Source: Epsilonproteobacteria bacterium UBA4036 (GTDB lineage Bacteria; Campylobacterota; Campylobacteria; Campylobacterales; Arcobacteraceae). Taken from it: a DNA stretch of 64,000 nucleotides. Shown in pieces: positions 1-64,000 of this stretch. The DNA lies in the NCBI GenBank assembly GCA_002382325.1, contig DGAG01000007.1, positions 200,235 to 264,234 of the forward strand. Reading direction: 5' to 3'. The translations under genes and the position numbers were made by a program. Position 1 is the first letter of the stretch; each line of letters starts with the position of its first letter. The notes under the pieces are model-generated. The model did not search any database and had not been told where the DNA came from. It worked only from the letters and a program-made list of their open reading frames with translations.

Positions 1-1327
1 TACTTCCTGTCATTTCAGCACTTCCAAAAAGTCCACCGCCTCGTTTTAAAAGTTCTCGTAAATCCAATTGCAATCGGCAACACATACTTCGTACATGACC
101 TGGTTTGTAGGCTTCTTCATTGATAATTAAGTTGCCATTTTCATCTTTGGTGTATTGACTGCCAATAAAATTTTGAAAATAGGAGCTTCCAATTTTGGCT
201 GTATTTTCAAATAAGATATCAGTATTTTCTCCATACCAATCAAAATCTTCTGTAATATTTACCGTGGGAATAGGAAACGTAAAAGGTTGCCCTGATTTGT
301 CTCCTTCGGTCATCACTTCATAATACGCTTTATTGATAAGATTCATCTCTTTTTGGAAATGTTTATAGGTTAACTCTTCTAACGAGACACACCCTCTTTC
401 TTTGGCAAGTGCCAGTAGAGTTTTATCCCCTATATTTTTAAATAAGTGTTCACTGTTTCGTGTAGGAATTTGCTCTTTTAAATCTTGGGGAACTGTCCAA
501 TCAATGGTGATATTTGTAAAAGGGCTTTGTCCCCAACGAGCAGGAACATTTAGGTTATAGACAAAACTTTTAATCGCTTTTTTAATCTCTTTGTAGTCCA
601 ATTGATCTTTAAAAATATACGGCGATAAATAGGTATCAAAACTGCTAAATGCTTGCGCTCCTGCCCATTCACTTTGCAGTATGCCTAAAAAGTTTGCCAT
701 TTGTCCTAGGGCTTCTCTAAAATGATTAGGTGCCCTACTTTCAACTCGACCTCGAACGCCATTAAATCCTTCATCTAACAGTACTCTTAAACTCCAACCG
801 GCACAATAGCCACTTAAACAATCTAAATCGTGAATATGATAATCTCCATTTCTATGGGCATAGCCCTCTTCTTTAGAGTAGATTTTATCCAACCAATAAT
901 TGGCAATAATTTTTCCTGCACTGTTGTTGATTAAACCCGCATGAGAGTATCCGGTGTTGGAGTTGGCTTTAATTCGCCAATCACTTCCATTGATGTACTC
1001 TTGAATGGTTTGAGTTGAGTTAATATAGGTGGTGTCTTCATTTAAACCTAAGATGTGTTCTCGTTGCATCTTGTGAATATTTCGATACAACATAAATGAT
1101 TTCATTACATCAAAATATCGACTTTTGTACAGCTCTTTTTCAATGATATCTTGAATATCTTCAACGGCGACCACTCTTTTATTTTTGACTTTTTCGATTA
1201 CGTTGAAAAAAACTTCACTGTCGTATTTGACGTGTTCACTTTTAAATGCTTTTTTGATGGCATCTTCTATTTTATACGATTCAAATGTCTCATTTAAACC
1301 ATTTCGTTTTAAAACTTTTTCTAGCAT
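1..1327 (-). CDS. nrdD: anaerobic (class III) ribonucleoside-triphosphate reductase NrdD, N-terminal ~442 codons; 3' end runs off the window
   Basis: Absent from the ORF track because no stop lies inside the window. My own reverse-strand translation from the ATG at 1327 gives MLEKVLKRNGLNETFESYKIEDAIKKAF (ATP-cone-like). It continues with RAPNHFREALGQMANFLGILQSEWAGAQAF, NLNVPARWGQSPFTNITIDW and MCCRLQLDLRELLKRGGGLFGSAEMTGS. These match NrdD blocks as I remember them. Confidence 0.85.
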   Translation of the reverse strand, partial: MLEKVLKRNGLNETFESYKIEDAIKKAFKSEHVKYDSEVFFNVIEKVKNKRVVAVEDIQDIIEKELYKSRYFDVMKSFMLYRNIHKMQREHILGLNEDTTYINSTQTIQEYINGSDWRIKANSNTGYSHAGLINNSAGKIIANYWLDKIYSKEEGYAHRNGDYHIHDLDCLSGYCAGWSLRVLLDEGFNGVRGRVESRAPNHFREALGQMANFLGILQSEWAGAQAFSSFDTYLSPYIFKDQLDYKEIKKAIKSFVYNLNVPARWGQSPFTNITIDWTVPQDLKEQIPTRNSEHLFKNIGDKTLLALAKERGCVSLEELTYKHFQKEMNLINKAYYEVMTEGDKSGQPFTFPIPTVNITEDFDWYGENTDILFENTAKIGSSYFQNFIGSQYTKDENGNLIINEEAYKPGHVRSMCCRLQLDLRELLKRGGGLFGSAEMTGS

Positions 1328-1444
1328 TGACTTTCCTTTGGTATGTGAAATTCTATGCCAGAACGACTTAATAAATAATAATTTTTTTTGCCACTAAAGT
1401 GTCATAAAAATAGCTTTAGTGACATGAAAGTATTAAAAAATAAC

Positions 1445-2485
1445 TTAATTAATTGGGCGTTTTTCTTGTGAGATATTGCTTAAAAGGATGCCAATCCATT
1501 TGGTGTTTTCTGAAGACTCAAAGGCTATCTTTATCGTCATAGTAATGGGTACAGCTAAAAACATCCCTACAATGCCTAGCACCCAACCCCAAAAAATTAA
1601 AGAGAAAAAAATAATCATGGCAGAAAGATTTAAATGAGTTCCCATAAGTTTTGGTTCGATGATATTGCTAATAGAAATGTTAATAATGACATAAATAATA
1701 ATCAACCAAAGTGTCATTTCTATATTGCCTGAAACTAATGCAATCAACACCGCAGGAATACTTGCGACAATTGAGCCAACAACAGGAATAAAATTGAATA
1801 AAAATGCCATAAATGCCCACAGAAGTGCGTATTGGATTCCAAAAAAGAGCAAAACCAGATAAATTAATAATCCTGTTAGAAAACTGGTAAAGGTTTTAAC
1901 GGCAAAATATTTTTGCAAATTGTGTGAAAAAAGATTAAAACTGATGAGTTTTTTTGTGTCATTTTTAAAAATGACCTTCAACTTTTTATTAAAGAGTTTA
2001 CTCTCTGAAAGAATAAAAGCCACTCCAATGGTTATAAGCAACAATTTAGAAAGAATTACCCCTAAATTACTGATAATATCTTTTGTAAAAGTAAATAAAT
2101 AGTTAAAATTTAACAGTTTTAAAATTTCATCTTTATTGATATTGATGTTATATGTGTCTAAATAGGAAAAAGTTAGAAGGGTCAAACTCTTGATTTTTTC
2201 TTCATAGCTTGGTAAAGCCAAAACAAAATTGGTCAATGAAGTGTTCACTAAATAGGTAATAAGAGAGATAAATACAATAAACAGCAGTGTGAGAAAAAAG
2301 TATGAAATCAATTTGGGAATTCTTTTTTTATTTAAAAATGATAAAAAAGCTGAAAGTAAAGAGGAGATAAAAACAGCCAAGAGTAAAATAATGACAATTT
2401 CACTCGCAACTTTTAAGCCAGCAATCACAATAACAAAAACGGCCGTATAGAAAAAATAGTATTTTAAATTGCTTGGTTGTAACAT
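1445..2485 (-). CDS. AI-2E family (PerM/UPF0118) membrane transporter
   Basis: 346 aa multi-pass membrane protein. The C-terminal block FNFIPVVGSIVASIPAVLIAL ... GMFLAVPIT is typical of the AI-2E/UPF0118 family. Confidence 0.8.
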   Translation of the reverse strand: MLQPSNLKYYFFYTAVFVIVIAGLKVASEIVIILLLAVFISSLLSAFLSFLNKKRIPKLISYFFLTLLFIVFISLITYLVNTSLTNFVLALPSYEEKIKSLTLLTFSYLDTYNININKDEILKLLNFNYLFTFTKDIISNLGVILSKLLLITIGVAFILSESKLFNKKLKVIFKNDTKKLISFNLFSHNLQKYFAVKTFTSFLTGLLIYLVLLFFGIQYALLWAFMAFLFNFIPVVGSIVASIPAVLIALVSGNIEMTLWLIIIYVIINISISNIIEPKLMGTHLNLSAMIIFFSLIFWGWVLGIVGMFLAVPITMTIKIAFESSENTKWIGILLSNISQEKRPIN

Positions 2486-2626
2486 TTAATCCCTTTTATT
2501 TTTACGTTGATTTTATCCAATTTATAATTAAAAAAATCTCTTTATAAAAATTAAAAAACCCATTAAGAAATAAATAAAGGCTTTTTATGTAGAATTATCT
2601 CTTTTATAAAATTTGAGGAAGTACAA

Positions 2627-3553
2627 ATGAAACATTTTCTTACACTAGCAGACTTTACCAAAGAAGAATTGGAAGAGATTTTAACCCTCTCTTTAAAAAT
2701 AAAAACAGAAACCAAGAACAGAGTTTTTAAAGATTACTTACCCAAACAAGTCTTAGGGATGATATTTGAAAAAAGCAGTACTCGTACACGAGTAAGCTTT
2801 GAAACAGGGATTTATCAACTGGGTGGTATTGGTATGTTTTTATCTTCTAATGATATCCAGCTGGGACGTGGTGAGCCTATGAGCGATACCAGTCGTGTTA
2901 TTTCACGTATGGTCGATATGGTAATGATTCGGACATTTGAACACTCAAAACTTGAAGAGTTTGCACGCTATTCACAAGTGCCTGTTATTAACGGCTTAAC
3001 CGATGATTTTCATCCTGTACAACTTATGGCAGATTATTTAACCATTATAGAAGAAGGCAAAAGTGAAAATTTGGTTGCAGCGTATGTAGGCGATGGAAAT
3101 AATTTAGCCCATTCATGGCTAATGTTGGCTGCAAAAATGGGATTTGAGTTAAGAATTGCAACCCCTAAAGGGTATGAAGTCAAAGCCGATATCTTAGAAA
3201 AAGCCTTAAGCTTTGCAAAAATTTCAGGGGCTAAAATCACCGTAGGTAATGACCCAAAAGCTGCAGTAAAAAATGCAACGGTTGTTACAACAGATACGTG
3301 GGTTTCTATGGGGCAAGAATCACAAAAAGAGCAAAAAGTTAAAGACTTTAAGGGCTATATTGTTGATGATGCCATGATGAAATTGGCACATGAAGATGCG
3401 ATATTTTTACACTGTTTACCTGCTTACAGAGAGTATGAAGTGAGTACTTCAGTTTTTGAAGGCAAACAAAGCAAAGTATTTGAAGAAGCGGAAAACCGAT
3501 TGCATGCACAAAAAGGAATTATGGTTTGGCTAGATGGTAAAAGAAATGATTGA
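2627..3553 (+). CDS. argF: ornithine carbamoyltransferase
   Basis: 308 aa with carbamoyl-phosphate motif [18 protein letters not shown] and [18 protein letters not shown] lies upstream. Confidence 0.93.
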
Positions 3554-4913
3554 TTTTAAACAATTTGAAAAATATTCCAAACCAGGACCACGATACACTT
3601 CCTATCCAACAGCTCCTGTTTTCAATGAAAATTTCAAAGAAGAAAATTTAATTGCACATTTTAAAGCTCAAGACTCTTCTCGAGCTTTATCGTTATATAT
3701 TCATATCCCTTTTTGCAGAAGTGCCTGTTATTTTTGCGGATGTAATGTTATTTTTACTTCAAAAGAGGATAAAAAAACACGATATATCAGTTATTTAAAA
3801 AAAGAGTTGGCACTTTTAAAACAACATTTGGATACCTCAAGAACAGTAACTCAAATGCATTTTGGAGGGGGGACACCCACCTTTTTAAGTACCGAACAAC
3901 TCAATGAAGTGATTGGCTTAATCAAAGAAACCTTTCCTAATTTTAGCAGCGATGCAGAAATCTCTTGTGAAGTTGATCCACGATATTTTACCAAAGAACA
4001 TATGGATGTGTTAAAAAATGGAGGCTGTAATCGGTTGAGTTTTGGTGTTCAAGATATTAATGAACAAGTCCAAAAAGAAATACACAGAATCCAACCTTTT
4101 GAAACAACACAAAATGTGATGCAAATTGCTCGAGATGCCGGTATTACTTCTGTCAATATTGACTTAATTTACGGACTTCCCTATCAAACAAAAGAGACAT
4201 TCAAAGAAACCTTACAAAAGGTTATTACACTAAATCCAGACCGATTGGCAGTATTTAACTATGCTCATGTTCCTTGGCTTATGAAAACCATGAGAAAATT
4301 TGATGAAACAACCTTTGCACCACCGAGTGAAAAACTTGAGATTTTAAAAGATACCATAGAGTTTTTTACCTCAAACGGATACAAAATGGTCGGAATGGAT
4401 CACTTCGCAAAACCTGAAGATGAATTGTTTAAAGCGATTGAAAAAGGGGAATTGCATCGTAATTTCCAAGGCTATACCACAAAAGGTGGTGCAGATTTAA
4501 TTGGAATTGGGGTTACTTCTATTGGTGATGGCGTGGATTATTATGTTCAAAACTTTAAAGAGCTTAAAGAGTATGAAGAAGCCATTGACAGTGGACATTT
4601 GCCTGTATTTAAAGGCTATGCTTTAAGTTTGGATGACCAAATTCGACAAACCGTTATTATGGAGCTTATGAGTAATTTTGCTTTAAATATTCCACGAATT
4701 GAAACGATGTTTAAGATTGATTTCAATGAATATTTTAAAGATGACTTAAAAGAATTGGATGAGTTTGTCAATGAGCGTTTAGTTTCAATTACGCACGATA
4801 AAATTACGGTCAGTCAAACAGGAACGATGCTTATACGAAATATTTGTATGCCCTTTGATGCGTATTTAAAACACGTTCCTGAAAACAAACGAAGGTTCAG
4901 TAAAACAATATAG
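3534..4913 (+). CDS. hemN: oxygen-independent coproporphyrinogen III oxidase (radical SAM)
   Basis: 459 aa with N-terminal [10 protein letters not shown], radical-SAM cluster [10 protein letters not shown] and GGGTPT. The start is uncertain: ATG 3534 or ATG 3546. Both overlap the argF stop. Confidence 0.9.
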
Positions 4914-6203
4914 ATGGAAAAATTTGATTATACAAAAGTAAGTGATGATTGCGTCAAATGCGGTAAATGTAAACCCGTTTGTACGATTTTTAATATCAAT
5001 CAAGATGAAGCAACCTCTCCAAGAGGATTTATTGACCTATTGGGTGCCTATAAACGCAATGAGCTTGATTTGGATATGACAGCCAAAGATATATTTGAAA
5101 GCTGTTTTTTGTGTACCAATTGTGTGGAAGCGTGTCCCAATGATTTGCCAACAGATATGGTTATTGAACAAGTCCGTTCAGATATTGCCAAAAAATTTGG
5201 ACTGGCTTGGTACAAAAAACTCTTTTTCTTTTTATTACGACATCGTAAAATTATGGATTTGATGTCAAAATTAGGGTATGTGTTTCAAACGTGTGGTTTA
5301 AAAATCAATCATGAAAAGCAAAGTGCTACACCACGATTTTCTTTGCCCATTGTTAAAAAAGACCGAGCATTGCCTTTTGCTGACAGTGTCTCTTTTTTAA
5401 ATAAATATCCTGAAAATCTTAAATTTGCCCCTGCTTCTGTTCAACAAGAGCGAAAAGTGGCTATTTTTATTGGTTGTATGGGAAATTATGCGTTTACGAA
5501 TATTGGTGACGCTTTGGTTAAAATCTTAAAAACATTAGAAATTGATACCATAATTCCTAAAAAACAACTCTGTTGTGGTGCTCCTGCCTATTTTACAGGA
5601 GATTTTGACACGGTTGATTATTTGGTGAAGAAAAATATTGAGTATTTTGAAACCTTTATTGACAGTGTTGATGCTATTATTATCCCAGAAGCTACGTGCA
5701 GTGCGATGATTAATATTGACTGGGTTCATTTTTTACACGATCAACCCCATTGGAAAAAAAGAGCCGCTAAAATTGCTCCCAAAGTTAAAATGGCAACGCA
5801 ATGGCTAGAAAATAATACCAAACTCAAAGAGATATTAGCTACTAAAGGTAAAAATGTTTCTGATTTGGTTACCTATCATGATCCTTGTCATGCAAAGAAA
5901 ATGCAAGGTATTCATAAAGAACCACGTAATTTATTGGCTCAAAATTACAAAATGACTGAAATGAGTGACCCCAATCGATGTTGTGGATTTGGTGGAGTAA
6001 CCATGCAAACAGAAAAATATGAGTTTGCCAAAGCAGCTGGTGCGCCAAAGGCTGCGATGATTAAAGAGACCAAAGCCAATATTGTCAGTGCTGAATGCAG
6101 TGCCTGTCGAATGCAAATTACTAACTCTTTATATCAAGCCAAAGCAGAGGATGTTATTTTTAAAAATCCCATAGAGCTTATTGCCCAAGCTTTGGAGCAG
6201 TAA
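4914..6203 (+). CDS. Fe-S oxidoreductase with two ferredoxin-type 4Fe-4S motifs and cysteine-rich CCG-type C-terminal half (GlcF/GlpC/HdrD-like)
   Basis: CVKCGKCKPVC and CTNCVEACP lie in the N-terminal part. CCGAPAY and CCGFGG motifs lie in the C-terminal part. The ATG directly abuts the hemN stop. Confidence 0.75.
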   Translation: MEKFDYTKVSDDCVKCGKCKPVCTIFNINQDEATSPRGFIDLLGAYKRNELDLDMTAKDIFESCFLCTNCVEACPNDLPTDMVIEQVRSDIAKKFGLAWYKKLFFFLLRHRKIMDLMSKLGYVFQTCGLKINHEKQSATPRFSLPIVKKDRALPFADSVSFLNKYPENLKFAPASVQQERKVAIFIGCMGNYAFTNIGDALVKILKTLEIDTIIPKKQLCCGAPAYFTGDFDTVDYLVKKNIEYFETFIDSVDAIIIPEATCSAMINIDWVHFLHDQPHWKKRAAKIAPKVKMATQWLENNTKLKEILATKGKNVSDLVTYHDPCHAKKMQGIHKEPRNLLAQNYKMTEMSDPNRCCGFGGVTMQTEKYEFAKAAGAPKAAMIKETKANIVSAECSACRMQITNSLYQAKAEDVIFKNPIELIAQALEQ

Positions 6204-7018
6204 TGCAGTTTTGGCAAAACATCTATGCTCAATTTGACCCTGTCGCTTTTCATTTAGGCTCAATTGCCGTACATTGGTATGGAATCATGTACGCTGCAGC
6301 TCTTTTAAGTGCGATTTTTGTGGCAAAATGGATTATCAAAAAAGACAAATTACCCATAAAAAGTGAACTCTTTGACAGTTATATTTGGTGGGCTGAAATT
6401 GGTGTGATTTTAGGCGCACGAATTGGCTATATCCTTTTTTATGACACTCATACTCTTTATTATTTAACTCACCCTTGGCAAATATTCAATCCTTATATCA
6501 ATGGTGTTTATGCGGGAATTTCAGGAATGAGTTATCATGGGGCTTTTATTGGGTTTATTATTGCTTCCTTTTTGTTTTGTAAACGCAATAAGGTCTCTTT
6601 TTGGTTTTTAGCTGATATTGCTGTTTTGGGTATTAGTGCAGGATATGTTTTGGGTCGTATAGGAAATTTTGTCAATCAAGAGCTGGTTGGTCGAGTCAGT
6701 GATGTGGCTTGGGCAATTAATGTTAATGGTGTATTGCGACATCCTTCTCAAATTTATGAAGCAATACTTGAAGGAGTGTTAGTTTTTTTCATTCTGTATT
6801 ATTATCGAACAAGAAAAAGCTTTGATGGGGAATTGGCTATTATGTATGGGGTGCTGTACTCTGTTATGCGTATCATTGCTGAATTTTTCAGAGAACCCGA
6901 TTTACAGTTGGGCTTCATATACAGCAATTGGCTTACCATGGGAATGTTAATCTCTTTTGTATCGTTTATATTTAGTCTAACGGCTTTGTATTATATCAAA
7001 AGAGTGAAAAAAGCTTAA
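6203..7018 (+). CDS. lgt: prolipoprotein diacylglyceryl transferase
   Basis: 271 aa membrane protein with HWYGIMYA, GRIGNFVNQELVG and HPSQIYEA motifs. Confidence 0.9.
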   Translation: MQFWQNIYAQFDPVAFHLGSIAVHWYGIMYAAALLSAIFVAKWIIKKDKLPIKSELFDSYIWWAEIGVILGARIGYILFYDTHTLYYLTHPWQIFNPYINGVYAGISGMSYHGAFIGFIIASFLFCKRNKVSFWFLADIAVLGISAGYVLGRIGNFVNQELVGRVSDVAWAINVNGVLRHPSQIYEAILEGVLVFFILYYYRTRKSFDGELAIMYGVLYSVMRIIAEFFREPDLQLGFIYSNWLTMGMLISFVSFIFSLTALYYIKRVKKA

Positions 7019-8313
7019 GAAGAAGGACCTTGTTTTAACTCTTCAATGGTTCTTTCATGTACTTTGATAACGTCTTGCAGATCATCAATTTTGGCTCGAT
7101 ACTCATCCACATAGCCTTGAAGTGTTTTAATACCATCTTGTGAACGTTTAATCTTAATGGCAAGGGCATCGTATTTTTTCTTATACAGCACTGATTTTTC
7201 ATAAGATTTACGCCCTGCAATTAAAACTTTTTCAAGACGCTCTTGGAAAATCTTTTTTTCTGAATCGGTATTTTCCATATAGGTTTTATACTCTTTTTCT
7301 AAAAAAGCAATCTGTTTTTTATCTTGTTCTCTTCGAATACGTAATCGCTTAAGCTCTTCATCCATATCTCTTAAATATCGAACCAGCTTCTCCTCTTTTT
7401 CAACGGCATCTTGTTTGGCTTTTAAAACCAAATCTCTGGCTTTATTGTTGATCTCTTCTTGGGTAAGTTTTCGGGTATTCATTTGATCCAATTTTTGATT
7501 GACAATAAACTTTTTGAGTTTTTGTTTCTCTTCTTCAATATCAGAAATCAAAAATCCACTGGACATATATTTATGCACTTCTCCTTGAGCATTTTTAATA
7601 GGAAGAATAATCAATTTAACATAATAAGGCTCATTTGCCTTATTTTTATTTTTAAGTTTTCCTTGCCACATTTTGCCACTTTCTAAGTTTTCCCACATCT
7701 TTTTATAAATTTCACTTGAGGTATCAGGATGTCGTAGGCATTTGTGCGTATGTCCAATTAACTCCTCTTTTGTAAAACCAGAAATTTCACAAAAGCGTTG
7801 ATTGACATAAAGTATTTCACCTTTTAAATTGGTTTCAGAAACCAAATTAAGTTTATCCAAGACCGTTTTAAATTGTTCTAGGTGCTCTTTTTGTTGCTCA
7901 ATGATTCTGTTTTTTTCTGCTTTTGAAAGAATCTCTTCAATAATTTTAATAAAGGTTCCTTCTTGAAAGGGTTTGAAAATAAAATTATCAATTTTAAGTT
8001 TAATAATTTCTGTCAATAAAGAGTTATCTTGCAAATCAGAAAGAATCAAAATGGGTTTTTCCCAATCATTTGAGCTTCGAATTTTTTTAATAAAAGAGAG
8101 TGAAGCGTCATTGACATTGGAAATATCAGCAATAACAAGATGAACAGTTTTTTTAATTTTTTCGTATGCTTCAAAACTGTTTTCTTGGTTTAAAAGAGTT
8201 AGGTTATTGGTATAAGATTGTAAAATCTTTGTTGTATTTTCATCACTATTTGAAGAAACATAAACGATATTTGAGTGTGTTAAATAGTTTGTTTCTTGAT
8301 TTCTATCATTCAT
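7015..8313 (-). CDS. receiver-like domain / PAS domain / long coiled-coil protein with no recognisable enzymatic output
   Basis: The REC-like N-terminus has HLVIADIS, ILILSD and FIFKPF. A PAS_3-like core reads GFTKEELIGHTHKCLRHPDT...MWQGKLKNKNK. The C-terminal ~170 aa are K/E-rich and heptad-like. Confidence 0.6.
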   Translation of the reverse strand: MNDRNQETNYLTHSNIVYVSSNSDENTTKILQSYTNNLTLLNQENSFEAYEKIKKTVHLVIADISNVNDASLSFIKKIRSSNDWEKPILILSDLQDNSLLTEIIKLKIDNFIFKPFQEGTFIKIIEEILSKAEKNRIIEQQKEHLEQFKTVLDKLNLVSETNLKGEILYVNQRFCEISGFTKEELIGHTHKCLRHPDTSSEIYKKMWENLESGKMWQGKLKNKNKANEPYYVKLIILPIKNAQGEVHKYMSSGFLISDIEEEKQKLKKFIVNQKLDQMNTRKLTQEEINNKARDLVLKAKQDAVEKEEKLVRYLRDMDEELKRLRIRREQDKKQIAFLEKEYKTYMENTDSEKKIFQERLEKVLIAGRKSYEKSVLYKKKYDALAIKIKRSQDGIKTLQGYVDEYRAKIDDLQDVIKVHERTIEELKQGPSS

Positions 8314-8319
8314 TGAACA

Positions 8320-8583
8320 CTATTCACTGAGTTTACTGTATCCATTTTCTTGGGCTAATTCATTGATTTTATTTTTTAATAAATCCAATCTCCAGCCGTG
8401 TCGATTGGCAAAGTTTTCAATTTCAGCTTCTCGTTGTTCTTGGTTGCAAAATACGTAAATTCTTTTCAAAAAGGGTTTAGGAACTTGAATGGCGATCAAT
8501 TGAAAGTAGTTCTCTTTACAACTTCGTGAACAAAAAGCTTTACTCATTGCTATTTTCTTTTGACAGAAGGGACAGTGTGACAT
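8320..8583 (-). CDS. small zinc-ribbon protein (CPFC ... FCSRSC)
   Basis: 87 aa with an N-terminal CxxC-x11-CxxxC arrangement. It overlaps the upstream 64-aa ORF by 1 nt and ends 6 nt before the next gene. Confidence 0.45.
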   Translation of the reverse strand: MSHCPFCQKKIAMSKAFCSRSCKENYFQLIAIQVPKPFLKRIYVFCNQEQREAEIENFANRHGWRLDLLKNKINELAQENGYSKLSE

Positions 8584-8777
8584 TATTTTTTACCTTTAAC
8601 TGTTATTTTATAAAATTTTGCATTTGTAATATCTTGTAAAAATTTTGGGTCAATTTCATGCAAGGCAATTATTTCAACTTCTTTTTCACCCATTATCCAA
8701 CCTTTGCCTGAATCAATTATCTTTTCATCTTCAAACATCACAATCAGCTCTTCTTTGGAAACAATTAGCTCTTCCAT
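8583..8777 (-). CDS. hypothetical 64-aa protein
   Basis: The ORF is packed between a response regulator gene and the zinc-ribbon ORF in one co-directional cluster. I recognise no motif. Confidence 0.35.
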   Translation of the reverse strand: MEELIVSKEELIVMFEDEKIIDSGKGWIMGEKEVEIIALHEIDPKFLQDITNAKFYKITVKGKK

Positions 8778-8792
8778 GATATTACCTTAACT

Positions 8793-9494
8793 TTATTTCT
8801 TAATTCTATCGATTACATATCCTCTGTTGGATTTATTTTTGATAATATCATAATAGGTTTTTTGTCGAATTTTATTGACAATATTTCTCATGGTAAAAAT
8901 TGACATATCTTTACCTTTCCAAACAACTTCTTTGATGGTATCATAATCGGTAATCTCTTCTGATTTTTCAACAAGAAGTTTGATAAATGCTTTTTCCAAT
9001 TTAGTAAACTCAATGACTGCCCCACCTTCTTTAAAGAATTGGTCTCGGTATTCATCAAAGTAAATGCCGTGTTGAAACTCTATTTTATCACTTCTTTTGG
9101 TTTGATTCAGACACATAATAATAGCCAACTTCAAATCTTTTTGTTTTAATGGCTTGGAAAGAAAAGTATAGGCATTGCAGTTAATTGCCCATACAATATT
9201 GTCATTGCTGTCATCGTCAGAAATAACAATTTTGGGTAAAGAAAGCTTCAATTCCATGAGAGTTTTGCAAAAATCATCAAACGTTTTCTCTTGCATGGAT
9301 GAATCAATTAACAGCATATCGAACTTATGCTCTTTTAATAAACGCAACGCCTCATTGGCACTTTTGACAAGTTTTAATTCCTTAAAATAATCATCAAATT
9401 CAGACTCAACGGCACTTTTAATGTTTTCATCACTACTTACAAATAGAATTTTAACATTGTCAAGTTTTCTGATATTTTTTACTGATTTAAGCAT
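8793..9494 (-). CDS. response regulator, receiver + OmpR/PhoB-type winged-helix domain
   Basis: The receiver has FDMLLID, IVISD and FLSKP. The C-terminal part reads FIKLLVEK...VVWKGKD...MRNIVNKIRQK...RGYVI, typical of an OmpR-family DNA-binding domain. Confidence 0.7.
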   Translation of the reverse strand: MLKSVKNIRKLDNVKILFVSSDENIKSAVESEFDDYFKELKLVKSANEALRLLKEHKFDMLLIDSSMQEKTFDDFCKTLMELKLSLPKIVISDDDSNDNIVWAINCNAYTFLSKPLKQKDLKLAIIMCLNQTKRSDKIEFQHGIYFDEYRDQFFKEGGAVIEFTKLEKAFIKLLVEKSEEITDYDTIKEVVWKGKDMSIFTMRNIVNKIRQKTYYDIIKNKSNRGYVIDRIKK

Positions 9495-9585
9495 TTTTAC
9501 TCTCTTGATTTAATATCTTGAGCGTATATTAGCAAAAATAATTCAATTTGTCAAAGGAAAATAATTTTTTATTTGTGAAAAATAA

Positions 9586-12321
9586 TTATTTCAAATCTCC
9601 CCAGCTTAAAGCGGTATTGACACTTACTTCCAAAGGAATATCCAACGTATAAATATTTTCCATGATATGTTTTAAATCATTGGCAAACTGTTCGGCTTTA
9701 TCTTCTTTGACTTCAAAAATTAATTCATCGTGGATTTGCAGTAACATTTTAATATCAAGATGCTCTTTATATTTTTTATAAATGGCAATCATGGATAACT
9801 TAATTAAATCAGCAGCACTTCCTTGGAACATTGTATTAACGGCTTCTCGTAAAAACATGGCTCGTTGCATTCCGCCTACACTGTTAAAATCAAAAATTCG
9901 TCGTCGTTTGAGTAAGGTTTCAACATATCCATGCTCTAAGGCAAAATCTTCTACGGATTTTAAATACTCTTTGACACTCGAAAATGCTTTAAAATAGGAT
10001 TCAATATAGACTTTGGCTTGAGCAGGAGCAATACCTAATGTTTCTGCTAGTTTTTTACTTCCCATACCATAGAGCAACCCAAAGTTAATCGATTTTGCTA
10101 CATTTCTTTTTGAAGCAGCTTCTTCTTCTCCAAAAATTTTCACAGCCGTTTGCATATGAATATCTAGGCCTTGTTTAAACGCATCAACCAACGCCTTATC
10201 TTTTGAAAAATGAGCCAATAATCTTAACTCTATTTGCGAATAATCAATGCCAATAAGAACATTGCCTTCATTGGCAATAAATGCTTTACGAATCCCTTTT
10301 CCTGCTTCACTTTTTACGGGAATATTTTGTAAATTGGGATTTTTACTGCTTAATCGACCCGTGGCAGTTCCTGTATGTAAAAAAGAAGTATAAATTCTGT
10401 TCTCTTGATTTTTTAACCCCAATTCCAATAAAGGTTCAATGTAGGTTGATTGCAATTTATGTGCTTCTCTGTAATCAAGCAACAATGGCACAATAGGATG
10501 TTGTTCATAGAGTTTATGCAATACCACTTCATTCGTACTGTAGCCTGTTTTGGTTTTTTTAGACGTAGGAAGTTTTAACTCTTCAAACAGAACTGTTCCG
10601 AGTTGTTTTGTTGAATTAATATTAAATTTATTGGCAGTAAATCCATAGATTTGTTGTGTTAGCTCTTGAAGGTATTGACTGTTGGTTGCTTTGAGTTTTT
10701 CCAGTAAAGCCACATCAACTTTAATGCCATTGTCTTCCATGTAGGCTAAAACATAAATAAAATCAAACTCCACGTTTTTTGCCACTTCAATTAGATGTTC
10801 ACACTTAAGCCGTCTAAACTCTTCTAAAAGCTTCTCATACAATTTAAATGTCATAAAAGCATCTTCACTGGCATATTCACACGATTTGTGCATATCAACA
10901 TGTGCAAAAGTCTCATCTTTTTTGACAATATCTTTAAACGCTATCATTTTATGATCAAAATATTTTGATGCTAAAAAGTCCAATCCCACTTTTTCTTGCG
11001 TATTTAAAAGCCAAGCTAAAATCATGGTATCAGCATAAAGCTTGAGTTCGATATTAAAATTGTGTTTTATAATTTGATAATCGTATTTAAAATTTTGTAA
11101 AATCAATTTATGTCTGTTAAGCAGTTCAATGGCTTTGTAGGCTACTTCTTGAGTAATTTGTGCTTCTACTCCTAAATAAGAGTGTGCAATAGGCACATAA
11201 TACGCCTTGTTTTTTTCAAAGCAAAATGAAAATCCCACAATACTGGCCAAGTGAAAATCCAAACTGGTGGTTTCTGTATCCAATGCCACAAGGCTGTTTG
11301 GTTTAATAGAATGAATAACGTTAAACAACTCCTCTTCTTTGTTGAGTAAAATGGCTTCAAAAGAGTTGCTTTGTATGGGGGTACTGGTATCATTTTCAAT
11401 ATGATTTTCAACATTATTGGTTTTATAACTTAAGCCATTTTCTTTAACACGTTGAATAATACGGTTTAAATCGTATTGCAACAAAATGGGTTCAATTTTT
11501 AAAATAGGGTTTTCATAGGGCAAAGCAAACTCTTCTAAGACATCAATGCTATGAGAATCGGTTTTAAGAGTGACTAACTCTTTGCTGATAAATGCCATTT
11601 CTTTATTCTCTTTTAAGAGTGTTGCCCATCGTGGTTTTGCGATATTATCAATGTTTTCATAAATATTTTCAAGTGTTCCAAACTCTTCTAAAAGAGCTTG
11701 TGCTGTTTTTGCCCCTACGCCTTTTACTCCTGGAATATTATCAGCACTGTCCCCAATTAAGGCTTGATAATCAATAAATTGTAGGGGCTTAATTCCGTAT
11801 TTGGCAATGCACTTATCTTCATTGATAATCTCTTTTTTAATGGGGTCAAACAAAAAGATTTTATCATCATCAATAAGTTGATACAAATCTTTATCGTGAC
11901 TGACAATACGTACCTTTAAGCCTTTTTCTTTGGCATCATGGGCAATGGAAGCCACAATATCATCGGCTTCAAAACCAATTTTAGAAGCTGTTTTAAAGCC
12001 CATTTTTTCAATCCAAGAAATCGCAATAGGCAGTTGCGTGAGTAAATCTTGAGGAACTTCTTGACGGTGGGCTTTATATTGGCTGTATAACTCATTTCGA
12101 AAAGTGCTTCCAGGGGAATCAAGAGCAAATACAATATAATCGGTTTGAAAATCTTTTCCAATATTAAGAATAAAGTTCATAAATCCTGTTAAAAGACCCG
12201 TGGGGAATCCTGTTTTTGATTTTAACGGAGGAAGTGCAAAGTAGCTTCGAAATAAAAATCCAAACGTATCTATTATGGTGATGGTTTTGTAATTTGTAGA
12301 GTTATCATCATTTTGTAACAT
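9586..12321 (-). CDS. polA: DNA polymerase I
   Basis: 911 aa. The 5'-3' exonuclease N-terminus has GDSADNIPGVKGVGAKTA. The polymerase motifs are DYSQIELRLLAH, RNVAKSINFGLLYG and QIHDELIFEV. Confidence 0.95.
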   Translation of the reverse strand: MLQNDDNSTNYKTITIIDTFGFLFRSYFALPPLKSKTGFPTGLLTGFMNFILNIGKDFQTDYIVFALDSPGSTFRNELYSQYKAHRQEVPQDLLTQLPIAISWIEKMGFKTASKIGFEADDIVASIAHDAKEKGLKVRIVSHDKDLYQLIDDDKIFLFDPIKKEIINEDKCIAKYGIKPLQFIDYQALIGDSADNIPGVKGVGAKTAQALLEEFGTLENIYENIDNIAKPRWATLLKENKEMAFISKELVTLKTDSHSIDVLEEFALPYENPILKIEPILLQYDLNRIIQRVKENGLSYKTNNVENHIENDTSTPIQSNSFEAILLNKEEELFNVIHSIKPNSLVALDTETTSLDFHLASIVGFSFCFEKNKAYYVPIAHSYLGVEAQITQEVAYKAIELLNRHKLILQNFKYDYQIIKHNFNIELKLYADTMILAWLLNTQEKVGLDFLASKYFDHKMIAFKDIVKKDETFAHVDMHKSCEYASEDAFMTFKLYEKLLEEFRRLKCEHLIEVAKNVEFDFIYVLAYMEDNGIKVDVALLEKLKATNSQYLQELTQQIYGFTANKFNINSTKQLGTVLFEELKLPTSKKTKTGYSTNEVVLHKLYEQHPIVPLLLDYREAHKLQSTYIEPLLELGLKNQENRIYTSFLHTGTATGRLSSKNPNLQNIPVKSEAGKGIRKAFIANEGNVLIGIDYSQIELRLLAHFSKDKALVDAFKQGLDIHMQTAVKIFGEEEAASKRNVAKSINFGLLYGMGSKKLAETLGIAPAQAKVYIESYFKAFSSVKEYLKSVEDFALEHGYVETLLKRRRIFDFNSVGGMQRAMFLREAVNTMFQGSAADLIKLSMIAIYKKYKEHLDIKMLLQIHDELIFEVKEDKAEQFANDLKHIMENIYTLDIPLEVSVNTALSWGDLK

Positions 12322-12403
12322 TAATATTTTCCTTTTTTTAGTATAAATATAATATAATAAATTGACTTAAATGATAAAATAATTTTTTATATCTGGAGCG
12401 ATA

Positions 12404-13894
12404 ATGTCACCTGAGATTGAGAAGCTAAAACGTAATAATAACGAACTAAGAGAGATAGTTAATAACTCTTGGGATGGGATTGGAATTATTGATAAGCAAA
12501 GTAAATTTATCTATGTGAATACCGCTTTCTCCCCAATTTTGGGCTATCCCAAAGAAGAACTCTTGCAATTTACATTTGAATCATTGATTTTAAAAGAGTA
12601 CAAAGAAGATTTCCGACAACTGCTTGAAAAAAATATTGAAAATCGCTATTCCAGTGAAGTACACGTGGTGTGTCAAAGAAAAGATAAGCAAAAAGTCTAT
12701 TTGCAAATTACCATTTCATTGATGCTCAATAAACAATTTTTTGTTGTCAGTGCCAAAGATATTACCAAACAAATCTCAGATGATGAAATTTTAGATAAAT
12801 ATGTGTTATCGTCTCATACCAATATAGACGATACGATTACCAAAGTCAGTTCTGCCTTTACCCTTTTAAGTGGGTATTCAAAAGAGGATTTAATTGGCAA
12901 AAAACAAAATGAAGTGATTTTTAAACAGGCCAAAGAGAATCTTCTTGAAGAGTTAATTGACTCAGTTAAACACCACAAAGAGTGGACAGGACAGCTGCAA
13001 TGTTTAAAAAAGGACCAAAGTACCTTTTGGGTGGATGTTAAAGTCAAACCCATGTACAATAAATATGGGGATATTACCGGTTTAACCTATTTAATGTTCG
13101 ATATTACCAATGAATTAACCTTAACCTCACAAAAACAAAACTTAACCACACAAGTCAGCTTGGCACAAGATGAAATCAAGCAAAAAGATAAAATTTTAAT
13201 GCAACAATCCAAATTGGCGGTTATGGCTGAGACGTTACAAATGGTTTCTCATGAATGGCGACAACCTTTAAATATTATCTCCATACAAGCTCAAAAACTT
13301 GAACTGCAGTATTCAATGGAAGAAAATCCCGAACCCAAAGAGGTGATTAACGTATTAGAAAACATTAAAAATACCGCTTCTCAGCTCTCTCAAACGATTG
13401 AAGAGTTTCAAAACTATGTCAATTTAAAAAGTACGAAAAAAGAGGTTAATGCCTCTAAAATTGTCAATAAGGCCATTGAAATTTTCAAAAATGACCAAGA
13501 AACAAAAGAGATTGATTTTGTCAAAGATGTGATGGAAGAGACCCCTGTTTTTGAAACGTATGAAAATGAACTGACCACCATTTTACTCAATTTATTGATT
13601 AATGCCAAAGAGGCTATTTTAAAAAATAATGTCAAACATGGTGTTATCAAGCTCAAAGAGTATTATCAAAACGATGCCATTTATTTTGAAATAAGTGACA
13701 ACGGCAAAGGAATTAAAGAGGAGATTATGCATCGAATTTTTGAACCTTATTTTAGTACAAAAGCTTCTCAACATGGAGTGGGCTTAGGTCTTTATACGTG
13801 TAAAATGATAATTGAAACGCATCTCAATGGAACTATTGAGGCCGTCAACCACAATACGGGCGCACGATTTATAATAAAACTTCCCATTAAATAA
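12404..13894 (+). CDS. cytoplasmic PAS-domain sensor histidine kinase
   Basis: Two PAS-like segments are followed by H-box SHEWRQPL. The ATPase has N-box LLNLLINAKEA and G-boxes DNGKGI and GVGLGLY. Confidence 0.85.
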   Translation: MSPEIEKLKRNNNELREIVNNSWDGIGIIDKQSKFIYVNTAFSPILGYPKEELLQFTFESLILKEYKEDFRQLLEKNIENRYSSEVHVVCQRKDKQKVYLQITISLMLNKQFFVVSAKDITKQISDDEILDKYVLSSHTNIDDTITKVSSAFTLLSGYSKEDLIGKKQNEVIFKQAKENLLEELIDSVKHHKEWTGQLQCLKKDQSTFWVDVKVKPMYNKYGDITGLTYLMFDITNELTLTSQKQNLTTQVSLAQDEIKQKDKILMQQSKLAVMAETLQMVSHEWRQPLNIISIQAQKLELQYSMEENPEPKEVINVLENIKNTASQLSQTIEEFQNYVNLKSTKKEVNASKIVNKAIEIFKNDQETKEIDFVKDVMEETPVFETYENELTTILLNLLINAKEAILKNNVKHGVIKLKEYYQNDAIYFEISDNGKGIKEEIMHRIFEPYFSTKASQHGVGLGLYTCKMIIETHLNGTIEAVNHNTGARFIIKLPIK

Positions 13895-13906
13895 TAAAGG
13901 TAAAAA

Positions 13907-14629
13907 ATGATAATTATTCCCGCAAGGCTAAATTCAAGCCGATTTGAAAATAAAATTTTAGTTGATATTTTAGGATTGCCCATGGTAATACGAACTGCTA
14001 AACAAGTCAGTTCTCTTGATCACGTTGTGATTGCAACGGATTCAAAAGAAGTGGTAGAATTGGCAAAACAACATGGTATTGATGTGGTTATGACATCACG
14101 TGAGCATCAAAGTGGTACAGACAGAATCAATGAAGCTGCTAATATTTTAAATCTATCTTTTGATGAAATCATCATTAATGTACAAGCCGATGAACCTTTT
14201 ATTGAGCCTGAGGTCGTACAAAGTGTCATCAATCGAGTCAAACAAATCAAAACAAATCAAGAGAGTATTATGATGGTCAGTTGTCATAAAAAGATTAATT
14301 CAGAACTCGCAGATGATCCCAATCATGTTAAAGTCTTACTGGACAATAACAACAATGCTATTTACTTTTCAAGAAGCAAAATTCCTTACCATCGAGATCA
14401 TTATGAACACTCTTCTTATTTTGGTCATTTAGGGATTTATGGCTTTACAAAAGAATCTTTGAATGCTTTTTGCACCCTTAAAAGTGCCCCTTTAGAACAC
14501 ATCGAAAAACTTGAACAGTTACGTGCTATTTATTTTGGACACACCATTGCTATGGTGGAAGTGGAGTCTAAATCGTTTGGGATTGATACGCAAGAAGATT
14601 TGAAAAATGCGATTAAACTGTTTGGGTAA
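13907..14629 (+). CDS. kdsB: 3-deoxy-manno-octulosonate cytidylyltransferase
   Basis: 240 aa with N-terminal IIIPARLNSSRFENK, HQSGTDR and VQADEP motifs. Confidence 0.9.
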   Translation: MIIIPARLNSSRFENKILVDILGLPMVIRTAKQVSSLDHVVIATDSKEVVELAKQHGIDVVMTSREHQSGTDRINEAANILNLSFDEIIINVQADEPFIEPEVVQSVINRVKQIKTNQESIMMVSCHKKINSELADDPNHVKVLLDNNNNAIYFSRSKIPYHRDHYEHSSYFGHLGIYGFTKESLNAFCTLKSAPLEHIEKLEQLRAIYFGHTIAMVEVESKSFGIDTQEDLKNAIKLFG

Positions 14630-14684
14630 ATAATAAATTAATTATTATTTATGTAGAATTAAACATTATTACAAAAGGTGGTTT

Positions 14685-16310
14685 ATGCTTTATCAACTCG
14701 ATGATTTTACTGATTTTATTATTCGTTCATCCATTCATCCTGTTTGTTTGGTCAAAAACCAAAAAGTCATTTTTGCCAATGACTCTTTTTTGAATTTATT
14801 GTCTTTTTCTTCTTTAGAAGAGTTGCACGAGGAAAATCTTGATTTTAAAGAACTTTTTTGTCATGGATTAAATCATCTTTACAAAGAGTCCAATTATGAC
14901 TGGTTTGAGAAAATACAAAAAAGTAGTTTTGAGCTTTTTACCTCTTCAAAAAACAAAAAACACACCCATAAAGTACATCACACTTATTTAGAAAAAGAGT
15001 CTCTTTTTTTTATTCAATTTCAAGATATTACCAAAGAGATTGAGCATGAAACAGAGATTAAAACACTTTTATATACCGATGATTTAACGAAATTAGAAAA
15101 TCGAAGTAAATTGATTTATGATTTACGTTATGGTGAAGTAGAGATCCAATCTATTGCCATTATTGATATTAATTCGTTTAAAGAAATCAATGATTTTTAT
15201 GGACATAAAATTGGTGATTTAATTTTAGGCAATGTTGCCAATATTATTTCAGAAGGCATTAAATCTTTTCCTCATATGAAGCTTTATAAGTTTCCAGCTG
15301 ATATTTATGCCATTGCCAATTCTCATACCAATAAAGATGAATTTACTCAAATCATTGTTAAAATTATTGAACAAATCGATAAACAAGTTTACACTTTTGA
15401 CCAATATGAAATTGATGTAAGAGTCACTGCTGGTTTGTCTTTTTCAACAAAAAACAATAAACTTATTACCGCTGATTTAGCACTGCAAGCAGCCAAAAAA
15501 GATCATAAGGATTATTTGGTCTTTTACGATGAATTAGACAATTTAAAAGAGTACCAAAACAATATGATTTGGACTAAAAAACTTAAAACAGCGTTAGCAA
15601 AAGATAATATTATTGTCTATTATCAACCTTTAATCAACAATAAAACGCTTAAAGTCGATAAATATGAGTGTTTGGTTAGAATGATTGATGAAGAGAGTAT
15701 CATTTCACCTTTTTTCTTTTTGGATATTTCAAAAAAATCCAATCAATATCACAAAATCACTCGTTCAGTTATTCAAAAATCGTTTAAAGAGTTTGAAAAT
15801 TTGGAGTTTGAATTTAGCATTAATATTTCCTATGAAGATATTGCTAACAATGATTTTTTGGATTTCATAAAAGAGATGTTTGCCCTTTATAATGTAAAAA
15901 ACAAAGTGGTTTTTGAAATTCTTGAAGATGAAGGCATTAAAAACTATACGGTTTTAACCAATTTTGTCAAAGAGATTAAAAAACTGGGATGTAAAGTCGC
16001 CATTGATGATTTTGGCAGCGGATACTCCAACTTTGAACATCTGTTAAAAATGAACGTCGATTATTTAAAAATTGATGCCTCTTTGGTTAAAAATATTGTA
16101 GAAGATGAGAACTCGTATAAGGTGACTAAAACCATTATAGAGTTTGCTAAAAATTTAAATCTCAAAACCATTGCAGAGTATGTTGAAAACAAAGATATAT
16201 TTGATACTATTCGAGATTTGGGTGCTGATTATTCTCAAGGATACTATTTTTCGGCACCTTTGAAAGTGCCCAATTTATACTGTTGCAAAGATAAGGAATT
16301 GTATGATTAA
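14685..16310 (+). CDS. degenerate GGDEF - EAL domain protein (probable c-di-GMP phosphodiesterase)
   Basis: The GGDEF-fold region has YGHKIGD, but the signature position reads KFPADIY. The EAL domain has YECLVRM, FEILED, DDFGSGYSN, LKID, AEYVE and QGYYF. Confidence 0.85.
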   Translation: MLYQLDDFTDFIIRSSIHPVCLVKNQKVIFANDSFLNLLSFSSLEELHEENLDFKELFCHGLNHLYKESNYDWFEKIQKSSFELFTSSKNKKHTHKVHHTYLEKESLFFIQFQDITKEIEHETEIKTLLYTDDLTKLENRSKLIYDLRYGEVEIQSIAIIDINSFKEINDFYGHKIGDLILGNVANIISEGIKSFPHMKLYKFPADIYAIANSHTNKDEFTQIIVKIIEQIDKQVYTFDQYEIDVRVTAGLSFSTKNNKLITADLALQAAKKDHKDYLVFYDELDNLKEYQNNMIWTKKLKTALAKDNIIVYYQPLINNKTLKVDKYECLVRMIDEESIISPFFFLDISKKSNQYHKITRSVIQKSFKEFENLEFEFSINISYEDIANNDFLDFIKEMFALYNVKNKVVFEILEDEGIKNYTVLTNFVKEIKKLGCKVAIDDFGSGYSNFEHLLKMNVDYLKIDASLVKNIVEDENSYKVTKTIIEFAKNLNLKTIAEYVENKDIFDTIRDLGADYSQGYYFSAPLKVPNLYCCKDKELYD

Positions 16311-17628
16311 TAAAGAGATACTTCAAAACATAAAAGTACTATACGTTGAAGACGAAGTTGAAGTAAGAAACTTTACTGCTAAAACCATTCAAGCCATTGT
16401 TAAAGAGTTGGTTGTGGCTGAAAACGGACAAGATGGCGTAGAAAAATTTAAACAAAATCAAGATATTGATTTGATTGTTACAGACATAAATATGCCTAAA
16501 ATGGGTGGATTAGAGATGTGTGAAGCCATACAAGAAATCAATCCAAATATTCCTATTGTCATAACTTCAGCACACAATGACCCCGATTTTTTGAAAAAAG
16601 CCATTGATATTGGGGTTGATGCTTATGCCATGAAACCCGTGGATTTGTATCAACTCTTAGACTGTATGATAAAAGCCATGGAACCTATTTTCTTACGCAA
16701 ACAATTGGAACAACTTAACTTATCGCTGGAATCAAAAGTGGAAGAAGGGATTAAAAAAATTAAATTGATTTTAGATGCCCAAGATAATATGGTTATTGTA
16801 ACCAATGGAATTACCATAAGTCATGTCAACAAACGCTTCTTAGATTTTTTCAATAAGCGTTCTTTAGAAGAGTATTTGCAAAGCAATCAATGTATTTATA
16901 CTTCGTTTAAAAAAGAACCCAATTTTTTTCATCAAGAGATGATAAACGGCGATGAATCTTGGATTGAAAGCATTCAAAAATTACCCGAAATTCAAAGAGT
17001 AGTTAAATTGACCAATCAAGAAGGGGAAGACAGAGTTTTTACCGTTAAAATACATCAATATGATCAAGATGAGACCTATTATGTTATCTCTTTAACGGAT
17101 ATTACGCAAATTAAACAAAAATCAAATTTATTGGAATATCAAGCCAATCACGATGCACTTACAGGTTTATATAATCGTCAAAAATTTAATGATATTTTTA
17201 CCAAAGAGATAAGAAGAAGCAGACGATATGCCAATTTTTTATCGGTCATTTTATTTGACATTGATAATTTTAAAGCCATCAATGACTCTTATGGACATGA
17301 TGCGGGAGATGAAGTTCTTAAGAAAATTGCTGACATTATTTCTGTCAATTTACGGCAAACAGACTCTTTGGTTCGTTGGGGCGGAGAAGAGTTTATTGTT
17401 TTGCTTCCTGAAACAGATTTACAAACCGCTTGCAATGTTGCCCAAAAACTGCTTGAAAGTTTAACTGTTTTGACATTTGATTTTATGCAAGAAAAAATTA
17501 CTGCCAGTTTTGGTGTGGCAACATTAAATGAAACGGATACGGAATGTACCCTGATTAATCGTGCTGATGAAGCTTTATATGAAGCAAAACGAAATGGGAA
17601 AAACCAAGTTTTCAAAGAAAAGGTTTAA
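16303..17628 (+). CDS. response regulator receiver - PAS-like - GGDEF diguanylate cyclase
   Basis: The receiver has DLIVTDINMP, ITSA and AMKP. The GGDEF domain has RQTDSLVRWGGEEF, so both I-site and A-site are intact. The start overlaps the preceding gene by 8 nt. Confidence 0.85.
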   Translation: MINKEILQNIKVLYVEDEVEVRNFTAKTIQAIVKELVVAENGQDGVEKFKQNQDIDLIVTDINMPKMGGLEMCEAIQEINPNIPIVITSAHNDPDFLKKAIDIGVDAYAMKPVDLYQLLDCMIKAMEPIFLRKQLEQLNLSLESKVEEGIKKIKLILDAQDNMVIVTNGITISHVNKRFLDFFNKRSLEEYLQSNQCIYTSFKKEPNFFHQEMINGDESWIESIQKLPEIQRVVKLTNQEGEDRVFTVKIHQYDQDETYYVISLTDITQIKQKSNLLEYQANHDALTGLYNRQKFNDIFTKEIRRSRRYANFLSVILFDIDNFKAINDSYGHDAGDEVLKKIADIISVNLRQTDSLVRWGGEEFIVLLPETDLQTACNVAQKLLESLTVLTFDFMQEKITASFGVATLNETDTECTLINRADEALYEAKRNGKNQVFKEKV

Positions 17629-17641
17629 TTTTCTTTGAGGA

Positions 17642-18364
17642 TTAAAAGGTGAAATTCTCTCCCAAATAGTGTTCTCTAACACTTCCATCGGTTTTTATCT
17701 CATCGGCATTTCCTGATGCTAACACACTTCCACTTTTCATAACATAAGCACGAGTACAAATTTGAAGAGTTTCTCTTACGTTATGGTCTGTAATTAATAT
17801 CCCAATACCTCGTTTTGCTAATTGATGAATAATCTCTTGAATGTCTTTAACCGCAATAGGGTCAACCCCAGCAAAGGGTTCATCCAGAAGTAAAAATTTT
17901 GGCTGTGAAATCAACGCACGGGCAATTTCTGTTCGACGTCGTTCTCCTCCTGAAAGAGATATTCCTTTTCGTTGTCGTATGGGTTCAATATTAAAAATAG
18001 CCAATAACTCTTCCACTTTTTTATGTTGTTCTAATTTATCTTCATAGACCACTTGGGCAGCTAACATTAAGTTATCCTCTACACTTAACTCCTTAAAGAT
18101 AGAAGATTCTTGAGGTAAATAGCCAATGCCTTTAAGTGCTCGTTTGTGTAAAGGCAATGCGGTAATATTATCTCCATCAAAAAAAACCTCTCCACTTGTG
18201 GGTTGAACCAAGCCACATACGGTATAAAAACTGGTGGTTTTCCCTGCTCCATTGGGACCTAAAAGACCAACAATTTCACCGCTTCTGACTTCAAGAGTAA
18301 TGCCATGTAAGATTTGTGTTTTTTTAATGGTTTTGGTAATATTTTTTATCTCTAATTTATGCAT
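17642..18364 (-). CDS. lptB: LPS export ABC transporter ATP-binding protein
   Basis: 240 aa with Walker A GPNGAGKTT, signature LSGGERRR and Walker B LLLDEPFAGVDP. Confidence 0.9.
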   Translation of the reverse strand: MHKLEIKNITKTIKKTQILHGITLEVRSGEIVGLLGPNGAGKTTSFYTVCGLVQPTSGEVFFDGDNITALPLHKRALKGIGYLPQESSIFKELSVEDNLMLAAQVVYEDKLEQHKKVEELLAIFNIEPIRQRKGISLSGGERRRTEIARALISQPKFLLLDEPFAGVDPIAVKDIQEIIHQLAKRGIGILITDHNVRETLQICTRAYVMKSGSVLASGNADEIKTDGSVREHYLGENFTF

Positions 18365-18779
18365 GAATGGTATATCGCCTTTTATTATTTAATTTATCAA
18401 TGGTTATTTTAATAATTTCAAACCCATAGCTTTTTAAAAGTTCTTCTAACGTATCATCGCCCCACTCGACAAAATGAACACCCTCTTTTTCAAACTCTTC
18501 TAACAATCCTAAAGAGATAAATTCTTCAAGTGTTTTATTATAGACATCATAGTGATAAAAATTGTTTTCATACACATTTTGAATACAAAAAGTAGGTGAA
18601 GTAACGTCACTTTGTATGCCATATGATTTTAATAAAGATTGTATTAAAGTCGTTTTTCCACTGGCTAAATCGCCTTGCAATAATATAACAAGATTTTTAT
18701 TTTCGATGGCTTGTCTTAAATACTCAACAACTTTACTGATATTATCCAATGATACTTCATACGATTTAATCAATGTCAA
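18357..18779 (-). CDS. tsaE: tRNA t6A37 biosynthesis ATPase TsaE
   Basis: 140 aa with LQGDLASGKTT and a C-terminal VHFVEWGD block. Confidence 0.85.
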   Translation of the reverse strand: MTLIKSYEVSLDNISKVVEYLRQAIENKNLVILLQGDLASGKTTLIQSLLKSYGIQSDVTSPTFCIQNVYENNFYHYDVYNKTLEEFISLGLLEEFEKEGVHFVEWGDDTLEELLKSYGFEIIKITIDKLNNKRRYTIHA

Positions 18780-18782
18780 ACC

Positions 18783-19766
18783 TTAATTAAATTGATTCGA
18801 AACTTCAATAATATGTTGAAGTTTTTTTAACGCAGCACCACTTTGAATCGCCTCTTTTGCCATAACAATGCCCTCTTCTGTCGAATGAACTTTTCCATCA
18901 ACCAATAAAGCAGCCGCTGCATTAATCAGTACAATATCTCGTTTGGCTCCACCTATTGTGTTGTTTAAAATTCCTTGAGTGATTGCCGCATTTTCTTGAG
19001 GAGTACCTCCCATAATTTCACTTTTGGGATATAAATCAAATCCGTATTCTCTTGGGTCTATAATAAACTCTCGAATACTTCCATGGTCAACAAAAGCAGC
19101 GTAAGTTACATCTGAAACAGAAATTTCATCCATATTATCATTGGAACTCACTACCATAGAGCGTTTGGCTCCTAAAAGCGCCATGGCTTGAGCAATTTTA
19201 GGCACAAAAGATTTATCAAACACACCAATAATTTGCTTATGCACCATAGCCGGATTAGACAATGGTCCTAAAATATTAAAAATGGTTCGATGAGGAATAC
19301 TTTTTCGAATGGGCATAATAAATTTCATGGCAGGGTGATGATTTTGAGCAAACATAAAACAAAATCCTGTTTGTTCCAGCATATGGACTTGATTTTCATT
19401 GCTGATGTTCAAATTGACACCCAAATGCTCTAACATATCCGCACTACCACTGTTGCTGGTAATGCTTCTGTTACCATGTTTAGCCACTTTAGAACCACAC
19501 GCTGCAATAACAATGGCTACGGTTGTAGAGATGTTAAAGCTGTTACTTTTATCGCCTCCCGTACCACAATTGTCAATCAGCTCTTCTTTGAGTGTATATG
19601 GAATATTTAATGGGATTAAATGTTCTCTCATGGCACTTGCAGCCGAAGCGATATCTTCAGCGGTTTCACCGTTTTCATAGAGTTTTATTAAATACTCTCT
19701 GACTTCTTCTTCAGGAAGTCGATTTTCAAATATGTCATCAAATTTTAATTTGGTTTTATTAAACAT
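18783..19766 (-). CDS. trpD: anthranilate phosphoribosyltransferase
   Basis: 327 aa with DNCGTGGDKSNSFNIST, KHGNRSITSNSGSAD and NILGPLSNP. Confidence 0.9.
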   Translation of the reverse strand: MFNKTKLKFDDIFENRLPEEEVREYLIKLYENGETAEDIASAASAMREHLIPLNIPYTLKEELIDNCGTGGDKSNSFNISTTVAIVIAACGSKVAKHGNRSITSNSGSADMLEHLGVNLNISNENQVHMLEQTGFCFMFAQNHHPAMKFIMPIRKSIPHRTIFNILGPLSNPAMVHKQIIGVFDKSFVPKIAQAMALLGAKRSMVVSSNDNMDEISVSDVTYAAFVDHGSIREFIIDPREYGFDLYPKSEIMGGTPQENAAITQGILNNTIGGAKRDIVLINAAAALLVDGKVHSTEEGIVMAKEAIQSGAALKKLQHIIEVSNQFN

Positions 19767-19807
19767 GGTATTTCCTGCTTTAATGTTAAAAAATTGCCGT
19801 ACAATGT

Positions 19808-20056
19808 TTAATCACACCGTACAACATACTCTTCTTGTTTTGATTTAGGGGTTGATTTGGTTGTGGGAATTTGCACCACTTTAAATTTTTCACTTTTTTC
19901 GAGATATTTAATTTCAATAATATCCCCTATTTTCACCTCTTTGGCTTTTTTGACACTGGCATTGTTGATAAAAACCACTTTATGTTCAAGCATATCTTCT
20001 GCCACGGCTCTTCGTTTCGTAATATTAACGGCATTTAAAAATTTATCGATTCTCAT
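19808..20056 (-). CDS. S4-domain RNA-binding protein (Hsp15/YlmH-like)
   Basis: 82 aa. MRIDKFLNAVNITKRRAVAEDML is a typical S4 N-terminus. Confidence 0.7.
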   Translation of the reverse strand: MRIDKFLNAVNITKRRAVAEDMLEHKVVFINNASVKKAKEVKIGDIIEIKYLEKSEKFKVVQIPTTKSTPKSKQEEYVVRCD

Positions 20057-20130
20057 AAAGAAGATTATAGCTAATTTTAGATAAAATAAGCCTCTTAAAG
20101 ATTTGAAAACAATTCATAAACAACGGAGAA

Positions 20131-21375
20131 ATGATGAGCAAAAAAGAAGTTAAAAAAGTAGTTCTTGCCTACAGTGGAGGTTTAGATACTTCAATTATTT
20201 TAAAATGGCTTCAAGATGAATATAAAGCTGAAGTCATCACCTTTACAGCTGATTTAGGGCAAGGTGAAGAAGTTGAACCCGCACGACAAAAAGCATTGGC
20301 GTGTGGAATTAAACCTGAAAATATTTTTATTTTAGATATTAAAGAAGAGTTCGTCAAAGAGTACGTTTTCCCCATGTTTAGAGCCAATGCCATTTATGAA
20401 GGTGAATATTTACTAGGAACTTCAATTGCACGACCTTTGATCGCAAAAAAACTGATTGATATTGCCAACCAAACAGGAGCTGACGCGGTTTCTCATGGGG
20501 CTACTGGAAAAGGAAATGATCAAGTGCGATTTGAATTGGGTGCGTTGGCATTACGACCTGATATTAAAGTAATAGCCCCTTGGAGAGAGTGGGACTTAAA
20601 CTCACGAGAAAGTTTATTGGAATATGCAAGAACGCATGGTATTGAAATTTCTAAAAAGCACGTAGATGAAAACGGTAATCCTAAAGCCAGTCCGTACTCT
20701 ATGGATGCAAACCTTTTACATATTTCTTATGAAGGATTGCATTTAGAAAACCCCAACAATGAACCCGAAGAGTCTATGTGGTTATGGACAACTCCTCCTG
20801 AAAAAGCACCCGATACACCTGAATATTTGACGTTGACGTATAAAAACGGTGATCCTATTGCAATCAATGGTGTAGAAATGTCTCCAGCAACACTTCTTGC
20901 AACATTAAACGAATATGGAAATAAACACGGTATCGGACGAGTGGATATTGTAGAAAACCGATATGTAGGGATGAAAGCACGAGGATGTTATGAAACACCT
21001 GGTGGAACAATTATGTTAAAAGCGCATCGAGCCATTGAGTCCATTACTTTAGACAGAGAAGCGGCTCATTTAAAAGATGAATTGATGCCACGATATGCTA
21101 AATTGATTTATCAAGGATACTGGTTCTCTCCAGAGCGTGAAATGTTACAAGCCGCTATTGATGCGACGCAACAACACGTAGAAGGAACAGTCAAAGTTAA
21201 ATTGTATAAAGGCAATGTAACTGTTGTTGGAAGAGATTCGGTCAAATCACTCTACAACGACGCGTACTCAACGTTTGAAAAAGATGAAGTCTATAATCAA
21301 AAAGATGCCGAAGGGTTTATTCGACTCAATGCACTTCGATTTATCATTGCAGGTCAAGCTCAAAACAGAAAATAA
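20131..21375 (+). CDS. argG: argininosuccinate synthase
   Basis: 414 aa with [23 protein letters not shown] and [18 protein letters not shown]. The start may be the second ATG at 20134. Confidence 0.95.
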
Positions 21376-21378
21376 CTA

Positions 21379-21406
21379 GAAGCAACCCTCTTGGGTTGCT
21401 TCTTTT
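21379..21406 (+). terminator. intrinsic terminator after argG
   Basis: The stem is GAAGCAACCC / GGGTTGCTTC (10 bp) with loop TCTT, followed by TTTT. It begins 4 nt after the argG stop. Confidence 0.75.
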
Positions 21407-21470
21407 ACGCTCTCATTTTTTTATCATCTTACTTTGCTATAATGTTTTAAAATAAAAGCAAGGAGTATGT

Positions 21471-21971
21471 ATGATTCTTAAATTTAAAGAACACTATCCC
21501 AAAATCGATGCGACTGCTTGGATTGCACCCAGTGCTGATTTAATTGGCAACATTAAAATCGGAGAAGACTCTTCGGTATGGTTTGGGTGTGTGTTACGAG
21601 CCGATATTAATCAAATCAAAATCGGAAAACGAAGTAATATTCAAGATTTATCCATGATTCATACCGATTTTGACACCTCTACGATTATTGGAGATGATGT
21701 TACGATTGGGCATAAAGTAATGTTACATGGGTGTACCATTGAAGACGGTTGTTTGATTGGAATGAGTGCCACTGTTTTAGATAATGCCATTATTGGTAAA
21801 GGAAGTATTGTAGGGGCGAACTCATTAGTAACAGCAGGAAAAGTGTTTCCTCCCAAATCATTAATTATGGGCAGTCCTGCAAAAGTTATTAGGCAATTAG
21901 ACGATGAAGATGTTGAAAAACTTATCAAACATGCAGGAAAATATGTCCATTATAAAAATGAGTATTGTTAG
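21471..21971 (+). CDS. gamma-class carbonic anhydrase / hexapeptide-repeat family protein
   Basis: 166 aa left-handed beta-helix protein with VWFGCVLRAD and IGHKVMLHGCTIED. Confidence 0.85.
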   Translation: MILKFKEHYPKIDATAWIAPSADLIGNIKIGEDSSVWFGCVLRADINQIKIGKRSNIQDLSMIHTDFDTSTIIGDDVTIGHKVMLHGCTIEDGCLIGMSATVLDNAIIGKGSIVGANSLVTAGKVFPPKSLIMGSPAKVIRQLDDEDVEKLIKHAGKYVHYKNEYC

Positions 21972-21990
21972 TATCAAACGATACTAACAC

Positions 21991-24591
21991 TTATTGTAAT
22001 TGCCCAATTTTAGAGATATTTAAAATAGTTAATAAGTTTTTACACGTTTTATCTTGAGGGGGTTGAACAATGCTTTGAGCTAACATTCCCCCACTGATTA
22101 AATGTTCTTCAAAAGGTTTAATGTATTGAGTGGGGATTTTTAAGATTTCTCCCAGTTTATCAACCACGATTCCAATGGTATGTTTTTGTATGGCACCTTG
22201 ATAACTCACAATAATAATATCATTTTTATCTTCTTCAAATTTATTTTTTATAAACGAACTGATGTCCAACACACTCACTGCATAGTTTTTATACGCAACT
22301 GTCCCTTTAAAATGGTGATTTAAATCCATACTCACTGGGGTTTCAAGGTGGTTAATACTAATAGCTTCAATGATACTTGAAGTAGGAACACCCAACCATT
22401 TATTGCCAATATAAAAGGTTGCTATCTCTTCAATGGTATCATTATGTGTTGAGGGATAACTGTAATAATTGGTTGCAAATTCATCGTATTTATTAACAAA
22501 AGGTTTAATTTCTCCCGCTTCAAAAAATACCAACGACAAAACATCGTTACGATACTCATCGCCATTGCTTTTGTACTCACGATATCCAAAAGAGCATTTT
22601 GCTCCTACAATGTAATATTTATCTTGATAGTTCATTATTTTCGAAAGCGATTGAGCGTTTGAGAGTTTAAAAAATTCATTGTCGATACTTAGTACTTCTC
22701 CCAGAAGATGAGAATCATTGCTGCAACTGATAATTTTTCGACTCTGTTTTTCAACAAAAAGTGAAAAAATACCCTTTTTTACTTCATGGTTGTTTTTGGG
22801 CAACGCATCTTTGAGCATTCCTTTAAATTGGCACGTGGCGTCAAAAACAATTGCAATCCCTCCTACAACAGTAGTGCTACTTGGAGCAAAAATGGAAGCA
22901 CTGTAAATATAAGTATCGTGATTGTTATACAAAAAACTCTTTTCAAAATCACTCACACAATATTTTGAAGAATCTTTCAACTTTAAAGAAGCTTGTAACC
23001 ACGATGTTGAAAGTTTAGTATCGATAATTTTGGCTTCATTTTCATTGGAAACGGCTAAGATATTGCCGTGTATATCATAAATTAACAAATTGCTGTATAC
23101 CGTGTATAAATTGTTGATATATTTTAAAATATTACTTAACTGCAGTTTATCTTCTTTTGTGATGCTTTTTTTATTTAAAATGGTTCTAAACGTAGAGGTT
23201 AATGCCCACCAACGGCAATCATTGGCTCTTTCATAAAGGTTTCTGTCCATAATATCAATGGAGAGAGTCGCCAAAAAAGTGGCATTGTTTAACAGGGATG
23301 AAATAATGGTTTGATTGAGTTTTTCGATGGAAGTTTTAAAGGCTTTTTTGGTTTTTTCTCCTGTTGTTCGCACTTCTCTTAAAATAGAACGAGCAAAATC
23401 AGCACTGCTTGACTCACTTTGCATCTGTATCACATTGCCATTCCACACGGCACGATCAAGCTCATCTTGAATACATTGTGCTTTGTTTGGAATCTCAAGT
23501 AGCTCTTTTTTAAAGAGTTCTTCATTTTGCATAATGGAGTGTAAAATGGCTTCATCAATTGAAATATCTTGAGTATGGACTTTAAATGCACTCTCTAAAG
23601 GAATCATTATATGACCCATCCAACCCAAACCAAAAAAACCTTCATAGCCATTGGTTTTGCAGGTTTTTATAATGTAATCACGCCCTGCAAATTGAGTGAT
23701 TTTATACTCCTCTTCAATGGCAACATCCAATTTTGCTTTTAAAGGAATATGATACGGATCGCTTGAAGCAATCACTTCACTGTTTTTATCTAAAAGCAAC
23801 AGGGTCTCTTTATTTTTTTTACAGACCAATTTTGAAAAAATCCCTTCCATTTCATCTTCAAATTTAAAACACAAACTTAAAAAGCCAATAATAGTATTGT
23901 CATCATTGGTCTGGGTGACTTTATACGAATAGACCAATGATTTTTCATGATGGGGCAAAAAATCATGGTATTTATACGTTTCAACATACTCATGAGAAGT
24001 GGATTTAATGATATCAAGCAGTTCATCTTTGGTTTTTAAAATGGGATTGTTTTCATCAAGTTTGGCAACAATATTACCCTTCTTATCAAATAAAATGATG
24101 TCATAGTAAACACTGTATTTGGCAACATACTCGTTAAAGCGTTGTTTGATGTGCTTTAGTTGTTTTTTATAATGCGTTTCATCCAAACACTCTTCAATAC
24201 TTTGTATGGTTGTATCTTCTTGTCTTTTTTCTTCAACTTCTTGAACCGTTATTAAAAAGTTTCTAATATCATCATCTGTTGCCAAAAAGCCAATGTCTGC
24301 GGTTCTTTCAAATAAATTTCGTATCACAATATCAACCGACACAGAGGCTTTTGAACGCATTTCATTGACCACTTTTTTTAATGTTTCTTGTGCCAATTGA
24401 GAAATAAGTTCTGATTTTAATTGAGTAAAGTTCTCTTTGGTATGACTCATATCCAGCCCGGTTGAACCCAATTGACTCAATAAAATTAATTGGTCCCATG
24501 TTTTGCTGATGTCATCGAGTTCTTGTTTAAAATCACTGACATTTTTCATATACTCAAACAATTCATCACTTAGCGTATTTTTATTCATCAT
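21991..24591 (-). CDS. large cytoplasmic protein: duplicated sensor-like module + C-terminal CheW-like domain
   Basis: The C-terminal ~140 aa read TFYIGNKWLGVPTSSIIEAI...FKGTVAYKNYAVSVLDISSFI...IGIVVDKLGEILKIP, which is CheW-like. Two internal repeats share RNL(F/Y)ER..D, Y.VY...L.(F/Y)D..GNI.A and similar blocks. I chose the start at ATG 24591, which has AAGG 8 nt upstream and a TATAAT further upstream, rather than the track start at 24696. Confidence 0.7.
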   Translation of the reverse strand: MMNKNTLSDELFEYMKNVSDFKQELDDISKTWDQLILLSQLGSTGLDMSHTKENFTQLKSELISQLAQETLKKVVNEMRSKASVSVDIVIRNLFERTADIGFLATDDDIRNFLITVQEVEEKRQEDTTIQSIEECLDETHYKKQLKHIKQRFNEYVAKYSVYYDIILFDKKGNIVAKLDENNPILKTKDELLDIIKSTSHEYVETYKYHDFLPHHEKSLVYSYKVTQTNDDNTIIGFLSLCFKFEDEMEGIFSKLVCKKNKETLLLLDKNSEVIASSDPYHIPLKAKLDVAIEEEYKITQFAGRDYIIKTCKTNGYEGFFGLGWMGHIMIPLESAFKVHTQDISIDEAILHSIMQNEELFKKELLEIPNKAQCIQDELDRAVWNGNVIQMQSESSSADFARSILREVRTTGEKTKKAFKTSIEKLNQTIISSLLNNATFLATLSIDIMDRNLYERANDCRWWALTSTFRTILNKKSITKEDKLQLSNILKYINNLYTVYSNLLIYDIHGNILAVSNENEAKIIDTKLSTSWLQASLKLKDSSKYCVSDFEKSFLYNNHDTYIYSASIFAPSSTTVVGGIAIVFDATCQFKGMLKDALPKNNHEVKKGIFSLFVEKQSRKIISCSNDSHLLGEVLSIDNEFFKLSNAQSLSKIMNYQDKYYIVGAKCSFGYREYKSNGDEYRNDVLSLVFFEAGEIKPFVNKYDEFATNYYSYPSTHNDTIEEIATFYIGNKWLGVPTSSIIEAISINHLETPVSMDLNHHFKGTVAYKNYAVSVLDISSFIKNKFEEDKNDIIIVSYQGAIQKHTIGIVVDKLGEILKIPTQYIKPFEEHLISGGMLAQSIVQPPQDKTCKNLLTILNISKIGQLQ

Positions 24592-24630
24592 AATGGTTGC
24601 CTTAGGGGTCTTAATATAAATTTTGTGATG

Positions 24631-24636
24631 ATTATA
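24631..24636 (-). promoter_or_regulatory. candidate -10 box (TATAAT) for the CheW-fusion gene
   Basis: The reverse complement of ATTATA lies about 40 nt upstream of ATG 24591 and downstream of the terminator at 24708-24739. Confidence 0.35.
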
Positions 24637-24707
24637 GCATAGAATTAAAAAATATTGTATATTTTTTATACAAAGATAGTGTTTATAAATTAACAAGATT
24701 AAGAGAT

Positions 24708-24739
24708 AAAAAAACCGATTACTCTTAAAGTAATCGGTT
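24708..24739 (-). terminator. intrinsic terminator after the dUTPase-like gene
   Basis: On the minus strand, stem AACCGATTACT / AGTAATCGGTT (11 bp) with a 5-nt loop is followed by a U-run (A-run 24708-24714 on the plus strand). It begins 20 nt after the stop at 24759. Confidence 0.7.
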
Positions 24740-24758
24740 AAAAGAAGAAAAAGAAATC

Positions 24759-25679
24759 CTATTTAAGTTTTTTATACATTAAATCAAGCGTTTCATACAG
24801 TTCATTAAAACTGATATTATCCACTGTTTCTAAAACAGAAACCATTACAACATTGTCTTCTTGTCCGTTCCACTCTTTGATGTAACTGCCCTCTTTGTAG
24901 CCATTATCTTGTCTGAATTTATTTAAACAATTTTTACCAATATAGAGTTTTTGTAACCAATTAAACGACAGACCACAAATTTTGCAACATCTGAAAAATT
25001 GATCAATAAAACGTTCAATACCTGAAAAAGTTGGCATATTGCCCGTTTCAATTGCTAAGGCAATATAAGAGAGTTTTTCTGCTTCTTTGACCATCAGTTT
25101 GGTGTCAATATCTGTACTGGCTTCATAAATACAATGAGTATTAACCAAAGATACTGCTCTTGGGACATTGGTTTCTTGTAAAATATACGACATTAAAAAA
25201 TGCCAAATATCCACCAATTCTACATGAATATTGTTCATATCGGGATTGGCATTGATGTTTTTCCAATGTTTCCAAGGCGTTGAATCAATCAGTTCAGCTA
25301 CTTCCATATGGATGCATCGTAACCAATTAATCTCTTTGCCAAACTGATTGATCCCAAGCTCCCAATTTTTGCCATTGGTTGAATCGTTTAACTCTTTTTG
25401 CAACAAAAACATCTCTTCGAGCTTGTGAGGAAAACTGGATGCTTCTTCAAGTAAAGAAGCCAAAGGCAAACACTCTTCTACTAAGTTATCTAACACATTA
25501 TTGGGCACAGCTTTGTCCCCTTTTAAAAGATGTACGATTAATGAGACGGTATAAGGAATCTCATCTTTAGATTCCCATTCAAGGACGTCATCTGATGTCA
25601 CACCAATATATTTTGCAAAATCTTCTATGGTCATAAATCCCAATGTTTTAACGCTGTCTTTTAACTCTTTATATAACAA
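24759..25679 (-). CDS. dimeric (all-alpha) dUTPase-family protein with an N-terminal HTH-like extension
   Basis: The core reads NWLRCIHMEVAELIDSTPWKHWKN...HVELVDIWHFLMSY. This resembles the dimeric dUTPase/dUTPase_2 family known from Campylobacter. The first ~55 aa (TIEDFAKYIGVTSDDVLEWESKD) look like an XRE-type helix-turn-helix. Confidence 0.7.
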   Translation of the reverse strand: MLYKELKDSVKTLGFMTIEDFAKYIGVTSDDVLEWESKDEIPYTVSLIVHLLKGDKAVPNNVLDNLVEECLPLASLLEEASSFPHKLEEMFLLQKELNDSTNGKNWELGINQFGKEINWLRCIHMEVAELIDSTPWKHWKNINANPDMNNIHVELVDIWHFLMSYILQETNVPRAVSLVNTHCIYEASTDIDTKLMVKEAEKLSYIALAIETGNMPTFSGIERFIDQFFRCCKICGLSFNWLQKLYIGKNCLNKFRQDNGYKEGSYIKEWNGQEDNVVMVSVLETVDNISFNELYETLDLMYKKLK

Positions 25680-25688
25680 TTTTTTCTC

Positions 25689-27170
25689 CTATTGTAATGG
25701 TAGTTCAATTTTAAAAATAACCCCATCGTTTTTATTTCTTACACTGATTTTTCCTAAACAGTACTGTTCAATAATTTTTTTGCTCATATACAGTCCCAAT
25801 CCCGTTCCATTTTTACTCTTTTTAGTTGAAAAGTAAGGATCAAAGATTCGAGCAATAATATCTGAGGGAATTCCTCCTGCATTGTCTTGAATTTCAATAA
25901 TGGCATACTTATCATTAAAATCATGTGACACCACAATTTTTCGTTTTTGTATCTCTTTTTCAAGCATTGCATCGCGTGCATTTTTAAAAATATTGATTAA
26001 CACTTGCACCACTTCATTGACATGCAAATTTAAAGTGGCATCTTGGATAATAACCGTTTCAAAATCAATTTCATCGACTTTAAACATATAGTTTAAAAAC
26101 TCTTGGGCTTTAAATGTCAATTCCGAACATTTAATCTTTTGTTTGGCTTTTTCAGGCTTAAAAAAATCTCTAAAGTCATCAATGGTTTTTGACATATAAT
26201 TAAGCTGTAAAGAGACATCATCAACCACTTTATCAATAAATTCATCGCTTAATTCACCTTCAATCATTTTGGTTAACGGAATCTTTTGAACTAAGATAGA
26301 AACCGCTTGTAAAGGTTGTCGCCATTGGTGAGCTATCATGGAAATCATTTCACCCATGGCAGCCGATTTGGATTGTTCCACAATAATGCTTTGTTGTTCT
26401 TCCAGCTCTTTTTTAGAGGTAATATCTTGTCGTAAAGCATCGTATCCAACAATATTGCCTTCATGGTCATAGTGAGGCTCAATCGTAGCATAAATCCAAT
26501 AATACCCTCCATCTTTTTTAAGATTTTTAATCTCTCCTCGCCACGTTTGACCGTTTTGAATCGTCTCCCACATATCTTCAAAAACAAACGCTTGCATATC
26601 AGGATGTCGTACAATACTGTGTGGCTGGCCAATGAGTTCTTCTTTGGTGTATCCACTGATTTCACAAAAAGCTTGAGAAACCGAGGTGATTATGCCTTCT
26701 TTATCTGTACTTGACATAATAATATTTTTATCCGATAAAACCAAAAGACGTTTTAAATCTTCTGAATTTTCTTTATCTAAAAAACTTTTAAGCACTCCTG
26801 CAAAGTTTTGTTCAAAAATATAATTAATATCTTCTTCAAGCTCTTTATTGGGAACATTTAATTCAAACATATATGCAACTAAGGCATTTTTAAAGCCACT
26901 GCAAAGTAAAAAAAGTTCGTGGGCTTTAACGCTATTGAACTTTAAAAAATCAACCAATCTGTCAATATTGGGGCAATGTCCAATCTCTTCTTTGCCTTTT
27001 ACAATATCCGCATAATAGGTCAATATGCTGATGGCAAACTCTTTAATAAAATACTCTTTGTTAATACTGTAAGTATGTAATATCGTTACGACAGTAGGAT
27101 TATTAATCCAATGAGAAATTACAGCAACTCTGTTTTTCTCAACTTTTTCAATAAATTTCACTAATTCCAT
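25689..27170 (-). CDS. cytoplasmic PAS-domain sensor histidine kinase
   Basis: The PAS_3 core reads GYTKEELIGQPHSIVRHPDM...TWRGEIKNLKKDGGYYW. H-box AHQWRQPL is followed by an ATPase with NIFKNARDA, DNAGGI and GTGLGLY. Confidence 0.85.
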   Translation of the reverse strand: MELVKFIEKVEKNRVAVISHWINNPTVVTILHTYSINKEYFIKEFAISILTYYADIVKGKEEIGHCPNIDRLVDFLKFNSVKAHELFLLCSGFKNALVAYMFELNVPNKELEEDINYIFEQNFAGVLKSFLDKENSEDLKRLLVLSDKNIIMSSTDKEGIITSVSQAFCEISGYTKEELIGQPHSIVRHPDMQAFVFEDMWETIQNGQTWRGEIKNLKKDGGYYWIYATIEPHYDHEGNIVGYDALRQDITSKKELEEQQSIIVEQSKSAAMGEMISMIAHQWRQPLQAVSILVQKIPLTKMIEGELSDEFIDKVVDDVSLQLNYMSKTIDDFRDFFKPEKAKQKIKCSELTFKAQEFLNYMFKVDEIDFETVIIQDATLNLHVNEVVQVLINIFKNARDAMLEKEIQKRKIVVSHDFNDKYAIIEIQDNAGGIPSDIIARIFDPYFSTKKSKNGTGLGLYMSKKIIEQYCLGKISVRNKNDGVIFKIELPLQ

Positions 27171-27204
27171 GGATTGCCTTGTGTTTAAGGGTCAATTTTA
27201 CACT

Positions 27205-27375
27205 TTATTTTCTTTGTTTTGGATTATAAAAACCACAAGCAATTCCACTGTTTTGTTTAACAATAATACTGGGTAAAATTTTTGATTTAAAGTTATAAGC
27301 CTTACAACCATAAGGACGATGGGGTTCCCAAGTTACAAAAAAATAACTGCATTTTTGACATACGATTCTTTCCAT
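27205..27375 (-). CDS. small conserved-looking cysteine protein (56 aa), below the ORF-track cutoff
   Basis: My translation is MERIVCQKCSYFFVTWEPHRPYGCKAYNFKSKILPSIIVKQNSGIACGFYNPKQRK. It has a CxxC...GC...C arrangement that I recall from a widespread small-protein family. It is divergent from the MCP gene. Confidence 0.5.
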   Translation of the reverse strand: MERIVCQKCSYFFVTWEPHRPYGCKAYNFKSKILPSIIVKQNSGIACGFYNPKQRK

Positions 27376-27498
27376 ATCGAATTTTATCCAATTTTTCTCT
27401 GATTTTATTTAAAAATAAAAAATAATATAAATTGTTACAGTTAATTAAGCTTGGTTAATATACAATCTCTCAAAAATTAAAAGACACAAGGATGAAAC

Positions 27499-28734
27499 AT
27501 GTTTGGTTCTATATCAAAAAGTGAGTTAAAAATAATTGATGATTATTTTCAACAATATATCCGATTTACACAATATAAACAAAATCGATTTGAATTTATT
27601 GAACGTACTGGCAATGCAAGCATTGATGCTCTTTTTCATAAATGGAATGAACAAATTAAACAAACAGATAGTGCCATTAAACAAGATATTAATGTTATTG
27701 GTGAAATTGTATTAACCTCTGATAAAGTTAAACAAGGGATTTTTAAATGTCGTATTAAGTCTGAAACAACCAACCCAATGGTTTCGACTTTGAAAAAAGC
27801 GGTTAATGAAATGGTGGATGCACTTGAAGACAAAATGATTAAGCTTGAAAATACACTAACTTCTTATGCTAATGAAGATTACCGTCCGAAACTTCATATT
27901 GAAGATACCATAAAAGCGCGTATGCTTTCTGTAATGCAATCAATTAATGCTTTAGGTGACGCATTAAGCAGTGCCGCAAAAGCCAATTTAGACAATGGTC
28001 GGCAACTGCAAGAAAATTCAAATAATATGAACGCTTCCATGAATAATCTGTCTGCCAAAGCGAATGAACAAGCCGCTTCTTTAGAAGAAACCGCTGCTGC
28101 TGTTGAAGAGATTACGAGTATCACACGAAACAATGCCAGTAATGCCACTAAAATGGCTGAACTTGGAAAAACGGTCAGACATGCCGTCACCGACGGAGAG
28201 AAACTGGCTTCAAAAACAGCTATCTCTATGGATGAAATCAATGAAAAAGTAACAGCCATTAATGAAGCAATTAATGTCATTGACCAAATTGCATTTCAAA
28301 CCAATATTTTATCCCTTAATGCAGCCGTTGAAGCTGCCACAGCAGGAGAAGCAGGAAAAGGATTTGCGGTAGTTGCTCAAGAAGTGAGAAATTTAGCAAC
28401 CAGAAGTGCTGATGCGGCCAAAGAGATTAAAAATTTAGTTGAAGATGCCAATGCCAAAGCCAATGCAGGAAAAAACATTTCAGCAGAGATGATTGAAGGG
28501 TATAAAAAACTCAATACGCATATTTCAGAAACGTTGCATATCATTCAAGATGTATCTTCTGCTTCAAAAGAGCAAATGTTAGGAATAGAACAAATTAACG
28601 ATGCGGTTTCAATGTTAGATAAAGTGACACAAGAAAATGCCAGTGAAGCAAATAATGTTACTAAAATCGCCAATGATGTTGATGCCATGGCACAACAACT
28701 GGTTAGTGATGCTATTACAAAAAAATTTAATTAG
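27499..28734 (+). CDS. soluble methyl-accepting chemotaxis protein (no transmembrane segment)
   Basis: The highly conserved signalling hairpin reads [37 protein letters not shown]. There is no hydrophobic stretch in the N-terminal 150 aa. Confidence 0.85.
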
Positions 28735-28742
28735 GAACAATA

Positions 28743-29126
28743 ATGAGTCAAGAAACTATTTTAAATGATGACGCTTTTTTAGTCAGTGAAACTGACGCCA
28801 AAGGAATAATACAATTTGCCAATGATGACTTTTGCAAAGTCGCCGAATACAGCGTCGAGGAACTTATCGGAAAACCACATAATGTCGTACGACATCCTGA
28901 TATGCCCAAAGCAGCCTTTAAAGATTTATGGGAAACCGTAAAAAGAGGTGAAGTGTGGACAGGATATGTTAAAAATGCGACAAGAAGCGGGGGATATTAT
29001 TGGGTGTATGCGACAGTTTTTCCTTTTGAGAGTTGTAACGGAAGTCGAGGATACTTAAGTTGTCGACGAAAAGCCTCACAAGAAGAGATAGACAAAGCCC
29101 AAGCTTTGTATAAAACACTCAAATAA
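28743..29126 (+). CDS. stand-alone Aer/CetB-like PAS (PAS_3) domain protein
   Basis: 127 aa reading SETDAKGIIQFANDDFCKVAEYSVEELIGKPHNVVRHPDMPKAAFKDLWETVKRGEVWTGYVKN...GGYYWV. It starts 9 nt after the MCP stop. Confidence 0.8.
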   Translation: MSQETILNDDAFLVSETDAKGIIQFANDDFCKVAEYSVEELIGKPHNVVRHPDMPKAAFKDLWETVKRGEVWTGYVKNATRSGGYYWVYATVFPFESCNGSRGYLSCRRKASQEEIDKAQALYKTLK

Positions 29127-29221
29127 ACCGCTTCATAAAATTGATAACAAAGAGAGATGAGTTTAATAAACAGTTAAATAGTTAAATGATAGAATTTTTC
29201 CAAATACAATGAGGAAAACAC

Positions 29222-30181
29222 TTGTTTAACTGTTTACGACTCTTTTTCGTTTTATGCTTAAGCTTTTCTTTGCATGCAGACACATTCAATAAAAAAGTTG
29301 CTTATATTGCCTCAGATATGAGTATTCCTTTTTGGCAAATTCTCTCTCGTGGTATTCAAAATGCTTCACAAAAAACCAACTACTCATTAACTATTTACAA
29401 TGCCCAAAACGATGCAAAACAAGAACTGGAATCAGTTATTGCAGCTATTAAAAATCAAGTCGATGCAATCATTATTTCACCTACCACCTCTGTGGCATGT
29501 GTAACCGTTTTAAACTTGGCTAAAGAAGCTAAAATCCCTGTCATTATTGCCGATGTTGGTACAGATGACGGAGAGTATTTATCGTATATCTCTTCGAATA
29601 ATAAACAAGGTGCGTATGATATTGCACAAATTTTAATTCAAAAAATGCAAGAACGTAATTTTATGCAAGGTACCGTAGGAATTATTGCTATTCCTCAGAA
29701 ACGACTCAATGGACAAGCTCGAACTCAAGGTTTTATGCAAGCACTTAAAGAAGCTAACATAAGCGGGGCAGATATTAAACAGCAAGTAAATTTTTCCCTA
29801 GAAGAAACGTATTTATTGGCAAAAGAACTGATTCAAAATAATAAAAACCTAAAAGCTATTTGGCTTCAAGGCTCAGACAAATATGAAGGGGCCTTACAAG
29901 CCATTGAAGAAGCCGGTAAAAAAGAGGAAATTTTACTCATAACCTTCGATGCTGAACCTATTTTTTTAGAGCTTATTCCTCAAGGTGTTTTAGTGGGAGC
30001 TGCCATGCAACAACCTTTTTTGATGGGAGAAAAAGCCATCGAAGTGTTAGATGCTTATTTTAAAGAAGAAGCGGTCACTCAAAATATACAATTGCCCATT
30101 TTAGCAATATCTCAAGACAATATTGACTCACAGCTTTACATTATTCAAAGAAACGTTTTGGGATTAGAAGAAACCCGATGA
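29222..30181 (+). CDS. secreted periplasmic-binding-protein fold (ribose/LacI-type) solute-binding protein
   Basis: It has a TTG start and signal peptide MFNCLRLFFVLCLSFSLHA. It also has the alternating beta-alpha pattern of Peripla_BP type I proteins. It overlaps the downstream kinase by 4 nt (ATGA). Confidence 0.8.
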   Translation: MFNCLRLFFVLCLSFSLHADTFNKKVAYIASDMSIPFWQILSRGIQNASQKTNYSLTIYNAQNDAKQELESVIAAIKNQVDAIIISPTTSVACVTVLNLAKEAKIPVIIADVGTDDGEYLSYISSNNKQGAYDIAQILIQKMQERNFMQGTVGIIAIPQKRLNGQARTQGFMQALKEANISGADIKQQVNFSLEETYLLAKELIQNNKNLKAIWLQGSDKYEGALQAIEEAGKKEEILLITFDAEPIFLELIPQGVLVGAAMQQPFLMGEKAIEVLDAYFKEEAVTQNIQLPILAISQDNIDSQLYIIQRNVLGLEETR

Positions 30182-32076
30182 GTCCCATTATAGAAAAACC
30201 CAAACAATCACTTTTTTTGATTTTAGGCGTTATTATTGTCTTAACCGTTATGTTCAGTATGACAACACATGCCACTCACAGTTACATTACAACCAAAAAC
30301 CGATTGATTCAAGAGATGAAGAAAAATTCTCACAATACGATTGTATCCCTTAAGAGCAGTTTGCGCTATTTAATTGCTTCATATGCTGTTCAAGAATACA
30401 ATAATCTCATTGCCAATGAGATTTTACATCGCAATATTTTAGCCATTGTAGTTGAAGATTACAATTTTGGCGCTATTTTAGGTAAAGAGGCACAAATCAG
30501 TGGAAAAATAAAAGATGAAAAGGGTCAGCTTATTGATTATGACAGCAACAATATTTTACATCAAACACTTTTAAAAAATTGTTTTTATACCCAAAAATAT
30601 CCCATTGAATATGACAATAAAATTATTGGTGAAATTGGCATTTATATCTCCGATAATCAAATGCAAAAAGAGTTAAAAGAGATTATTTTTAGTAACATTC
30701 AAATTACTTTGGGGGTCTCTGTTTTTTTAATTGTTGTTCTTTTCTTTACCATTAAATGGATTGTGTTAAGCCCTATTTTTGAAATTATTCAAACCATTAG
30801 CCACAGCAGTAAAGACGGTATTCCCCATCGTACCATTCAGAGCAATAATTTTTATGAAATGAATCATTTAATTACCAGTATTAATACCATGATTCACACC
30901 ATCAAAAGTTCTCGTTTGATTTTAAAACAAAAGCGTGATGAATTGAGAAAATCACTGGATTTACAAAAAACCATTTTAGACAACGTAGGCTATATGCTTA
31001 TTCGTACGGATAAAAATGGCATCATCAAACAAATCAATAAGGAGACAGAAAAAGTATTAGGATACAAAAGTGAAGAGTTGATTGATATTTATACACCTGA
31101 AATCATTCATTTGGAAAGTGAAGTCAACTCTCACGCCAATGATCTTTCCAAAGAGTTTAATGAACCCGTTAAGGCTGGTTTTGAAGTATTTGTATTAAAA
31201 AGCAATAAGGGTGAAAAAAATGAACATGAGTGGATGTTTATTACTAAAGACAAACAACATATTCCTGTTTTACTTAATGTTAAAGCCTTAAAAGATAAAA
31301 AAGGTGAAATTTATGGTTATTTAGGCATTGCAAAAGATATCACTCAGCAAAAATTGTTAGAATCTCAATCAAAACTTGCTTCCATGGGAGAAATGATTGG
31401 AAATATAGCGCATCAGTGGCGACAGCCGTTAAGCGTCATTTCCACAGTTGCCAGTGGAGTTAAAGTCAAAAGTGAATTTAACCAATTTGAACCTGAACAG
31501 ATTTTTCCTGATATGGATACCATCATTCAACAAACCCAATATTTGTCTAAAACCATTGATGATTTTCGAAACTTCTTAAAAGAGAGCAAAGAAAAAGAAT
31601 CAATTAATCTCTCTAAAGTAGTTGAAACAGCTCTTTCTATTGTTCAATCAAGTATGATTGATAACAATATCACGGTTGTTGTCAATCTTAAAAACAATGG
31701 ACTGTTACATGCGTTTCCCAATCAATTAGTCCAAGCGCTTATCAATATTTTAAACAATGCCAAAGATGCACTCAAAGAAAAAATCAATGAAGACTCACTT
31801 CGTTTACTTCTTGTGCAAACTCAGCAAAATGATAATCAACTCATTTTAACCATTAAAGACAACGCCGGTGGTATTTCCTCTGATGCCATGCCAAAAATCT
31901 TTGAGCCTTATTTTACCACCAAACATAAAAGTGTAGGGACAGGGATTGGTTTATCTATGGCGCATAAGATTATCACCGAACAACACAATGCTTCCATTGA
32001 GGCACGAAATGAGACATTTGAATATCAAAACCAAACCTTTACAGGGGCTTGTTTTACGATTACTTTTAACATTTAA
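30178..32076 (+). CDS. membrane sensor histidine kinase (2 TM, periplasmic loop, PAS, HK)
   Basis: TM1 is LFLILGVIIVLTVMF and TM2 is ITLGVSVFLIVVLFFTI. It has a PAS segment, H-box AHQWRQPL, N-box NILNNAKDA, and DNAGGI and GTGIGLS. Confidence 0.85.
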   Translation: MSPIIEKPKQSLFLILGVIIVLTVMFSMTTHATHSYITTKNRLIQEMKKNSHNTIVSLKSSLRYLIASYAVQEYNNLIANEILHRNILAIVVEDYNFGAILGKEAQISGKIKDEKGQLIDYDSNNILHQTLLKNCFYTQKYPIEYDNKIIGEIGIYISDNQMQKELKEIIFSNIQITLGVSVFLIVVLFFTIKWIVLSPIFEIIQTISHSSKDGIPHRTIQSNNFYEMNHLITSINTMIHTIKSSRLILKQKRDELRKSLDLQKTILDNVGYMLIRTDKNGIIKQINKETEKVLGYKSEELIDIYTPEIIHLESEVNSHANDLSKEFNEPVKAGFEVFVLKSNKGEKNEHEWMFITKDKQHIPVLLNVKALKDKKGEIYGYLGIAKDITQQKLLESQSKLASMGEMIGNIAHQWRQPLSVISTVASGVKVKSEFNQFEPEQIFPDMDTIIQQTQYLSKTIDDFRNFLKESKEKESINLSKVVETALSIVQSSMIDNNITVVVNLKNNGLLHAFPNQLVQALINILNNAKDALKEKINEDSLRLLLVQTQQNDNQLILTIKDNAGGISSDAMPKIFEPYFTTKHKSVGTGIGLSMAHKIITEQHNASIEARNETFEYQNQTFTGACFTITFNI

Positions 32077-32161
32077 TTACAAATTTGTAAGATTTTAATG
32101 TAACTTTAATGTTTCTGTTCTTATAATGAGTTTTATTATTTGTAACTCAAAGGAAACAGTT

Positions 32162-32302
32162 ATGACAACGTTATTCTTAATGATGGTGGCTTTGGTTGTA
32201 TTATGGTTTGTAATCAGTTTTTGTGTTATTAATTACGATAAAAAAATGCAAAAGTCGTTAAATACTTTTCTAAAAGACGAAAAAATTAAACAAAGTGCTT
32301 AG
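32162..32302 (+). CDS. possible 46-aa single-pass membrane peptide
   Basis: My translation is MTTLFLMMVALVVLWFVISFCVINYDKKMQKSLNTFLKDEKIKQSA. RBS AAGGAAA lies 6 nt upstream. It is below the ORF-track cutoff. Confidence 0.35.
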   Translation: MTTLFLMMVALVVLWFVISFCVINYDKKMQKSLNTFLKDEKIKQSA

Positions 32303-32327
32303 TACGTTTTAATCAAACGCCCTTCTT

Positions 32328-32900
32328 CTACACCCCTACTTTACTTTGGATGGCTTTAGCCAGTGATAGCATATCAACATTTTCTAAACTCACTCCTGTA
32401 GGGACTCCTTGAGCAATTTTACTGAAACTGATATTGAAATTTTGGAGTTTATCTTCAATAAAAATAATAAACGCATCATTTGAAAGTGAAGGTGTTATCG
32501 CAAATAAAATCTCTTCGGTTTGATTGTTTTTAACAAAATCAATCAATTTTTGGATTAAAAATTCATCCAGTTCATTTAAAACAAAATAAAGCCCTTGAAA
32601 CTGCTTGGACTCTTCAATAATAAAAATATCTTTTGCGCTTTGCACAATACAAAGTCGATGTTTATCTCGTGTGTCATCCAAACAAATTTCACAAATTTCA
32701 TGTTCTGTCATGCACCCACAATGGCGACATCGTTTAATTGAACCAATCGCATTTTCAATGCAATGAGCAAGTTTAATACCACTAAAATTATCATTCATAA
32801 TGATGTGATACGCCAAACGCAATGCCGATTTTTTACCCACAGTAGGTAAACCCTCAAATGCTTCAACCAAATCATAAAATTTTTCTAGACCTTTTTTCAT
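32328..32900 (-). CDS. recR: recombination protein RecR
   Basis: 190 aa with [15 protein letters not shown], zinc finger [16 protein letters not shown] and a Toprim-like C-terminus. Confidence 0.93.
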
Positions 32901-32966
32901 GTCGCGATTATATCGAATCTTTATATTTTTTTGGATAAAATCGCTAAAAATTTTCTACATAAGGTG

Positions 32967-34097
32967 ATGAAATTGACAGAAATTGATTATTATGAATTAT
33001 TAGAAGTAAGCAAAAGCAGCGATAAAACTACGATTAAAAAAGCGTATCGTAAATTGGCTATGCAATATCATCCTGATAAAAATCCAGGTGATAATGAGGC
33101 CGAAGAGAAGTTTAAAGCCATTAATGAAGCTTATCAAGTACTCAGTGATGATCAAAAAAGACAAATCTATGACCGATATGGAAAAGCGGGGCTTCAAGGA
33201 CAAGGACAAAGCAGTGGCTTTGGTGGGTTTGATGATTTGGGCTCTGTCTTTGAAGAGATGTTTGGAAGTGCATTTGGTGGTGGATTTGGTGGTTCAAGAA
33301 GAAAACAAAGAAAAACCTATAACTACAATTTAGATATTGCCATTGAAACCGTCATAGAGTTCAATGAAGCTGTCTTTGGCGTCAACAAAACAGTTGAGTA
33401 TAGCTATAAAACGGCGTGTTCTTCATGTAAAGGAACTGGGGCAAAAGGAGGCAAACTCTCTACGTGTAGTTACTGTGATGGACATGGACAAATTCATACA
33501 CGACAAGGGTTTATGACTTTTGCTCAAACGTGTCCTTATTGTCATGGAAGCGGTGAATCTGTAGGTGAAAAATGTCCTTCATGTAAAGGAAAAGGATATG
33601 AAGAAGTTAAAGAAAGCTTCAAAGTTGATATTCCTGAAGGGGTAAATACGGGCAATCGAATACGTGTTTCCAATAAAGGAAATATTGCTCCTGATGGCTC
33701 AAGAGGTGATTTATATATTCAAATTCGTGTTAAAGAGGATTCTCATTTTGTACGACACGACGATGATATTTATTTGGAAGTTCCTCTGTTTTTTACGCAA
33801 GTGGTTTTAGGAGATACGATTAAAATCCCAAGTTTAAGAGGAGAATTGGAGCTTAAAATTCCAGCCGGTACCAAAGATAAAGAGCAATTTAAATTTAAAG
33901 GTGAAGGGGTAAAATCCGTACAAGGTTATGGAAAAGGCGATTTGATTGTACAAATTTCAATTAAATACCCTACGGATTTAAATGCCCAACAAAGAGAGCT
34001 TTTAGAAAAACTTCAAGAGAGTTTTGGCATAGAAAGCAAACCTCATGAGTCAATTTTTGAAGGAATGTTTGATAAAGTTAAAAAGTGGTTTTCATAA
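32967..34097 (+). CDS. dnaJ: molecular chaperone DnaJ
   Basis: The J domain reads DYYELLEV...[16 protein letters not shown], followed by a G/F region and four CxxCxGxG repeats. I chose ATG 32967, directly after AAGGTG, over the TTG at 32931 in the track. Confidence 0.93.
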
Positions 34098-34118
34098 TAT
34101 TTTAAAACAGGAAGAACA

Positions 34119-35336
34119 ATGAGCAATTCATATTTAGACACCATGCCCAATACCGATGGATTTTTTGGAAAGTTTGGAGGAGCCTTTTTACCTCCACAGC
34201 TTGAAACACCATTTACCCAAATCAAAGAAGCCTATGAGCAACTTAAAAATTCGCCAAAATTTATTGAAGAGTTAAAGTATGTACGAAAACATTTTCAAGG
34301 ACGCCCTACTCCTATTACCTTTGCTAAAAACTTAACGGCTTTTTGTGGAGGTGCAAAAATTTATCTCAAACGTGAGGATTTAAATCATACGGGTTCTCAT
34401 AAGCTTAACCACTGTATGGCAGAAGTGATTTTAGCCAAACACTTAGGCAAGAAAAAAGTCATTGCTGAAACAGGAGCAGGACAACACGGTGTTGCCTTAG
34501 CAACGGCTGCTGCATATTTTGGTTTAGAGTGTGAAATTCATATGGGAGAAGTGGACATTAAAAAAGAGCACCCCAATGTGGTTCGAATGAAAATATTAGG
34601 CGCCAAAGTTGTTCCTGCAACGCATGGACTTAAAACCTTAAAAGAAGCCGTTGACAGTGCCTTTGAAAGCTATTTAAAAGATACTGACAATGCCATTTAC
34701 TGCATTGGTTCTGTTGTGGGTCCTCACCCTTTCCCTATGATGGTGCGAGATTTCCAAAGTATTATATCCCTAGAAGCCAAAGAACAATTTTTTGAACATG
34801 AAAACGCATTGCCAGACAATGTGGTGGCATGTGTAGGCGGAGGAAGCAATGCCATGGGAATATTTGCTCATTTTATTGAAGAAAAAGAGGTGAACTTGTA
34901 TGGGGTTGAACCCATGGGTAAAGGTGAAAACATTGGCGAACACAGTGCCAGTTTAACCTATGGAAGTGAAGGCATTATGCACGGATTTAACTCCATTATG
35001 CTAAAAGATGATAAAGGAGAACCCGCACCCGTACACTCTATTGGAAGTGGCATTGATTATCCCAGTGTTGGACCAGAACACGCTTATTTAAACAGCATAC
35101 AAAGAACACAAATTGGACATTGTAACGACGATGAAGCCATCGATGCTTTTTATAAACTTTCACAACTTGAAGGGATTATTCCTGCTTTAGAATCGGCTCA
35201 TGCTATTGGATTTGCCATAAAATTAGCCAAAACACTCTCACAAGATAAAACCATTTTAATCAGTTTAAGTGGTCGAGGAGATAAAGACATTGATTTTGTA
35301 GTAGAAAACTATCCTGTTCCTAATGCCAAATTTTAA
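34119..35336 (+). CDS. trpB: tryptophan synthase beta chain (no adjacent trpA)
   Basis: 405 aa with [23 protein letters not shown] (PLP lysine), GAGQHGVA and GGGSNAMG. Confidence 0.9.
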
Positions 35337-35342
35337 AAGGCA

Positions 35343-35678
35343 TTAGGAGAAAAACTTCTTAATTCTACTCAATCCCAATTGAATTCCACTGAATTTCATA
35401 ATCCGTGCCACTTCTTTGTATTTTGATTTTTCATAACACGGATTTTTGCAACTTCGACATTTGGGTTTGATTTCATGGGGACACTCATACAATCTTTCAA
35501 AAGCGTAATTGATCAAATTTTTACACTCTTCACACAACGTTAATTCAACTGAAAAATGCAGCGTTTTATAGTTAAAAGATTGAGTATAGGGCAAAAGAGT
35601 ATTGTGTTTTTTTGCACAATGAATTTCAAAAAACTTCTTTAATATTTCAACTTCAGATTTAAATTTTTCTTCTGTCAT
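35343..35678 (-). CDS. cysteine-rich YgbA-like (nitrous-oxide-stimulated promoter family) protein
   Basis: 111 aa with HCAKKH, CEECKNL, CPH, KPKCRSCKNPCY and RIMKFSG. These match my memory of the YgbA_NO family pattern. Confidence 0.65.
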   Translation of the reverse strand: MTEEKFKSEVEILKKFFEIHCAKKHNTLLPYTQSFNYKTLHFSVELTLCEECKNLINYAFERLYECPHEIKPKCRSCKNPCYEKSKYKEVARIMKFSGIQLGLSRIKKFFS

Positions 35679-35749
35679 AGTAAACTCATTTTTGCTTTGT
35701 ATTGTATATTTTTTAAGGTATTAAGTCCATGATTGGAATCAATTACAAC

Positions 35750-35762
35750 ATACAAATTGTAT
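35750..35762. promoter_or_regulatory. palindrome ATACAA-A-TTGTAT upstream of the YgbA-like gene
   Basis: This perfect 6-1-6 inverted repeat lies 72-84 nt upstream of the start at 35678. Confidence 0.3.
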
Positions 35763-35804
35763 CTAAATAGAACTATTTATCTGAAAAAATTTAAGCTTTT
35801 TTCT

Positions 35805-36179
35805 TTATCTACTGTTTTTTTGCTCTTTTTCAAAAGCTTCCCTGCATTCAATACAAAATCTGGCATGTGGTTTTACTTTCAGTCTTTTAAGTCCTACGGG
35901 ACTATCACACATTTCACAAACCCCATAAGTATTATTTTCAATTTTTTTAAGTGCCCATTCTATCTCTTTTAAAACAACTAACTGTTTTTCTCTTAAAATA
36001 TTAAGATTATAACTGTCACTTGAAACTTCTGCATAATCAACTTCATCATAAGAAGGTTCAGTGAGTAACTCTTTTATTATTGAATGGCTTAAATTTGATT
36101 CTTTAAGCAACTGCTCTTTTTTTTCTAATAATTTGTTTTTTAACTCTTGAATGTGTTCTTTTTTTAATATCATTGTCAT
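35805..36179 (-). CDS. DksA/TraR-family C4 zinc-finger protein
   Basis: 124 aa with a coiled-coil N-terminal part and CEMCDSPVGLKRLKVKPHARFCIECRE. Its start overlaps the hisI stop (TAATG). Confidence 0.8.
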   Translation of the reverse strand: MTMILKKEHIQELKNKLLEKKEQLLKESNLSHSIIKELLTEPSYDEVDYAEVSSDSYNLNILREKQLVVLKEIEWALKKIENNTYGVCEMCDSPVGLKRLKVKPHARFCIECREAFEKEQKNSR

Positions 36180-36505
36180 TACTCCTTATGAGAAAAATAC
36201 GTTCTAAAAAAACATGATTTTGCACCGGTATGGCAAGCAATATTACCCACTTGTTCAACAATTACAAGAAGAGTATCTTCATCGCAATCAACTCTTAAAT
36301 CAATAAGTTTTTGGAAATGTCCACTGCTTTCTCCTTTTTTCCATATTCTGTTTTTACTTCGGGAAAAATAGTGAACAATTTTTGTTTGAACGGTTAAATT
36401 AAAAGCTTCTTCATCCATATAACCCAACATTAATATCTCATTTGTGCCATATTCTTGTGTGATTACAGGAACTAATCCATTGGATTTCTTAAAATCAATA
36501 TTCAT
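36179..36505 (-). CDS. hisI: phosphoribosyl-AMP cyclohydrolase (monofunctional HisI)
   Basis: 108 aa with GLVPVITQE, LMLGYMDEEA, WKKGESSGHFQ, DCDEDTLL and ACHTGAKSCFF. Confidence 0.9.
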   Translation of the reverse strand: MNIDFKKSNGLVPVITQEYGTNEILMLGYMDEEAFNLTVQTKIVHYFSRSKNRIWKKGESSGHFQKLIDLRVDCDEDTLLVIVEQVGNIACHTGAKSCFFRTYFSHKE

Positions 36506-36566
36506 TTCTTACCTCTTTTTTACTGTTTTTTTATAACTCTCATATTAATAGTTTTAATTTATTTTA

Positions 36567-37328
36567 TTATGCCAATCGATTTAAAGAGGTCAATAATAAA
36601 AAAGTCCCCAATATTAATATTAAAATAGCGCCAATAATTTCTAAGAAATAGCTTTTTTCTCCTAAAAAACCCGATGCCTTTTTATTAAGTGCAATAGCAA
36701 ATATTCCTGCTATTGATATGGTAAGTCCCATTCCTATACTCATAGCAATTGCACTAAAAATTCCTAACGTAAAATGTCCAAGCATAATACAAAAAAGAAC
36801 TATTGTCATCACACCAGGACAAGGAATAATCCCTGCACTAATACTTAAAATATAAATATTTTTATCCTTTTGTGGGAGAGATTGTTCTTTGTTTTTTTTG
36901 TGTTTATATGCATGCCATATCAAATAAAGCCCAATGATAATAATTAATACGGCACTTAAAACCATGACGCTTTCACTTAATTCGTTAAAATGTTTTCTGA
37001 ACATTGTTTTAAATAAGAAAAAGATACCAAAAGTAATAAATACGGCTGATATGGCATGAACAATTGCAATTAAAAATCCCACTTTAAATACTTTTTTATA
37101 ATTGTTTTTATTCGATGCAAAATAAAAGGCAACCAAAGACTTCCCATGTCCTGGTCCTGCGGCATGAACAAGACCATAAATAAAAGCTATTCCAAGCAAA
37201 GACAATGAAAGTGTCATTGAGTTTTCATTATTAATATTTTTTATAGAACTTGCTATTAGTTTATTAAAAGCATATTGATATTCAACGAGTACATGTAAAA
37301 AATTATTATAAACTTCGATTAACATCAT
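36567..37328 (-). CDS. NicO/RcnA-type nickel/cobalt (divalent metal) transporter family membrane protein
   Basis: 253 aa multi-pass protein with VHAAGPGHGKS and a His/Lys-rich cytoplasmic loop HAYKHKKNKE. It overlaps the upstream DUF1007-like gene by 4 nt. Confidence 0.78.
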   Translation of the reverse strand: MMLIEVYNNFLHVLVEYQYAFNKLIASSIKNINNENSMTLSLSLLGIAFIYGLVHAAGPGHGKSLVAFYFASNKNNYKKVFKVGFLIAIVHAISAVFITFGIFFLFKTMFRKHFNELSESVMVLSAVLIIIIGLYLIWHAYKHKKNKEQSLPQKDKNIYILSISAGIIPCPGVMTIVLFCIMLGHFTLGIFSAIAMSIGMGLTISIAGIFAIALNKKASGFLGEKSYFLEIIGAILILILGTFLLLTSLNRLA

Positions 37329-37846
37329 TTAAATTCCAATCGTCGTGAATAATAAAAATCTTTATCTATTCCATTCACTTGATAGAATAAATTTCCCGTT
37401 ACAAATCTCTTTTCTAATATAAAAGCTGTAAAGTTTTTAGAATCATAAAAATCAATATAAACACTGTTTTTATCACTATTAATTTCAACATCAAATAGAT
37501 AAATCACTCTCTTTTCTTTATCAATAAAAGATTTAAAGTTTTTAGGAATGATTGAAATGAGTTTTTTGTTAATGTTAACATAGGTATAAAATCCATAGGC
37601 TTCAAGTGGCTCAAAATAGTTAATTTTTATGTATTGCTCTTCTTCTTTATCTATTTTGCCATTTGCATTTTGGTCAAATTCCATAATTAAAAGTTCTGAG
37701 GTCATTTCATCAAATTTCCACAGGAGAGTGATTGAATTTATTATATTTTTATTGTTATAAATTTTAGGGAAAACATCAATAAACGTATGAGGATGAGCAA
37801 ATAGATGTATAAATAGAATAAAAAATAAGATTACTATACTTTTCAT
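37325..37846 (-). CDS. DUF1007-like periplasmic partner of the NicO transporter
   Basis: It has a signal peptide, then AHPHTFIDV and WKFDEMTS. I recall both as DUF1007 hallmarks. Confidence 0.72.
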   Translation of the reverse strand: MKSIVILFFILFIHLFAHPHTFIDVFPKIYNNKNIINSITLLWKFDEMTSELLIMEFDQNANGKIDKEEEQYIKINYFEPLEAYGFYTYVNINKKLISIIPKNFKSFIDKEKRVIYLFDVEINSDKNSVYIDFYDSKNFTAFILEKRFVTGNLFYQVNGIDKDFYYSRRLEFK

Positions 37847-37867
37847 AAATCACTCTTTTATAAATTA

Positions 37868-37882
37868 TGCAACAAAGTTGCA
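37868..37882. promoter_or_regulatory. operator-like palindrome TGCAAC-AAA-GTTGCA
   Basis: This 6-3-6 inverted repeat lies 22 nt upstream of the DUF1007 start codon. It shares the TGCAAC/GTTGCA core with the palindrome at 37905-37935. Confidence 0.45.
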
Positions 37883-37904
37883 ACTTTGAAATAGTAGCAC
37901 ATAA

Positions 37905-37935
37905 TATTTAAATGCAACTTAGTTGCATTTAAATA
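37905..37935. promoter_or_regulatory. perfect 31-nt palindrome TATTTAAATGCAAC-TTA-GTTGCATTTAAATA (core 10-1-10 AAATGCAACT-T-AGTTGCATTT)
   Basis: I checked base by base that the arms are exact reverse complements. It lies in the divergent region between the metal transporter operon and the QueD-like gene. Confidence 0.55.
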
Positions 37936-37998
37936 CTCTTTGGTTAAAATACTAAAATAAAAAATGGAGTACTTGACTATGGAAAGATTTAATATAAA

Positions 37999-38544
37999 AT
38001 GATTATAAGAAAAAAATTTAAATTTGAAGGTGCTCATATTGTAAGAAATTGTTCCACCAAACGATGCAAAAAATCAATCCATGGACACTCATATGAGGTT
38101 GAAGTGTTTTTTACATCAAATAAGTTGGATAATGGATATATGATTTTAGATTTTGGTTTGACTAAAAAACATATCAAAAATATCATTGATTCATTTGATC
38201 ACGCGTACTCTTTTTGGAGTAAAGAAAAAGAGGAATTTAAGAATTTTTTTAAAACCAACAGTGAACGCTGGATAGAAATGCCTGTATCTCCAAGTGTTGA
38301 ATCATACAGTCTAATGTTTTTAAAGTTTATTGACACTGTTTTAAAACAGACAACCTTTTCTAACGGAGAAGGCGATATTTCAGTTTCATCGGTACGAGTG
38401 CATGAGACTAAAACAAGCTATGCCGAAGCATTTAGAGCAGATATGAGTTTAATCGAATTAGACCTAAAACAAGTTATCTTTTCCAATGAGGTTATTAACG
38501 AATGGGAAGAAAAAGATGAATTACTTAACATTTTATCAACATAA
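37999..38544 (+). CDS. 6-pyruvoyl-tetrahydropterin synthase / QueD-like protein
   Basis: 181 aa with KFEGAHIV, C..SIHGHSYEVEV, GYMILDFG and DSFDHAY, the PTPS/QueD zinc-histidine pattern. Confidence 0.72.
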   Translation: MIIRKKFKFEGAHIVRNCSTKRCKKSIHGHSYEVEVFFTSNKLDNGYMILDFGLTKKHIKNIIDSFDHAYSFWSKEKEEFKNFFKTNSERWIEMPVSPSVESYSLMFLKFIDTVLKQTTFSNGEGDISVSSVRVHETKTSYAEAFRADMSLIELDLKQVIFSNEVINEWEEKDELLNILST

Positions 38545-38552
38545 AGGAAAAA

Positions 38553-38939
38553 ATGATAAAAAATCCAAAAGATATTTTAGAGCAATGGATGCAAGCAGTT
38601 AATAATGGTGATGTGAAAACATTACTCAACTTATATAATAATCAAGCCGTACTAATTCCAACTTTTTCCAATAGAGTATTAAATACTCCCGATAAATTAA
38701 GAGACTATTTTGAGAAACTTGGAAGTCGAGAAGAACTTAGTATTGCACTGCATGAGAAGACATTAATAGTGCAAGAATTACAAAAAGAATTTTTTTCACT
38801 GAGTGGCATTTACAATTGGCGTTTTGCTGTTGATGGAGAATTACTTAACTTTGAAGCTCGATTCAGTTACTTAATTGACCTTTCAAAAGAAAATCCCATT
38901 ATGCACCATCATTCATCACAAATTCCTCGTATGTTGTAA
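38553..38939 (+). CDS. SnoaL/NTF2-like (DUF4440-type) small protein
   Basis: 128 aa. WMQAVNNGDVKTLLNLYNNQAVLIPTFS is typical of NTF2-like fold proteins. Confidence 0.55.
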   Translation: MIKNPKDILEQWMQAVNNGDVKTLLNLYNNQAVLIPTFSNRVLNTPDKLRDYFEKLGSREELSIALHEKTLIVQELQKEFFSLSGIYNWRFAVDGELLNFEARFSYLIDLSKENPIMHHHSSQIPRML

Positions 38940-38978
38940 ATAAAGTTACGGTAAATGTAAAAATATTCTTGTTCATTC

Positions 38979-39797
38979 TCACTCACAGCTTTCGCTGTTT
39001 GCCAATCGTTTGAGTTCATCACAACTAAATCCTGCTTTTTTTCTGGCTTCAAAATTCAGCGATTGCTTTTTTTGAGTACTTCCAGGGTAAAACTCTTCTA
39101 AGAGTTTTAAGTAGGTTTGTTCGGGTTCAATTTGCTCTTCTTTACACGCATATTTAAACCATCGATCCCCTTTTTGAACATGTGTAATCTCTTCTTCCAA
39201 AATAATGTTTAACGCTTCTAAAATAGCATAATTTGTCTCATCGGGATTGGATTTAAGTTTTTCCATAATTTTAGGATTTTGATCCAAACCATTGGCTTCT
39301 AAATAGCGTGGGACAATTGCCATTCGACTCAAAAGAGTGGTGGTTTTTTTCATTGCTTCAAACAAATTGGTATGAACTTCAAAATCGCCATACTGGTATC
39401 CCAAACGATGTAAGAGCTTTTCACACATCTTAAAATGTCGAATTTCATCTTCGGCAACCTCAAGCCAATCTGCGTAATATTCAAAAGGCAAATTCATAAA
39501 GCGATACGCAGCATCCAAAGCCAAATCCACCGCACAATACTCAATATGGCATATGGTGTGCAATAACTTGGCTTTTCCTTCAACTGTATCAAAATATTTT
39601 CTTTGTTTTACCTCTTTGGGCAAAACAATTTTTAAAAAAGAGTCATAACTTGGTTTTTCTAAACCTAAAGGCAAATACTCTTTTTCAAATACGATTTCAT
39701 TGTTTAAAAATTGTGTGTAAAAATAAGTAAAGGTATCAAACTTTTTTTGTGGGTTTTCTTCAAACAAAATAGTTTCTAAAGTTTTAAAATAGTACAC
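38979..39797 (-). CDS. DUF455 ferritin-like di-iron family protein
   Basis: 272 aa with HIEYCAVDLALDA and EDEIRHF, LEANGLD and EEEITHV helices. It has a GTG start with AAAGAGG 6 nt upstream. Confidence 0.72.
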   Translation of the reverse strand: MYYFKTLETILFEENPQKKFDTFTYFYTQFLNNEIVFEKEYLPLGLEKPSYDSFLKIVLPKEVKQRKYFDTVEGKAKLLHTICHIEYCAVDLALDAAYRFMNLPFEYYADWLEVAEDEIRHFKMCEKLLHRLGYQYGDFEVHTNLFEAMKKTTTLLSRMAIVPRYLEANGLDQNPKIMEKLKSNPDETNYAILEALNIILEEEITHVQKGDRWFKYACKEEQIEPEQTYLKLLEEFYPGSTQKKQSLNFEARKKAGFSCDELKRLANSESCE

Positions 39798-39815
39798 TTA
39801 ATACCTCTTTGTTAT

Positions 39816-40081
39816 GGGCACCACTAAAAATTAGAACGCCTATAAACGCCAAAGGAGTGTTTCTAGGTTAAAGAGTTTTAAAGTAGGACTACTTTAGTAA
39901 TTCAAGTTAAAACTCTTTAAGATAGGAATACTCATTTGTCGCCCCAAGGGGTAGCACATTAAGGCACAATCTTTTAAAAAAAAGAGTCTCGAATTAGCTA
40001 CGGCTAGTCCTTCACCTCTTTTTTTTAAAACCTTATACCTTACTGTACTATTTATAGGTATTCTAATTTTTAGTGGTACCC
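39816..40081. repeat. 266-bp nested inverted-repeat element (candidate structured RNA or MITE-like element)
   Basis: The terminal inverted repeats are GGGCACCACTAAAAATTAGAA (39816-39836) and TTCTAATTTTTAGTGGTACCC (40061-40081), matching 20/21. After 2 mismatches they continue with 8 more matches. Inside are a perfect 14-bp repeat (39868-39881 / 39907-39920) and a perfect 15-bp repeat (39972-39986 / 40016-40030). Confidence 0.6.
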
Positions 40082-40085
40082 TTAA

Positions 40086-40091
40086 TATAAT
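40086..40091 (+). promoter_or_regulatory. candidate -10 box TATAAT for the MBL-fold hydrolase gene
   Basis: TATAAT lies 28 nt upstream of ATG 40119, immediately outside the right terminal repeat. Confidence 0.3.
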
Positions 40092-40118
40092 CAAGAATTT
40101 TATCGAATAAGGTTTAAA

Positions 40119-40712
40119 ATGGATATTAAAGTTAAGCCCATGGGCGATTATCAAACCAACTGCTATATTGTGAGCATTGAAAATAAAGATTTTATTATTG
40201 ACCCAGGAGTAAACGCTGTTTCATGGGTGAAACAAAATGTTAAAAATCCTGTCGCCATTTTTAACACACACGGACATTTTGACCATGTATGGAGCAATGC
40301 TGCTTTGCAAAAAGAGTTAAATCTTAAAATTTATTGCCCAAAAGAAGATGCTTTTATGTTACAAAATGACCCATTTGGTTTTGGGATGCCTTCAAGCATA
40401 CCTGATGTGCTTGTGCAACCCGATGAAGCATTTGATTTTGATGGCGTTAAAGTCAAATTTCATTTTTTCCCCGGGCACACTCCTGGTTGCAGCGCCATTG
40501 AAATCAACAATACTCTCTTTAGTGGGGATTTTATTTTTAATGGTTCCATTGGCAGAGTTGATTTTCCCTACTCCAGTCCTGATGATATGAAAAGCAGTTT
40601 ACGCAAAATTTTATCGTGGGATAAAGATATGGTTATTTACCCTGGACATGGCTTAAATACGAAGTTGTCACAGGAAAAGAACTCTTTAAATAACTGGTTA
40701 AATTATTTGTAA
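40119..40712 (+). CDS. MBL-fold metallo-hydrolase (glyoxalase II-like)
   Basis: 197 aa with NTHGHFDH, PGHTPG, GDFIF and YPGHG. Confidence 0.85.
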   Translation: MDIKVKPMGDYQTNCYIVSIENKDFIIDPGVNAVSWVKQNVKNPVAIFNTHGHFDHVWSNAALQKELNLKIYCPKEDAFMLQNDPFGFGMPSSIPDVLVQPDEAFDFDGVKVKFHFFPGHTPGCSAIEINNTLFSGDFIFNGSIGRVDFPYSSPDDMKSSLRKILSWDKDMVIYPGHGLNTKLSQEKNSLNNWLNYL

Positions 40713-40768
40713 CAATTAAGCCTCGTTATGATAAAATCACGAACTATTCATCACAGGACGTCACACAT

Positions 40769-42622
40769 ATGAAAAAAAGAATAATTGTACAATTTTCGAT
40801 AATGATTATTTGCATTGCCCTTATCATTACATCGATGATTGCGTACAATTTACGTGAAACGGGGATTAACTCTTCGATTAATACGGCTAAATCCATTTCA
40901 GAAGTGGTTAAAAATGGATTAACTTCCCATATGATTAATGGCAATATGGATCAAAGAGATACCTTTATTAATTCCATTTCCAATATGTCCAACGTGAAGC
41001 AGCTTTGGTTTGTTCGTGCCAATGCAGTGACTGAACAATACGGTGCAGGTCAAGAAAATGAAAAAATCAGAGACCAAATTGATAACCGTGTTATACGAAC
41101 AGGAAAAATGGAGTATAAACTCTATGAAAACTTTGCAACCAATGAAACCATAATGCGAGTCACCATTCCTTATTTGGCAAACACAGAAGGCAATGTAAAC
41201 TGTCTTACTTGCCACAACGTTAAATACGGTGAAACACTGGGTGCCGTCTCCATTGAGTTGGATATTAACGATTTAAAACAAGTGGGATTGCAATCCATAT
41301 ATCTTTTAATTGGAATTACTTTAGGCAGTATGCTTTTGGTAATATTTATTACATCCAATATTTTAAAACCCTATATTCAACTTTTTGAAAAAATTGCCAT
41401 CAGTATAAAAGAGGCGATTAATGGACGATTTATTCAAGTCAAAAAACCGTATAAACTCTCTTCGGACATGGTATTGTTTACCGATGATTTTAATATGCTT
41501 TTAGAGAGCTACAAAGCCACTTTTGACGATATTGACAAAAAACTCAAATACTTTATTGGGCAAACCACATCAAAAGAGAATAAAACCCCTTTAGATGAGT
41601 CAAAATTGATTATTACTAATTTATCAAATCTGTATCAATTTAAAAAAGAGATTGAACAAGACCAAACCAAAGAAGAGATTTTTAATCGCTTGGTGCAAGT
41701 TTTGAGAAATCAATTTCATCAAAAACATTTTACGATTTATCAAACTAACCTCAAAGAAGAGACCAGAGAGATTGTCAGTCAAGTGGGTACGTTGAATTTT
41801 TGTTGTCCTTCGAATATGAGTAATCCCGCTTTATGTCGGAGTGCAAGAACCAACAATGATGTTGTTTCCGTTGATTTTCACAATCCCTGTCCTTGTTTTA
41901 CACAAAGCGATTACTACTATTATTGCACCAGTACAAACATCAATAAAAACACCATTATTGTGATTAACTTTGTACTTGAAACCAAAGAAGAGTTGCAATA
42001 TGTCAAAGACAATATTGCTTTTATTAAAAGCTATATCAATGAAGCCGCTCCCTCTATTGAAGTTAAAATTCTTTTACAAGCATTAAAAGATTCTGCTTTT
42101 AGAGATGGATTAACGGGTCTTTACAATCGAAAATTCTTGGATGAGTATATTAAAAAAGCGCTTCCACAAGTTTTAAGAGACAATAAAAAGTTAGCCGTAT
42201 TGATGCTTGATATGGATCACTTTAAATCAGTCAATGATGAATACGGACATGATATTGGCGATTTGGTTTTAAAAGAGTTGGGCTATATTTTAATTCAAAA
42301 TGTAAGAGAGTCCGACTTAGTCATCCGATTTGGAGGCGAAGAGTTTATTGTTATTTTAAATAACATTGACAGCATTGAAAGTGCTTTACTTGTTGCCAAT
42401 AAAATACGAGAGCAAGTGGCACAAAATGAGATTGATGTTTATGCCGGAACAAAACTTAGAAAAACCGTCAGTATTGGTCTTTCTATCTTCCCTGATGATG
42501 GAAAAACATTTGATGGTGTCTGTAAAAATGCAGATATTGCTCTTTATGAAGCAAAAAATAAAGGACGTAATCAAGTGGTGGTTTTCAATGAGAGTCAAGT
42601 CAGTAGTATTGATCTATTTTAG
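40769..42622 (+). CDS. membrane diguanylate cyclase with DUF3365-like periplasmic domain carrying one CxxCH motif, Cys-rich GAF-like middle domain and GGDEF
   Basis: An N-terminal TM is followed by a periplasmic part ending NVNCLTCHNVKYGETLGAVSIE, then a second TM. A middle region has CCPSN...CRSA...CPCF. The GGDEF domain has RESDLVIRFGGEEF. Confidence 0.85.
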   Translation: MKKRIIVQFSIMIICIALIITSMIAYNLRETGINSSINTAKSISEVVKNGLTSHMINGNMDQRDTFINSISNMSNVKQLWFVRANAVTEQYGAGQENEKIRDQIDNRVIRTGKMEYKLYENFATNETIMRVTIPYLANTEGNVNCLTCHNVKYGETLGAVSIELDINDLKQVGLQSIYLLIGITLGSMLLVIFITSNILKPYIQLFEKIAISIKEAINGRFIQVKKPYKLSSDMVLFTDDFNMLLESYKATFDDIDKKLKYFIGQTTSKENKTPLDESKLIITNLSNLYQFKKEIEQDQTKEEIFNRLVQVLRNQFHQKHFTIYQTNLKEETREIVSQVGTLNFCCPSNMSNPALCRSARTNNDVVSVDFHNPCPCFTQSDYYYYCTSTNINKNTIIVINFVLETKEELQYVKDNIAFIKSYINEAAPSIEVKILLQALKDSAFRDGLTGLYNRKFLDEYIKKALPQVLRDNKKLAVLMLDMDHFKSVNDEYGHDIGDLVLKELGYILIQNVRESDLVIRFGGEEFIVILNNIDSIESALLVANKIREQVAQNEIDVYAGTKLRKTVSIGLSIFPDDGKTFDGVCKNADIALYEAKNKGRNQVVVFNESQVSSIDLF

Positions 42623-42630
42623 GACAGTAA

Positions 42631-43599
42631 ATGAATAATTTAATCGTAAACAGCATTAAGAAGTTTTTGGAAGTCAGCAGTTTGACCAATGATATTTACA
42701 CCTATTTAAATTTTTATGATGAGCTAAGAGAACTCAAAGAAGTGAAGCTCATCTATAATGAGTTGCAAAAATGGTTTGAAAAAACATTTGATATTAAATC
42801 GTTAAAAATAACCATTTACTCCACAACTGACCACAGTAAAGAGATTGTATTTCAAAACTCTCCCGATGAAGTTTATAAATGTGTTGCATTATGCAAACAC
42901 TATAAAATTGATATGAATCCCAATTTGATTATTACTTTTTGTTTGGTATGTGATGATAAAACACAACTTGAAAGTCTTACTAAAAAAGATGAATACATCA
43001 ATACTCTTTTTTATATGGTTTCACCTCTTATTAGCAGTGTTTCATATCAAGAGTTGGTCAAAGAGCTAACCTTTAAAGACCCATTAACCAATGTCTACAA
43101 TCGAAAGTTTTTGGTTGAACATTTAAATAAACTGTTACCTTTGGCTAAACGAGAAAATCGTAATATCTCCTTTTTAATGGTCGGCATTGACCATTTTAAA
43201 GCCGTTATTGATGAGTTTGATTATGATATTGGGGACAAAGTTTTAATCAATCTTGCCACGATTTTACAAAATAATGTTCGAGAGTCTGATTTGGTTGTAC
43301 GTCTTGAAGCCGATGAATTTTTAATTGCCCTTATTGGGGTAACCAATCAAAAAGATGCCAAGTTTGTTGCACAAAAACTCGTTGATGCCTTTGCTCAAAG
43401 TGAAGTGGAAGTCACAACCGATGGACAAGTTCTTAAAAAGACTATTTGCGTGGGTGTGACACACTACGATTATGAGACTAAAACGGTCGATGCTATCCTT
43501 AAAAATGCGGATATCTCTTTGTATGAAGCTCGAAATTTAGGAAGAGGTCAAATCAAAGAGTATTTCCCTGAATCTGAGACATGTGTGGAGTTATTTTAG
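42631..43599 (+). CDS. cytoplasmic GAF-like + degenerate GGDEF protein (A-site LEADEF, I-site RESD retained)
   Basis: The GGDEF fold has DPLTNVYNRKF and the signature region RESDLVVRLEADEF. It starts 9 nt after the preceding cyclase. Confidence 0.8.
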   Translation: MNNLIVNSIKKFLEVSSLTNDIYTYLNFYDELRELKEVKLIYNELQKWFEKTFDIKSLKITIYSTTDHSKEIVFQNSPDEVYKCVALCKHYKIDMNPNLIITFCLVCDDKTQLESLTKKDEYINTLFYMVSPLISSVSYQELVKELTFKDPLTNVYNRKFLVEHLNKLLPLAKRENRNISFLMVGIDHFKAVIDEFDYDIGDKVLINLATILQNNVRESDLVVRLEADEFLIALIGVTNQKDAKFVAQKLVDAFAQSEVEVTTDGQVLKKTICVGVTHYDYETKTVDAILKNADISLYEARNLGRGQIKEYFPESETCVELF

Positions 43600-43623
43600 A
43601 AAAAAAGCGTTACGCTTTTTTTC
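43599..43623. terminator. bidirectional hairpin between convergent GGDEF gene and cmoB
   Basis: The stem is GAAAAAAAGCG / CGCTTTTTTTC (perfect 11 bp, A/U-rich) with loup TTA. It overlaps the cmoB stop and last codons. Confidence 0.5.
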
Positions 43624-44524
43624 TGGCTTTCATATAAACGCGCTTAGGAGCAGGATAGCCTTCAACGGTTTTATTTTTATCGTTAGGATCTAAAAAGTCC
43701 TCTAAACTTTGATCAAATGACCAAGGTGTTTTTCGTTGCTCTTCACTTGTGGTTGTCGTAATTGCCAACACCTCAAACTCATCAAATCCTGCTCGGTCCA
43801 ACCAATTTTTCAACGCATTTACCGTGGGAATAAAATAGATATTGGGAATTTTGGAGTAACGCTCTTTGGGTGTTAATGCCACTTCTTCATCACCATCAAT
43901 CATAAATGTATCGATTAAAATTTCGCCTTTAGCATTCAGTCCTCGTGCCAGTGATTTAAGCGTACCAATAGGGTCGGGTCTGTGATACAACACACCTAAC
44001 ATAAAAATAAAATCAAATTTATGATTATAAATCTCTAAATGTTCCACTCCCAATTTTTCGTACTCAATTTGCGATTGTACAAAGTGATTGACCATCTCAA
44101 ATTGCAGCATGGTTAAAGGACTTGGGTCAAATCCAATGAGTCGTTTGGGTCTGTCTTCTAACATTCGAAACATATAATAGCCATTGTTGCATCCAATGTC
44201 CGCAACGACTTTGTTGGTCAAGTTAAAATGAGGTCGTATTAAATTGTATTTAATATTACTTTGCCATTCACTGTCAATTTCTAAACCAAACAGTCGAAAA
44301 GGTCCCTTTCTCCAAGGAATCAATTTTTTAGCCGTTTGCACTAAGATTTCATACTCTTTAGGGGTTAAATCTTCTCTTTGCCCTACACTAAACCAATCAT
44401 CATACCCAATCGTTAAATTCTCTTTTTTAATCTCAAACAGTTTTTGTAATTGATCGTACCAAGGCTTAACATTTTTCCACTCTAAGCACTGTTGTTTTTG
44501 TTTTTTAAGTTCTTCTAAGTTCAT
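43610..44524 (-). CDS. cmoB: tRNA U34 carboxymethyltransferase
   Basis: 304 aa with WRKGPFRLFGLEIDSEWQSNIKY and SAM-MTase motif VADIGCNNGYY. Confidence 0.88.
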   Translation of the reverse strand: MNLEELKKQKQQCLEWKNVKPWYDQLQKLFEIKKENLTIGYDDWFSVGQREDLTPKEYEILVQTAKKLIPWRKGPFRLFGLEIDSEWQSNIKYNLIRPHFNLTNKVVADIGCNNGYYMFRMLEDRPKRLIGFDPSPLTMLQFEMVNHFVQSQIEYEKLGVEHLEIYNHKFDFIFMLGVLYHRPDPIGTLKSLARGLNAKGEILIDTFMIDGDEEVALTPKERYSKIPNIYFIPTVNALKNWLDRAGFDEFEVLAITTTTSEEQRKTPWSFDQSLEDFLDPNDKNKTVEGYPAPKRVYMKARKKA

Positions 44525-44692
44525 TCGGAATTATATTAATAATTTCATAAAATACCGATTTATTGATTTGCTAAAAGGATTTAAAACGATTTTTTTGCTA
44601 TACTTTTGCTGCTTGCGTAAGTTAAAACACTACACAATTACTTCACGCTTAATTCGTTAGCATATGAATTATTATAATTATAAAGGATTCGT

Positions 44693-47416
44693 TTGAAAAA
44701 AATCAATGATATACTTTTTTCATATTGGACAATGGCAATATTATTGGTCATTTTAGCCCTAGGTGCTGCTGTTGCAACCTTTATTGAAAATGACTATGGA
44801 ACTTCAACGGCCAGAGTTTTAGTTTACAATCATCTGTGGTATGAAACGGTGTTACTTTTAACCATCATTAACCTTTGTGGAGTTATGTACAGAACTTCCA
44901 TGTGGAAAAAACCTCCACGATTTTTATTTCACTTTGCTTTTGTGGTTATTTTATTGGGTTCAATTATTACTCGATATGTCGGCTATGAAGGTATCATGCA
45001 CATACGAGAAGGGCAAACTCAAAATCAAATGAGTTCTCTTGAACCTTATTTACAAGTAACGATTAATCATAAAGGGAAATCATATTATCAAGAGTTTCCT
45101 ATTGAGTTTTCAGCTTTAGGCAATGATTTCGATTTTAATGTTGAATTTGATGATAAAGTGTTAAATTTACACTACAAAGATTACGTCTTTGCCAAACAAG
45201 ACAAAGCAACAATGGGACTTTTAACCTTAAATGCCACTCTTGACAATGAAACCAAAGAGTACAAACTCCCAGGGCAAAGAGGACAACAAGGACTTGAACG
45301 AGGCAACAGCTTTGGTGATACCACCGTTTTAATCCAATACGGGTCAAAAACACTCACCCTTCCTTTTGCCATTCATCTGCGTGATTTTCAACTCGAACGA
45401 TACCCAGGCAGTATGTCACCCTCTTCTTATGCATCGGAAGTTACTGTTATAAAAGAGGATAAAGAACAATACGATTATCGAATTTTTATGAACAATACGC
45501 TTAATGAAGGTAACTTCTTGTTCTTCCAAAGTTCATACGACATGGACGAGTTAGGTACTGTTCTTTCTGTGAACAACGATCCGGGAAAATGGCCAACCTA
45601 TTTTGGATATTTTCTTTTAACTTTAGGATTAGTAATGAATTTTTTTGATAAAAAAAGCCGATTTTGGAAACTGACAAAATATTTAAAAGAGAAAAATATT
45701 GCGTCATTTATTTTAGCTATTGCCCTATTTTCTGGCATCAATAGCTATGCTAAAGAGTATGAGGATGTTCAAGAGTATGTTAAAGAGTTCAAAGCCTCTT
45801 CTGCATTAACGGCACAAAAGTTTGGAAACTTAGCTGTTCAAACTTCACAAGGACGAATGAAACCCATAGGGTCGTTAAACAAACAAATTTTAAATAAACT
45901 CAGTGGCAAAAATGAAATGTTTGGTATGGATTACAATCAAATTGTTTTGGGAATGCTCACACGTCCAGAGTATTGGCGGTTTGTTAAAATCATAAAAATC
46001 AAAACACCCAAACTCAAGCAGCTTATTGGTATTGATGAGAGTGAAAACTATATCTCTTTTTCCGATGTTTTTAAAGACGGAAAATATCTTTTAATTGACC
46101 AAATCAATGAAGCCAACCGAATCAACCCCAACCAAAGAGGAACTTTTGAAAAAGATTTAATCCAAGTGGATGAACGACTCAATATTGCCTATTTGGTTTA
46201 CAGCGGTGAATTATTTAAAATCTTTCCAAAACTTGAAGAGAACAATCACAAATGGTACACGCCTTTGTCGGCTATTCAAGAGTTTGAAAAGGACAATAAA
46301 ATGGCCGTTGAAACCATGACCAAAGGACTTATTAATTATACCATCGTAGAAAACTGGGAGATGGCAAATCAATTTTTAGATCATATTGCAAATTATCAAC
46401 AAAAAGTTGGGGCAAAAGTAATTCCTCATCAAACTCAAATGAAATATGAGTTGCTGTTTGACAAAATTGATGTTTTCCCAAAACTGACATTAGCCTATGT
46501 TTTTTCAGGGTTTATTTTATTTATTGTCGCTTTTGCTTCAGTTTTCAATGAAAAATTAAAATCACGAACGATTACTTATATTTTCTTTGCTGTCTTAGCC
46601 GTACTCTTTGCTGTACACACTTTTGGAATGGGCTTAAGATGGTATGTGAGTGGTCATGCTCCGTGGAGTGATACATATGAATCACTGCTTTATATTTCGT
46701 GGTCAGCCATTTTTGCAGGAGTGGTCTTTTTTAGAAAATCTCTATTGGCATTGAGTGCTTCGGTGATTGTGGCAGGGATTTTTATGTTTACCGCACACTT
46801 AAGCCATATTGACCCACAAATTACCAATTTAGTCCCCGTACTTAAATCATATTGGCTTACGATTCACGTTTCTATTTTAACTGGTTCATATGGATTTTTA
46901 GGGTTAGGTGCTATTTTAGGATTTATGGCAATGTTACTCTTTATTTTTAGATCACCTCAAAGAAAAAATATTGATGAAACCATTAAACACATCACCACCA
47001 TTAATGAAGTGTCGTTAATCATTGGTCTTGCTGCTTTAACCATTGGAAACTTCTTAGGGGGTGTTTGGGCAAATGAATCGTGGGGAAGATATTGGGGTTG
47101 GGATCCTAAAGAGACTTGGGCGTATGTGGCGATTGTAACGTATGTTTTAGTGTTACACTTACGACTCATTAAAGGACTTAACACCGCGTTTGTCTTTAGT
47201 GTGGCTTCACTGTTAGCCTTTTCAACAATTTTGATGACTTACTTTGGAGTAAACTTCTATTTATCAGGAATGCACTCTTACGCCACAGGAGACCCACTTC
47301 CTATTCCTACATGGGTGTATGTTTTAACCGTATTGGTGTTTGTAACTATTGCAGTTGCGTATAGAAAAAGAGATTTAAAAGACGGAGAGATTTGTACTGT
47401 ACCTAAAGGTGAGTAG
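44693..47416 (+). CDS. ccsBA: fused cytochrome c biogenesis protein CcsBA (ResB-like + CcsA)
   Basis: 907 aa with a TTG start. The ResB-like N-terminal half has FLFFQSSYD. The CcsA half has the WWD motif WGRYWGWDPKETW. Confidence 0.9.
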   Translation: MKKINDILFSYWTMAILLVILALGAAVATFIENDYGTSTARVLVYNHLWYETVLLLTIINLCGVMYRTSMWKKPPRFLFHFAFVVILLGSIITRYVGYEGIMHIREGQTQNQMSSLEPYLQVTINHKGKSYYQEFPIEFSALGNDFDFNVEFDDKVLNLHYKDYVFAKQDKATMGLLTLNATLDNETKEYKLPGQRGQQGLERGNSFGDTTVLIQYGSKTLTLPFAIHLRDFQLERYPGSMSPSSYASEVTVIKEDKEQYDYRIFMNNTLNEGNFLFFQSSYDMDELGTVLSVNNDPGKWPTYFGYFLLTLGLVMNFFDKKSRFWKLTKYLKEKNIASFILAIALFSGINSYAKEYEDVQEYVKEFKASSALTAQKFGNLAVQTSQGRMKPIGSLNKQILNKLSGKNEMFGMDYNQIVLGMLTRPEYWRFVKIIKIKTPKLKQLIGIDESENYISFSDVFKDGKYLLIDQINEANRINPNQRGTFEKDLIQVDERLNIAYLVYSGELFKIFPKLEENNHKWYTPLSAIQEFEKDNKMAVETMTKGLINYTIVENWEMANQFLDHIANYQQKVGAKVIPHQTQMKYELLFDKIDVFPKLTLAYVFSGFILFIVAFASVFNEKLKSRTITYIFFAVLAVLFAVHTFGMGLRWYVSGHAPWSDTYESLLYISWSAIFAGVVFFRKSLLALSASVIVAGIFMFTAHLSHIDPQITNLVPVLKSYWLTIHVSILTGSYGFLGLGAILGFMAMLLFIFRSPQRKNIDETIKHITTINEVSLIIGLAALTIGNFLGGVWANESWGRYWGWDPKETWAYVAIVTYVLVLHLRLIKGLNTAFVFSVASLLAFSTILMTYFGVNFYLSGMHSYATGDPLPIPTWVYVLTVLVFVTIAVAYRKRDLKDGEICTVPKGE

Positions 47417-47479
47417 TAAATGGTGAGTGGTGAGTAGTAATTTCCTCCTACCACTCACTTCTTACCTCTTACTTCTCAC
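47409..47479. repeat. heptamer-built imperfect palindrome, copy A
   Basis: Five in-phase heptamers are GTGAGTA GTAAATG GTGAGTG GTGAGTA GTAATTT. Five complementary NNNTYAC heptamers end at 47451, 47458, 47465, 47472 and 47479. My hand fold gives 24 Watson-Crick and 2 G-U pairs over 31 positions. Confidence 0.75.
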
Positions 47480-47822
47480 ATAATTGGATTTTATCTTCTT
47501 TCGTCGTTATCATACACAAAAACTCATATTCACTGCCATAACAGGCTTCATACATATGATTCACCCCTGCTGGAATATAGATAAAATCCCCTGCTTTGGC
47601 ATGATACTCTTCATTGCCCACAATCACTTTGGCTTCACCTTTTAAAACATATTGTTGATGTTGGATTTCATTGGTGTGATTGGGCATGGAACCCTCTTTG
47701 GCTAACGTTACTTTTCGTACGATAAAATCTTTGTCTTCTTTAGGTGTTAGCACCGCAATAGAAGCATTGACTGTTTTAGGAATACAACTTTTTTCAAAAT
47801 TATTTGAACTTTGGCAATACAT
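47469..47822 (-). CDS. cupin-domain protein
   Basis: 117 aa with GSMPNHTNEIQHQQYVLKGE and GDFIYIPAGVNHMYE. Confidence 0.75.
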   Translation of the reverse strand: MYCQSSNNFEKSCIPKTVNASIAVLTPKEDKDFIVRKVTLAKEGSMPNHTNEIQHQQYVLKGEAKVIVGNEEYHAKAGDFIYIPAGVNHMYEACYGSEYEFLCMITTKEDKIQLCEK

Positions 47823-47871
47823 AATTATCCTTTTGTTTTAATACAAAATCATAGTGCGTTTTAGCTAAATA

Positions 47872-48777
47872 TTAAATAATTCTCTCTTTCGTTTTTTCAC
47901 TGACCAGTTTATACGCAATTGCAAGTGCTACAATGACAATACCAATAATAAGTAAATCATCGGCTTTTTCTGAAGACAATGAATAAATCAATATTTTACG
48001 AATCAACGCTGCCATGGCTAAGGTTAAAAAAGCTTTTATGGCAAAGCCTTTGCCTTTTAAGTGTTCAATCTCTTCATTAATCAGCTCAATAGCCGCCCAA
48101 AGCACGAGTAAACTTCCCAAAACTGTTAAAATCCCTTTTTCAATGCCTATATCTGAAAAAAACAGCAAATAAATATCATACACAAAAAGCCCAATGGCAA
48201 AAAATGCCACCAATGCCAAAGCCCCAGCTAAAAAGAAGTTAGTATAAGAACTGAATTTTTTTAAAGAAGATAAAATGCTTTTTTCAATATGCGACAACGA
48301 CAAAAACTTACCCAACTCCTCTTCTCGGTAAGAACTCGTTAAAATATCCAAATTCATGTCAATAATCTTTTCAACCGCACGAATTTGTTTGACGTGTTGC
48401 TCTTTAGACTCAAAATTGTCTTCAATGCTTTGCAAAACAAATGTCCGAACAAACGTAAACGCAGAATTCACATAATGCGTAGGCAAACCAATTTTAACAT
48501 GCACTTCACCAATTTTATACAAAGAAGTAAAATAGACCATGTCATATTTGCCACAAAAAAGATTGATAAACCACTCTTTAAGTTTGAGTTGATGGTGCGC
48601 AATAATCTCTTTGTTTTTTAAAAATTGCGCTGTTTTCCCAAAGCCCCAAATATAATCATAAAATTCATCAATAAACTTATCAGAAAGTTCTATCATACGA
48701 GGTTGAAGTGCTTTTAAAATATCCGCTTCTTGAGATGTAAATTTGTAGTTAGTTTTTAATGAAGTGCATTCTTTCAT
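47872..48777 (-). CDS. protoglobin (globin-coupled-sensor type) domain fused to a PsiE-like 4-TM membrane domain
   Basis: The N-terminal ~150 aa (ADILKALQP...FYDYIWGFGKTAQFL...IGEVHVKIGLPTHYVNSAF) match the protoglobin sensor pattern. The C-terminal ~130 aa are hydrophobic with AAIELINEE and AALIRKILI blocks, which resemble PsiE. Confidence 0.65.
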   Translation of the reverse strand: MKECTSLKTNYKFTSQEADILKALQPRMIELSDKFIDEFYDYIWGFGKTAQFLKNKEIIAHHQLKLKEWFINLFCGKYDMVYFTSLYKIGEVHVKIGLPTHYVNSAFTFVRTFVLQSIEDNFESKEQHVKQIRAVEKIIDMNLDILTSSYREEELGKFLSLSHIEKSILSSLKKFSSYTNFFLAGALALVAFFAIGLFVYDIYLLFFSDIGIEKGILTVLGSLLVLWAAIELINEEIEHLKGKGFAIKAFLTLAMAALIRKILIYSLSSEKADDLLIIGIVIVALAIAYKLVSEKTKERII

Positions 48778-48956
48778 TTTAACCTCCTTATCTTTTATCG
48801 TATTGTAGCTTTCTAATTAAAGGTTTGCTTTGATTTAAAGCAATGTTTTGGTGTGAATGATGTGTAAAGTTTTTGGTGTTTTTTTGACATAGGTTTTGAG
48901 CTATGGGTAAATTCTTTGATTTTTTACTCATACGTTGTATCGAAAATATTTAACTA

Positions 48957-48985
48957 TTTCGACATATAAATTTTATATGTCGAAA
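48957..48985. repeat. perfect 14-1-14 palindrome TTTCGACATATAAA-T-TTTATATGTCGAAA
   Basis: I checked it base by base. Further TTCGACATAT-like half sites lie at 48997-49007 (forward) and 48938-48949 (inverted, imperfect). Confidence 0.7.
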
Positions 48986-49034
48986 ATCCTCTATTTTTTC
49001 GACATATCAAAAAAGTTCTAAATTTATAAAATAC

Positions 49035-49163
49035 TTACTTCATAGCACTATTTGAGATAATACGAGCCACACCGTTTAAGTTTGCTAAAACCCTATTTGC
49101 AGATATTGCTTTTTTTAAGACTTTTTGAGTTTCGATTTGGTGGGTTAATAGTAGGTTCTTCAT
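49035..49163 (-). pseudogene. truncated Fic-family N-terminal fragment (42 codons)
   Basis: My translation is MKNLLLTHQIETQKVLKKAISANRVLANLNGVARIISNSAMK then a stop. The IET..VLK....A.R.LA.L.G pattern matches the Fic_N region, and I found no continuation in any frame downstream. The ATG lies 1 nt after the DUF4435 gene stop. Confidence 0.45.
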
Positions 49164-49164
49164 T

Positions 49165-50133
49165 TCATGCAACTTTTAAATATTTATCCAAAAATTCTAT
49201 TAAACAATTTGGAGTATTTGAATATTGAGCTAATACTGAAATCGAATCTTCTAATTTAAAAGACAAATTACACTTATATTTTTTTGTCAATATCTTTGGT
49301 TCTTTAGCAGTTGCTTCCTCCTTTAGTCTTTTTAGAAAGTCAATGAAAAATTTTAATTCAAACTTACCTCTGAACATACAAGCTTTATTAAAATCACTTG
49401 AATTAAATAATACTAATTTTTTCTCTAATAAATCATCTGTAATTTTTGGTGCATCTTTAAATAAAGTATTCTCAAAAATATCTTTATTCTTCAAATCATC
49501 AAAAATATTAGCTCTTAAATTTAAATCTACATCGAACATATTCTCATTGTTCTTAAAATAATTTTTCAGAACCTCATTAATATCCAATCTTGTACTCGTA
49601 TTTGTTTCTATTCTTATATCATATTGACAAGATAACCAAGCATTTAAGAACAATAATTCATCATGATAATTCGTTAATAATGTAGTATATAAATCTAATA
49701 TTTTAATGAAATTCTCATCTTTCTCTTTCATATTAAATTCACTATTCAAAATTCTTTTTAAAGTATCTTTTGTTGAATAAAAATTCTCTATTGAATAACA
49801 AGGAGTAACATATAGTTTATTCTCTACTTTATCATCAGTATAATCTTTATCTATAAAAAATAATGCTTTAGCTTTATCGTATTCCTTTCGATTTTTAATT
49901 AACTCTTTTACCTTTAAAACTAAATCTCGTCCTCCACATGTAAAATCTTGAAATTCTTTTTCGTATTTTATTGTGACTCTAGTACCATAATATTTTTTGT
50001 CTTCATCCCCTTCAAAAAAGCAGTACACCATGTCTGGATTAGTTTTGGAATATGCTCGTACAAAATTTGTATATGCAACATGTCCAGATTCAGCTTCCTC
50101 CAACATTAATGAGTATAAATCATTTTTACTCAT
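49165..50133 (-). CDS. DUF4435 (TOPRIM-like) protein, AriB-like
   Basis: 322 aa with VYCFFEGDEDKKYY, LFFIDKDYTD and CYSIENFY, which I recall as DUF4435 hallmarks. It overlaps the upstream ATPase gene by 8 nt. Confidence 0.78.
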   Translation of the reverse strand: MSKNDLYSLMLEEAESGHVAYTNFVRAYSKTNPDMVYCFFEGDEDKKYYGTRVTIKYEKEFQDFTCGGRDLVLKVKELIKNRKEYDKAKALFFIDKDYTDDKVENKLYVTPCYSIENFYSTKDTLKRILNSEFNMKEKDENFIKILDLYTTLLTNYHDELLFLNAWLSCQYDIRIETNTSTRLDINEVLKNYFKNNENMFDVDLNLRANIFDDLKNKDIFENTLFKDAPKITDDLLEKKLVLFNSSDFNKACMFRGKFELKFFIDFLKRLKEEATAKEPKILTKKYKCNLSFKLEDSISVLAQYSNTPNCLIEFLDKYLKVA

Positions 50134-51508
50134 TTTTACTATCCATATAAATATTAATACCTACTGCATATTTTTCCAATTCATTTTTAAAAATAAATGG
50201 AGAATGTGTTACAGCTAGTAAAAACTTACATTTTTCAGAATTCATAATATCAGGCAATAAGCGTTTTTGCCACGGTAATGATAATGAAAGTTCTGGTTCA
50301 TCAAATAAAACTATTAAATTTTCTGTTTTTTCTAAATATATTTTTGAGAATATTGAGATAATCTGTTTTTCCCCAGAAGATAATTTATTTATTTCAACTT
50401 TTTCATCAGTACCATCTCTGTAAATGTCTAAATCAACAGAACTTTCATCGTATCTAAATTGTTTATCCACTAAATACTCATTACATACATCACGAAAATT
50501 TTTTATCTTATCATCAAGATGTTTATGTTCATTATAAATATCAATTAATTGAAAGATAAATGAAACCAAATCTTTTCTTTCTTTTAATTTCGCTTTATTT
50601 TTTAGTAATTTTAAAATACCATCTTTATCTTTTTGTGGAATATTATCTCCAACTCTATGTAAAATAATTTTGATTGTATTTTCATCTAGCTCTTCAATTT
50701 CACTATCTTCAATTTTTCTAAAACCATTTAAAAATAGGGATAGCATTTGCCCTGTTAACTTTGAAAAACCAGTAATTGTAGATTTCTCAATTTCTTGCTC
50801 AACAGTAATGATTTTTTTTCTTACATCCTCCATACCGAAATGAATTAATGTATCATCATTAACTTCTAAATCTTCTTCTAATTCTCTATAATAACTTCTA
50901 CTGTCATTACGGTGTATAATTCTTTCTTTAAAACTACCTAAATTTTTTAAATCTTCTTCAACTCTTCTATAAGTAGGTAAATATAGTATTGAAAAATTCA
51001 AATCTTGCTTGATTCTTTCTAATTTATCAAATACATCAAAACTAGGTTTTTCTTTTATATATTTAAAAATTTCTCGAGTCATTATTTCGATTGGTGCAAA
51101 TCTTCTTATTGCGTTTTTTTCAATAAATTCAGCAATAGTTTTTGATACTTTAGAATTAAAGCTATCATAATTATCAAATTGTAATTGATTTAAATTTTCT
51201 AATTGAGTTAAAATACTTAAAGGAATTCTCCTATTGTTGTTATTATTATTTTCTTGGTAAGTTACATAACTTTCTAATTCAAATTTCGAAAATTGTATTT
51301 TCTCTTTATTCCCAAAAATAACCTCTATTGCCTCGAATTCAATATTTGAAAGCTTCTTATATTTTTCATTTAAAAGATAATATAGTGAATTTAAAATAGT
51401 TGTTTTACCAAAACCATTTTCACCTATTAATATTTTCACATTATCTTCAAAATTAATGTCAACATTTCTAAAACCAAAAAGCCCAGTTATTTTAAATCTT
51501 TTTATCAT
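50126..51508 (-). CDS. ABC/SMC-like ATPase with inserted helical domain, AriA-like
   Basis: 460 aa with Walker A GENGFGKTT, Q-loop-like YLPTYRR, signature LSSGEKQ, Walker B LIVLFDEPELSLS and H-loop AVTHSP. RBS AAGGAAA lies upstream. Confidence 0.78.
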   Translation of the reverse strand: MIKRFKITGLFGFRNVDINFEDNVKILIGENGFGKTTILNSLYYLLNEKYKKLSNIEFEAIEVIFGNKEKIQFSKFELESYVTYQENNNNNNRRIPLSILTQLENLNQLQFDNYDSFNSKVSKTIAEFIEKNAIRRFAPIEIMTREIFKYIKEKPSFDVFDKLERIKQDLNFSILYLPTYRRVEEDLKNLGSFKERIIHRNDSRSYYRELEEDLEVNDDTLIHFGMEDVRKKIITVEQEIEKSTITGFSKLTGQMLSLFLNGFRKIEDSEIEELDENTIKIILHRVGDNIPQKDKDGILKLLKNKAKLKERKDLVSFIFQLIDIYNEHKHLDDKIKNFRDVCNEYLVDKQFRYDESSVDLDIYRDGTDEKVEINKLSSGEKQIISIFSKIYLEKTENLIVLFDEPELSLSLPWQKRLLPDIMNSEKCKFLLAVTHSPFIFKNELEKYAVGINIYMDSKNE

Positions 51509-51739
51509 TCTTTATTTCCTTTTTTTTTAATTCAATTTTGAAATTCTTTTTTTAACTCTTATCCATCCCCACCACTCAAAATCCTCATTTGATTAATGGC
51601 AATTTTATTAAGCTTTTCTATCCTTTGACTTTTGGAAAATCTCTCAATTAAAAATTTCTTTTAAACCCATCAAATTCGACGGCTTTAAAATCAAGATTAT
51701 AAAAAATTTCCACATATTCTTACTCTTTTTCACTTCGTA

Positions 51740-52741
51740 TTATCTTAATCCCAAAACATCCCTCTCAATCTCTCTTTTCAACTCTTCTTCCGTTGGCAAA
51801 TAAAGCTGATATTTTGATACAAAGAGATTATCTTTGCTATTTATATGTGAGTATTTTACAATAGTTTCATCTTTATCTGTGCATAAAATTATTCCAATAG
51901 TTGGATTATCACTTTCATTCTTTTCCAAATCATCGTACATATTTACATACATATCAATTTGCCCAATATCTTGATGGGTTAGTTTTCCTATTTTCAAATC
52001 TATAAGTACAAAACATTTTAAAAGATAGTTATAAAAATCACTTGTTTGTGTTTTGATTCTTTTTTGTCGTGACACAAATGCAAAACCTCGACCTAGTTCC
52101 AGCAAAAATTCTTGTATTTTTTCTAGCAAGGCACTTTCAAGTTCATTTTCTCTGAATGATTTATTGTCTTTTAAATCTAAAAATTCCAATACATAAGGAT
52201 CTTTGATAATATCTTTTGCTGTAAGTTGTAGATTTTTTGTATTTTCTTTGGCTTCATCAATAACGGGCTGTTTTTCTTGACTTGATATAACTCTTTCATA
52301 ATAAAGTGAGTTTATTTGTCTTTCTAAAGCTCTAACACTCCAATTAGAAGCGATGGTTTCTTGTATATAATACTCTCTTGCTTGTTCGTTTTCAATTCTC
52401 ATGATAAGTCGATAATGACTCCAACTCAATTCGCTACACAGTGTGTAGCAATTTGAAAAGACTAAATAAAACTGTCTCATATTTCTAAGATTTTGAGGAG
52501 TAAATCCAGTACCAAAATCAACGGTGAGTTGCTTTGATAATTCACTTATAAGGTTTGAGCCATATTTTGCTTTTGTTTCCCCATGTTGTTCCACTTCTAC
52601 TATTTTTTTACCCACATTCCGATAGGCTTCCACCATAATAAAATTTACAGATTTATAGGCATTATCTCTTGCTGTTTGTAAGATAGATTTAATATCTTGA
52701 TAAAATTGGTTATTTGATTGTTTTACTGTTTCACTCATCAA
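51740..52741 (-). CDS. YhcG/DUF1016 PD-(D/E)xK nuclease-family protein
   Basis: The N-terminal part reads YQDIKSILQTARDNAYKSVNFIMVEAYRNVGKKIVE...NLRNMRQFYLVF. The C-terminal part reads GRGFAFVSRQKRI...CFVLIDLKIGKLTHQDIGQIDMYV. Confidence 0.82.
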   Translation of the reverse strand: MMSETVKQSNNQFYQDIKSILQTARDNAYKSVNFIMVEAYRNVGKKIVEVEQHGETKAKYGSNLISELSKQLTVDFGTGFTPQNLRNMRQFYLVFSNCYTLCSELSWSHYRLIMRIENEQAREYYIQETIASNWSVRALERQINSLYYERVISSQEKQPVIDEAKENTKNLQLTAKDIIKDPYVLEFLDLKDNKSFRENELESALLEKIQEFLLELGRGFAFVSRQKRIKTQTSDFYNYLLKCFVLIDLKIGKLTHQDIGQIDMYVNMYDDLEKNESDNPTIGIILCTDKDETIVKYSHINSKDNLFVSKYQLYLPTEEELKREIERDVLGLR

Positions 52742-52835
52742 TAAATCTCACTTTATTTTACATTCGTAACATTGTAACCAAGAAAAGTTTATTTTAAGAT
52801 TTAGAGTATCGGTATTTAGGGAAGTTTAAATGTGG

Positions 52836-52867
52836 GCTGTAAAGAGAAATTACTTTCTCTTTACAGC
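52836..52867 (-). terminator. hairpin at the end of lpd
   Basis: The stem is GCTGTAAAGAGAAA / TTTCTCTTTACAGC (perfect 14 bp) with a 4-nt loop that contains the lpd stop codon. No clear U-run follows. Confidence 0.5.
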
Positions 52868-54283
52868 TTTAGCGTTAGGTAAATCAGTGATTGTACCTTC
52901 AAAAATTTCGGCTGCCATTCCTACAGATTCATGTAAAGTTGGGTGAGCGTGGATTGTTAAAGCAATGTCTTCTGCATCACAATCCATCTCAAGAGCAAGT
53001 GAGATTTCTCCTAAGAGTTCTCCTGCATTATCACCCACAATTGCACCACCTATGAGTTGGTGTGTCTCTTTGTTGAAAATAAGTTTGGTCATACCACTGC
53101 TTGAAACATCACTGGCAATGGCTCGTCCTGATGCACTCCAAGGAAAAGTTGAGACTTCATAATCAATCCCTGCTTCTTTGGCTTGAGTTTCAGTCATTCC
53201 TGCCCATGCAATTTCAGGGAAGGTATAAGCAATCGATGGGATTTGTTTTGGCTCAAAAAAGGCTTTGTGTCCTGCAATGACTTCAGCAGCCACATGACCT
53301 TCATGTACAGCTTTATGGGCAAGCATGGGTTGTCCTACGATATCACCAATGGCAAAAATATGAGGAACGTTTGTTTTCATTTGATTATCCACTTTGATAA
53401 TTCCATACTCATCGACATTTACGCCACATTTATCCAATCCCAGTTTTAAACCATTGGCACTTCGTCCCATAGCCACTAAAACAGCATCATAAACAACTGC
53501 ACCCTCAGGCGCACTTTTACCTTTAAACTCAACATACACACCATCTTGTTTTGGGATAATTGATTGAGCTTGGGTTTCAAACATGATGTTAAATCGTTTG
53601 GCATTGGCTTTGGTATAAAGTTTTACAATATCGCTGTCAGTTCCAGACATTAATTGTTTTCCACGTACGACAAAATCTACTTCTGAACCCAATTTCTGAT
53701 ACACAGTACCCATTTCAAGACCAATAATTCCACCACCCATAACAAGAAGTTTTTTAGGCACTTCTTTAACTTCTAAAGCATTTGTCGAATCCCAAATTCT
53801 TGGGTCTTCGTGTGGTATAAAAGACATTTTACTGCTTTGGCTTCCAGCAGCAATAATACAATTATCAAAGCTGACTTTGGTTTGTTCATCACTGTTTGTA
53901 TGGTTTACTATTACAGAGTGGTCATCAAGAAAAGTTGCCGTTCCTTGTATTACTGTAACTTTTCTCATTTTAGCCATGGCACTTAAGCCATCAGTGAGTC
54001 TTTTAACTACACCACTTTTGTATGCGGCTACTTTAGAGATATCTACAGTTGGTTTTCCAAAGCTTACACCTGCATGTTCAATGTGTTCTGCTTCTTCAAT
54101 CACTTTTGCTACGTGTAACAACGCTTTTGAAGGGATACATCCCACATTTAAGCACACCCCACCTAATGTAGGATGTCGCTCAACTAAAACCGTATCTAAA
54201 CCTAAGTCTGCACATCTAAAAGCAGCTGAGTAACCCCCAGGACCTGCTCCTATAACTAATACTTGACCTTTTACTTCATTCAT
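52850..54283 (-). CDS. lpdA: dihydrolipoyl dehydrogenase (E3)
   Basis: It has GAGPGGY, redox-active GGVCLNVGCIPSK and HAHPTLHE. I chose ATG 54283, which has AAGGTGG 5 nt upstream, rather than the GTG at 54292. Confidence 0.93.
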   Translation of the reverse strand: MNEVKGQVLVIGAGPGGYSAAFRCADLGLDTVLVERHPTLGGVCLNVGCIPSKALLHVAKVIEEAEHIEHAGVSFGKPTVDISKVAAYKSGVVKRLTDGLSAMAKMRKVTVIQGTATFLDDHSVIVNHTNSDEQTKVSFDNCIIAAGSQSSKMSFIPHEDPRIWDSTNALEVKEVPKKLLVMGGGIIGLEMGTVYQKLGSEVDFVVRGKQLMSGTDSDIVKLYTKANAKRFNIMFETQAQSIIPKQDGVYVEFKGKSAPEGAVVYDAVLVAMGRSANGLKLGLDKCGVNVDEYGIIKVDNQMKTNVPHIFAIGDIVGQPMLAHKAVHEGHVAAEVIAGHKAFFEPKQIPSIAYTFPEIAWAGMTETQAKEAGIDYEVSTFPWSASGRAIASDVSSSGMTKLIFNKETHQLIGGAIVGDNAGELLGEISLALEMDCDAEDIALTIHAHPTLHESVGMAAEIFEGTITDLPNAKAVKRK

Positions 54284-54293
54284 AATTGCCACC

Positions 54294-56024
54294 TTACAAA
54301 TTCAATAATCGAATATCGCCAAGCAATTTCGATAAAGTTGTTGTAAATCTTGCTCCATCTGCACCATCAATAACTTTATGGTCATATGATAAGCTTAATG
54401 GCAACATGAGTGCTGGTTCAAATGTTTCACCGTTCCACTTTGGTTTAAATTCAGATTTTGACAATCCTAAAATCGCAACTTCAGGTGCATTAATAATTGG
54501 CGTAAAATATGTACCACCAATACCACCTAAACTAGAAATGGTAAAACAAGCCCCTTGCATATCGGGTGCTTTTAATTTTCCCTCTCGTGCTTTCGTTGAG
54601 AGTTCTGCTAATTCTATAGCAATCTCTTTAAACCCTTTTTTATCAGCATCTTTAATAACGGGTACAACCAATCCATTGGGTGTATCAACTGCCACTCCAA
54701 TATGGAAATATTTTTTCATAATCAAGCTTTGAGCATCACTGCTTAATGATGCGTTAAATTTAGGATGAATTGCTAAGGCTTTTGCTACAGCTTTTACCAC
54801 AAACACCAACGGTGAAAGTTTAAAATCTTTGGCAAGTGCATTTTGCTCTTTTCTAAATTTTTCCAATTCTGTAATATCGGCTTCATCAAATTGCGTTACA
54901 TGTGGCATAGCCAACCAATTTCGGTGTAAGCTCGGACCTGAAATTTTTTGAATTCGACTTAACTCTACGGTTTCAATTGAACCAAACTGGCTAAAGTCTA
55001 TCTCTTTGGCTTCGGGTAAATTAAAGCCAAATCCTACACCCGTAGCTGCACTGGCTGGTTTGTTCAGTTGTTCTTTAACGTACGCTTTAATATCTTCTTT
55101 TAAGATTCTATTTTTTCGTCCGCTTCCTTTGACAAAACCTAAATCTACGCCAAATTCTCGTGCGAGTTTTCGCACTGACGGAGAAGCATACACTTTACTG
55201 GCTTTTTTACTTAAAACACTCGTTTCTTCTTTGTCAATACTGATTGATACCGCTTCTTGAAGTGTGGTTGGTGATTTTTTAACTTCTTCTTTGACAGGAG
55301 CTTCAACACTAGCAGGTGTTGGAATTTTATTTTCCATAACAACCGTTTTGACTATTTTTGCAATCAAATCACCGCTGTTGACTTTCATACCTGCTTCAAC
55401 AAACAGTTCAATCACTTCACCAGCAAATGGTGCGGGAACATCCATAGAGGCTTTTTCTGTCTCTAGCGTAATCAAACCATCTTCATATTCAACCGTATCC
55501 CCTACTTTAACCATAACATCAATCAAATCAACGTCTTTATCGGCTCCTAAGTCTGGTACATGCACTTCTTCAACGACAGAACAAATTGTTTGTTCATTAA
55601 CAAACTGGCAAGAAACTTGAGCATTGGCTGCTGAAATGGCTTGAAGTTCTGCTTCTGCCGCTTTGACATCCATTGGTGCAGATGTTTTCGCAACAGGAGT
55701 TTCTACGCTTATAGTAGGTGTTGAAATCTCTTTTGCAACCGCACTTTGAGTGCTTGCTTGTGCCACAGGAGCTTCTTGCACCTCTTGCGATTCAACTCGT
55801 GCAATCAAATCACCCGAATTGACTTTCATCCCTACTTTTAAAAATATCTCTTTAACTACTCCAGCGTGTGTTGTTGGAACATCCATAGAAGCTTTTTCTG
55901 TTTCAAGTGTAATTAACCCGTCTTCAACTTCTACCACATCGCCAACATTTACCATCACCTCAATTAAATCGACGTCTTTATCCGCTCCTAAATCAGGAAT
56001 AAAAATATCATGAATTGTGCTCAT
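54294..56024 (-). CDS. aceF: dihydrolipoyllysine-residue acetyltransferase (E2) with two lipoyl domains
   Basis: Two LITLETEKASMDVP lipoyl motifs are followed by a peripheral-subunit-binding domain ASPSVRKLAREFGVDL. The catalytic domain has SLSYDHKVIDGA. Confidence 0.93.
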   Translation of the reverse strand: MSTIHDIFIPDLGADKDVDLIEVMVNVGDVVEVEDGLITLETEKASMDVPTTHAGVVKEIFLKVGMKVNSGDLIARVESQEVQEAPVAQASTQSAVAKEISTPTISVETPVAKTSAPMDVKAAEAELQAISAANAQVSCQFVNEQTICSVVEEVHVPDLGADKDVDLIDVMVKVGDTVEYEDGLITLETEKASMDVPAPFAGEVIELFVEAGMKVNSGDLIAKIVKTVVMENKIPTPASVEAPVKEEVKKSPTTLQEAVSISIDKEETSVLSKKASKVYASPSVRKLAREFGVDLGFVKGSGRKNRILKEDIKAYVKEQLNKPASAATGVGFGFNLPEAKEIDFSQFGSIETVELSRIQKISGPSLHRNWLAMPHVTQFDEADITELEKFRKEQNALAKDFKLSPLVFVVKAVAKALAIHPKFNASLSSDAQSLIMKKYFHIGVAVDTPNGLVVPVIKDADKKGFKEIAIELAELSTKAREGKLKAPDMQGACFTISSLGGIGGTYFTPIINAPEVAILGLSKSEFKPKWNGETFEPALMLPLSLSYDHKVIDGADGARFTTTLSKLLGDIRLLNL

Positions 56025-56034
56025 TCTTTACTCC

Positions 56035-58707
56035 TTATGCTTTTACTGGATTGATTTTAGTAGGATCAATTTCATATTTTTTCATAGCTTGTGCTACAAC
56101 TGATTTTTCAACTTTACCTAATTTTGCCAATTGTGCCAATGTCGTAAATACAATAAAGTTTGTGTCAACTTCAAAGAACTTTCTTAAGTTTGCTCGAGAA
56201 TCTGATCGTCCAAAACCATCTGTTCCTAAGGCTTTGAATGTTCCTTTTACAAAGGGTACAAGTTGCTCAGAGTAAGCTTTCATATAATCCGTTGCTGAAA
56301 TGATAATATTTTCATCATCGCTTCCAAGCACTTGATCCACGTAAGCTACTTTTTCTTCCGAACCAATGTTTAACAAGTTGTCTCTTTCTACATCTTGAGC
56401 TTCTCGTGTTAATTCATTGTATGAAGTAACAGAGTAAATATCTGAAGCAATACCATACTCATTTGCTAATACTTCAGCTGCTTCAAGTACATGTTGGAAA
56501 ATTGCACCAGACCCCAATAATTTTACTTTGAAATTATTTTTAGCTTCTACTGATTTTAATTTGTAAATTCCTTTAATAATTCCTTCTTCTACCCCTTGAG
56601 GCATGGCAGGTTGTTTGTAGTTTTCATTTAATGTGGTTAAATAATAGAAAACATCTTCTTGTGCTTCCCCATACATTCTTTCAATTCCATTTTGAACAAT
56701 TACAGCAACTTCATAACCAAATGTTGGGTCATACGTAATACAACTTGGAATGGTATTGGCAATAATATGAGAGTGTCCATCTTCGTGTTGTAACCCTTCA
56801 CCATTGAGTGTTGTTCTTCCCGATGTACCACCTACTAAGAAACCTCTTGCTTTTTGATCTCCTGCTGCCCAACACATATCACCCGTTCTTTGGAATCCAA
56901 ACATTGAGTAAAAGACATAAAATGGGATCATGGGAGAATCATTTACAGAGTAAGAAGTTGCAGCAGCAACCCAAGAACCCATCGCACCTAATTCATTGAT
57001 ACCTTCTTGTAATACTTGTCCTTTTTTATCTTCTTTATAATAAGCAACTTGGTCTCTGTCTTGTGGAATATATTTTTGACCTTCAGATGAGTAAATCCCC
57101 AATTGTCTGAACATCCCTTCCATACCAAATGTTCTTGCTTCATCAGGAACGATTGGAACAATTCGTTTACCAATATTTTTATCTTTAACTAATACATTTA
57201 AAACCCGTACAAATGCCATAGTTGTAGAAATCTCTCGATCACCTGAACCTTCTAAAATTGAATCAAATGAGTTTAATGCAGGAACAGTTAATGGTGTTGA
57301 AAATTGTGTTCTTCGTTGAGGAACGTATCCACCCAATTGAGCTCTTTTTTCTTGAATATATTTAACTTCTTCACTGTCAGGGGAAGGAACATAATACGGT
57401 ACTTTTTCTAATTCTTCGTCTGGAATTGGAATATCAAATCGGTCTCTAAATTGTCTTAAAGAAGCTAAATCAACTTTTTTAACACCATGCGCAATATTTT
57501 TACCCTCAGCTGCTTCACCCATACCGTAACCTTTAACGGTTTTAGCTAAAATTACTGTTGGTCGTCCTACTGTTTCATTGGCTTTTTTAAATGCTGCATA
57601 CACTTTAACAGGGTCATGTCCACCTCGGTTTAACATCCAAATATCATCGTCACTCATATTTTCTACAAGTTTTGCTGTTTCGGGATATTTGTTAAAGAAG
57701 TGTTCTCTTGTGTAAGCTCCACCTTTTTGTTTAAAGTTTTGATATTCACCATCAACGGTTTCTTCCATAAGCTCAAGAAGTTTTCCAGAAGTATCTTTGG
57801 CTAAAAGTTCATCCCAGTGTCGTCCCCAGATGACTTTGGTCACTTCCCAACCTGCTCCTCTGAACTGACCTTCTAATTCTTGGATAATTTTTCCATTTCC
57901 TCGAACGGGTCCATCAAGTCGTTGTAAGTTACAGTTAATAACAAAGATTAAATTGTCTAATCCTTCACGTCCTGCAAGTCCAATAGCACCCAATGATTCT
58001 GGCTCATCACACTCACCATCACCCATAAAACAATATACTTTTTGTTTTGAACAATCTTTAATTCCACGATCGGTTAAATATTTTAAAAATCTTGCTTGAT
58101 AAATCGCTTGTATTGGACCTAGTCCCATTGAAACGGTTGGGAATTGCCAATATTCTGGCATAAGTTTTGGGTGTGGATAAGAAGAGAGTCCATCACACAA
58201 TGCTTCTTGTCTGAAATTGTCCATTTGTTCTTGTGAAATTCTTCCTTCTACAAATGAACGTGCGTAAATTCCCGGAGAAATATGTCCTTGGAAAAATACT
58301 AAATCTCCTCCATCGGGATGGGAAGGGGCTTTAAAAAAGTGATTAAATCCAACATCATACAGTGTTGCTGATGATTGGAATGATGAAATATGCCCTCCAA
58401 GTTCTAACTCTTTTTTTGAAGCTCTTAAAACCATGGCTTGAGCATTCCATCGGATTATTGAACGAATCTTTCTCTCTAAAGAAAGATTTCCAGGCATTTT
58501 TGGCTCGTGTTCAACAGGGATGGTGTTTACATATGCCGTAGTGGCACTGTAGGGTAAATAAGCACCACTTCTTCTTGCTTTATCAATCAGCTTCTCCAAT
58601 AAAAAGTGAGCTCGATCGCCACCCTCTTCTTGAATAACCACTTCTAAAGCTTCTATCCATTCTTGTGTTTCAGATGGATCAACATCTTCTAAATTCATAA
58701 CAGACAT
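56035..58707 (-). CDS. aceE: pyruvate dehydrogenase E1 component, homodimeric type
   Basis: About 890 aa with DPSETQEWIEAL, GGHISSF and CFMGDGECDEPES. I chose ATG 58707, which has AAGGA 5 nt upstream, rather than the track start at 58734. Confidence 0.93.
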   Translation of the reverse strand: MSVMNLEDVDPSETQEWIEALEVVIQEEGGDRAHFLLEKLIDKARRSGAYLPYSATTAYVNTIPVEHEPKMPGNLSLERKIRSIIRWNAQAMVLRASKKELELGGHISSFQSSATLYDVGFNHFFKAPSHPDGGDLVFFQGHISPGIYARSFVEGRISQEQMDNFRQEALCDGLSSYPHPKLMPEYWQFPTVSMGLGPIQAIYQARFLKYLTDRGIKDCSKQKVYCFMGDGECDEPESLGAIGLAGREGLDNLIFVINCNLQRLDGPVRGNGKIIQELEGQFRGAGWEVTKVIWGRHWDELLAKDTSGKLLELMEETVDGEYQNFKQKGGAYTREHFFNKYPETAKLVENMSDDDIWMLNRGGHDPVKVYAAFKKANETVGRPTVILAKTVKGYGMGEAAEGKNIAHGVKKVDLASLRQFRDRFDIPIPDEELEKVPYYVPSPDSEEVKYIQEKRAQLGGYVPQRRTQFSTPLTVPALNSFDSILEGSGDREISTTMAFVRVLNVLVKDKNIGKRIVPIVPDEARTFGMEGMFRQLGIYSSEGQKYIPQDRDQVAYYKEDKKGQVLQEGINELGAMGSWVAAATSYSVNDSPMIPFYVFYSMFGFQRTGDMCWAAGDQKARGFLVGGTSGRTTLNGEGLQHEDGHSHIIANTIPSCITYDPTFGYEVAVIVQNGIERMYGEAQEDVFYYLTTLNENYKQPAMPQGVEEGIIKGIYKLKSVEAKNNFKVKLLGSGAIFQHVLEAAEVLANEYGIASDIYSVTSYNELTREAQDVERDNLLNIGSEEKVAYVDQVLGSDDENIIISATDYMKAYSEQLVPFVKGTFKALGTDGFGRSDSRANLRKFFEVDTNFIVFTTLAQLAKLGKVEKSVVAQAMKKYEIDPTKINPVKA

Positions 58708-59154
58708 ATAATTCCTTTTCAATAATATTTTCACTTTCGTTAAATACTTAATTAATATTTAACTATTGGAACTAACATAATACTATAAATAACTTATTGG
58801 GTTGTTATCTTTTTTGAGTAAAGTAAAATTATAAGAAAATAAAATTTTTATTATAAAATTTCACTAATTTTGATATTTTTCATAAAAAAATTAGATTTAT
58901 AAATTAACTAATATTTAAGTTATTACATAATTTTGAAATTACTTACTCCTATTTATGTCTCATTTTTTAGAGAATTGTACTACTTATGTACATTATATCA
59001 TATCTTGTTCATATCATTTAATCAAACCTTAATTAAAAATATTAGATTTTCCAATATTAGTATTAACTTAAGATAAAGGTTATAATTAGCCATCGAAAAT
59101 CAAAGTTTAAATTAAGTTAAACCCAAAAATCAACTTAAGGAAAAAAGAAGATAT

Positions 59155-59889
59155 ATGAAAAATGGTGCCACGTTTAGAGTCATTCACACGCATAATCAAA
59201 GTGCAACGATGAATATGGCGATGGATAAAGCCTTGGCAATGTCATTTAAGAAAGAAGATAAACCCATCTTACGATTTTATACGTGGGAAAATTCTTTTAC
59301 TGTTGGTGTTTCACAAAACACACAAGACTATACCCAAACATACAACAGTTTTAAGGGCAACTGCGCAAAACGTATGACAGGTGGTGGTGTTTTATTTCAT
59401 GGACACGATCTTTCATACAGTTTGGTTTTACCCACACATTTTTTAGAAAATTTGAGTGTAAAAGAGAGTTATGAAAAGATATGTTCTTTTTTACTTTTCT
59501 TTTATAAAAGTTTAAATCTTGAAGCAATGTATGCAAAAGATATTAAGGCTATAAATTTAAGTAAGAGTGATTTTTGTCAAATAGGTTTTGAAGCCTATGA
59601 TATAGTAATTCAAGGGATTAAAATAGGTGGAAATGCCCAAAAACGTACTAAAAATATGATTTTTCAACATGGCTCTATTCCTTTATATCAAACACAAAGA
59701 AGTAAAGAGTTTGGGAACAGTTTAGAAGATTTAGACATTACCCTAACGTATGAAGAGGCCATTGAAAGATTGAGTGAGGCTTTTTGCCAAACATTTAATG
59801 CAAAACTTGAAGAGTCCAGTTTAAATGAAAAAGAAAAAGAATATTTAAAGAAATTATTAAAGGAAAGCAATGACAGCACCAACAACTAA
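59155..59889 (+). CDS. lipoate-protein ligase / octanoyltransferase family protein (BPL_LplA_LipB catalytic domain)
   Basis: 244 aa with ILRFYTWE, RMTGGGVLFHGHDLSYSL, KIGGNAQKR and QHGSIPL. Confidence 0.75.
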   Translation: MKNGATFRVIHTHNQSATMNMAMDKALAMSFKKEDKPILRFYTWENSFTVGVSQNTQDYTQTYNSFKGNCAKRMTGGGVLFHGHDLSYSLVLPTHFLENLSVKESYEKICSFLLFFYKSLNLEAMYAKDIKAINLSKSDFCQIGFEAYDIVIQGIKIGGNAQKRTKNMIFQHGSIPLYQTQRSKEFGNSLEDLDITLTYEEAIERLSEAFCQTFNAKLEESSLNEKEKEYLKKLLKESNDSTNN

Positions 59890-60754
59890 AGCTGAATATA
59901 AAAAACCCGTATGGTTAAGAAAAAAAATAACACCTGCTGCCCAAATAGAAATGGAAACACTTTTAAAAGATGTGGGAGGATTGCATACCATTTGTCAAGA
60001 AGCAAAATGCCCCAATATCAGTGAATGTTTCTCCAATAAAAATGCTACATTTTTAATTTTAGGAAACATTTGTACACGAAGATGCAGCTATTGTAACGTA
60101 CACACAGGACTTCCTACAGAAGTTGATTTAAGTGAAATACAAAAAGTTACCACTTCTGTTTTACACTTAGGATTGAAGTTTGTGGTTATCACCAGTCCTG
60201 CAAGAGATGATTTAAGCGATGGTGGAGCAGAACAATTTTACAGAGTTACCCAAGATATTTTAGAAAAATCACCTCAAACACAAGTCGAGATTTTAATTCC
60301 AGATTTTAAAGCCAAAGAAGCCTCGCTTCAACGGGTTGTTGATTCAGGTGCCGTAATTATCGGACATAACATCGAAACTGTGCCAAGATTTTATAAAATC
60401 AGAAAAAATGCCTCATATGAGCGTTCAATTGGTGTGTTAAAACGACTTAAAGAATTAGGTGGAGATAAAATCAAAACCAAAAGTGCTTTAATGGTCGGAC
60501 TTGGTGAAACAGAAGAAGAGATGGTGCAAGTCTTTAAAGATTTAATTGCCGTGGGATGTAAGTTTTTAAGTATCGGGCAATACTTAGCACCCTCAGGTGA
60601 ATATGAAAAAGTTGTAGAATATGTCAAACCCGAACAATTTGTCAGATATAAACAACTTGCCATGGATTTAGGCTTTGAATTTGTACACAGCACTCCTTAT
60701 GCCAGAAGTTCATATATGGCACATGAGTATTTGAGTAAGCAAAATAGTAAATAG
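59870..60754 (+). CDS. lipA: lipoyl synthase
   Basis: 294 aa with auxiliary cluster CQEAKCPNISEC and radical-SAM cluster CTRRCSYC. It overlaps the preceding gene by 20 nt. Confidence 0.93.
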   Translation: MTAPTTKAEYKKPVWLRKKITPAAQIEMETLLKDVGGLHTICQEAKCPNISECFSNKNATFLILGNICTRRCSYCNVHTGLPTEVDLSEIQKVTTSVLHLGLKFVVITSPARDDLSDGGAEQFYRVTQDILEKSPQTQVEILIPDFKAKEASLQRVVDSGAVIIGHNIETVPRFYKIRKNASYERSIGVLKRLKELGGDKIKTKSALMVGLGETEEEMVQVFKDLIAVGCKFLSIGQYLAPSGEYEKVVEYVKPEQFVRYKQLAMDLGFEFVHSTPYARSSYMAHEYLSKQNSK

Positions 60755-60827
60755 TGAGTGGTGAGAGGTAAGAAGTAAATAGAAATTACCACTTATTACT
60801 ACTCACTTCTTACTTTTCACTTCTCAC
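60747..60827. repeat. heptamer-built imperfect palindrome, copy B
   Basis: Six in-phase heptamers are GTAAATA GTGAGTG GTGAGAG GTAAGAA GTAAATA GAAATTA. Six complementary heptamers end at 60792, 60799, 60806, 60813, 60820 and 60827. My hand fold gives 24 Watson-Crick and 4 G-U pairs over 36 positions. Both arms resemble copy A. Confidence 0.75.
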
Positions 60828-60872
60828 CCAAAATATGGTACAATCCCCCACTAAAAATTCAAAGGATAACTA

Positions 60873-62171
60873 TTGAGTGATGTGATTGAACTGTTTAAAG
60901 AAATAACCAAAGTACCTCGTTGTTCAAAAGAACACACCCCTTTTATAACCTACATTCAAAACTTTGCAAAACAATATGGCTATGAGTGTTTTACAGATAA
61001 CGTCAATAATATTTTATGCAAAAAGCCAAACTCACAGGCAAAATTATGTATCCAAAACCACTATGATATCGTTTGTTTAATTGATGGATGCGTTCCTGAA
61101 ATCATTGAAGAAGATGGATATTTAAAAGCCAAAGATTCAACTTTGGGTGCTGATAATGGAATTGGCTGTGCGTATATGTTAAGTTTGATGAAACAAGGCT
61201 ATGATTGCGAATATCTGTTTACTTCAGATGAAGAGATAGGACTTATTGGTGCTAATGCCATTGAGTTTGAATTACAAAGTCAATATATGCTTAATATCGA
61301 CAGTGAACGAGAAGGTGAAATCTGCATAGGTTGTGCAGGTGGTGTGGATATTTTTGGTTCATTTTCAAAAAAACACATTGTATCCAATGAGGACAATTAT
61401 AATTTATATGAAATATCCATTGGCAACTTGCCAGGAGGTCATAGTGGTGTAAATATCGATGAAAATCGTCCCAATGCCCTTAAACTCTTAGCCCAAAGTA
61501 TAAAAGAATGCGAAGGGAAATTACTCGATATCAATGGAGGTGAGCGTATTAACTCTATTCCTGTTAATGCCAAAGCCATTATCGCCTCACACATCAAACC
61601 AAAATCAACACACGAACAAATGAAAATCGAAAAAATCGATACAAAAAGTGAGCATTTAAGCCTTTATGATGACAATCTGATTGACTTTATGTACGCTTTT
61701 GCCAATGGTGTTCGTGGGTTTGATAAAAGTTTGAATGTGGTTTTAACCTCTATCAATCTTGCCATCATTAAAACAACCATAGATGAAATCAAAATTGAGT
61801 TAAGTGCTCGTTCTATGGACAATGATGAGCTTAAACGTATTCAAAATGAAACGGTGTGTATGTTAAAGAATTATGGATTTGAAACAAGCACTTGCGGAAA
61901 ATATCCTGCGTGGAAACCACAAATCAATGAGTTTACCAACACCGTTTTAGGAATTTACCAACAGCACTCACCACACGCTGCTTTAGAGGCTATTCATGCA
62001 GGGCTAGAATGTGCTTTATTTCAAGCAAAATATCCCAAACTCAATGTTGCGTCAATTGGTCCAAATATTCATAATCCTCATTCAAAAGCAGAAAAAGTAG
62101 AGATAAAATCGGTTGAAAATCTCTATACGATTCTTTTGGATATTGTTAAAAAAGTAACGAGTGAAAAGTAA
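60873..62171 (+). CDS. pepD: aminoacyl-histidine (Xaa-His) dipeptidase, M20 family
   Basis: 432 aa with LGADNGIGCAYML, FTSDEEIGLIGA and GGHSG. It has a TTG start with AAGGA 6 nt upstream. Confidence 0.85.
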   Translation: MSDVIELFKEITKVPRCSKEHTPFITYIQNFAKQYGYECFTDNVNNILCKKPNSQAKLCIQNHYDIVCLIDGCVPEIIEEDGYLKAKDSTLGADNGIGCAYMLSLMKQGYDCEYLFTSDEEIGLIGANAIEFELQSQYMLNIDSEREGEICIGCAGGVDIFGSFSKKHIVSNEDNYNLYEISIGNLPGGHSGVNIDENRPNALKLLAQSIKECEGKLLDINGGERINSIPVNAKAIIASHIKPKSTHEQMKIEKIDTKSEHLSLYDDNLIDFMYAFANGVRGFDKSLNVVLTSINLAIIKTTIDEIKIELSARSMDNDELKRIQNETVCMLKNYGFETSTCGKYPAWKPQINEFTNTVLGIYQQHSPHAALEAIHAGLECALFQAKYPKLNVASIGPNIHNPHSKAEKVEIKSVENLYTILLDIVKKVTSEK

Positions 62172-62223
62172 CGAGTAACAAGGATATTATGATGAAAAAA
62201 ACTGGTCACTCGTCACTCTTTAC
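62154..62223. repeat. heptamer-built imperfect palindrome, copy C (CG-containing variant)
   Basis: The left arm is GTAACGA GTGAAAA GTAACGA GTAACAA. Right-arm heptamers end at 62202, 62209, 62216 and 62223. My hand fold gives 18 Watson-Crick pairs over 23 positions. The apical loop holds AAGGA and the ATGATG of the next gene. Confidence 0.7.
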
Positions 62224-62902
62224 TGGTTTCTCGCAACAAGGCTTGGATTTTCTAGATCAAATTAAAGCCAATAACACTAAAGTATGGTTTGAAAACAATC
62301 GTCATATTTGGGAAGAAACCATACTAAAACCTAATATTGCGTATATAGAAGAAATGGGTGAACACTTAATTGCACTTGCCCCTTTTATCAAAGCGTTACC
62401 CAAAGTTTCAGGCTCTTTATTTAGAATTTACAAAGATACAAGATTTTCTCATGATAAAACACCCATAAAAACAAAAATAGGTATTTTGTTTTGGCAAGGC
62501 AATTCACATCGTATGCAAAGTGCCAGCTTTTATATGCATTATACGTCAAGTGAAGTTTTCGTAGCAACGGGGATTCGGACATTTAAGCCACCCTTGCTAA
62601 AAAAATATCGAGAATATATAAAAAATGAGAAAAATGCCCAAGCATTGCATATGATTTTAGAAAAGCTAGATCAAAAAGGGATTTGTACCGTTGAACCACA
62701 CTTTAAAAGATATCCTCAAGGCTTTAAAGAAGAAGATAAATATGCTTATTTGAGTCTTTATAACAGTATGTACGCTTACACAACATTCAAGCCCAATAAA
62801 ATATTTTTAAGTACAAAAATAATCAATAAGAATTTTAAATTTTATCGAGAGACCTTAGAGTTATTTGAGTGGCTTTATGAGATGAATAACAGTGACAAGT
62901 AA
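62189..62902 (+). CDS. DUF2461 (TIGR02453) family protein
   Basis: 237 aa with FTGFSQQGLDFLDQIKANNTKVWF and LFRIYKDTRFSHDKTPIKT. Confidence 0.8.
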   Translation: MMKKTGHSSLFTGFSQQGLDFLDQIKANNTKVWFENNRHIWEETILKPNIAYIEEMGEHLIALAPFIKALPKVSGSLFRIYKDTRFSHDKTPIKTKIGILFWQGNSHRMQSASFYMHYTSSEVFVATGIRTFKPPLLKKYREYIKNEKNAQALHMILEKLDQKGICTVEPHFKRYPQGFKEEDKYAYLSLYNSMYAYTTFKPNKIFLSTKIINKNFKFYRETLELFEWLYEMNNSDK

Positions 62903-62951
62903 CGTGAAAATATAACTTGTTACTCGTTACTTTTCACTCGTCACTCACCAC
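62891..62951. repeat. heptamer-built imperfect palindrome, copy D
   Basis: Right-arm heptamers TTGTTAC TCGTTAC TTTTCAC TCGTCAC TCACCAC end at 62923, 62930, 62937, 62944 and 62951. The shorter left arm is GTGACAA GTAACGT. The best fold pairs GTAACG 62899-62904 with CGTTAC 62925-62930. Confidence 0.65.
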
Positions 62952-63287
62952 ACGTTTCGCTTTATTAATCTCACGTTCATATGTATAAACCATAAAATCA
63001 AACATCTTAGTGCCTTTATTTCGAGAAAAGAAAGAGAACATTTCAATAAGCCTAAAACTCATCCTAAAAAATGCAGTAAAAGGCACTAAGTATGTTATAA
63101 GCGTTTCATATTTTCTGTTGGGATAATACGCGTCAAACTCCTCTTTAAGTTTTCCCAGTATCTCATTTTGCTTTTGCAAATCATCGGGATCATTGGCTTT
63201 GATAATCGTAATGGCTAAAAGTAAATTTAATACAAACATAAAGGCATTTAAATTCCAGCCCAAAATAAAAATCTCACTGTACGTCAT
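62934..63287 (-). CDS. hypothetical small membrane protein
   Basis: 117 aa with one N-terminal hydrophobic helix IFILGWNLNAFMFVLNLLLAITII. I recognise no family. Confidence 0.4.
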   Translation of the reverse strand: MTYSEIFILGWNLNAFMFVLNLLLAITIIKANDPDDLQKQNEILGKLKEEFDAYYPNRKYETLITYLVPFTAFFRMSFRLIEMFSFFSRNKGTKMFDFMVYTYEREINKAKRVVSDE

Positions 63288-63360
63288 TTTTTCTCCGTAT
63301 AATCTTAATCGATAAAATTATAGCAAAAAGCTCTTAAGGGCACCTCTCAAAGCCAAGAGA

Positions 63361-64000
63361 CTAAAATGTCTCCCACTCGTCATTGGTTGGCTTTGCCTCT
63401 TTTGACTCCTTTGTTGTTTGAGGAATATTTTCTTTGGTAGGCTCTTTTGTTTTATCTTCCTTGTGCGAAGATATTTTTGAGTCAGTAAGGGGTTTTTCCT
63501 CAAATTTTTTCTCTTTGGTGTTTTCCAAAATATCTTTTGCTATTTCTGAAGTTTTTTGAGCTATCGTATTAGCCACTCTTGCTACTGCTGCATTTTCTTG
63601 TGTTTGTTTATCCAAATTATTAATGGCATCATTGATTTGTTCTACTCCAATTTTTTGCTCTTGGGCTGACGTGGTAATATCAGAAATTAAATCAATCGTT
63701 TTTTTAATATCATTGTTTAAATGCACATACCCCTCAATCATCTCATCTGAAATGGTTTTGCCTTCATTAGCCTTAATATTAGCATCTTCAACCAAAGCTT
63801 TAATCTCTTTGGCTGCTTGGGCACTTCGACTCGCCAAATTACGCACTTCAGCAGCAACAACCGCAAACCCTTTGCCTGCTTCTCCTGCCGTAGCTGCTTC
63901 AACGGCTGCATTCAAACTTAAAATATTGGTTTGAAATGAAATTTGGTCAATCACATTAATCGCTTCATTAATCGCCGTCACTTTTTCATTAATCTGTTCC
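63361..64000 (-). CDS. methyl-accepting chemotaxis protein, C-terminal part (5' end outside the window), ending in EWETF
   Basis: The reading frame is open to the window edge. It has signalling hairpin [41 protein letters not shown]-rich tail then ends in DEWETF. Confidence 0.85.

What the first reader, a model, noticed from the sequence alone, without database searches (positions are those of the whole stretch)
39816..40081. 266-bp nested inverted-repeat element in a divergent intergenic region (structured RNA or MITE)
- The flanking genes (DUF455, minus strand; MBL hydrolase, plus strand) diverge, so no terminator is expected here.
- The terminal inverted repeats match at 20 of 21 positions and then at 8 more after a 2-nt mismatch.
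- Inside are a perfect 14-bp repeat enclosing a small AGTA/TACT hairpin (39868-39920) and a GCCCC/GGGGT mini-hairpin (39941-39952).
- There is also a perfect 15-bp A/T-rich repeat enclosing a TAGC/GCTA hairpin (39972-40030).
- This is a closing stem plus a three-way-branch layout, as expected for a structured RNA. It equally fits a non-autonomous transposable element with terminal repeats.
- The left end lies only 5 nt from the DUF455 RBS. The right end abuts a TATAAT for the hydrolase gene. Each terminal repeat reads TTCTAAT outward, so the element may supply or gate both promoters or leaders.
Basis: seen in the sequence. Interest (0 to 1): 0.62.

Follow-up and report, generated by a model that had tools for sequence, protein, structure and literature searches.

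The report
Small mobile hairpin element (MITE)
The 266-bp nested inverted repeat is one copy of a small, non-coding mobile DNA element found a few times per genome in Arcobacter-like bacteria, inserted between two promoters; it belongs to a known kind of element and is not a new structured RNA.

Summary
Window 39816-40081 holds 31-nt terminal inverted repeats closing two 35-nt-arm hairpins and a mini-hairpin, and it folds far better than shuffles (z -11.5 and -12.5).

It is a dispersed, mobile repeat, not a conserved RNA gene.
- A strain with 99.3-99.6% identical flanks has an empty site (TTTG-TTAA-TATAAT). The window carries 270 extra bp, which is the element plus 4.
- Copies 94-98% identical lie at six or more unrelated intergenic loci in metagenomes and in an Arcobacteraceae MAG.
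- Two other loci also have filled and empty alleles.
- Single-genome runs show the core at about 4-5 copies per ~2.5-Mb genome, and assemblies break inside it.
- Shorter forms (123 and 217 bp) lack one hairpin module or part of one.
- Every end is flanked by T-N-N-A.

Nothing supports an RNA function. Rfam gives no match, neither strand is favoured, and there is no internal covariation.

No transposase partner with matching ends was found, so the mobilising enzyme is unknown.

Most copies sit 9-60 nt from start codons, often just downstream of a -10 box. They are probably co-transcribed as structured leaders, but this is untested.

Verdict: a new MITE family, which is a known kind of element. 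Modest interest.

The parts
39812..39815 (.). Left flanking tetranucleotide TTAT. This is the target-site copy; the empty allele has a single TTAA here.
   Evidence: L001 empty site ...CTCTTTG-TTAA-TATAATC. BLAST blocks overlap by 3 nt, and the window has a net 270 extra nt. The same joint 39811->40082 appears in runs X2 and X34.
39816..39846 (.). Left terminal inverted repeat (GGGCACCACTAAAAATTAGAACGCCTATAAA). Homology between copies starts exactly at G39816.
   Evidence: alignment A1.
39847..39941 (.). Left hairpin module. It has 35-nt arms, a perfect 14-bp core at 39868-81/39907-20 and an apical AGTA/TACT hairpin. It is bounded by near-direct repeats CGCCAAAGG (39847-55) and CGCCCCAAGG (39940-49), and it is absent from short forms of the element.
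   Evidence: L003 (123 bp) lacks it and L016 (217 bp) has it at the same locus. Internal joint 39853->39949 in X2 and X36.
39941..39952 (.). GCCCC-AA-GGGGT mini-hairpin at the junction.
39952..40050 (.). Right hairpin module. It has 35-nt arms, a perfect 15-bp A/T core at 39972-86/40016-30 and an apical TAGC/GCTA hairpin at 39995-40006. Short forms carry a simpler, perfect hairpin without the central ~48 nt.
40051..40081 (.). Right terminal inverted repeat. Homology between copies ends at C40081.
40082..40085 (.). Right flanking tetranucleotide TTAA, the second target-site copy.
38979..39797 (-). DUF455 gene (GTG start at 39797, RBS AAGAGG = CCTCTT at 39804-39809). In the empty allele its likely -10 box (TATATT on the minus strand) lies on the far side of the insertion point.
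   Evidence: The promoter assignment is inference from the sequence.
40086..40091 (+). TATAAT -10-like box for the MBL-fold hydrolase gene, left intact 4 nt beyond the element.
   Evidence: It is a consensus match only.
40119..40712 (+). MBL-fold hydrolase gene (PF00753).

Best explanation
The feature is one copy of a non-autonomous mobile DNA element, a MITE-type terminal-inverted-repeat element about 265 bp long. It belongs to a low-copy family (about 4-5 full copies per ~2.5-Mb genome) in Arcobacteraceae-like Campylobacterota from landfill, compost, wastewater and bioreactor communities.

Shown:
- The element is present or absent between near-identical strains.
- It occurs at many unrelated intergenic sites with sharp boundaries, GGGC...GCCC.
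- It is modular: forms of 123, 217 and 265 bp differ by whole hairpin modules.
- It is flanked on both sides by T-N-N-A.
- A filled site has the element's length plus 4 bp compared with the empty site.

Inferred:
- A transposase supplied in trans binds the ~31-nt terminal repeats. The GGG tip and the TAAAAATTAGAA block are invariant.
- It inserts the element at AT-rich TNNA (TTAA-like) sites with a 4-bp duplication.
- Because these sites lie in promoter/leader DNA 9-60 nt from start codons, the element is co-transcribed with the neighbouring gene as a long, highly structured 5' leader. In the window this gene is DUF455, read from its -10 box on the far side.
- The nested hairpins reflect palindromic DNA. 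They are not a selected RNA fold.
For: Empty and filled sites:
- L001 encodes the identical MBL protein and has 99.3-99.6% identical flanks, yet its spacer is only 24 bp (...TTTGTTAATATAAT...). The window has 270 extra nt.
- The same joint is seen in runs X2 and X34.

Dispersed copies:
- Scans with the end pattern found 265-266-bp copies, 93.6-97.7% identical, at different loci. These are L004, L009, L012, L015 and partial L013, plus 123- and 217-bp forms at one locus in an Arcobacteraceae MAG and metagenomes (L003 = L017, and L016).
- Two further loci have filled and empty alleles: L017 versus X57/X58 (net +127 = 123 + 4) and L009 versus X46 (net +268).

Copy number:
- In single-genome runs X7, X8, X9 and X15 the 210-nt core unitig has 4.0-5.0 times the depth of the flanking unitigs, and several distinct flanks are seen.
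- Independent assemblies break inside the element: L002, L025, L026.

Flanks and coding capacity:
- T at -4 in every end and A at -1 in all but one of about 24 ends.
- No coding capacity: the only ORF crossing it has no Pfam match.

All copies lie in intergenic spacers next to gene starts.
Against: - No autonomous element with the same ends was found. The exact-pattern scans of GTDB representatives, JGI metagenomes and viral contigs returned only short elements. In the single-genome runs no contig leaves the terminal repeat inwards into other sequence.
- Plasmid and phage collections have no match.
- A clean target-site duplication is seen only approximately. The window has TTAT/TTAA. In the contigs L004, L009, L012, L015 and L003 the two central bases of the flanking TNNA differ between the two sides.
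- Part of this may be repeat-induced chimeric assembly or recombination. L004 and L012, from one assembly, have reciprocally swapped flanks, and contigs in X28 and X30 join flanks of different loci. The L003 pairing, however, is confirmed by an empty allele, so it is real.
- The transposase family is therefore unassigned.
Confidence: 0.8

Rival explanations
1. The element is a structured non-coding RNA gene or cis-regulatory leader (riboswitch- or 6S-like), and its fold is what selection maintains.
For: - Very stable multi-branch fold, z about -12.
- Contigs from metatranscriptome-type runs contain it.
- Three compensated pairs in the closing stem across copies.
Against: - No Rfam family matches, even at E <= 10, apart from hairpin-like miRNA noise.
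- Both strands fold equally well, and the favoured strand flips between copies. G-U counts are balanced.
- The internal helices are invariant, so they give no covariation, and the alifold covariation term is a penalty, +11.3.
- Helices are long and near-perfect, as in DNA palindromes.
- The element is absent from a 99.5%-identical strain and sits next to unrelated genes.
- Its RNA-run depth excess over flanks (about 3x) equals its DNA copy number.
Confidence: 0.05
2. The element is mobilised as a single-stranded DNA hairpin by an HUH/Y1 enzyme, as REPINs are by RAYTs or as IS200/IS605-derived palindromic elements are. On this view a DDE transposase acting on the terminal repeats is not involved.
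For: - The whole element is a foldback.
- No parent IS shares its ends.
- The flanking tetranucleotides are not identical on the two sides in several copies.
- A 'plus 4' gain would also arise if the last four bases are an element-borne cleavage site.
Against: - The ends are true 31-nt inverted repeats of each other. They are not separate sub-terminal hairpins on one strand.
- The left-flank tetranucleotide varies (TTAA, TCAA, TATA, TAAA, TTTA, TGAA), whereas IS200/IS605 elements use a fixed target.
- There is no GTAG- or CGTC-tagged GC-rich REP unit.
- Copy number is low.
Confidence: 0.1
3. Whatever moves it, the element acts as a portable regulatory cassette. Either outward-reading -10-like sequences in each terminal repeat (TTCTAAT / TATTCT) drive the adjacent genes, or the transcribed hairpin is cut by RNase III and sets mRNA levels, as in Neisseria Correia elements.
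For: - Copies lie 9-60 nt upstream of start codons of genes such as dnaJ, recR, clpS, bioD, DUF455 and the MBL hydrolase. These genes must therefore be transcribed through or out of the element.
- In the window the insertion separates DUF455 from its likely -10 box.
- 7 of 24 ends have a strong -10-like hexamer 6-9 nt outside the end reading inwards, against 7% of background non-coding TNNA sites (the test was post hoc).
- Promoters and RNase III processing are documented for Correia elements (PMC10969869).
Against: - The consensus promoter scan finds nothing inside the element.
- TTCTAAT lacks the conserved A at position 2 of a -10 box.
- No strand-resolved or 5'-end transcript data were available.
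- The -10 enrichment may only reflect that short AT-rich spacers upstream of genes are the tolerated sites.
Confidence: 0.3

Closest known systems
Correia repeat-enclosed elements (Neisseria MITEs)
   Same: Both are small non-coding elements with ~26-35-nt terminal inverted repeats. They fold into long hairpins and insert into AT-rich sites immediately upstream of genes. Size variants arise by internal deletion. Insertion is polymorphic between strains, and no cognate transposase is known. Correia elements carry outward promoters and are RNase III substrates (PMC10969869), which is the obvious model for function here.
   Different: The sequences are unrelated and the phylum differs. Copy number here is about 4-5 per genome, against more than 100 for Correia. 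The flanking signature is T-N-N-A with a net +4 bp, not a TA duplication (Correia's TA is recalled from my own knowledge). The interior consists of two further long hairpin modules.
ERIC/IRU and other enterobacterial or cyanobacterial MITEs (e.g. Nezha)
   Same: These are imperfect palindromes with longer variants made by insertion of extra internal blocks. Mobility is inferred from empty versus filled orthologous sites, as was done for Nezha (PMC3184786).
   Different: Nezha shares its terminal repeats with a known IS (ISNpu3), whereas no such partner was found here. ERIC is about 127 bp and largely immobile. There is no sequence similarity.
REPIN / REP elements mobilised by RAYT transposases
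   Same: They are hairpin-forming intergenic repeats that are mobile without encoding their own enzyme (PMC3116915, PMC2817692).
   Different: REPs are 20-40-nt GC-rich palindromes with a GTAG or CGTC tag and occur in hundreds of copies (PMC3733652). This element is AT-rich, 265 bp long, low in copy number, and has long terminal inverted repeats.
IS families with 4-bp target duplications at YTAR/TTAA-like sites (the IS5 group of the IS5 family)
   Same: Ends beginning GG.., a net 4-bp gain, and a preference for T..A tetranucleotides. These family traits are recalled from my own knowledge of ISfinder descriptions and were not tested.
   Different: No transposase gene and no IS with similar ends was found, so any relationship is only a lead.

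Membership tests
Bacterial MITE (non-autonomous TIR element) | Small size and no transposase or other coding capacity | tested here: met
   The forms are 266 bp in the window, 265-266 bp in the other full copies, and 217 and 123 bp in the short forms. The only ORF crossing the element (86 aa, minus strand) runs into the flank and has no Pfam match.
Bacterial MITE (non-autonomous TIR element) | Terminal inverted repeats | tested here: met
   31 nt (35 with flanks) at 89%, and 20 of 21 at the tip, with none expected by chance. Homology between copies ends exactly at the repeat tips.
Bacterial MITE (non-autonomous TIR element) | Multiple dispersed copies in a genome | tested here: met
   At least 6 fully sequenced loci with different flanks, plus further flanks seen in read-lay outputs. 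Core depth is 4-5 times the flank depth in four single-genome runs.
Bacterial MITE (non-autonomous TIR element) | Evidence of mobility: filled and empty orthologous sites | tested here: met
   Window versus L001, X2 and X34. L017 versus X57/X58. L009 versus X46.
Bacterial MITE (non-autonomous TIR element) | Target-site duplication flanking the element | tested here: inconclusive
   Net gain is the element plus 4 bp at two loci and plus 3 at a third. The window has TTAT...TTAA against a single TTAA in the empty allele. All ends are flanked by TNNA, but the middle two bases differ between the two sides in five contig-borne copies. Contigs across the repeat are partly chimeric.
Bacterial MITE (non-autonomous TIR element) | Terminal repeats shared with an autonomous IS that supplies the transposase | tested here: inconclusive
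   None was found by exact-pattern scans of genome, metagenome and viral collections, by BLAST of plasmids and phages, or in single-genome runs. A partner with diverged ends would have been missed.
Described structured RNA family (Rfam) | Covariance-model match | tested here: not met
   No match at gathering score in the whole window. At E <= 10 there were only weak hairpin hits to plant and animal miRNA models.
Conserved structured RNA (any, including undescribed) | Strand-specific structure with covariation and conserved genomic context | tested here: not met
   Both strands fold equally, and the preferred strand flips between copies. Only 3 of 98 pairs are compensated, all in the terminal repeats, and the covariation term is +11.3. 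Context varies and the element is dispensable.
REP/REPIN | Short GC-rich palindrome with a GTAG/CGTC tag, high copy number, associated RAYT gene | tested here: not met
   The sequence is AT-rich, 265 bp long and present in about 4-5 copies. Presence of a RAYT gene was not tested.
IS200/IS605-derived palindromic element | No terminal inverted repeats, sub-terminal hairpins on one strand, and insertion 3' of a fixed tetra- or pentanucleotide | tested here: not met
   True terminal inverted repeats are present, and the left-flank tetranucleotide varies among copies.

The most novel reading that the evidence does not exclude
The family may be a promoter-seeking element with an unrecognised mobilising enzyme. 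It inserts at T-N-N-A sites a few bases downstream of -10 boxes, so that host promoters start transcription at about its first base. It persists at 4-5 copies in genomes that appear to hold no IS with matching ends. The two central bases of the flanking tetranucleotide are not faithfully duplicated. Together these points could indicate an insertion chemistry, or an RNA- or single-strand-dependent step, unlike that of standard DDE MITEs.
Probability: 0.1. Interest if true: 0.65.

Novelty: new member of a known kind. Interest (0 to 1): 0.3.

Why it matters
It explains a conspicuous 'structured' intergenic sequence as mobile DNA, which prevents its mis-annotation as an RNA gene. No paper in the searched library describes a MITE in Arcobacter, so this is a previously undescribed MITE family for Arcobacteraceae.

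The element breaks short-read assemblies and can create chimeric contigs in metagenomes of these organisms. Because it lands between -10 boxes and start codons of genes such as dnaJ, recR, clpS, bioD, DUF455 and an MBL hydrolase, it offers natural filled and empty strain pairs. Those pairs can be used to study how a 265-nt hairpin leader affects expression in Campylobacterota.

The practical value is moderate and the conceptual novelty is low, unless the insertion mechanism proves unusual.

Tried and rejected
- **Rfam.** The gathering scan of the whole window and the permissive scan of 39600-40300 gave nothing meaningful. There are no tRNA or tmRNA genes.
- **Strand test.** Fold energies and G-U counts on both strands of eight copies showed no consistent preference.
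- **Covariation.** RNAalifold on seven copies showed invariant internal helices.
- **Other copies in the window.** None.
- **Parent IS.**
  - Exact-pattern scans of genome, metagenome and viral collections returned only short elements or chance hits.
  - L005 and L022 lie inside a DMT/EamA transporter gene.
  - L024 lies inside a GC-rich phage gene.
  - The other single-match loci lack the GGGC tip.
  - Plasmid and phage BLAST gave no match with the element and only E >= 2 chance hits with the terminal repeat.
- **Target-site duplications of 2, 3, 5, 8 or 9 bp, or none.** None fits all copies. IS630-like TA, Tn3-like 5 bp, IS607 GG crossover and Helitron-like A|T insertion were each checked against the junctions and rejected.
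- **Pairing left and right flanks from assembled contigs.** This proved unreliable. L004 and L012 have reciprocal flanks, and contigs in X28 and X30 join flanks from different loci.
- **Flanks seen in other runs.** They were not found as empty sites within the window.
- **Sigma-70 consensus and terminator scan.** Nothing inside the element.
- **Literature.** No paper on MITEs or palindromic repeats in Arcobacter.

Full report
**1. The observation**

- The tips GGGCACCACTAAAAATTAGAA and their reverse complement match at 20 of 21 positions, with none expected by chance.
- Three inverted repeats with 35-nt arms are nested. These are a closing stem (39812-46/40051-85, 89%), a left hairpin (39847-81/39907-41, 83%) and a right hairpin (39952-86/40016-50, 83%). 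A GCCCC/GGGGT mini-hairpin sits between the two hairpins.
- The perfect 14- and 15-bp cores are confirmed.
- Each strand folds into a closing stem with a multi-way junction. Energies are -108 and -114 kcal/mol, against about -55 +/- 4.6 for dinucleotide shuffles, giving z = -11.5 and -12.5.
- The neighbours are a DUF455 gene on the minus strand and an MBL-fold hydrolase gene on the plus strand.
- The element ends 5-6 nt from the DUF455 RBS, and TATAAT begins 4 nt beyond its right end.

**2. It is not a known RNA, and nothing marks it as an RNA**

- Rfam 15 gives no match at gathering score anywhere in the window. At E <= 10 only plant and animal miRNA hairpin models score weakly.
- The two strands fold about equally. 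Across eight copies the more stable strand and the G-U counts flip back and forth. That is what mutated DNA palindromes look like, not a strand-specific RNA.
- In an alignment of seven copies the internal helices are invariant, so they carry no information. Only 3 of 98 pairs are compensated, all in the terminal repeats, and the covariation term is a penalty.

**3. It is an insertion**

- A look-up of the window's MBL protein returned contig L001. It encodes the identical protein, but DUF455 and MBL are only 24 bp apart there.
- L001 reads ...CTCTTTG-TTAA-TATAATC... where the window reads ...CTCTTTG-TTAT-[266 bp]-TTAA-TATAATC....
- The flanks are 99.3-99.6% identical over 6.6 kb, the two alignment blocks overlap by TTA, and the window has a net 270 extra nt, which is 266 + 4.
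- The same empty joint (39811->40082, 3 nt shared) occurs in contigs of two other public runs.
- Three independent assemblies have the filled allele with identical junctions, and their contigs stop inside the element. That is how assemblers behave at repeats.

**4. It is a dispersed family**

- One scan of species-representative genomes with the tip sequence found a 123-bp relative in an Arcobacteraceae MAG (L003).
- One scan of metagenome contigs with a degenerate end pattern found full-length copies at L004, L009, L012 and L015, a partial copy at L013, and the MAG locus again as a 123-bp form (L017) and a 217-bp form (L016).
- The five full copies are 93.6-97.7% identical.
- Similarity stops exactly at GGGC... 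and ...GCCC, and the flanks are unrelated.
- Read-lay outputs from landfill, compost, wastewater and sludge runs show still more flanks.
- In four single-genome runs (about 2.5 Mb of contigs each) whose flanks match the window perfectly, the 210-nt core unitig has 4.0-5.0 times the depth of the flanking unitigs. The L004-type flank is present in the same genome. The window's organism therefore carries about 4-5 full copies.
- Two more loci have filled and empty alleles. L017 versus X57/X58 skips 130 nt with AAT between, a net +127 = 123 + 4; the empty allele reads GTGA-TTAA-TTATAAT. L009 versus X46 is a net +268.

**5. Modular anatomy**

- The 123-bp form is the closing stem plus a perfect 24-bp-stem hairpin.
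- The 217-bp form adds the left hairpin, bounded by near-identical 9-nt direct repeats (CGCCAAAAG / CGCCCAAAG).
- The 265-bp form has in addition about 48 nt in the apex of the right hairpin.
- A joint 39853->39949 that removes the left module occurs in two runs.
- Modules are therefore gained or lost as units, most simply by slippage between the short direct repeats that flank each hairpin. This step is inference.

**6. Junctions**

- Every end examined (about 24) has T four bases outside the tip, and all but one has A immediately outside: TNNA|GGGC...GCCC|TNNA.
- Both well-resolved empty sites carry TTAA at the insertion point, and the filled alleles are longer by the element plus 4 bp. The best reading is a 4-bp duplication of a TNNA target.
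- The evidence is not clean. In the contigs L004, L009, L012, L015 and L003 the central two bases differ between the two sides.
- Part of this is explained by partner swapping. L004 and L012, from one assembly, have exactly reciprocal flanks (TTAA/TCAA and TCAA/TTAA). Contigs in X30 and X28 join the left flank of one locus to the right flank of another.
- Such swaps arise from recombination between copies, a recognised cause of missing duplications (PMC11708052), or from chimeric assembly across a 265-bp repeat.
- The L003 pairing (TTTA/TATA) is genuine, because an empty allele joins the same two flanks.
- I therefore score the duplication as inconclusive and leave the transposase family open. 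An IS5-group-like enzyme (GG.. ends, 4-bp YTAR targets) is only a lead from memory.

**7. No partner found**

- Pattern scans returned no longer element with these ends.
- The extra hits were chance matches inside a DMT transporter gene and a phage gene.
- Plasmid and phage collections have nothing.
- In the single-genome runs no contig leaves the terminal repeat inwards into foreign sequence.
- A partner with diverged ends would have escaped these tests.

**8. Where it sits and what it probably does**

- All sequenced copies lie in intergenic spacers beside gene starts. In the window the pair is DUF455/MBL. In L009 it is bioD-like/clpS. In L015 it is dnaJ/recR, with the element 9-12 nt from the dnaJ start. 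In L012 the copy lies upstream of a periplasmic-binding-type gene. In L003 it lies upstream of a thioesterase gene. Most of these arrangements are divergent.
- In the window's empty allele the minus-strand sequence TATATT-AACAAAGAGG-N-GTG suggests that the DUF455 -10 box lies within the TTAATATAAT block shared with the MBL promoter. The insertion has placed 270 bp between that box and the DUF455 RBS, while leaving the MBL TATAAT intact (inference).
- In L004, L012, L009 and others a TATAAT, TAGAAT or TAAAAT hexamer lies 6-9 nt outside an end, reading inwards. This holds for 7 of 24 ends, against 7.2% of non-coding TNNA sites in the window (binomial p about 0.001). The distance window was chosen after seeing the data.
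- The simplest consequence is that the adjacent gene is transcribed through the element and acquires a ~265-nt hairpin leader. Outward promoters in the repeats (TTCTAAT) are possible but weak by consensus.
- Contigs from RNA-type runs contain the element contiguous with flanks. However, its depth excess over flanks (about 3x) equals its DNA copy number. The data are unstranded assemblies that may include DNA. Transcription is therefore neither shown nor excluded.

**9. Comparison and verdict**

- Functionally and structurally the closest analogue is the Neisseria Correia element. Similar bacterial MITEs such as ERIC and Nezha are also close (PMC10969869, PMC3184786).
- The element meets the MITE criteria of size, terminal repeats, lack of coding capacity, multiplicity and insertion polymorphism. 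The duplication and the parent IS remain open.
- It fails the tests for a described or conserved structured RNA, for REP/REPIN, and for IS200/IS605-derived elements.
- No paper in the searched library describes such an element in Arcobacter.
- It is a new member of a known kind. It is useful for annotation and assembly, and as a natural experiment on leader structure, but it is not surprising in principle.

Noticed in passing
window 37866-37932: Two operator-like inverted repeats TGCAAC-N3-GTTGCA (37868-82 and 37914-28). The second extends to 22-nt arms. They lie in the divergent spacer between the DUF1007/NicO operon (minus strand) and a PTPS/QueD-like gene (plus strand). They are probably binding sites for a dimeric regulator, possibly metal-responsive.
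   Followed up: partly
L003:1489-1611, L016:791-1007 (same locus); window 39847-39855 and 39940-39949: The same insertion locus carries a 123-bp form in one sample and a 217-bp form in another. The 85-95-nt left hairpin is bounded by near-identical 9-nt direct repeats (CGCCAAAAG / CGCCCAAAG). A matching internal joint, 39853->39949, occurs in runs X2 and X36. Hairpin modules are gained or lost as units.
   Followed up: partly
L004:7494-7758 and L012:3673-3937 (assembly ERZ794982); contigs of runs X28 and X30: Contigs spanning the element pair the left flank of one locus with the right flank of another. L004 and L012 have exactly reciprocal TTAA/TCAA flanks. This indicates either recombination between copies or chimeric assembly across the 265-bp repeat, and it is a caution for MAGs of these organisms.
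   Followed up: partly
flanks of the copies in L004, L009, L012, L003 and in runs X26, X7, X46: Strong -10-like hexamers (TATAAT, TAGAAT, TAAAAT) lie 6-9 nt outside an element end, reading inwards, at 7 of 24 ends. The background is 7% of non-coding TNNA sites. Insertions cluster at the start-site region of promoters.
   Followed up: partly
L005:6380-6408, L022:3248-3276; Salmonella plasmid hits H1/H2: A 27-29-nt stretch nearly identical to the terminal repeat (ACCACTAAAAATTAGAACRCCTATAAA) lies inside DMT/EamA transporter genes of unrelated bacteria. I judged it a coincidence of a conserved coding segment.
   Followed up: partly
window 40769-42622 and the next gene downstream (L001:5513-6481): Two consecutive GGDEF-domain genes follow the MBL hydrolase gene. 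The first (617 aa) has a long N-terminal sensor region with several Cys-rich motifs.
   Followed up: no
window 39811-40085 versus run X32: More distant relatives have other empty-site variants at this spacer. One reads ...TTTGTT-ATATAAT..., one A shorter. Another has an 11-nt replacement, TTGCCTCATTT. The shared divergent promoter block is itself indel-prone.
   Followed up: no

Follow-up and report, generated by a model that had tools for sequence, protein, structure and literature searches.

The window, the whole 64,000-nt stretch of Arcobacteraceae DNA analysed here, carries four repeat elements, A (47409-47479), B (60747-60827), C (62154-62223) and D (62891-62951), in each of which in-phase heptanucleotides (GTRANNN)n are followed by their complement (NNNTYAC)n. 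The elements and the genes that end in them are arranged as follows.

44693-47416, + strand: ccsBA fusion gene (ResB and Cytochrom_C_asm, 907 aa); TAG stop at 47414-47416, in A
47409-47443, + strand: left arm of A, five units (GTGAGTA, GTAAATG, GTGAGTG, GTGAGTA, GTAATTT); contains the last two ccsBA codons and the TAG stop
47444-47451: apex or loop of A, CCTCCTAC, including a degenerate fifth right-arm unit
47452-47479, - strand: right arm of A, four units, reading GTGAGAA, GTAAGAG, GTAAGAA, GTGAGTG on the - strand; contains the last cupin codons and the TAA stop (complement of 47469-47471)
47469-47822, - strand: Cupin_2 protein gene (117 aa); stop in A
59870-60754, + strand: lipoyl synthase-like radical SAM gene (lipA, 294 aa); stop in B
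60747-60781, + strand: left arm of B, five units; contains the lipA TAG (60752-60754)
60793-60827, - strand: right arm of B, five units
60873-62171, + strand: M20/M42 peptidase gene (432 aa), in the same direction as lipA and separated from it by B; TAA stop at 62169-62171, in C
62154-62181, + strand: left arm of C, four units (GTAACGA, GTGAAAA, GTAACGA, GTAACAA); supplies the M20 peptidase with V-T-S-E-K and its TAA stop
62182-62202, + strand: loop of C, with the ATG (62189) of the DUF2461 gene
62189-62902, + strand: DUF2461 protein gene (237 aa); start in the loop of C, stop in D
62203-62223, - strand: right arm of C, three units; on the + strand it codes for the N-terminal DUF2461 residues TGHSSLF, which are absent from outgroups
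62892-62912, + strand: left arm of D (GTGACAA, GTAACGT, GAAAATA), with only two good units; contains the DUF2461 TAA stop (62900-62902)
62917-62951, - strand: right arm of D, four units (62917-62944) and a partial unit; the 117-aa ORF ends here, with TGA (complement of 62934-62936)
62934-63287, - strand: 117-aa ORF without a Pfam family; stop in D

Six CDS stops thus lie inside the elements, as the initial annotation had counted: those of ccsBA and the cupin gene in A, of lipA in B, of the M20 peptidase in C, and of DUF2461 and the 117-aa ORF in D. The loop of C also holds a Shine-Dalgarno-like AAGGA (62179-62183) ahead of the DUF2461 ATG.

A strict scan of the window for at least three in-phase GTRANNN units returns seven arrays, every one within A-D: the left arms of A, B and C on the + strand and the right arms of A, B, C and D on the - strand. 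First-order Markov random windows give 0.05 arrays per window. This bears out the in-phase 7-nt units and the related copies at B, C and D described earlier; the right arm of A, which had been credited with five units, has four, since 47445-47451 (CTCCTAC) ends in CTAC and not in TYAC. The hairpin pattern has no match in 100 dinucleotide shuffles, and TRF (period 7/14) and the in-phase scans concur in defining tandem 7-mer arrays. The search for further copies proposed in the initial annotation, when relaxed to allow two core mismatches, finds none in the window beyond A-D (0.37 expected); a fifth element, E, lies just past the window end, copies being counted within about 85 kb of sequence of the species. 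Positions G1, T2, R3 and A4 of the unit are strictly conserved and the remaining positions are free. GAG-type units are common to A and B and ACG-type units to C, D and E, and the left arm of C is identical to the right arm of D (62917-62944, read on the - strand) at 27 of 28 positions. No array of A-D contains a run of three G (units GTGAGTA, GTAACGA and similar).

The elements do fold. For A, the 24 Watson-Crick and 2 G-T pairs over 31 positions counted by hand are exact, and RNA folding gives -34.4 / -32.5 kcal/mol (z = -5.3 / -4.3) for A and -32.8 / -31.8 kcal/mol (z = -7.2 / -5.2) for B; the folds of C (-21.4 / -26.5 kcal/mol) and D (-15.6 / -22.7 kcal/mol) are weaker. Orientation is inward in all nine hairpin loci or alleles of the clade, so that each inverted pair could form an imperfect hairpin or cruciform of 25-31 bp. 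The slipped alternative pairings suggested previously are plausible, since in the seven hairpins of the clade analysed for register complementarity is owed largely to the shared core and not to one fixed register, and the arms change single units independently.

Read inward, the left arm of A presents TGA (47410), TAG (47414), TAA (47417) and TGA (47424), covering all three frames, while outward reading meets no stop in either arm. This property follows from the presence of TRA every 7 nt: 7 is coprime to 3, and any entering frame is closed within three units. It is this arithmetic, closing the inward frames and leaving the outgoing arm open, that allows arrays to be tolerated on gene ends without harm to the proteins.

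Comparison of orthologous junctions establishes that the arrays are derived. In outgroups (Marinarcus-like) the junctions are empty: the peptidase gene overlaps or directly adjoins that of DUF2461 (TAATG, TAAATG), and the convergent genes for DUF2461 and the 117-aa protein share 16 nt. The 26-70 nt of array found at these same junctions in the clade are therefore insertions, which entered the genome of one clade at tight 3′ gene boundaries and took the place of the 2-5 last codons, of the native stop and, at C, also of the following gene's start. Terminal residues are KKVG* and ESVK* in outgroups as against KKVTSEK* and EKVNSEK* in the clade. Between filled and empty junctions 12-16 nt of gene ends are replaced, with no target-site duplication. 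The six odd, strain-variable C-termini and the start codon in a hairpin loop are there because the arrays sit there.

The arrays change quickly, and strains of one species differ by whole units in either arm. Among strains with an identical 117-aa protein, D spans 93, 100 or 107 nt from one fixed anchor to the other, because the right arm has lost a unit or the left arm has gained one, and B spans 160 or 167 nt; the additional unit of B belongs to the left arm of one strain and to the right arm of another. Arm lengths across copies and relatives range from 2 to 11 units, and one relative (L132) has a perfect (TACTCAC)11 at the position of D. Point changes can preserve R, as in GTGACAA<->GTAACAA in D; the cupin stop is changed from TAA to TGA in strain L002, and strain L268 has an extra unit that leaves the protein unchanged and swaps TAA for TGA. 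In strain L269, B consists of ACG-type units between conserved flanks. L130, L132 and L133 have a stop-bearing array at the junction equivalent to C but lack the partner arm, and sister species have arrays of other unit composition at orthologous junctions, with or without a partner arm. In L132 a MazF/PemK cassette lies inside a duplicated copy of D. Gene ends in this genome are thus expected to shift in 7-nt steps, which matters for annotation.

Only a narrow clade of Arcobacteraceae has the family. The arrays are restricted to loci with a DUF2461 of at least 87% identity (L130-L133, L267-L270); 35 more distant relatives, together about 341 kb, yield one 3-unit array against about 0.3 expected by chance, and the 21-kb locus of Cand. 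Marinarcus PCE-1 yields none.

We consider it probable that the elements are heptanucleotide microsatellites (long simple-sequence repeats of the STRR type) with the unit GTRANNN, arranged as inverted pairs and derived at gene ends, with stops and any function being secondary. The arrays grow, shrink and become homogenised by replication slippage; template switching or gene conversion between nearby arrays may also contribute. Stop-carrying is mainly a consequence of array composition and of where arrays are tolerated, and does not speak for a dedicated stop device. Any residual role would most likely be exerted at the transcript level, by a 3′ stem-loop at transcription-unit ends that might act as a barrier to 3′ exonucleases or as an insulator between neighbour genes, as proposed for REP elements. 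REPs are proposed mRNA 3′ stabilisers, and reportedly can affect translation when near a stop codon.

The elements share the hallmarks of this kind of repeat, namely tandem 7-nt units beyond chance, whole-unit polymorphism between close strains and a sporadic, lineage-specific distribution. Cyanobacterial STRR are likewise said to be lineage-specific tandem heptanucleotides, intergenic and transcribed, some of them forming helices. They differ in their units (CCCCAGT, TTGGTCA, CAACAGT) and are described mainly as direct arrays; we know of no role for them in carrying CDS stops. Repeats of 7 nt are the commonest long simple repeats in prokaryotes, according to the summaries of Mrazek et al. 2007 given in PMC4679880 and PMC4692102. 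Although the initial annotation did not recognise a described repeat class, heptanucleotide long simple-sequence repeats, convergent inverted pairs by stop codons among them, were already known (PMC4692102, PMC4679880, PMC2700814). The elements do not form a new class but add a further case to a kind of bacterial microsatellite that is known, if poorly understood.

In Xanthomonas, (GGGAATC)n / (GGGANTN)n arrays are built of 7-nt units in tandem, most often four to an array (Rehm et al. 2015, PMC4692102). There are 70-75 pairs per genome, convergent on opposite strands and able to form stem-loops, with the G-rich unit on the coding strand 0-50 bp away from the stop codon and sometimes overlapping it; they seldom lie between divergent genes, vary widely in length and sequence at junctions between close species, and are read by the authors as G-quadruplex formers (PMC4692102). 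A-D, E and other loci of the clade are convergent inverted arrays in this same sense (PMC4692102), and the unit skeleton G-N-G-A-N-T-N is common to both. Xanthomonas belongs, however, to another phylum, with a GC content of 65% against 33% here, and its GGGA core gives arrays with G-tracts and without stop codons, whereas the GTRA units close all frames and cannot form G-quadruplexes; in A-D there are no G-tracts (GGG/GGGG) in at least four consecutive units. G-quadruplexes are thus no common explanation for the inverted-heptamer architecture. TAACTGA repeats, known from marine Beggiatoaceae, cyanobacteria and Bacteroidetes, overlap the stop of the upstream gene in 13 cases (MacGregor 2015, PMC4679880), but have a single invariant unit, are direct apart from one inverted case in 170, and are placed mostly just upstream of start codons (PMC4679880). 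Geobacter metallireducens carries 4-5 tandem heptanucleotides (GGGACCG, MTYCTGA) at dozens of places (Aklujkar et al. 2009, PMC2700814); some classes are, as here, mostly paired on opposite strands, but they are annotated as putative regulatory RNA or regulator-binding sites and no link to stop codons is reported (PMC2700814). A literature search by literal unit strings gave nothing relevant, and a BLAST of element A against plasmids yielded no more than three matches, each of 30 nt (Phyllobacterium, Rhizobium, Streptomyces), of which two, on examination, are direct arrays of GTGAGTG-type units and not hairpins.

A wider pattern is found in viral and metagenomic contigs. Hairpins built of G-B-G-A-R-T-R heptamers occur there in contigs of bacteria and of Mu-like phages, with GC contents of 31-70%, and are strongly polar (at least 13- to 24-fold), with at least 120 against 9 for GTRA cores and at least 71 against 3 for GCRA (GCGA) cores. 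They lie at gene ends irrespective of stops in the core, and the GGRA set among them also includes the units GGGACCG/GGGACCA. In 141 one-sided contexts the sense RNA is less stable than the antisense by a mean of 1.8 kcal/mol (86 cases against 54), which argues against an optimised sense-RNA structure and leaves room for a DNA-level or neutral origin. Polarity and consensus are explained by neither stop codons, G-quadruplexes nor sense-RNA folding. Simple slippage is also insufficient for the strong inward polarity and common consensus in public contigs, and a part for some directional mechanism or factor remains. A tentative and rather doubtful extension would make the Arcobacteraceae elements one local form of a cross-phylum class of polar G-B-G-A-R-T-R palindromes that sit at or on stop codons and on either strand always begin with the purine-rich arm, reflecting an unrecognised conserved process that makes or reads heptads. 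If so, the candidates would be template switching that acts directionally at gene ends, or a nucleic-acid-binding protein that reads heptads; the excess of heptanucleotide repeats long noted in prokaryotic genomes could then rest on such a process. With a polarity and a unit skeleton common to disparate genomes, the old question of why 7-nt repeats are the most frequent long simple repeats of prokaryotes becomes testable. Megablast of three heptamer-rich viral contigs against phages and plasmids gave no match; judged from the translations, the longest ORFs in them resemble portal, tail and transposase proteins of Mu-like phages.

In the reading of the initial annotation, which we regard as unlikely, the elements are a module under selection that closes every reading frame and ends transcription arriving from either side between neighbouring genes. 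The hairpins are stable, stops in three frames are met inward on both strands and are used by six CDSs, and four of the five elements (A, B, D, E) lie at plausible transcription-unit ends, three of these being convergent junctions and the fourth lying upstream of a -10-like TGGTACAAT. The region shows no enrichment of canonical terminators (12 found against 8.9 expected), so that an alternative 3′-end signal could be useful. Like Rho-independent terminators, these are stem-loops directly 3′ of a CDS. An intrinsic terminator has, however, a short G+C-rich stem, a 3-8-nt loop and a U-run within about 8 nt, whereas A-D have AT-rich, mismatched stems of 25-31 bp and loops of 8-21 nt, and no T/U-tract follows any stem, the tails of the four being ATAATTGG, CCAAAATA, TGGTTTCT and CACGTTTC, without a T-run. 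None of A-D is among the 12 terminator-like sites called in a scan of 46500-64000, and only 14.5% of the tails of 149 related hairpins have at least 5 T in 8. Moreover, C is inserted between translationally coupled, formerly overlapping genes and holds the Shine-Dalgarno sequence and ATG of the next gene in its loop, single-arm alleles with the same stops exist in L130, L132 and L133, and arm lengths change independently. The elements are not canonical intrinsic terminators, and the bidirectional terminator is not supported. The all-frame stop is real on inward reading from both sides and serves six genes, but as a selected function it is placed in doubt by the GCGA-core hairpins of public contigs, which mostly lack it (all-frame stops in 22 of 162 arms) and equal the others in polarity and association with gene ends. 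The natural alleles of a single junction (hairpin, single arm, empty site) constitute a ready-made experiment on termination, mRNA stability and translational coupling.

It is less likely still that the arrays are a binding platform, on DNA or single-stranded RNA, for a protein whose monomers each read one heptad, with a cold-shock-domain protein or a global regulator as candidates, the hairpin being secondary. Such a reader would fit the strict conservation of G1, T2, R3 and A4 beside free positions, the recurrence of one consensus over the wide GC range of the public contigs, a strong polarity that stops do not explain and the absence of favoured sense-RNA folding; heptad binding by CspB is discussed in PMC4679880, and heptanucleotide sets of Geobacter, mostly paired, have been annotated as putative global regulator sites (PMC2700814). 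Against this, no candidate protein has been pinned down, neighbouring elements of one genome differ in their units (GAG-type and ACG-type), and copy number per arm drifts among strains with no sign of constraint.

We consider it very improbable that the elements are non-autonomous mobile DNA of REPIN-, MITE- or Correia-like type, copied to gene ends by a transposase. They are palindromic, dispersed and derived relative to outgroups, B has been swapped for another subtype between conserved flanks in one strain, and the duplicated copy of D in L132 bears its MazF/PemK cassette. As a weak point in favour, the right arms are TTAC/TCAC arrays, and TTAC is the target of IS608-type Y1 transposases. 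REP, BIME and REPIN sequences of Enterobacteria and Pseudomonas are likewise palindromes at gene 3′ ends, often in inverted pairs. They have, however, a conserved sequence of 20-40 nt with a 5′ GTAG and no internal 7-nt periodicity, are tied to RAYT transposases and are extragenic by definition; the elements described here have no conserved palindrome of fixed length (units differ between A/B and C/D, and alleles differ at one junction) and contain six stops, one start and the first residues of DUF2461. The REP-like label first given to them is not supported: conserved sequence, fixed length and target-site duplication are lacking, and variation in 7-nt steps is the behaviour of a microsatellite. 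Nor do the elements have terminal inverted repeats other than the array itself, or the target-site duplication with a clean empty site that marks MITEs, including Correia-like ones; orthologous junctions of sister species differ in unit composition and in the presence of a partner arm, and a true MITE in the window looks different. Finally, chance resemblance or an assembly artefact, suggested by nothing but the low-complexity look of the sequence, is already refuted by the seven arrays against 0.05 expected and by the recurrence of the same elements across nine or more independent assemblies (ENA, JGI, NCBI).

A splice-site or group II intron origin, considered for the resemblance to GTGAGT/GTAAGT, was dropped as intron features are absent. 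Rfam at the gathering threshold gave no match in the window or in L132/L268, a tRNA/tmRNA search found none, and an E-value Rfam search of the 39.8-40.1 kb region gave nothing meaningful. In this last region, at about 39811-40083, lies the genuine MITE of the window, with terminal inverted repeats, a TTA duplication and an exact empty site.

The heptamer-array observation made in the initial annotation is real and well made. A strict scan of the 64-kb window for three or more GTRANNN units in phase recovers seven arrays, all inside the four named elements, where first-order Markov random sequence of the same composition gives an expectation of 0.05 arrays per window. A relaxed scan of the window detected no further degenerate copy, and the paired pattern had 0 matches in 100 dinucleotide shuffles. 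The elements, together with a fifth (E) located beyond the right end of the window, are:

Heptamer elements, with array starts from the strict scan for the window copies
47409-47479, element A, between the ccsBA and cupin genes; arrays start at 47409 (+ strand) and 47479 (- strand)
60747-60827, element B, between lipA and the M20 peptidase gene; arrays start at 60747 (+) and 60827 (-)
62154-62223, element C, between the M20 peptidase and DUF2461 genes; arrays start at 62154 (+) and 62223 (-)
62891-62951, element D, between the DUF2461 gene and a 117-aa ORF; array starts at 62944 (-)
L268 5760-5824, element E, same species, about 4-5 kb past the window's right end

In each array G, T, R and A occupy positions 1-4 of the 7-nt unit and the complementary array lies 8-21 nt further on. 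Unit five in the right arm of A is degenerate, and the left arm of D includes only two good units. Recounting the pairing of A gives exactly the 24 Watson-Crick and 2 G-T pairs over 31 positions first counted by hand. The RNA folding energies of A and B lie around -32 to -34 kcal/mol (z scores from -4.3 to -7.2), and those of C and D are weaker (-15.6 to -26.5). All six CDS stops said to fall within the elements are indeed located there. Read inward, the left arm of A has stop codons in all three frames and, on the minus strand, every unit of its right arm carries TGA or TAA, since TRA fixed in a 7-nt unit reaches the three frames within three units; read outward, neither arm contains a stop. 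In C, the right arm is part of a coding sequence. Other short tandem repeats occur at 51490-51560 and 36592-36636 (period 12, 5.9 copies, and period 24, 1.9 copies, respectively); they are AT-rich and have no relation to the heptamer family.

Comparison of orthologous junctions, which the initial annotation had proposed, identifies the arrays as insertions relative to outgroups, where the sites are empty. The outgroup peptidase gene either overlaps or abuts that of DUF2461 (GTAAAATAATGC in L126, GGTTAAATGACA in L127), and the DUF2461 and 117-aa genes have a convergent overlap of 16 nt; the clade has a heptamer array of 26-70 nt filling these junctions. The peptidase C-terminus is ...KKVTSEK* or ...EKVNSEK* in the clade and ...KKVG* or ...ESVK* in the outgroups. 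DUF2461 and the 117-aa protein also end in altered residues, their length staying about the same. In the window and in the related locus L131, DUF2461 has a new start, whose AAGGA and ATG fall in the loop of C (19 nt), and seven additional N-terminal residues come from the right arm. The relatives L130, L132 and L133 carry only a direct array at junction C, without a partner arm. The array thus predates the hairpin, which is an overlay on it. In all three the DUF2461 start is a GTG within the last unit of the array, and in L130 and L133 the peptidase TAA stop lies in the third unit. Neither a target-site duplication nor element-specific ends were observed at the compared junctions.

Strains with an identical neighbouring 117-aa protein differ in the distance between fixed anchors around D, which is 93, 100 or 107 nt: one strain has lost a right-arm unit and another has gained a left-arm unit. 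For B the distance is 160 or 167 nt; the additional unit belongs to the left arm in one strain and to the right arm in another. R is retained through point changes (GTGACAA/GTAACAA). A unit gain in L268 leaves the protein identical and changes its stop from TAA to TGA, and the cupin stop in L002 is TGA. At junction C of L267, the second unit reads GTTAAAA in place of GTGAAAA; this single G-to-T change introduces an in-frame TAA ahead of the usual stop, and the peptidase is called at 427 aa instead of 429-432 aa, an example of how the arrays make C-termini labile. L132 includes a perfect (TACTCAC)11. Unit types go with neighbourhood: C, D and E are of the "ACG-type" and A and B of the "GAG-type", and the left arm of C is identical to the right arm of D at 27 of 28 positions. 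In strain L269, B is of the ACG-type with conserved flanks. Such array change is microsatellite behaviour, with slippage and probably local conversion, and not transposition.

The arrays are limited to close relatives: the conspecific contigs L001-L005 and L267-L270, L130 (peptidase segment 83% identical to the window) and L131-L133 (DUF2461 87-92%). Across the roughly 341 kb of 35 more distantly related loci there is one 3-unit array, which is the chance expectation. The 33% G+C of the window and its fused ccsBA of 907 aa pointed to Campylobacterota. Judged by the M20 peptidase among the species-representative genomes scanned, its nearest relatives are Candidatus Marinarcus sp. PCE-1, at 76% identity, and further MAGs of Arcobacteraceae. 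No array is present in the Marinarcus locus (21 kb). The very same proteins as in the window are also found on numerous metagenome and MAG contigs, and contigs of 0.2-1 Mb with these genes include ERZ18242839 NODE_7 (303 kb). Element E lies where a PAS histidine kinase gene (738 aa) and a DNA ligase gene (652 aa) converge; the stops of both genes are within its arms, and it has an ortholog at L132 6880-6937. In L003, where the gene order downstream of DUF455 is unlike that of the window, the DUF455 stop (TAG) lies within another heptamer element with a short right arm (18742-18790); no array is present at the DUF455 gene end of the window (38940-38978).

The architecture itself is not peculiar to this Arcobacteraceae clade. 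We scanned viral contigs for GTGANNN-GTRANNN-GTRANNN followed, after a gap of 0-30 nt, by three NNNTYAC units, and for variants of this pattern; the hairpin set comprises loci L006-L125, L188-L257 and L273-L376.

Matching stretches on viral contigs, by unit and order of the arrays
GTRA, inward: at least 120
GTRA, opposite order (TYAC arrays first): 9, of which at least two are from loci that have hairpins nearby
GCRA, inward: 71
GCRA, opposite order: 3
GGRA, inward: 51
GARA, inward: 55
CTRA, inward: 20

The purine-rich arm nearly always comes first (at least 120 against 9 for GTRA, 71 against 3 for GCRA). The inward GTRA scan covers at least 120 loci, with 149 distinct hairpins in those listed; these lie on contigs of 31 to 70% G+C, with medians of 4 units for the arm and about 13 nt for the gap separating the arrays. 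Some hairpin-bearing contigs encode Mu-like phage proteins, as read from translations. The units share the consensus G-B-G-A-R-T-R (GTGAATA/GTGAGTG, GCGAATG/GCGAGTA, GGGATTG/GGGAGTA), which the units of A and B also match. Arms with a 100-codon ORF ending inside them or no more than 30 nt upstream amount to 58% for the listed GTRA hairpins and 65% for GCRA, against about 12% for random positions, and a separate gene-end count on viral contigs gave the same picture. Only 22 of 162 GCRA arms carry stops in all three frames. Polarity and gene-end placement are thus independent of carrying stops, which weakens the all-frame translational stop as a target of selection: the property claimed in the initial annotation stands as a built-in one that makes the colonisation of gene termini tolerable, and any function as a stop device is putative. 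For 141 hairpins flanked by a gene on just one side, the antisense RNA was the more stable in 86 cases versus 54, by a mean of 1.8 kcal/mol, so optimisation of sense-RNA structure receives no support. The mechanism behind the palindrome polarity and the unit skeleton common to different phyla is the part of the finding that merits follow-up.

A role at transcript ends is plausible for A, B, D and E, given that A, D and E occupy convergent junctions and B lies upstream of a -10-like TGGTACAAT. Efficient bidirectional intrinsic termination appears unsupported, because none of the four elements A-D has a T-run 3′ of the stem or is called by a terminator scan, C was inserted between translationally coupled genes and there are alleles with a single arm. 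Canonical terminators seem scarce in this genome: 46500-64000 contains 12 intrinsic-terminator-like sites, no excess over the 8.9 +/- 3.1 of shuffled sequence. Among the 149 listed GTRA hairpins of viral contigs, only 14.5% of tails have at least five T in eight nucleotides. The proposal of a REP-like family is likewise unsupported, as the elements have neither target-site duplication nor ends of their own and their length steps are those of a microsatellite.

The classical case of heptanucleotide repeats is that of the cyanobacterial STRR repeats. In most prokaryotic genomes, the long simple-sequence repeats found most often are heptanucleotides, and their distribution is sporadic (Mrazek et al. 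2007, as cited in PMC4679880 and PMC4692102). Xanthomonas genomes each carry about 185 (GGGANTN)n arrays, mostly of four units, of which 70-75 pairs per genome lie on opposite strands in convergent orientation; they are rare between divergent genes and vary among close species (Rehm et al. 2015, PMC4692102). Their architecture is the same as that of the window elements, although those authors read theirs as G-quadruplex-forming. Tandem heptanucleotide sets, some mainly paired on opposite strands, occur in Geobacter (Aklujkar et al. 2009, PMC2700814), TAACTGA direct repeats provide stops in three frames and hence ORF ends (MacGregor 2015, PMC4679880), and the Helicobacter pylori heptanucleotide GTGATTA, as cited by Rehm et al. 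(PMC4692102), fits the GTRANNN pattern. The elements therefore do not constitute an undescribed repeat class, inverted heptanucleotide arrays at gene ends being known from Xanthomonas, and are best filed as a lineage-specific addition to this kind of microsatellite array. The open-access literature yielded no account of such arrays in Arcobacteraceae, nor of a GTRA hairpin variant that rewrites gene ends.

Two genes spanning about 840 bp have been inserted at element D in L132 (1455-2345), whose DUF2461 is 92% identical: one for a MazF/PemK toxin (115 aa, Pfam E = 3e-25) and an 82-aa partner ORF. They are flanked by a duplicated heptamer-rich segment (TTCAGAATTCAGTGTTCAGTACTCAGACAAAAGTCA...), which suggests that the arrays may act as hotspots of recombination or insertion. 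A MITE-like insertion lies in the following context:

38979..39797, - strand, DUF455 gene
about 39811-40083, MITE-like insertion, about 270 bp
40119..40712, + strand, Lactamase_B gene

It has terminal inverted repeats (GGGCACCACTAAAAATTAGAA / TTCTAATTTTTAGTGGTACCC), a TTA duplication, two internal hairpins with 35-nt arms and an exact empty site in L001 and L002 (CCTCTTTGTTA|ATATAATC), whereas the heptamer elements lack a target-site duplication and ends of their own; the two are unrelated. No Rfam match was obtained for it, and the L003 copy is short of an internal stretch, put at about 95 bp by a comparison of the two sequences by eye. Finally, the segment 48800-52800, between the pyruvate dehydrogenase E3 and protoglobin-domain genes, differs by strain in comparison with L001-L005, with AAA_15/AAA_21 ATPase and DUF4435, Fic, or YhcG/DUF1016 genes, and has the appearance of a variable island carrying defence-type genes.

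Follow-up and report, generated by a model that had tools for sequence, protein, structure and literature searches.

Does a pair of overlapping minus-strand genes in the most AT-rich part of an Arcobacteraceae chromosomal stretch constitute an intact PARIS defence system, and how closely would it resemble the system described from E. coli B185? A preliminary description of the window, that is, the whole stretch of 64,000 nucleotides that was analysed, had read the pair as PARIS. This reading is supported by the published HMM rule, PADLOC models, protein folds, catalytic residues and an accessory distribution. With a probability of roughly 85%, the locus is an intact two-gene PARIS system of abortive infection (OLD-family class 4) on a low-GC cassette of ~3.9 kb downstream of lpdA. 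The two ORFs and their 8-nt overlap were found exactly at the coordinates first given (Table 1), and the overlap implies, at the level of sequence, translational coupling of ariA and ariB; the corresponding ORFs of four relatives (L003, L004, L092 and L097) overlap by 11–14 nt. The GC content of the 1-kb bins across 49–52 kb was 0.241, 0.259 and 0.249, compared with ~0.33 for the window, confirming that the pair occupies its most AT-rich 3 kb. The sole other bin equally low in GC was 37–38 kb (0.250), and the cassette has a GC content of 24–26% versus 33% for the window. Stop codons are AT-rich, and uninterrupted reading frames as long as 460 and 322 codons in DNA of 25% GC are therefore not products of chance; both exact proteins are also present in public assemblies. 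The host had been assigned to Campylobacterota, rightly so: the flanking lpdA is 79–88% identical to Arcobacter and Halarcobacter genomes.

Table 1 Features of the ariAB locus and its surroundings, in window coordinates.
Feature	Position	Strand	Basis or remark
ariA (460 aa)	50126..51508	minus	ORF list; Pfam, PADLOC, PDB sequence and fold matches
ariA hypervariable segment, codons ~61–180	50969..51328	minus	insert made up of helices only, in the N-terminal lobe of the ATPase
AriA residues: Walker A K35; signature S377–Q382; Walker B D403–E404; H-loop H435			
ariB (322 aa, DUF4435)	49165..50133	minus	ORF list; Pfam, PADLOC and fold matches
ariA/ariB overlap, 8 nt, ATGAGTAA	50126..50133	minus	ariB start within ariA stop
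Intergenic region upstream of ariA, 231 nt	51509..51739	minus	sequence read directly; consensus matches only
DUF1016_N + YhcG_C PDDEXK nuclease gene	51740..52741	minus	PADLOC candidate PDC-S02, 3.5e-135; Pfam
42-codon ORF	49035..49163	minus	begins 2 nt beyond the ariB stop codon; Fic_N match under the threshold (E 0.029)
ATATGTCGAAA, three copies, nested hairpin	48957..49007		downstream of the cassette genes

The published MacSyFinder rule for PARIS asks for adjacent, co-oriented genes with AAA_15 (≥32 bits) or AAA_21 (≥27 bits) and DUF4435 (≥27 bits) (PMC9122126). Here, two co-oriented, overlapping genes scored 57.2 bits for AAA_15 and 50.6 bits for AAA_21 in the ATPase and 122.6 bits for DUF4435 (2.9e-35) in its partner, all above 32/27/27. 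In PADLOC, AriA was the best model for the 460-aa ATPase (3.4e-32) and AriB the sole match of the 322-aa protein (4.7e-29), and for both proteins the solved AriA or AriB was the best fold match over any other solved structure. A different ABC-ATPase defence family (Gabija/OLD class 1–2, Septu PtuAB, AbiL or MADS3–4) might nevertheless be suspected, since the ATPase also matched the PADLOC models PtuA (2.3e-18), mad3 (2.9e-14) and GajA (6.2e-11, limited to the P-loop end), and the fold search returned retron and Septu PtuA structures with E values from 1e-8 to 1e-6. However, AriA was the best PADLOC model by 14 orders of magnitude and the 15 best folds were all AriA chains. The partner, for its part, matched only AriB/DUF4435, with no match to HNH (PtuB), mad4, AbiLii/RloB/DUF4276 or UvrD (GajB). 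Neither an HNH nor a PtuB match was obtained for it in PADLOC and Pfam, Pfam detected no TOPRIM_OLD or UvrD in the three genes of the cassette, and the TOPRIM domain, part of the ATPase polypeptide in OLD and GajA, here belongs to a protein of its own. Membership of one of these other families is thus extremely improbable and can be regarded as largely excluded.

The ATPase motifs listed in the preliminary description (GENGFGKTT, LSSGEKQ, VLFDEPE and THSP) were all found in the AriA translation, and the ATPase motif positions were invariant in 28 homologues. A phmmer search matched AriA to the AriA chain 8ux9_B of the PDB (9.8e-14) and brought their Walker B, signature and H-loop stretches into register. 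In E. coli AriA, K39 of Walker A and E393 of Walker B are essential. The AF2 model of AriA (pLDDT 80) gave a best fold E value of 3.8e-16 and TM values up to 0.61, followed by retron PtuA at 1.5e-8. It contains a helical insert at ~75–170, whose helices lie between strands 70–74 and 173–177, and a coiled-coil region at ~226–343.

[quoted passage not shown] The best PDB fold matches of its AF2 model (pLDDT 91.5) were 8ux9_A (E 1.3e-4) and 8v46_D (E 6.6e-4), both AriB, with probability 1.00 and TM 0.45–0.47; OLD C-terminal regions came next. The TM values of the two proteins are moderate, and the relationship to E. coli AriA and AriB is therefore distant. For AriB, the link to PDB AriB was made by fold search only: PDB sequence searches with AriB alone and then with a 32-sequence profile found no AriB, and hhalign of the AriB family profile against the single E. 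coli sequence gave a probability of 4.7%, with the register right over D88/E90/E122. The E. coli AriB used for comparison was a P4-satellite copy on an E. coli chromosome (L085) obtained via protein search; a B185 AriA fragment had no match in IMG/VR and retrieved only distant AriA relatives from phage and plasmid collections. In the alignment with E. coli AriB, all five TOPRIM acidic residues were present: E41, D45, D95, D97 and E116 fall in the columns of E26, D30, D88, E90 and E122 of the B185-type protein, and they were invariant in 32 homologues. R255 aligned with E. coli R236, which touches the D-loop in the AF3 model that has been published. Conservation in the MAFFT alignment, which is unreliable outside the motifs, does not extend to five further E. 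coli residues implicated in AriA contact (R28), in holding the anticodon loop (K60, K64) and in dimerisation (K144, R289). In this same alignment R28 is D43 and R31 is K46, and therefore details of the AriA–AriB interface probably differ from those in E. coli.

Both genes are under purifying selection, with dN/dS values of 0.24–0.32 for ariA and ariB against three relatives. Rather than being conserved core genes, they were missing after lpdA in 18 related species of Arcobacteraceae and were found in at least four other contexts in relatives (L003, L004, L092 and L097), and ariA was immediately upstream of ariB in all ten independent related loci examined. The named source is a Fusobacteriaceae MAG for an AriA 85% identical to that of the window, a Gracilibacteria MAG for AriA/AriB homologues of 65%/47% identity and a Bacteroidetes MAG for homologues of 55%/39%. 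An AriA allele of A. thereius is 85% identical, and pairs 30–34% identical occur on six IMG/VR viral contigs. The ariAB pair is accessory and has moved horizontally. No mobility gene or flanking repeat accounting for this movement was found; the search of the cassette ends gave no integrase and no convincing direct or inverted repeats, and no tRNA gene that could serve as an attachment site was present in the 64,000-nt window. In two relatives (L011 and L067) a two-component/GGDEF set follows lpdA; synteny is therefore rearranged, there is no simple empty site, and the exact insertion point is indefinable.

The pair had also been described as lying next to defence-type remnants. A defence gene does adjoin it, the DUF1016/YhcG nuclease gene immediately upstream, but this gene is intact, and the only remnant-like neighbour is the 42-codon ORF, which is probably what is left of a Fic/DOC gene, judging from its residual similarity to Fic_N and from a 48-aa counterpart in L097 with a better Fic_N match (E 7.9e-4). 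Since ariAB and the DUF1016/YhcG gene lie on one strand in one low-GC block, and a 3661-nt block (52705..49093) containing the latter gene and the intergenic spacer is 82% identical to L096/L097 in an unrelated context, the three genes could be envisaged as a single variant of PARIS in which the PD-(D/E)xK nuclease serves as a second effector or sensor. However, L097 has a DUF1016 gene broken into pieces of 68 and 226 aa beside an intact ariAB, and the gene is missing beside ariAB in L003, L004, L092–L095 and six viral loci (L086–L091). PADLOC, moreover, lists DUF1016 as a single-gene candidate system (PDC-S02), and the 231-nt gap ahead of ariA has its own TATAAT and ribosome-binding site. The three-gene system was rejected on account of the broken or missing DUF1016 beside intact pairs; we consider it very improbable, and a role of the co-mobilised nuclease as a functional third component is less likely than the altered specificity considered below. 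It is probably an independent defence gene outside PARIS that moves together with ariAB in one other lineage.

In the gap itself, the TATAAT is a perfect match (51696..51701) and an AGGA (51517..51520) precedes the ariA ATG by 8 nt, marking the region as a likely candidate for the promoter and leader of ariA; a scan for promoter-like sites gave no enrichment over shuffled sequence. A scan of the locus found no intrinsic terminator, and no Rfam family matched within 48.6–53.0 kb. At the other end, ATATGTCGAAA occurs in three exact copies within 51 nt, compared with 1.9 one-mismatch matches expected window-wide, and forms a hairpin of -25.4 kcal/mol (z -3.55) that could serve as terminator or operator.

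Variation in AriA is concentrated in the insert of the N-terminal lobe. Segment 61–180 is 27–63% identical in relatives whose residues 181–420 are 87–100% identical, and its dN is 0.50–0.57 versus 0.07–0.21 elsewhere, with similar, partly saturated dS. This pattern would fit a sensor under arms-race pressure and makes the insert a candidate trigger-sensing surface. It also bears on whether ariAB might be a toxin–antitoxin pair with AriA as a simple antitoxin. PARIS acts as a type II toxin–antitoxin pair in E. coli (PMC10802264), and a tiny cassette without mobility genes is kept here at several unrelated chromosomal sites. On the other hand, a variable insert on a conserved core is the pattern expected where a surface follows changing phage proteins and would be unexpected in a simple antitoxin, relatives adjoin defence genes (Abi_2 in L092–L095; DUF1016/PDC-S02 here and in L097), and related pairs are found on viral contigs. 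A simple toxin–antitoxin pair is accordingly improbable, and we retain the reading as a PARIS defence system.

In E. coli, AriA assembles into a homohexamer whose head–head interfaces keep up to three AriB monomers sequestered. By extension from the B185 system, the AriA described here would form a hexamer through its ATPase heads and coiled-coils and hold AriB monomers inactive. A phage protein would then bind AriA in an ATP-dependent manner and free AriB, which would dimerise and use its two-metal TOPRIM site to nick particular host tRNAs in their anticodon stem-loop, and tRNA cleavage would stop translation and abort the infection (for the B185 mechanism, see PMC11464382, PMC10802264 and PMC12409363). 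The suggestion of the preliminary description that trigger and target may differ from those in E. coli is reasonable and would not make this a new kind of system; in the Arcobacteraceae copy, the trigger probably differs from Ocr and the tRNA targets from tRNA-Lys/Thr/Asn. A more specific idea, which we put forward tentatively and with somewhat more doubt than conviction, is that the Arcobacteraceae PARIS clade senses another class of phage protein via the AriA insert (~61–180) and that its AriB cuts other tRNAs. If this is true, the insert would be a swappable specificity module.

To our knowledge, PARIS is unstudied in the phylum of this host. PARIS has been reported from ~5% of prokaryotic genomes (PMC9122126), and standard tools would pick up the present locus automatically, so that finding it is to be expected and is no discovery; because the pair is a typical, intact copy of known PARIS, it is an ordinary feature that was correctly called. 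Its interest lies in the delimited hypervariable segment of AriA, which could serve to map trigger specificity, and in a further example of PARIS, DUF1016/PDC-S02, Abi_2 and a Fic stump moving as mini-cassettes without recognisable mobility genes.

Among known systems, OLD class 1 (P2 Old and Bp/Xcc/Ts OLD) and class 2 (Gabija GajA) share the combination of an ABC ATPase with a two-metal TOPRIM nuclease, and the OLD C-terminal TOPRIM regions (6nk8, 6njv and 6p74) that were next-best to the AriB folds are far weaker matches (E 0.2–2.6). In OLD and GajA, however, ATPase and TOPRIM are fused and act on DNA, whereas here they are separate proteins without a GajB-type helicase neighbour. Septu and retron PtuA are likewise AAA_15/21-type ABC ATPases with a helical insertion and rank second by HMM and fold, but their scores are many orders weaker and their partner is the HNH nuclease PtuB, not a DUF4435 protein. 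The active site of AriB has been placed closest to M5 RNase (PMC10802264), a likeness that speaks for RNA as the substrate of DUF4435 TOPRIM domains. RNase M5 was not among the fold matches of AriB, and it differs in that it is a housekeeping enzyme maturing 5S rRNA and has no ATPase partner. The closest comparison is E. coli B185 PARIS, the sole system with a studied mechanism, represented by PDB 8UX9 and 8V45–8V49 (Rousset 2022, Burman 2024, Deep 2024). Both systems are accessory and mobile and have the order ariA–ariB with overlapping or abutting ORFs and similar protein sizes (460 aa here versus 464 aa; 322 versus ~306 aa). They share an AriA of the ABC/SMC type with Walker A, Walker B, signature, H-loop and a short coiled-coil, and the TOPRIM plus helical-bundle architecture, the five catalytic acidic residues and the R236/R255 position in AriB. 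They differ in sequence, with identities of ~15–17% for AriA and 11–15% for AriB (11% in the fold alignment, 15% in MAFFT) and TM values of ~0.45–0.6, and in setting, the B185 system lying in a P4 satellite hotspot and the Arcobacteraceae pair on a bare chromosomal cassette. The E. coli prototype AriB has no Pfam DUF4435 match and scores 34.7 bits with PADLOC AriB, in contrast to the strong DUF4435 score of the window protein. Compact and intact, the locus represents the canonical DUF4435 branch, and the Pfam and PADLOC models describe it far better than they describe the E. coli prototype.

The two overlapping minus-strand genes that the preliminary description had claimed as a PARIS module were present in the ORF list with exactly those coordinates, and 8 nt (ATGAGTAA) are common to the end of ariA and the start of ariB. 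The ariB ATG is embedded in the junction ...AAA AAT GAG TAA, and an AGGA sits 8 nt 5' of the ariA ATG. All motifs that had been quoted were found in the translations, and the AT-rich setting was borne out by a GC content of 0.241-0.259 in the three bins of 1 kb that cover 49-52 kb against a window mean near 0.33. Identical copies of both proteins are held in public assemblies. AriA matched Pfam AAA_15 over the whole protein (57.2 bits) and AAA_21 (50.6 bits), and AriB matched DUF4435 (122.6 bits, 2.9e-35) with 234 of 238 model positions covered. In the paper that defined PARIS, detection required two adjacent genes, one with AAA_15 at >=32 bits or AAA_21 at >=27 and the other with DUF4435 at >=27 (PMC9122126), and the window pair clears these thresholds by a wide margin. 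NCBIfam offers no specific model for either protein. The best PADLOC model for the ATPase was AriA (3.4e-32), followed by PtuA (2.3e-18) and mad3 (2.9e-14), and AriB (4.7e-29) was the sole match of the nuclease. Membership in another ABC-ATPase defence family is excluded, since the partner matches DUF4435/AriB alone and the TOPRIM domain belongs to a second polypeptide. Both the observation and its PARIS reading are correct; the detection rule holds, and AriA and AriB are the best PADLOC models. The locus adds a new, uncharacterised member to a widespread system already known, and it would be picked up by standard defence-annotation tools.

We found ariA directly upstream of ariB in all related loci examined, namely A. 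butzleri, Arcobacter sp. F2176, two metagenomic lineages (L092-L095 and L096/L097) and six IMG/VR viral contigs (L086-L091). Overlaps of 11-14 nt are seen in the related cellular loci, and short gaps separate the two genes on the viral contigs. Campylobacterota, Bacteroidota and Gracilibacteria contain named homologues of the pair, and AriA has homologues in Fusobacteriaceae as well, including one at 85% identity to the window AriA. An exhaustive search with AriB returned 1,195 cluster representatives at E <= 0.001, including 112 at E <= 1e-30, and the best 150 of the 1,195 were mostly full-length (300-330 aa). Against three relatives, dN/dS was 0.24-0.32 for both genes, indicating that ariA and ariB are under purifying selection. 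The two genes are translationally linked, inherited together and kept by selection. In L092-L095, AriB is 85% identical to that of the window and AriA only 65%, and the partners therefore diverge at very different rates.

The variation within AriA is concentrated in residues about 61-180, an all-helical insert flanked on each side by a strand of the N-terminal ATPase lobe in the AriA model. Relatives with 87-100% identity at residues 181-420 share 27-63% in the insert, and its dN was 0.50-0.57, 3-9 times higher than the 0.07-0.21 elsewhere in ariA, with similar dS, although dS is near saturation and the values are only indicative. A second, weaker variable block was observed at residues 271-300. 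The position of the insert is that of insertion IS1 of E. coli AriA (PMC11464382); the same paper reported that poor conservation in AriA falls on the pore residues that face the trigger. The variability of the insert supports a sensor role for AriA. Following the E. coli work, an AriA hexamer would hold AriB monomers sequestered until a phage protein binds AriA and sets AriB free, whereupon AriB would dimerise and nick specific tRNAs, translation would halt and infection would abort. A role as a pure addiction module is conceivable but fits less well with the hypervariable sensor segment and with the neighbouring defence genes.

The flanking pyruvate dehydrogenase genes place the host in Arcobacteraceae, lpdA being 79-88% identical to that of Arcobacter/Halarcobacter genomes. 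The pair is accessory and not core: DUF1016, AriA and AriB were missing within 10 kb downstream of lpdA in all 18 related species; in L011 and L067 a two-component/GGDEF set is found there instead. The window and L096/L097 share a 3,661-nt block (52705..49093, 82% identical) that runs from the DUF1016/YhcG gene through the spacer, ariA and ariB into the beginning of a small ORF, and in L096/L097 it is flanked by a biotin carboxylase gene and the suf operon. A 77-nt piece past the small ORF, common to these otherwise unrelated loci, is a possible right-hand boundary of the cassette, whose extent matches the low-GC zone. Since similarity to L092, A. butzleri and Arcobacter sp. F2176 is limited to ariAB, the minimal moving unit is ariAB, sometimes with DUF1016. 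To account for the movement of the cassette, neither an integrase nor a tRNA gene was found, nor any convincing terminal repeats. The DUF1016/YhcG gene shares one low-GC cassette with ariAB and lies beside the pair also in the unrelated context of L096/L097, as might be expected of a single three-gene system, but there it is split into 68 + 226 aa. This break in L097, together with intact ariAB pairs elsewhere without an adjacent DUF1016, makes such a system unlikely. In L092-L095, ariAB is followed by an uncharacterised 98-aa ORF and an Abi_2 (AbiD-like) gene. The 42-codon ORF behind ariB in the window is probably what remains of a lost Fic/DOC gene; the L097 ORF at the same place has 48 aa (Fic_N E 7.9e-4). 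A hairpin (-25.4 kcal/mol, z -3.55) without a T-run separates the cassette from the protoglobin/PsiE gene, and L097 does not share it. The cassette flanks, 47872..48777 (-) and 44693..47416 (+), encode a protoglobin + PsiE fusion, a small cupin and a ResB + CcsA fusion of 907 aa, a CcsBA-type cytochrome c synthase; gene order from lpdA to ccsBA varies among related species.

Features of the ariAB cassette and its possible right-hand border
Feature	Position	Strand	Remarks
DUF1016_N + YhcG_C PD-(D/E)xK nuclease gene, intact	51740..52741	-	PADLOC candidate PDC-S02, 3.5e-135
ariA	50126..51508	-	460 aa, ATG start (ORF list)
AriA hypervariable helical insert	50969..51328 (codons about 61-180)	-	identity and dN comparison
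ariB	49165..50133	-	322 aa, ATG start (ORF list)
42-codon ORF	49035..49163	-	2 nt past ariB stop; Fic_N E 0.029, sub-threshold
Nested hairpin	48957..49007		three exact ATATGTCGAAA copies, one of them on the strand opposite to the other two
Non-coding 77-nt piece	48856..48932 (L097 8181..8256)		83% identical

The B185-type AriB that served as the E. coli reference is encoded at L085:4516-5439, in a P4-like satellite of an E. coli chromosome, and its numbering agrees with the published E26/R28/D30/R31. In this locus (CP169307.1) the prototype ariA is annotated as three separate genes (205, 77 and 172 aa) beside an intact ariB (308 aa), which would leave a supposedly toxic AriB without full-length AriA. 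The TOPRIM acidic residues, on which the assignment had been made to depend, matched at all five E. coli positions: E26 and D30 correspond to window E41 and D45 (MAFFT), a register that also agrees when both proteins are placed on the PADLOC AriB model, and D88, E90 and E122 to D95, D97 and E116 (hhalign and MAFFT). All five are invariant across 32 homologues with identity down to 27%. E. coli R236, proposed to contact the D-loop of tRNA (PMC12409363), corresponds to R255, kept in 31 of the 32. R28, K60, K64, K144 and R289 are not kept here, in an alignment of 15% identity that is untrustworthy outside the motifs. The window proteins possess all that ATP binding and hydrolysis and two-metal TOPRIM catalysis require.

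The window AriA matched AriA in the PDB by sequence (8ux9_B, 8v45, 8v46; about 1e-13), with LSSGE(K/R)Q, (L/V)(F/I)DEPE and THSP aligned. Since a PDB sequence search with AriB found nothing, either as a single protein or as a 32-sequence profile, both proteins were modelled. The AriB model (pLDDT 91.5, pTM 0.88) shows an alpha/beta domain at the N-terminus and a helical bundle after it, the architecture reported for AriB (PMC10802264). Its top two PDB fold matches were both AriB chains, 8ux9_A (E 1.3e-4) and 8v46_D (E 6.6e-4), at probability 1.00, TM 0.45-0.47 and 11% identity, and the TOPRIM regions of OLD nucleases ranked next. The 15 best fold matches of the AriA model (pLDDT 80.4) were all AriA chains (best E 3.8e-16), with retron and Septu PtuA behind them from 1.5e-8. 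The main use of this locus would be as a comparison system for PARIS trigger and target specificity, and its interest is low to moderate. The E. coli prototype AriB has no Pfam DUF4435 match and scores 34.7 bits on the PADLOC AriB model, whereas the window AriB suits the family models much better, and the window copy is therefore placed in the canonical DUF4435 branch. The window PARIS stands far from the E. coli example that has been studied, but is more typical of the family models.
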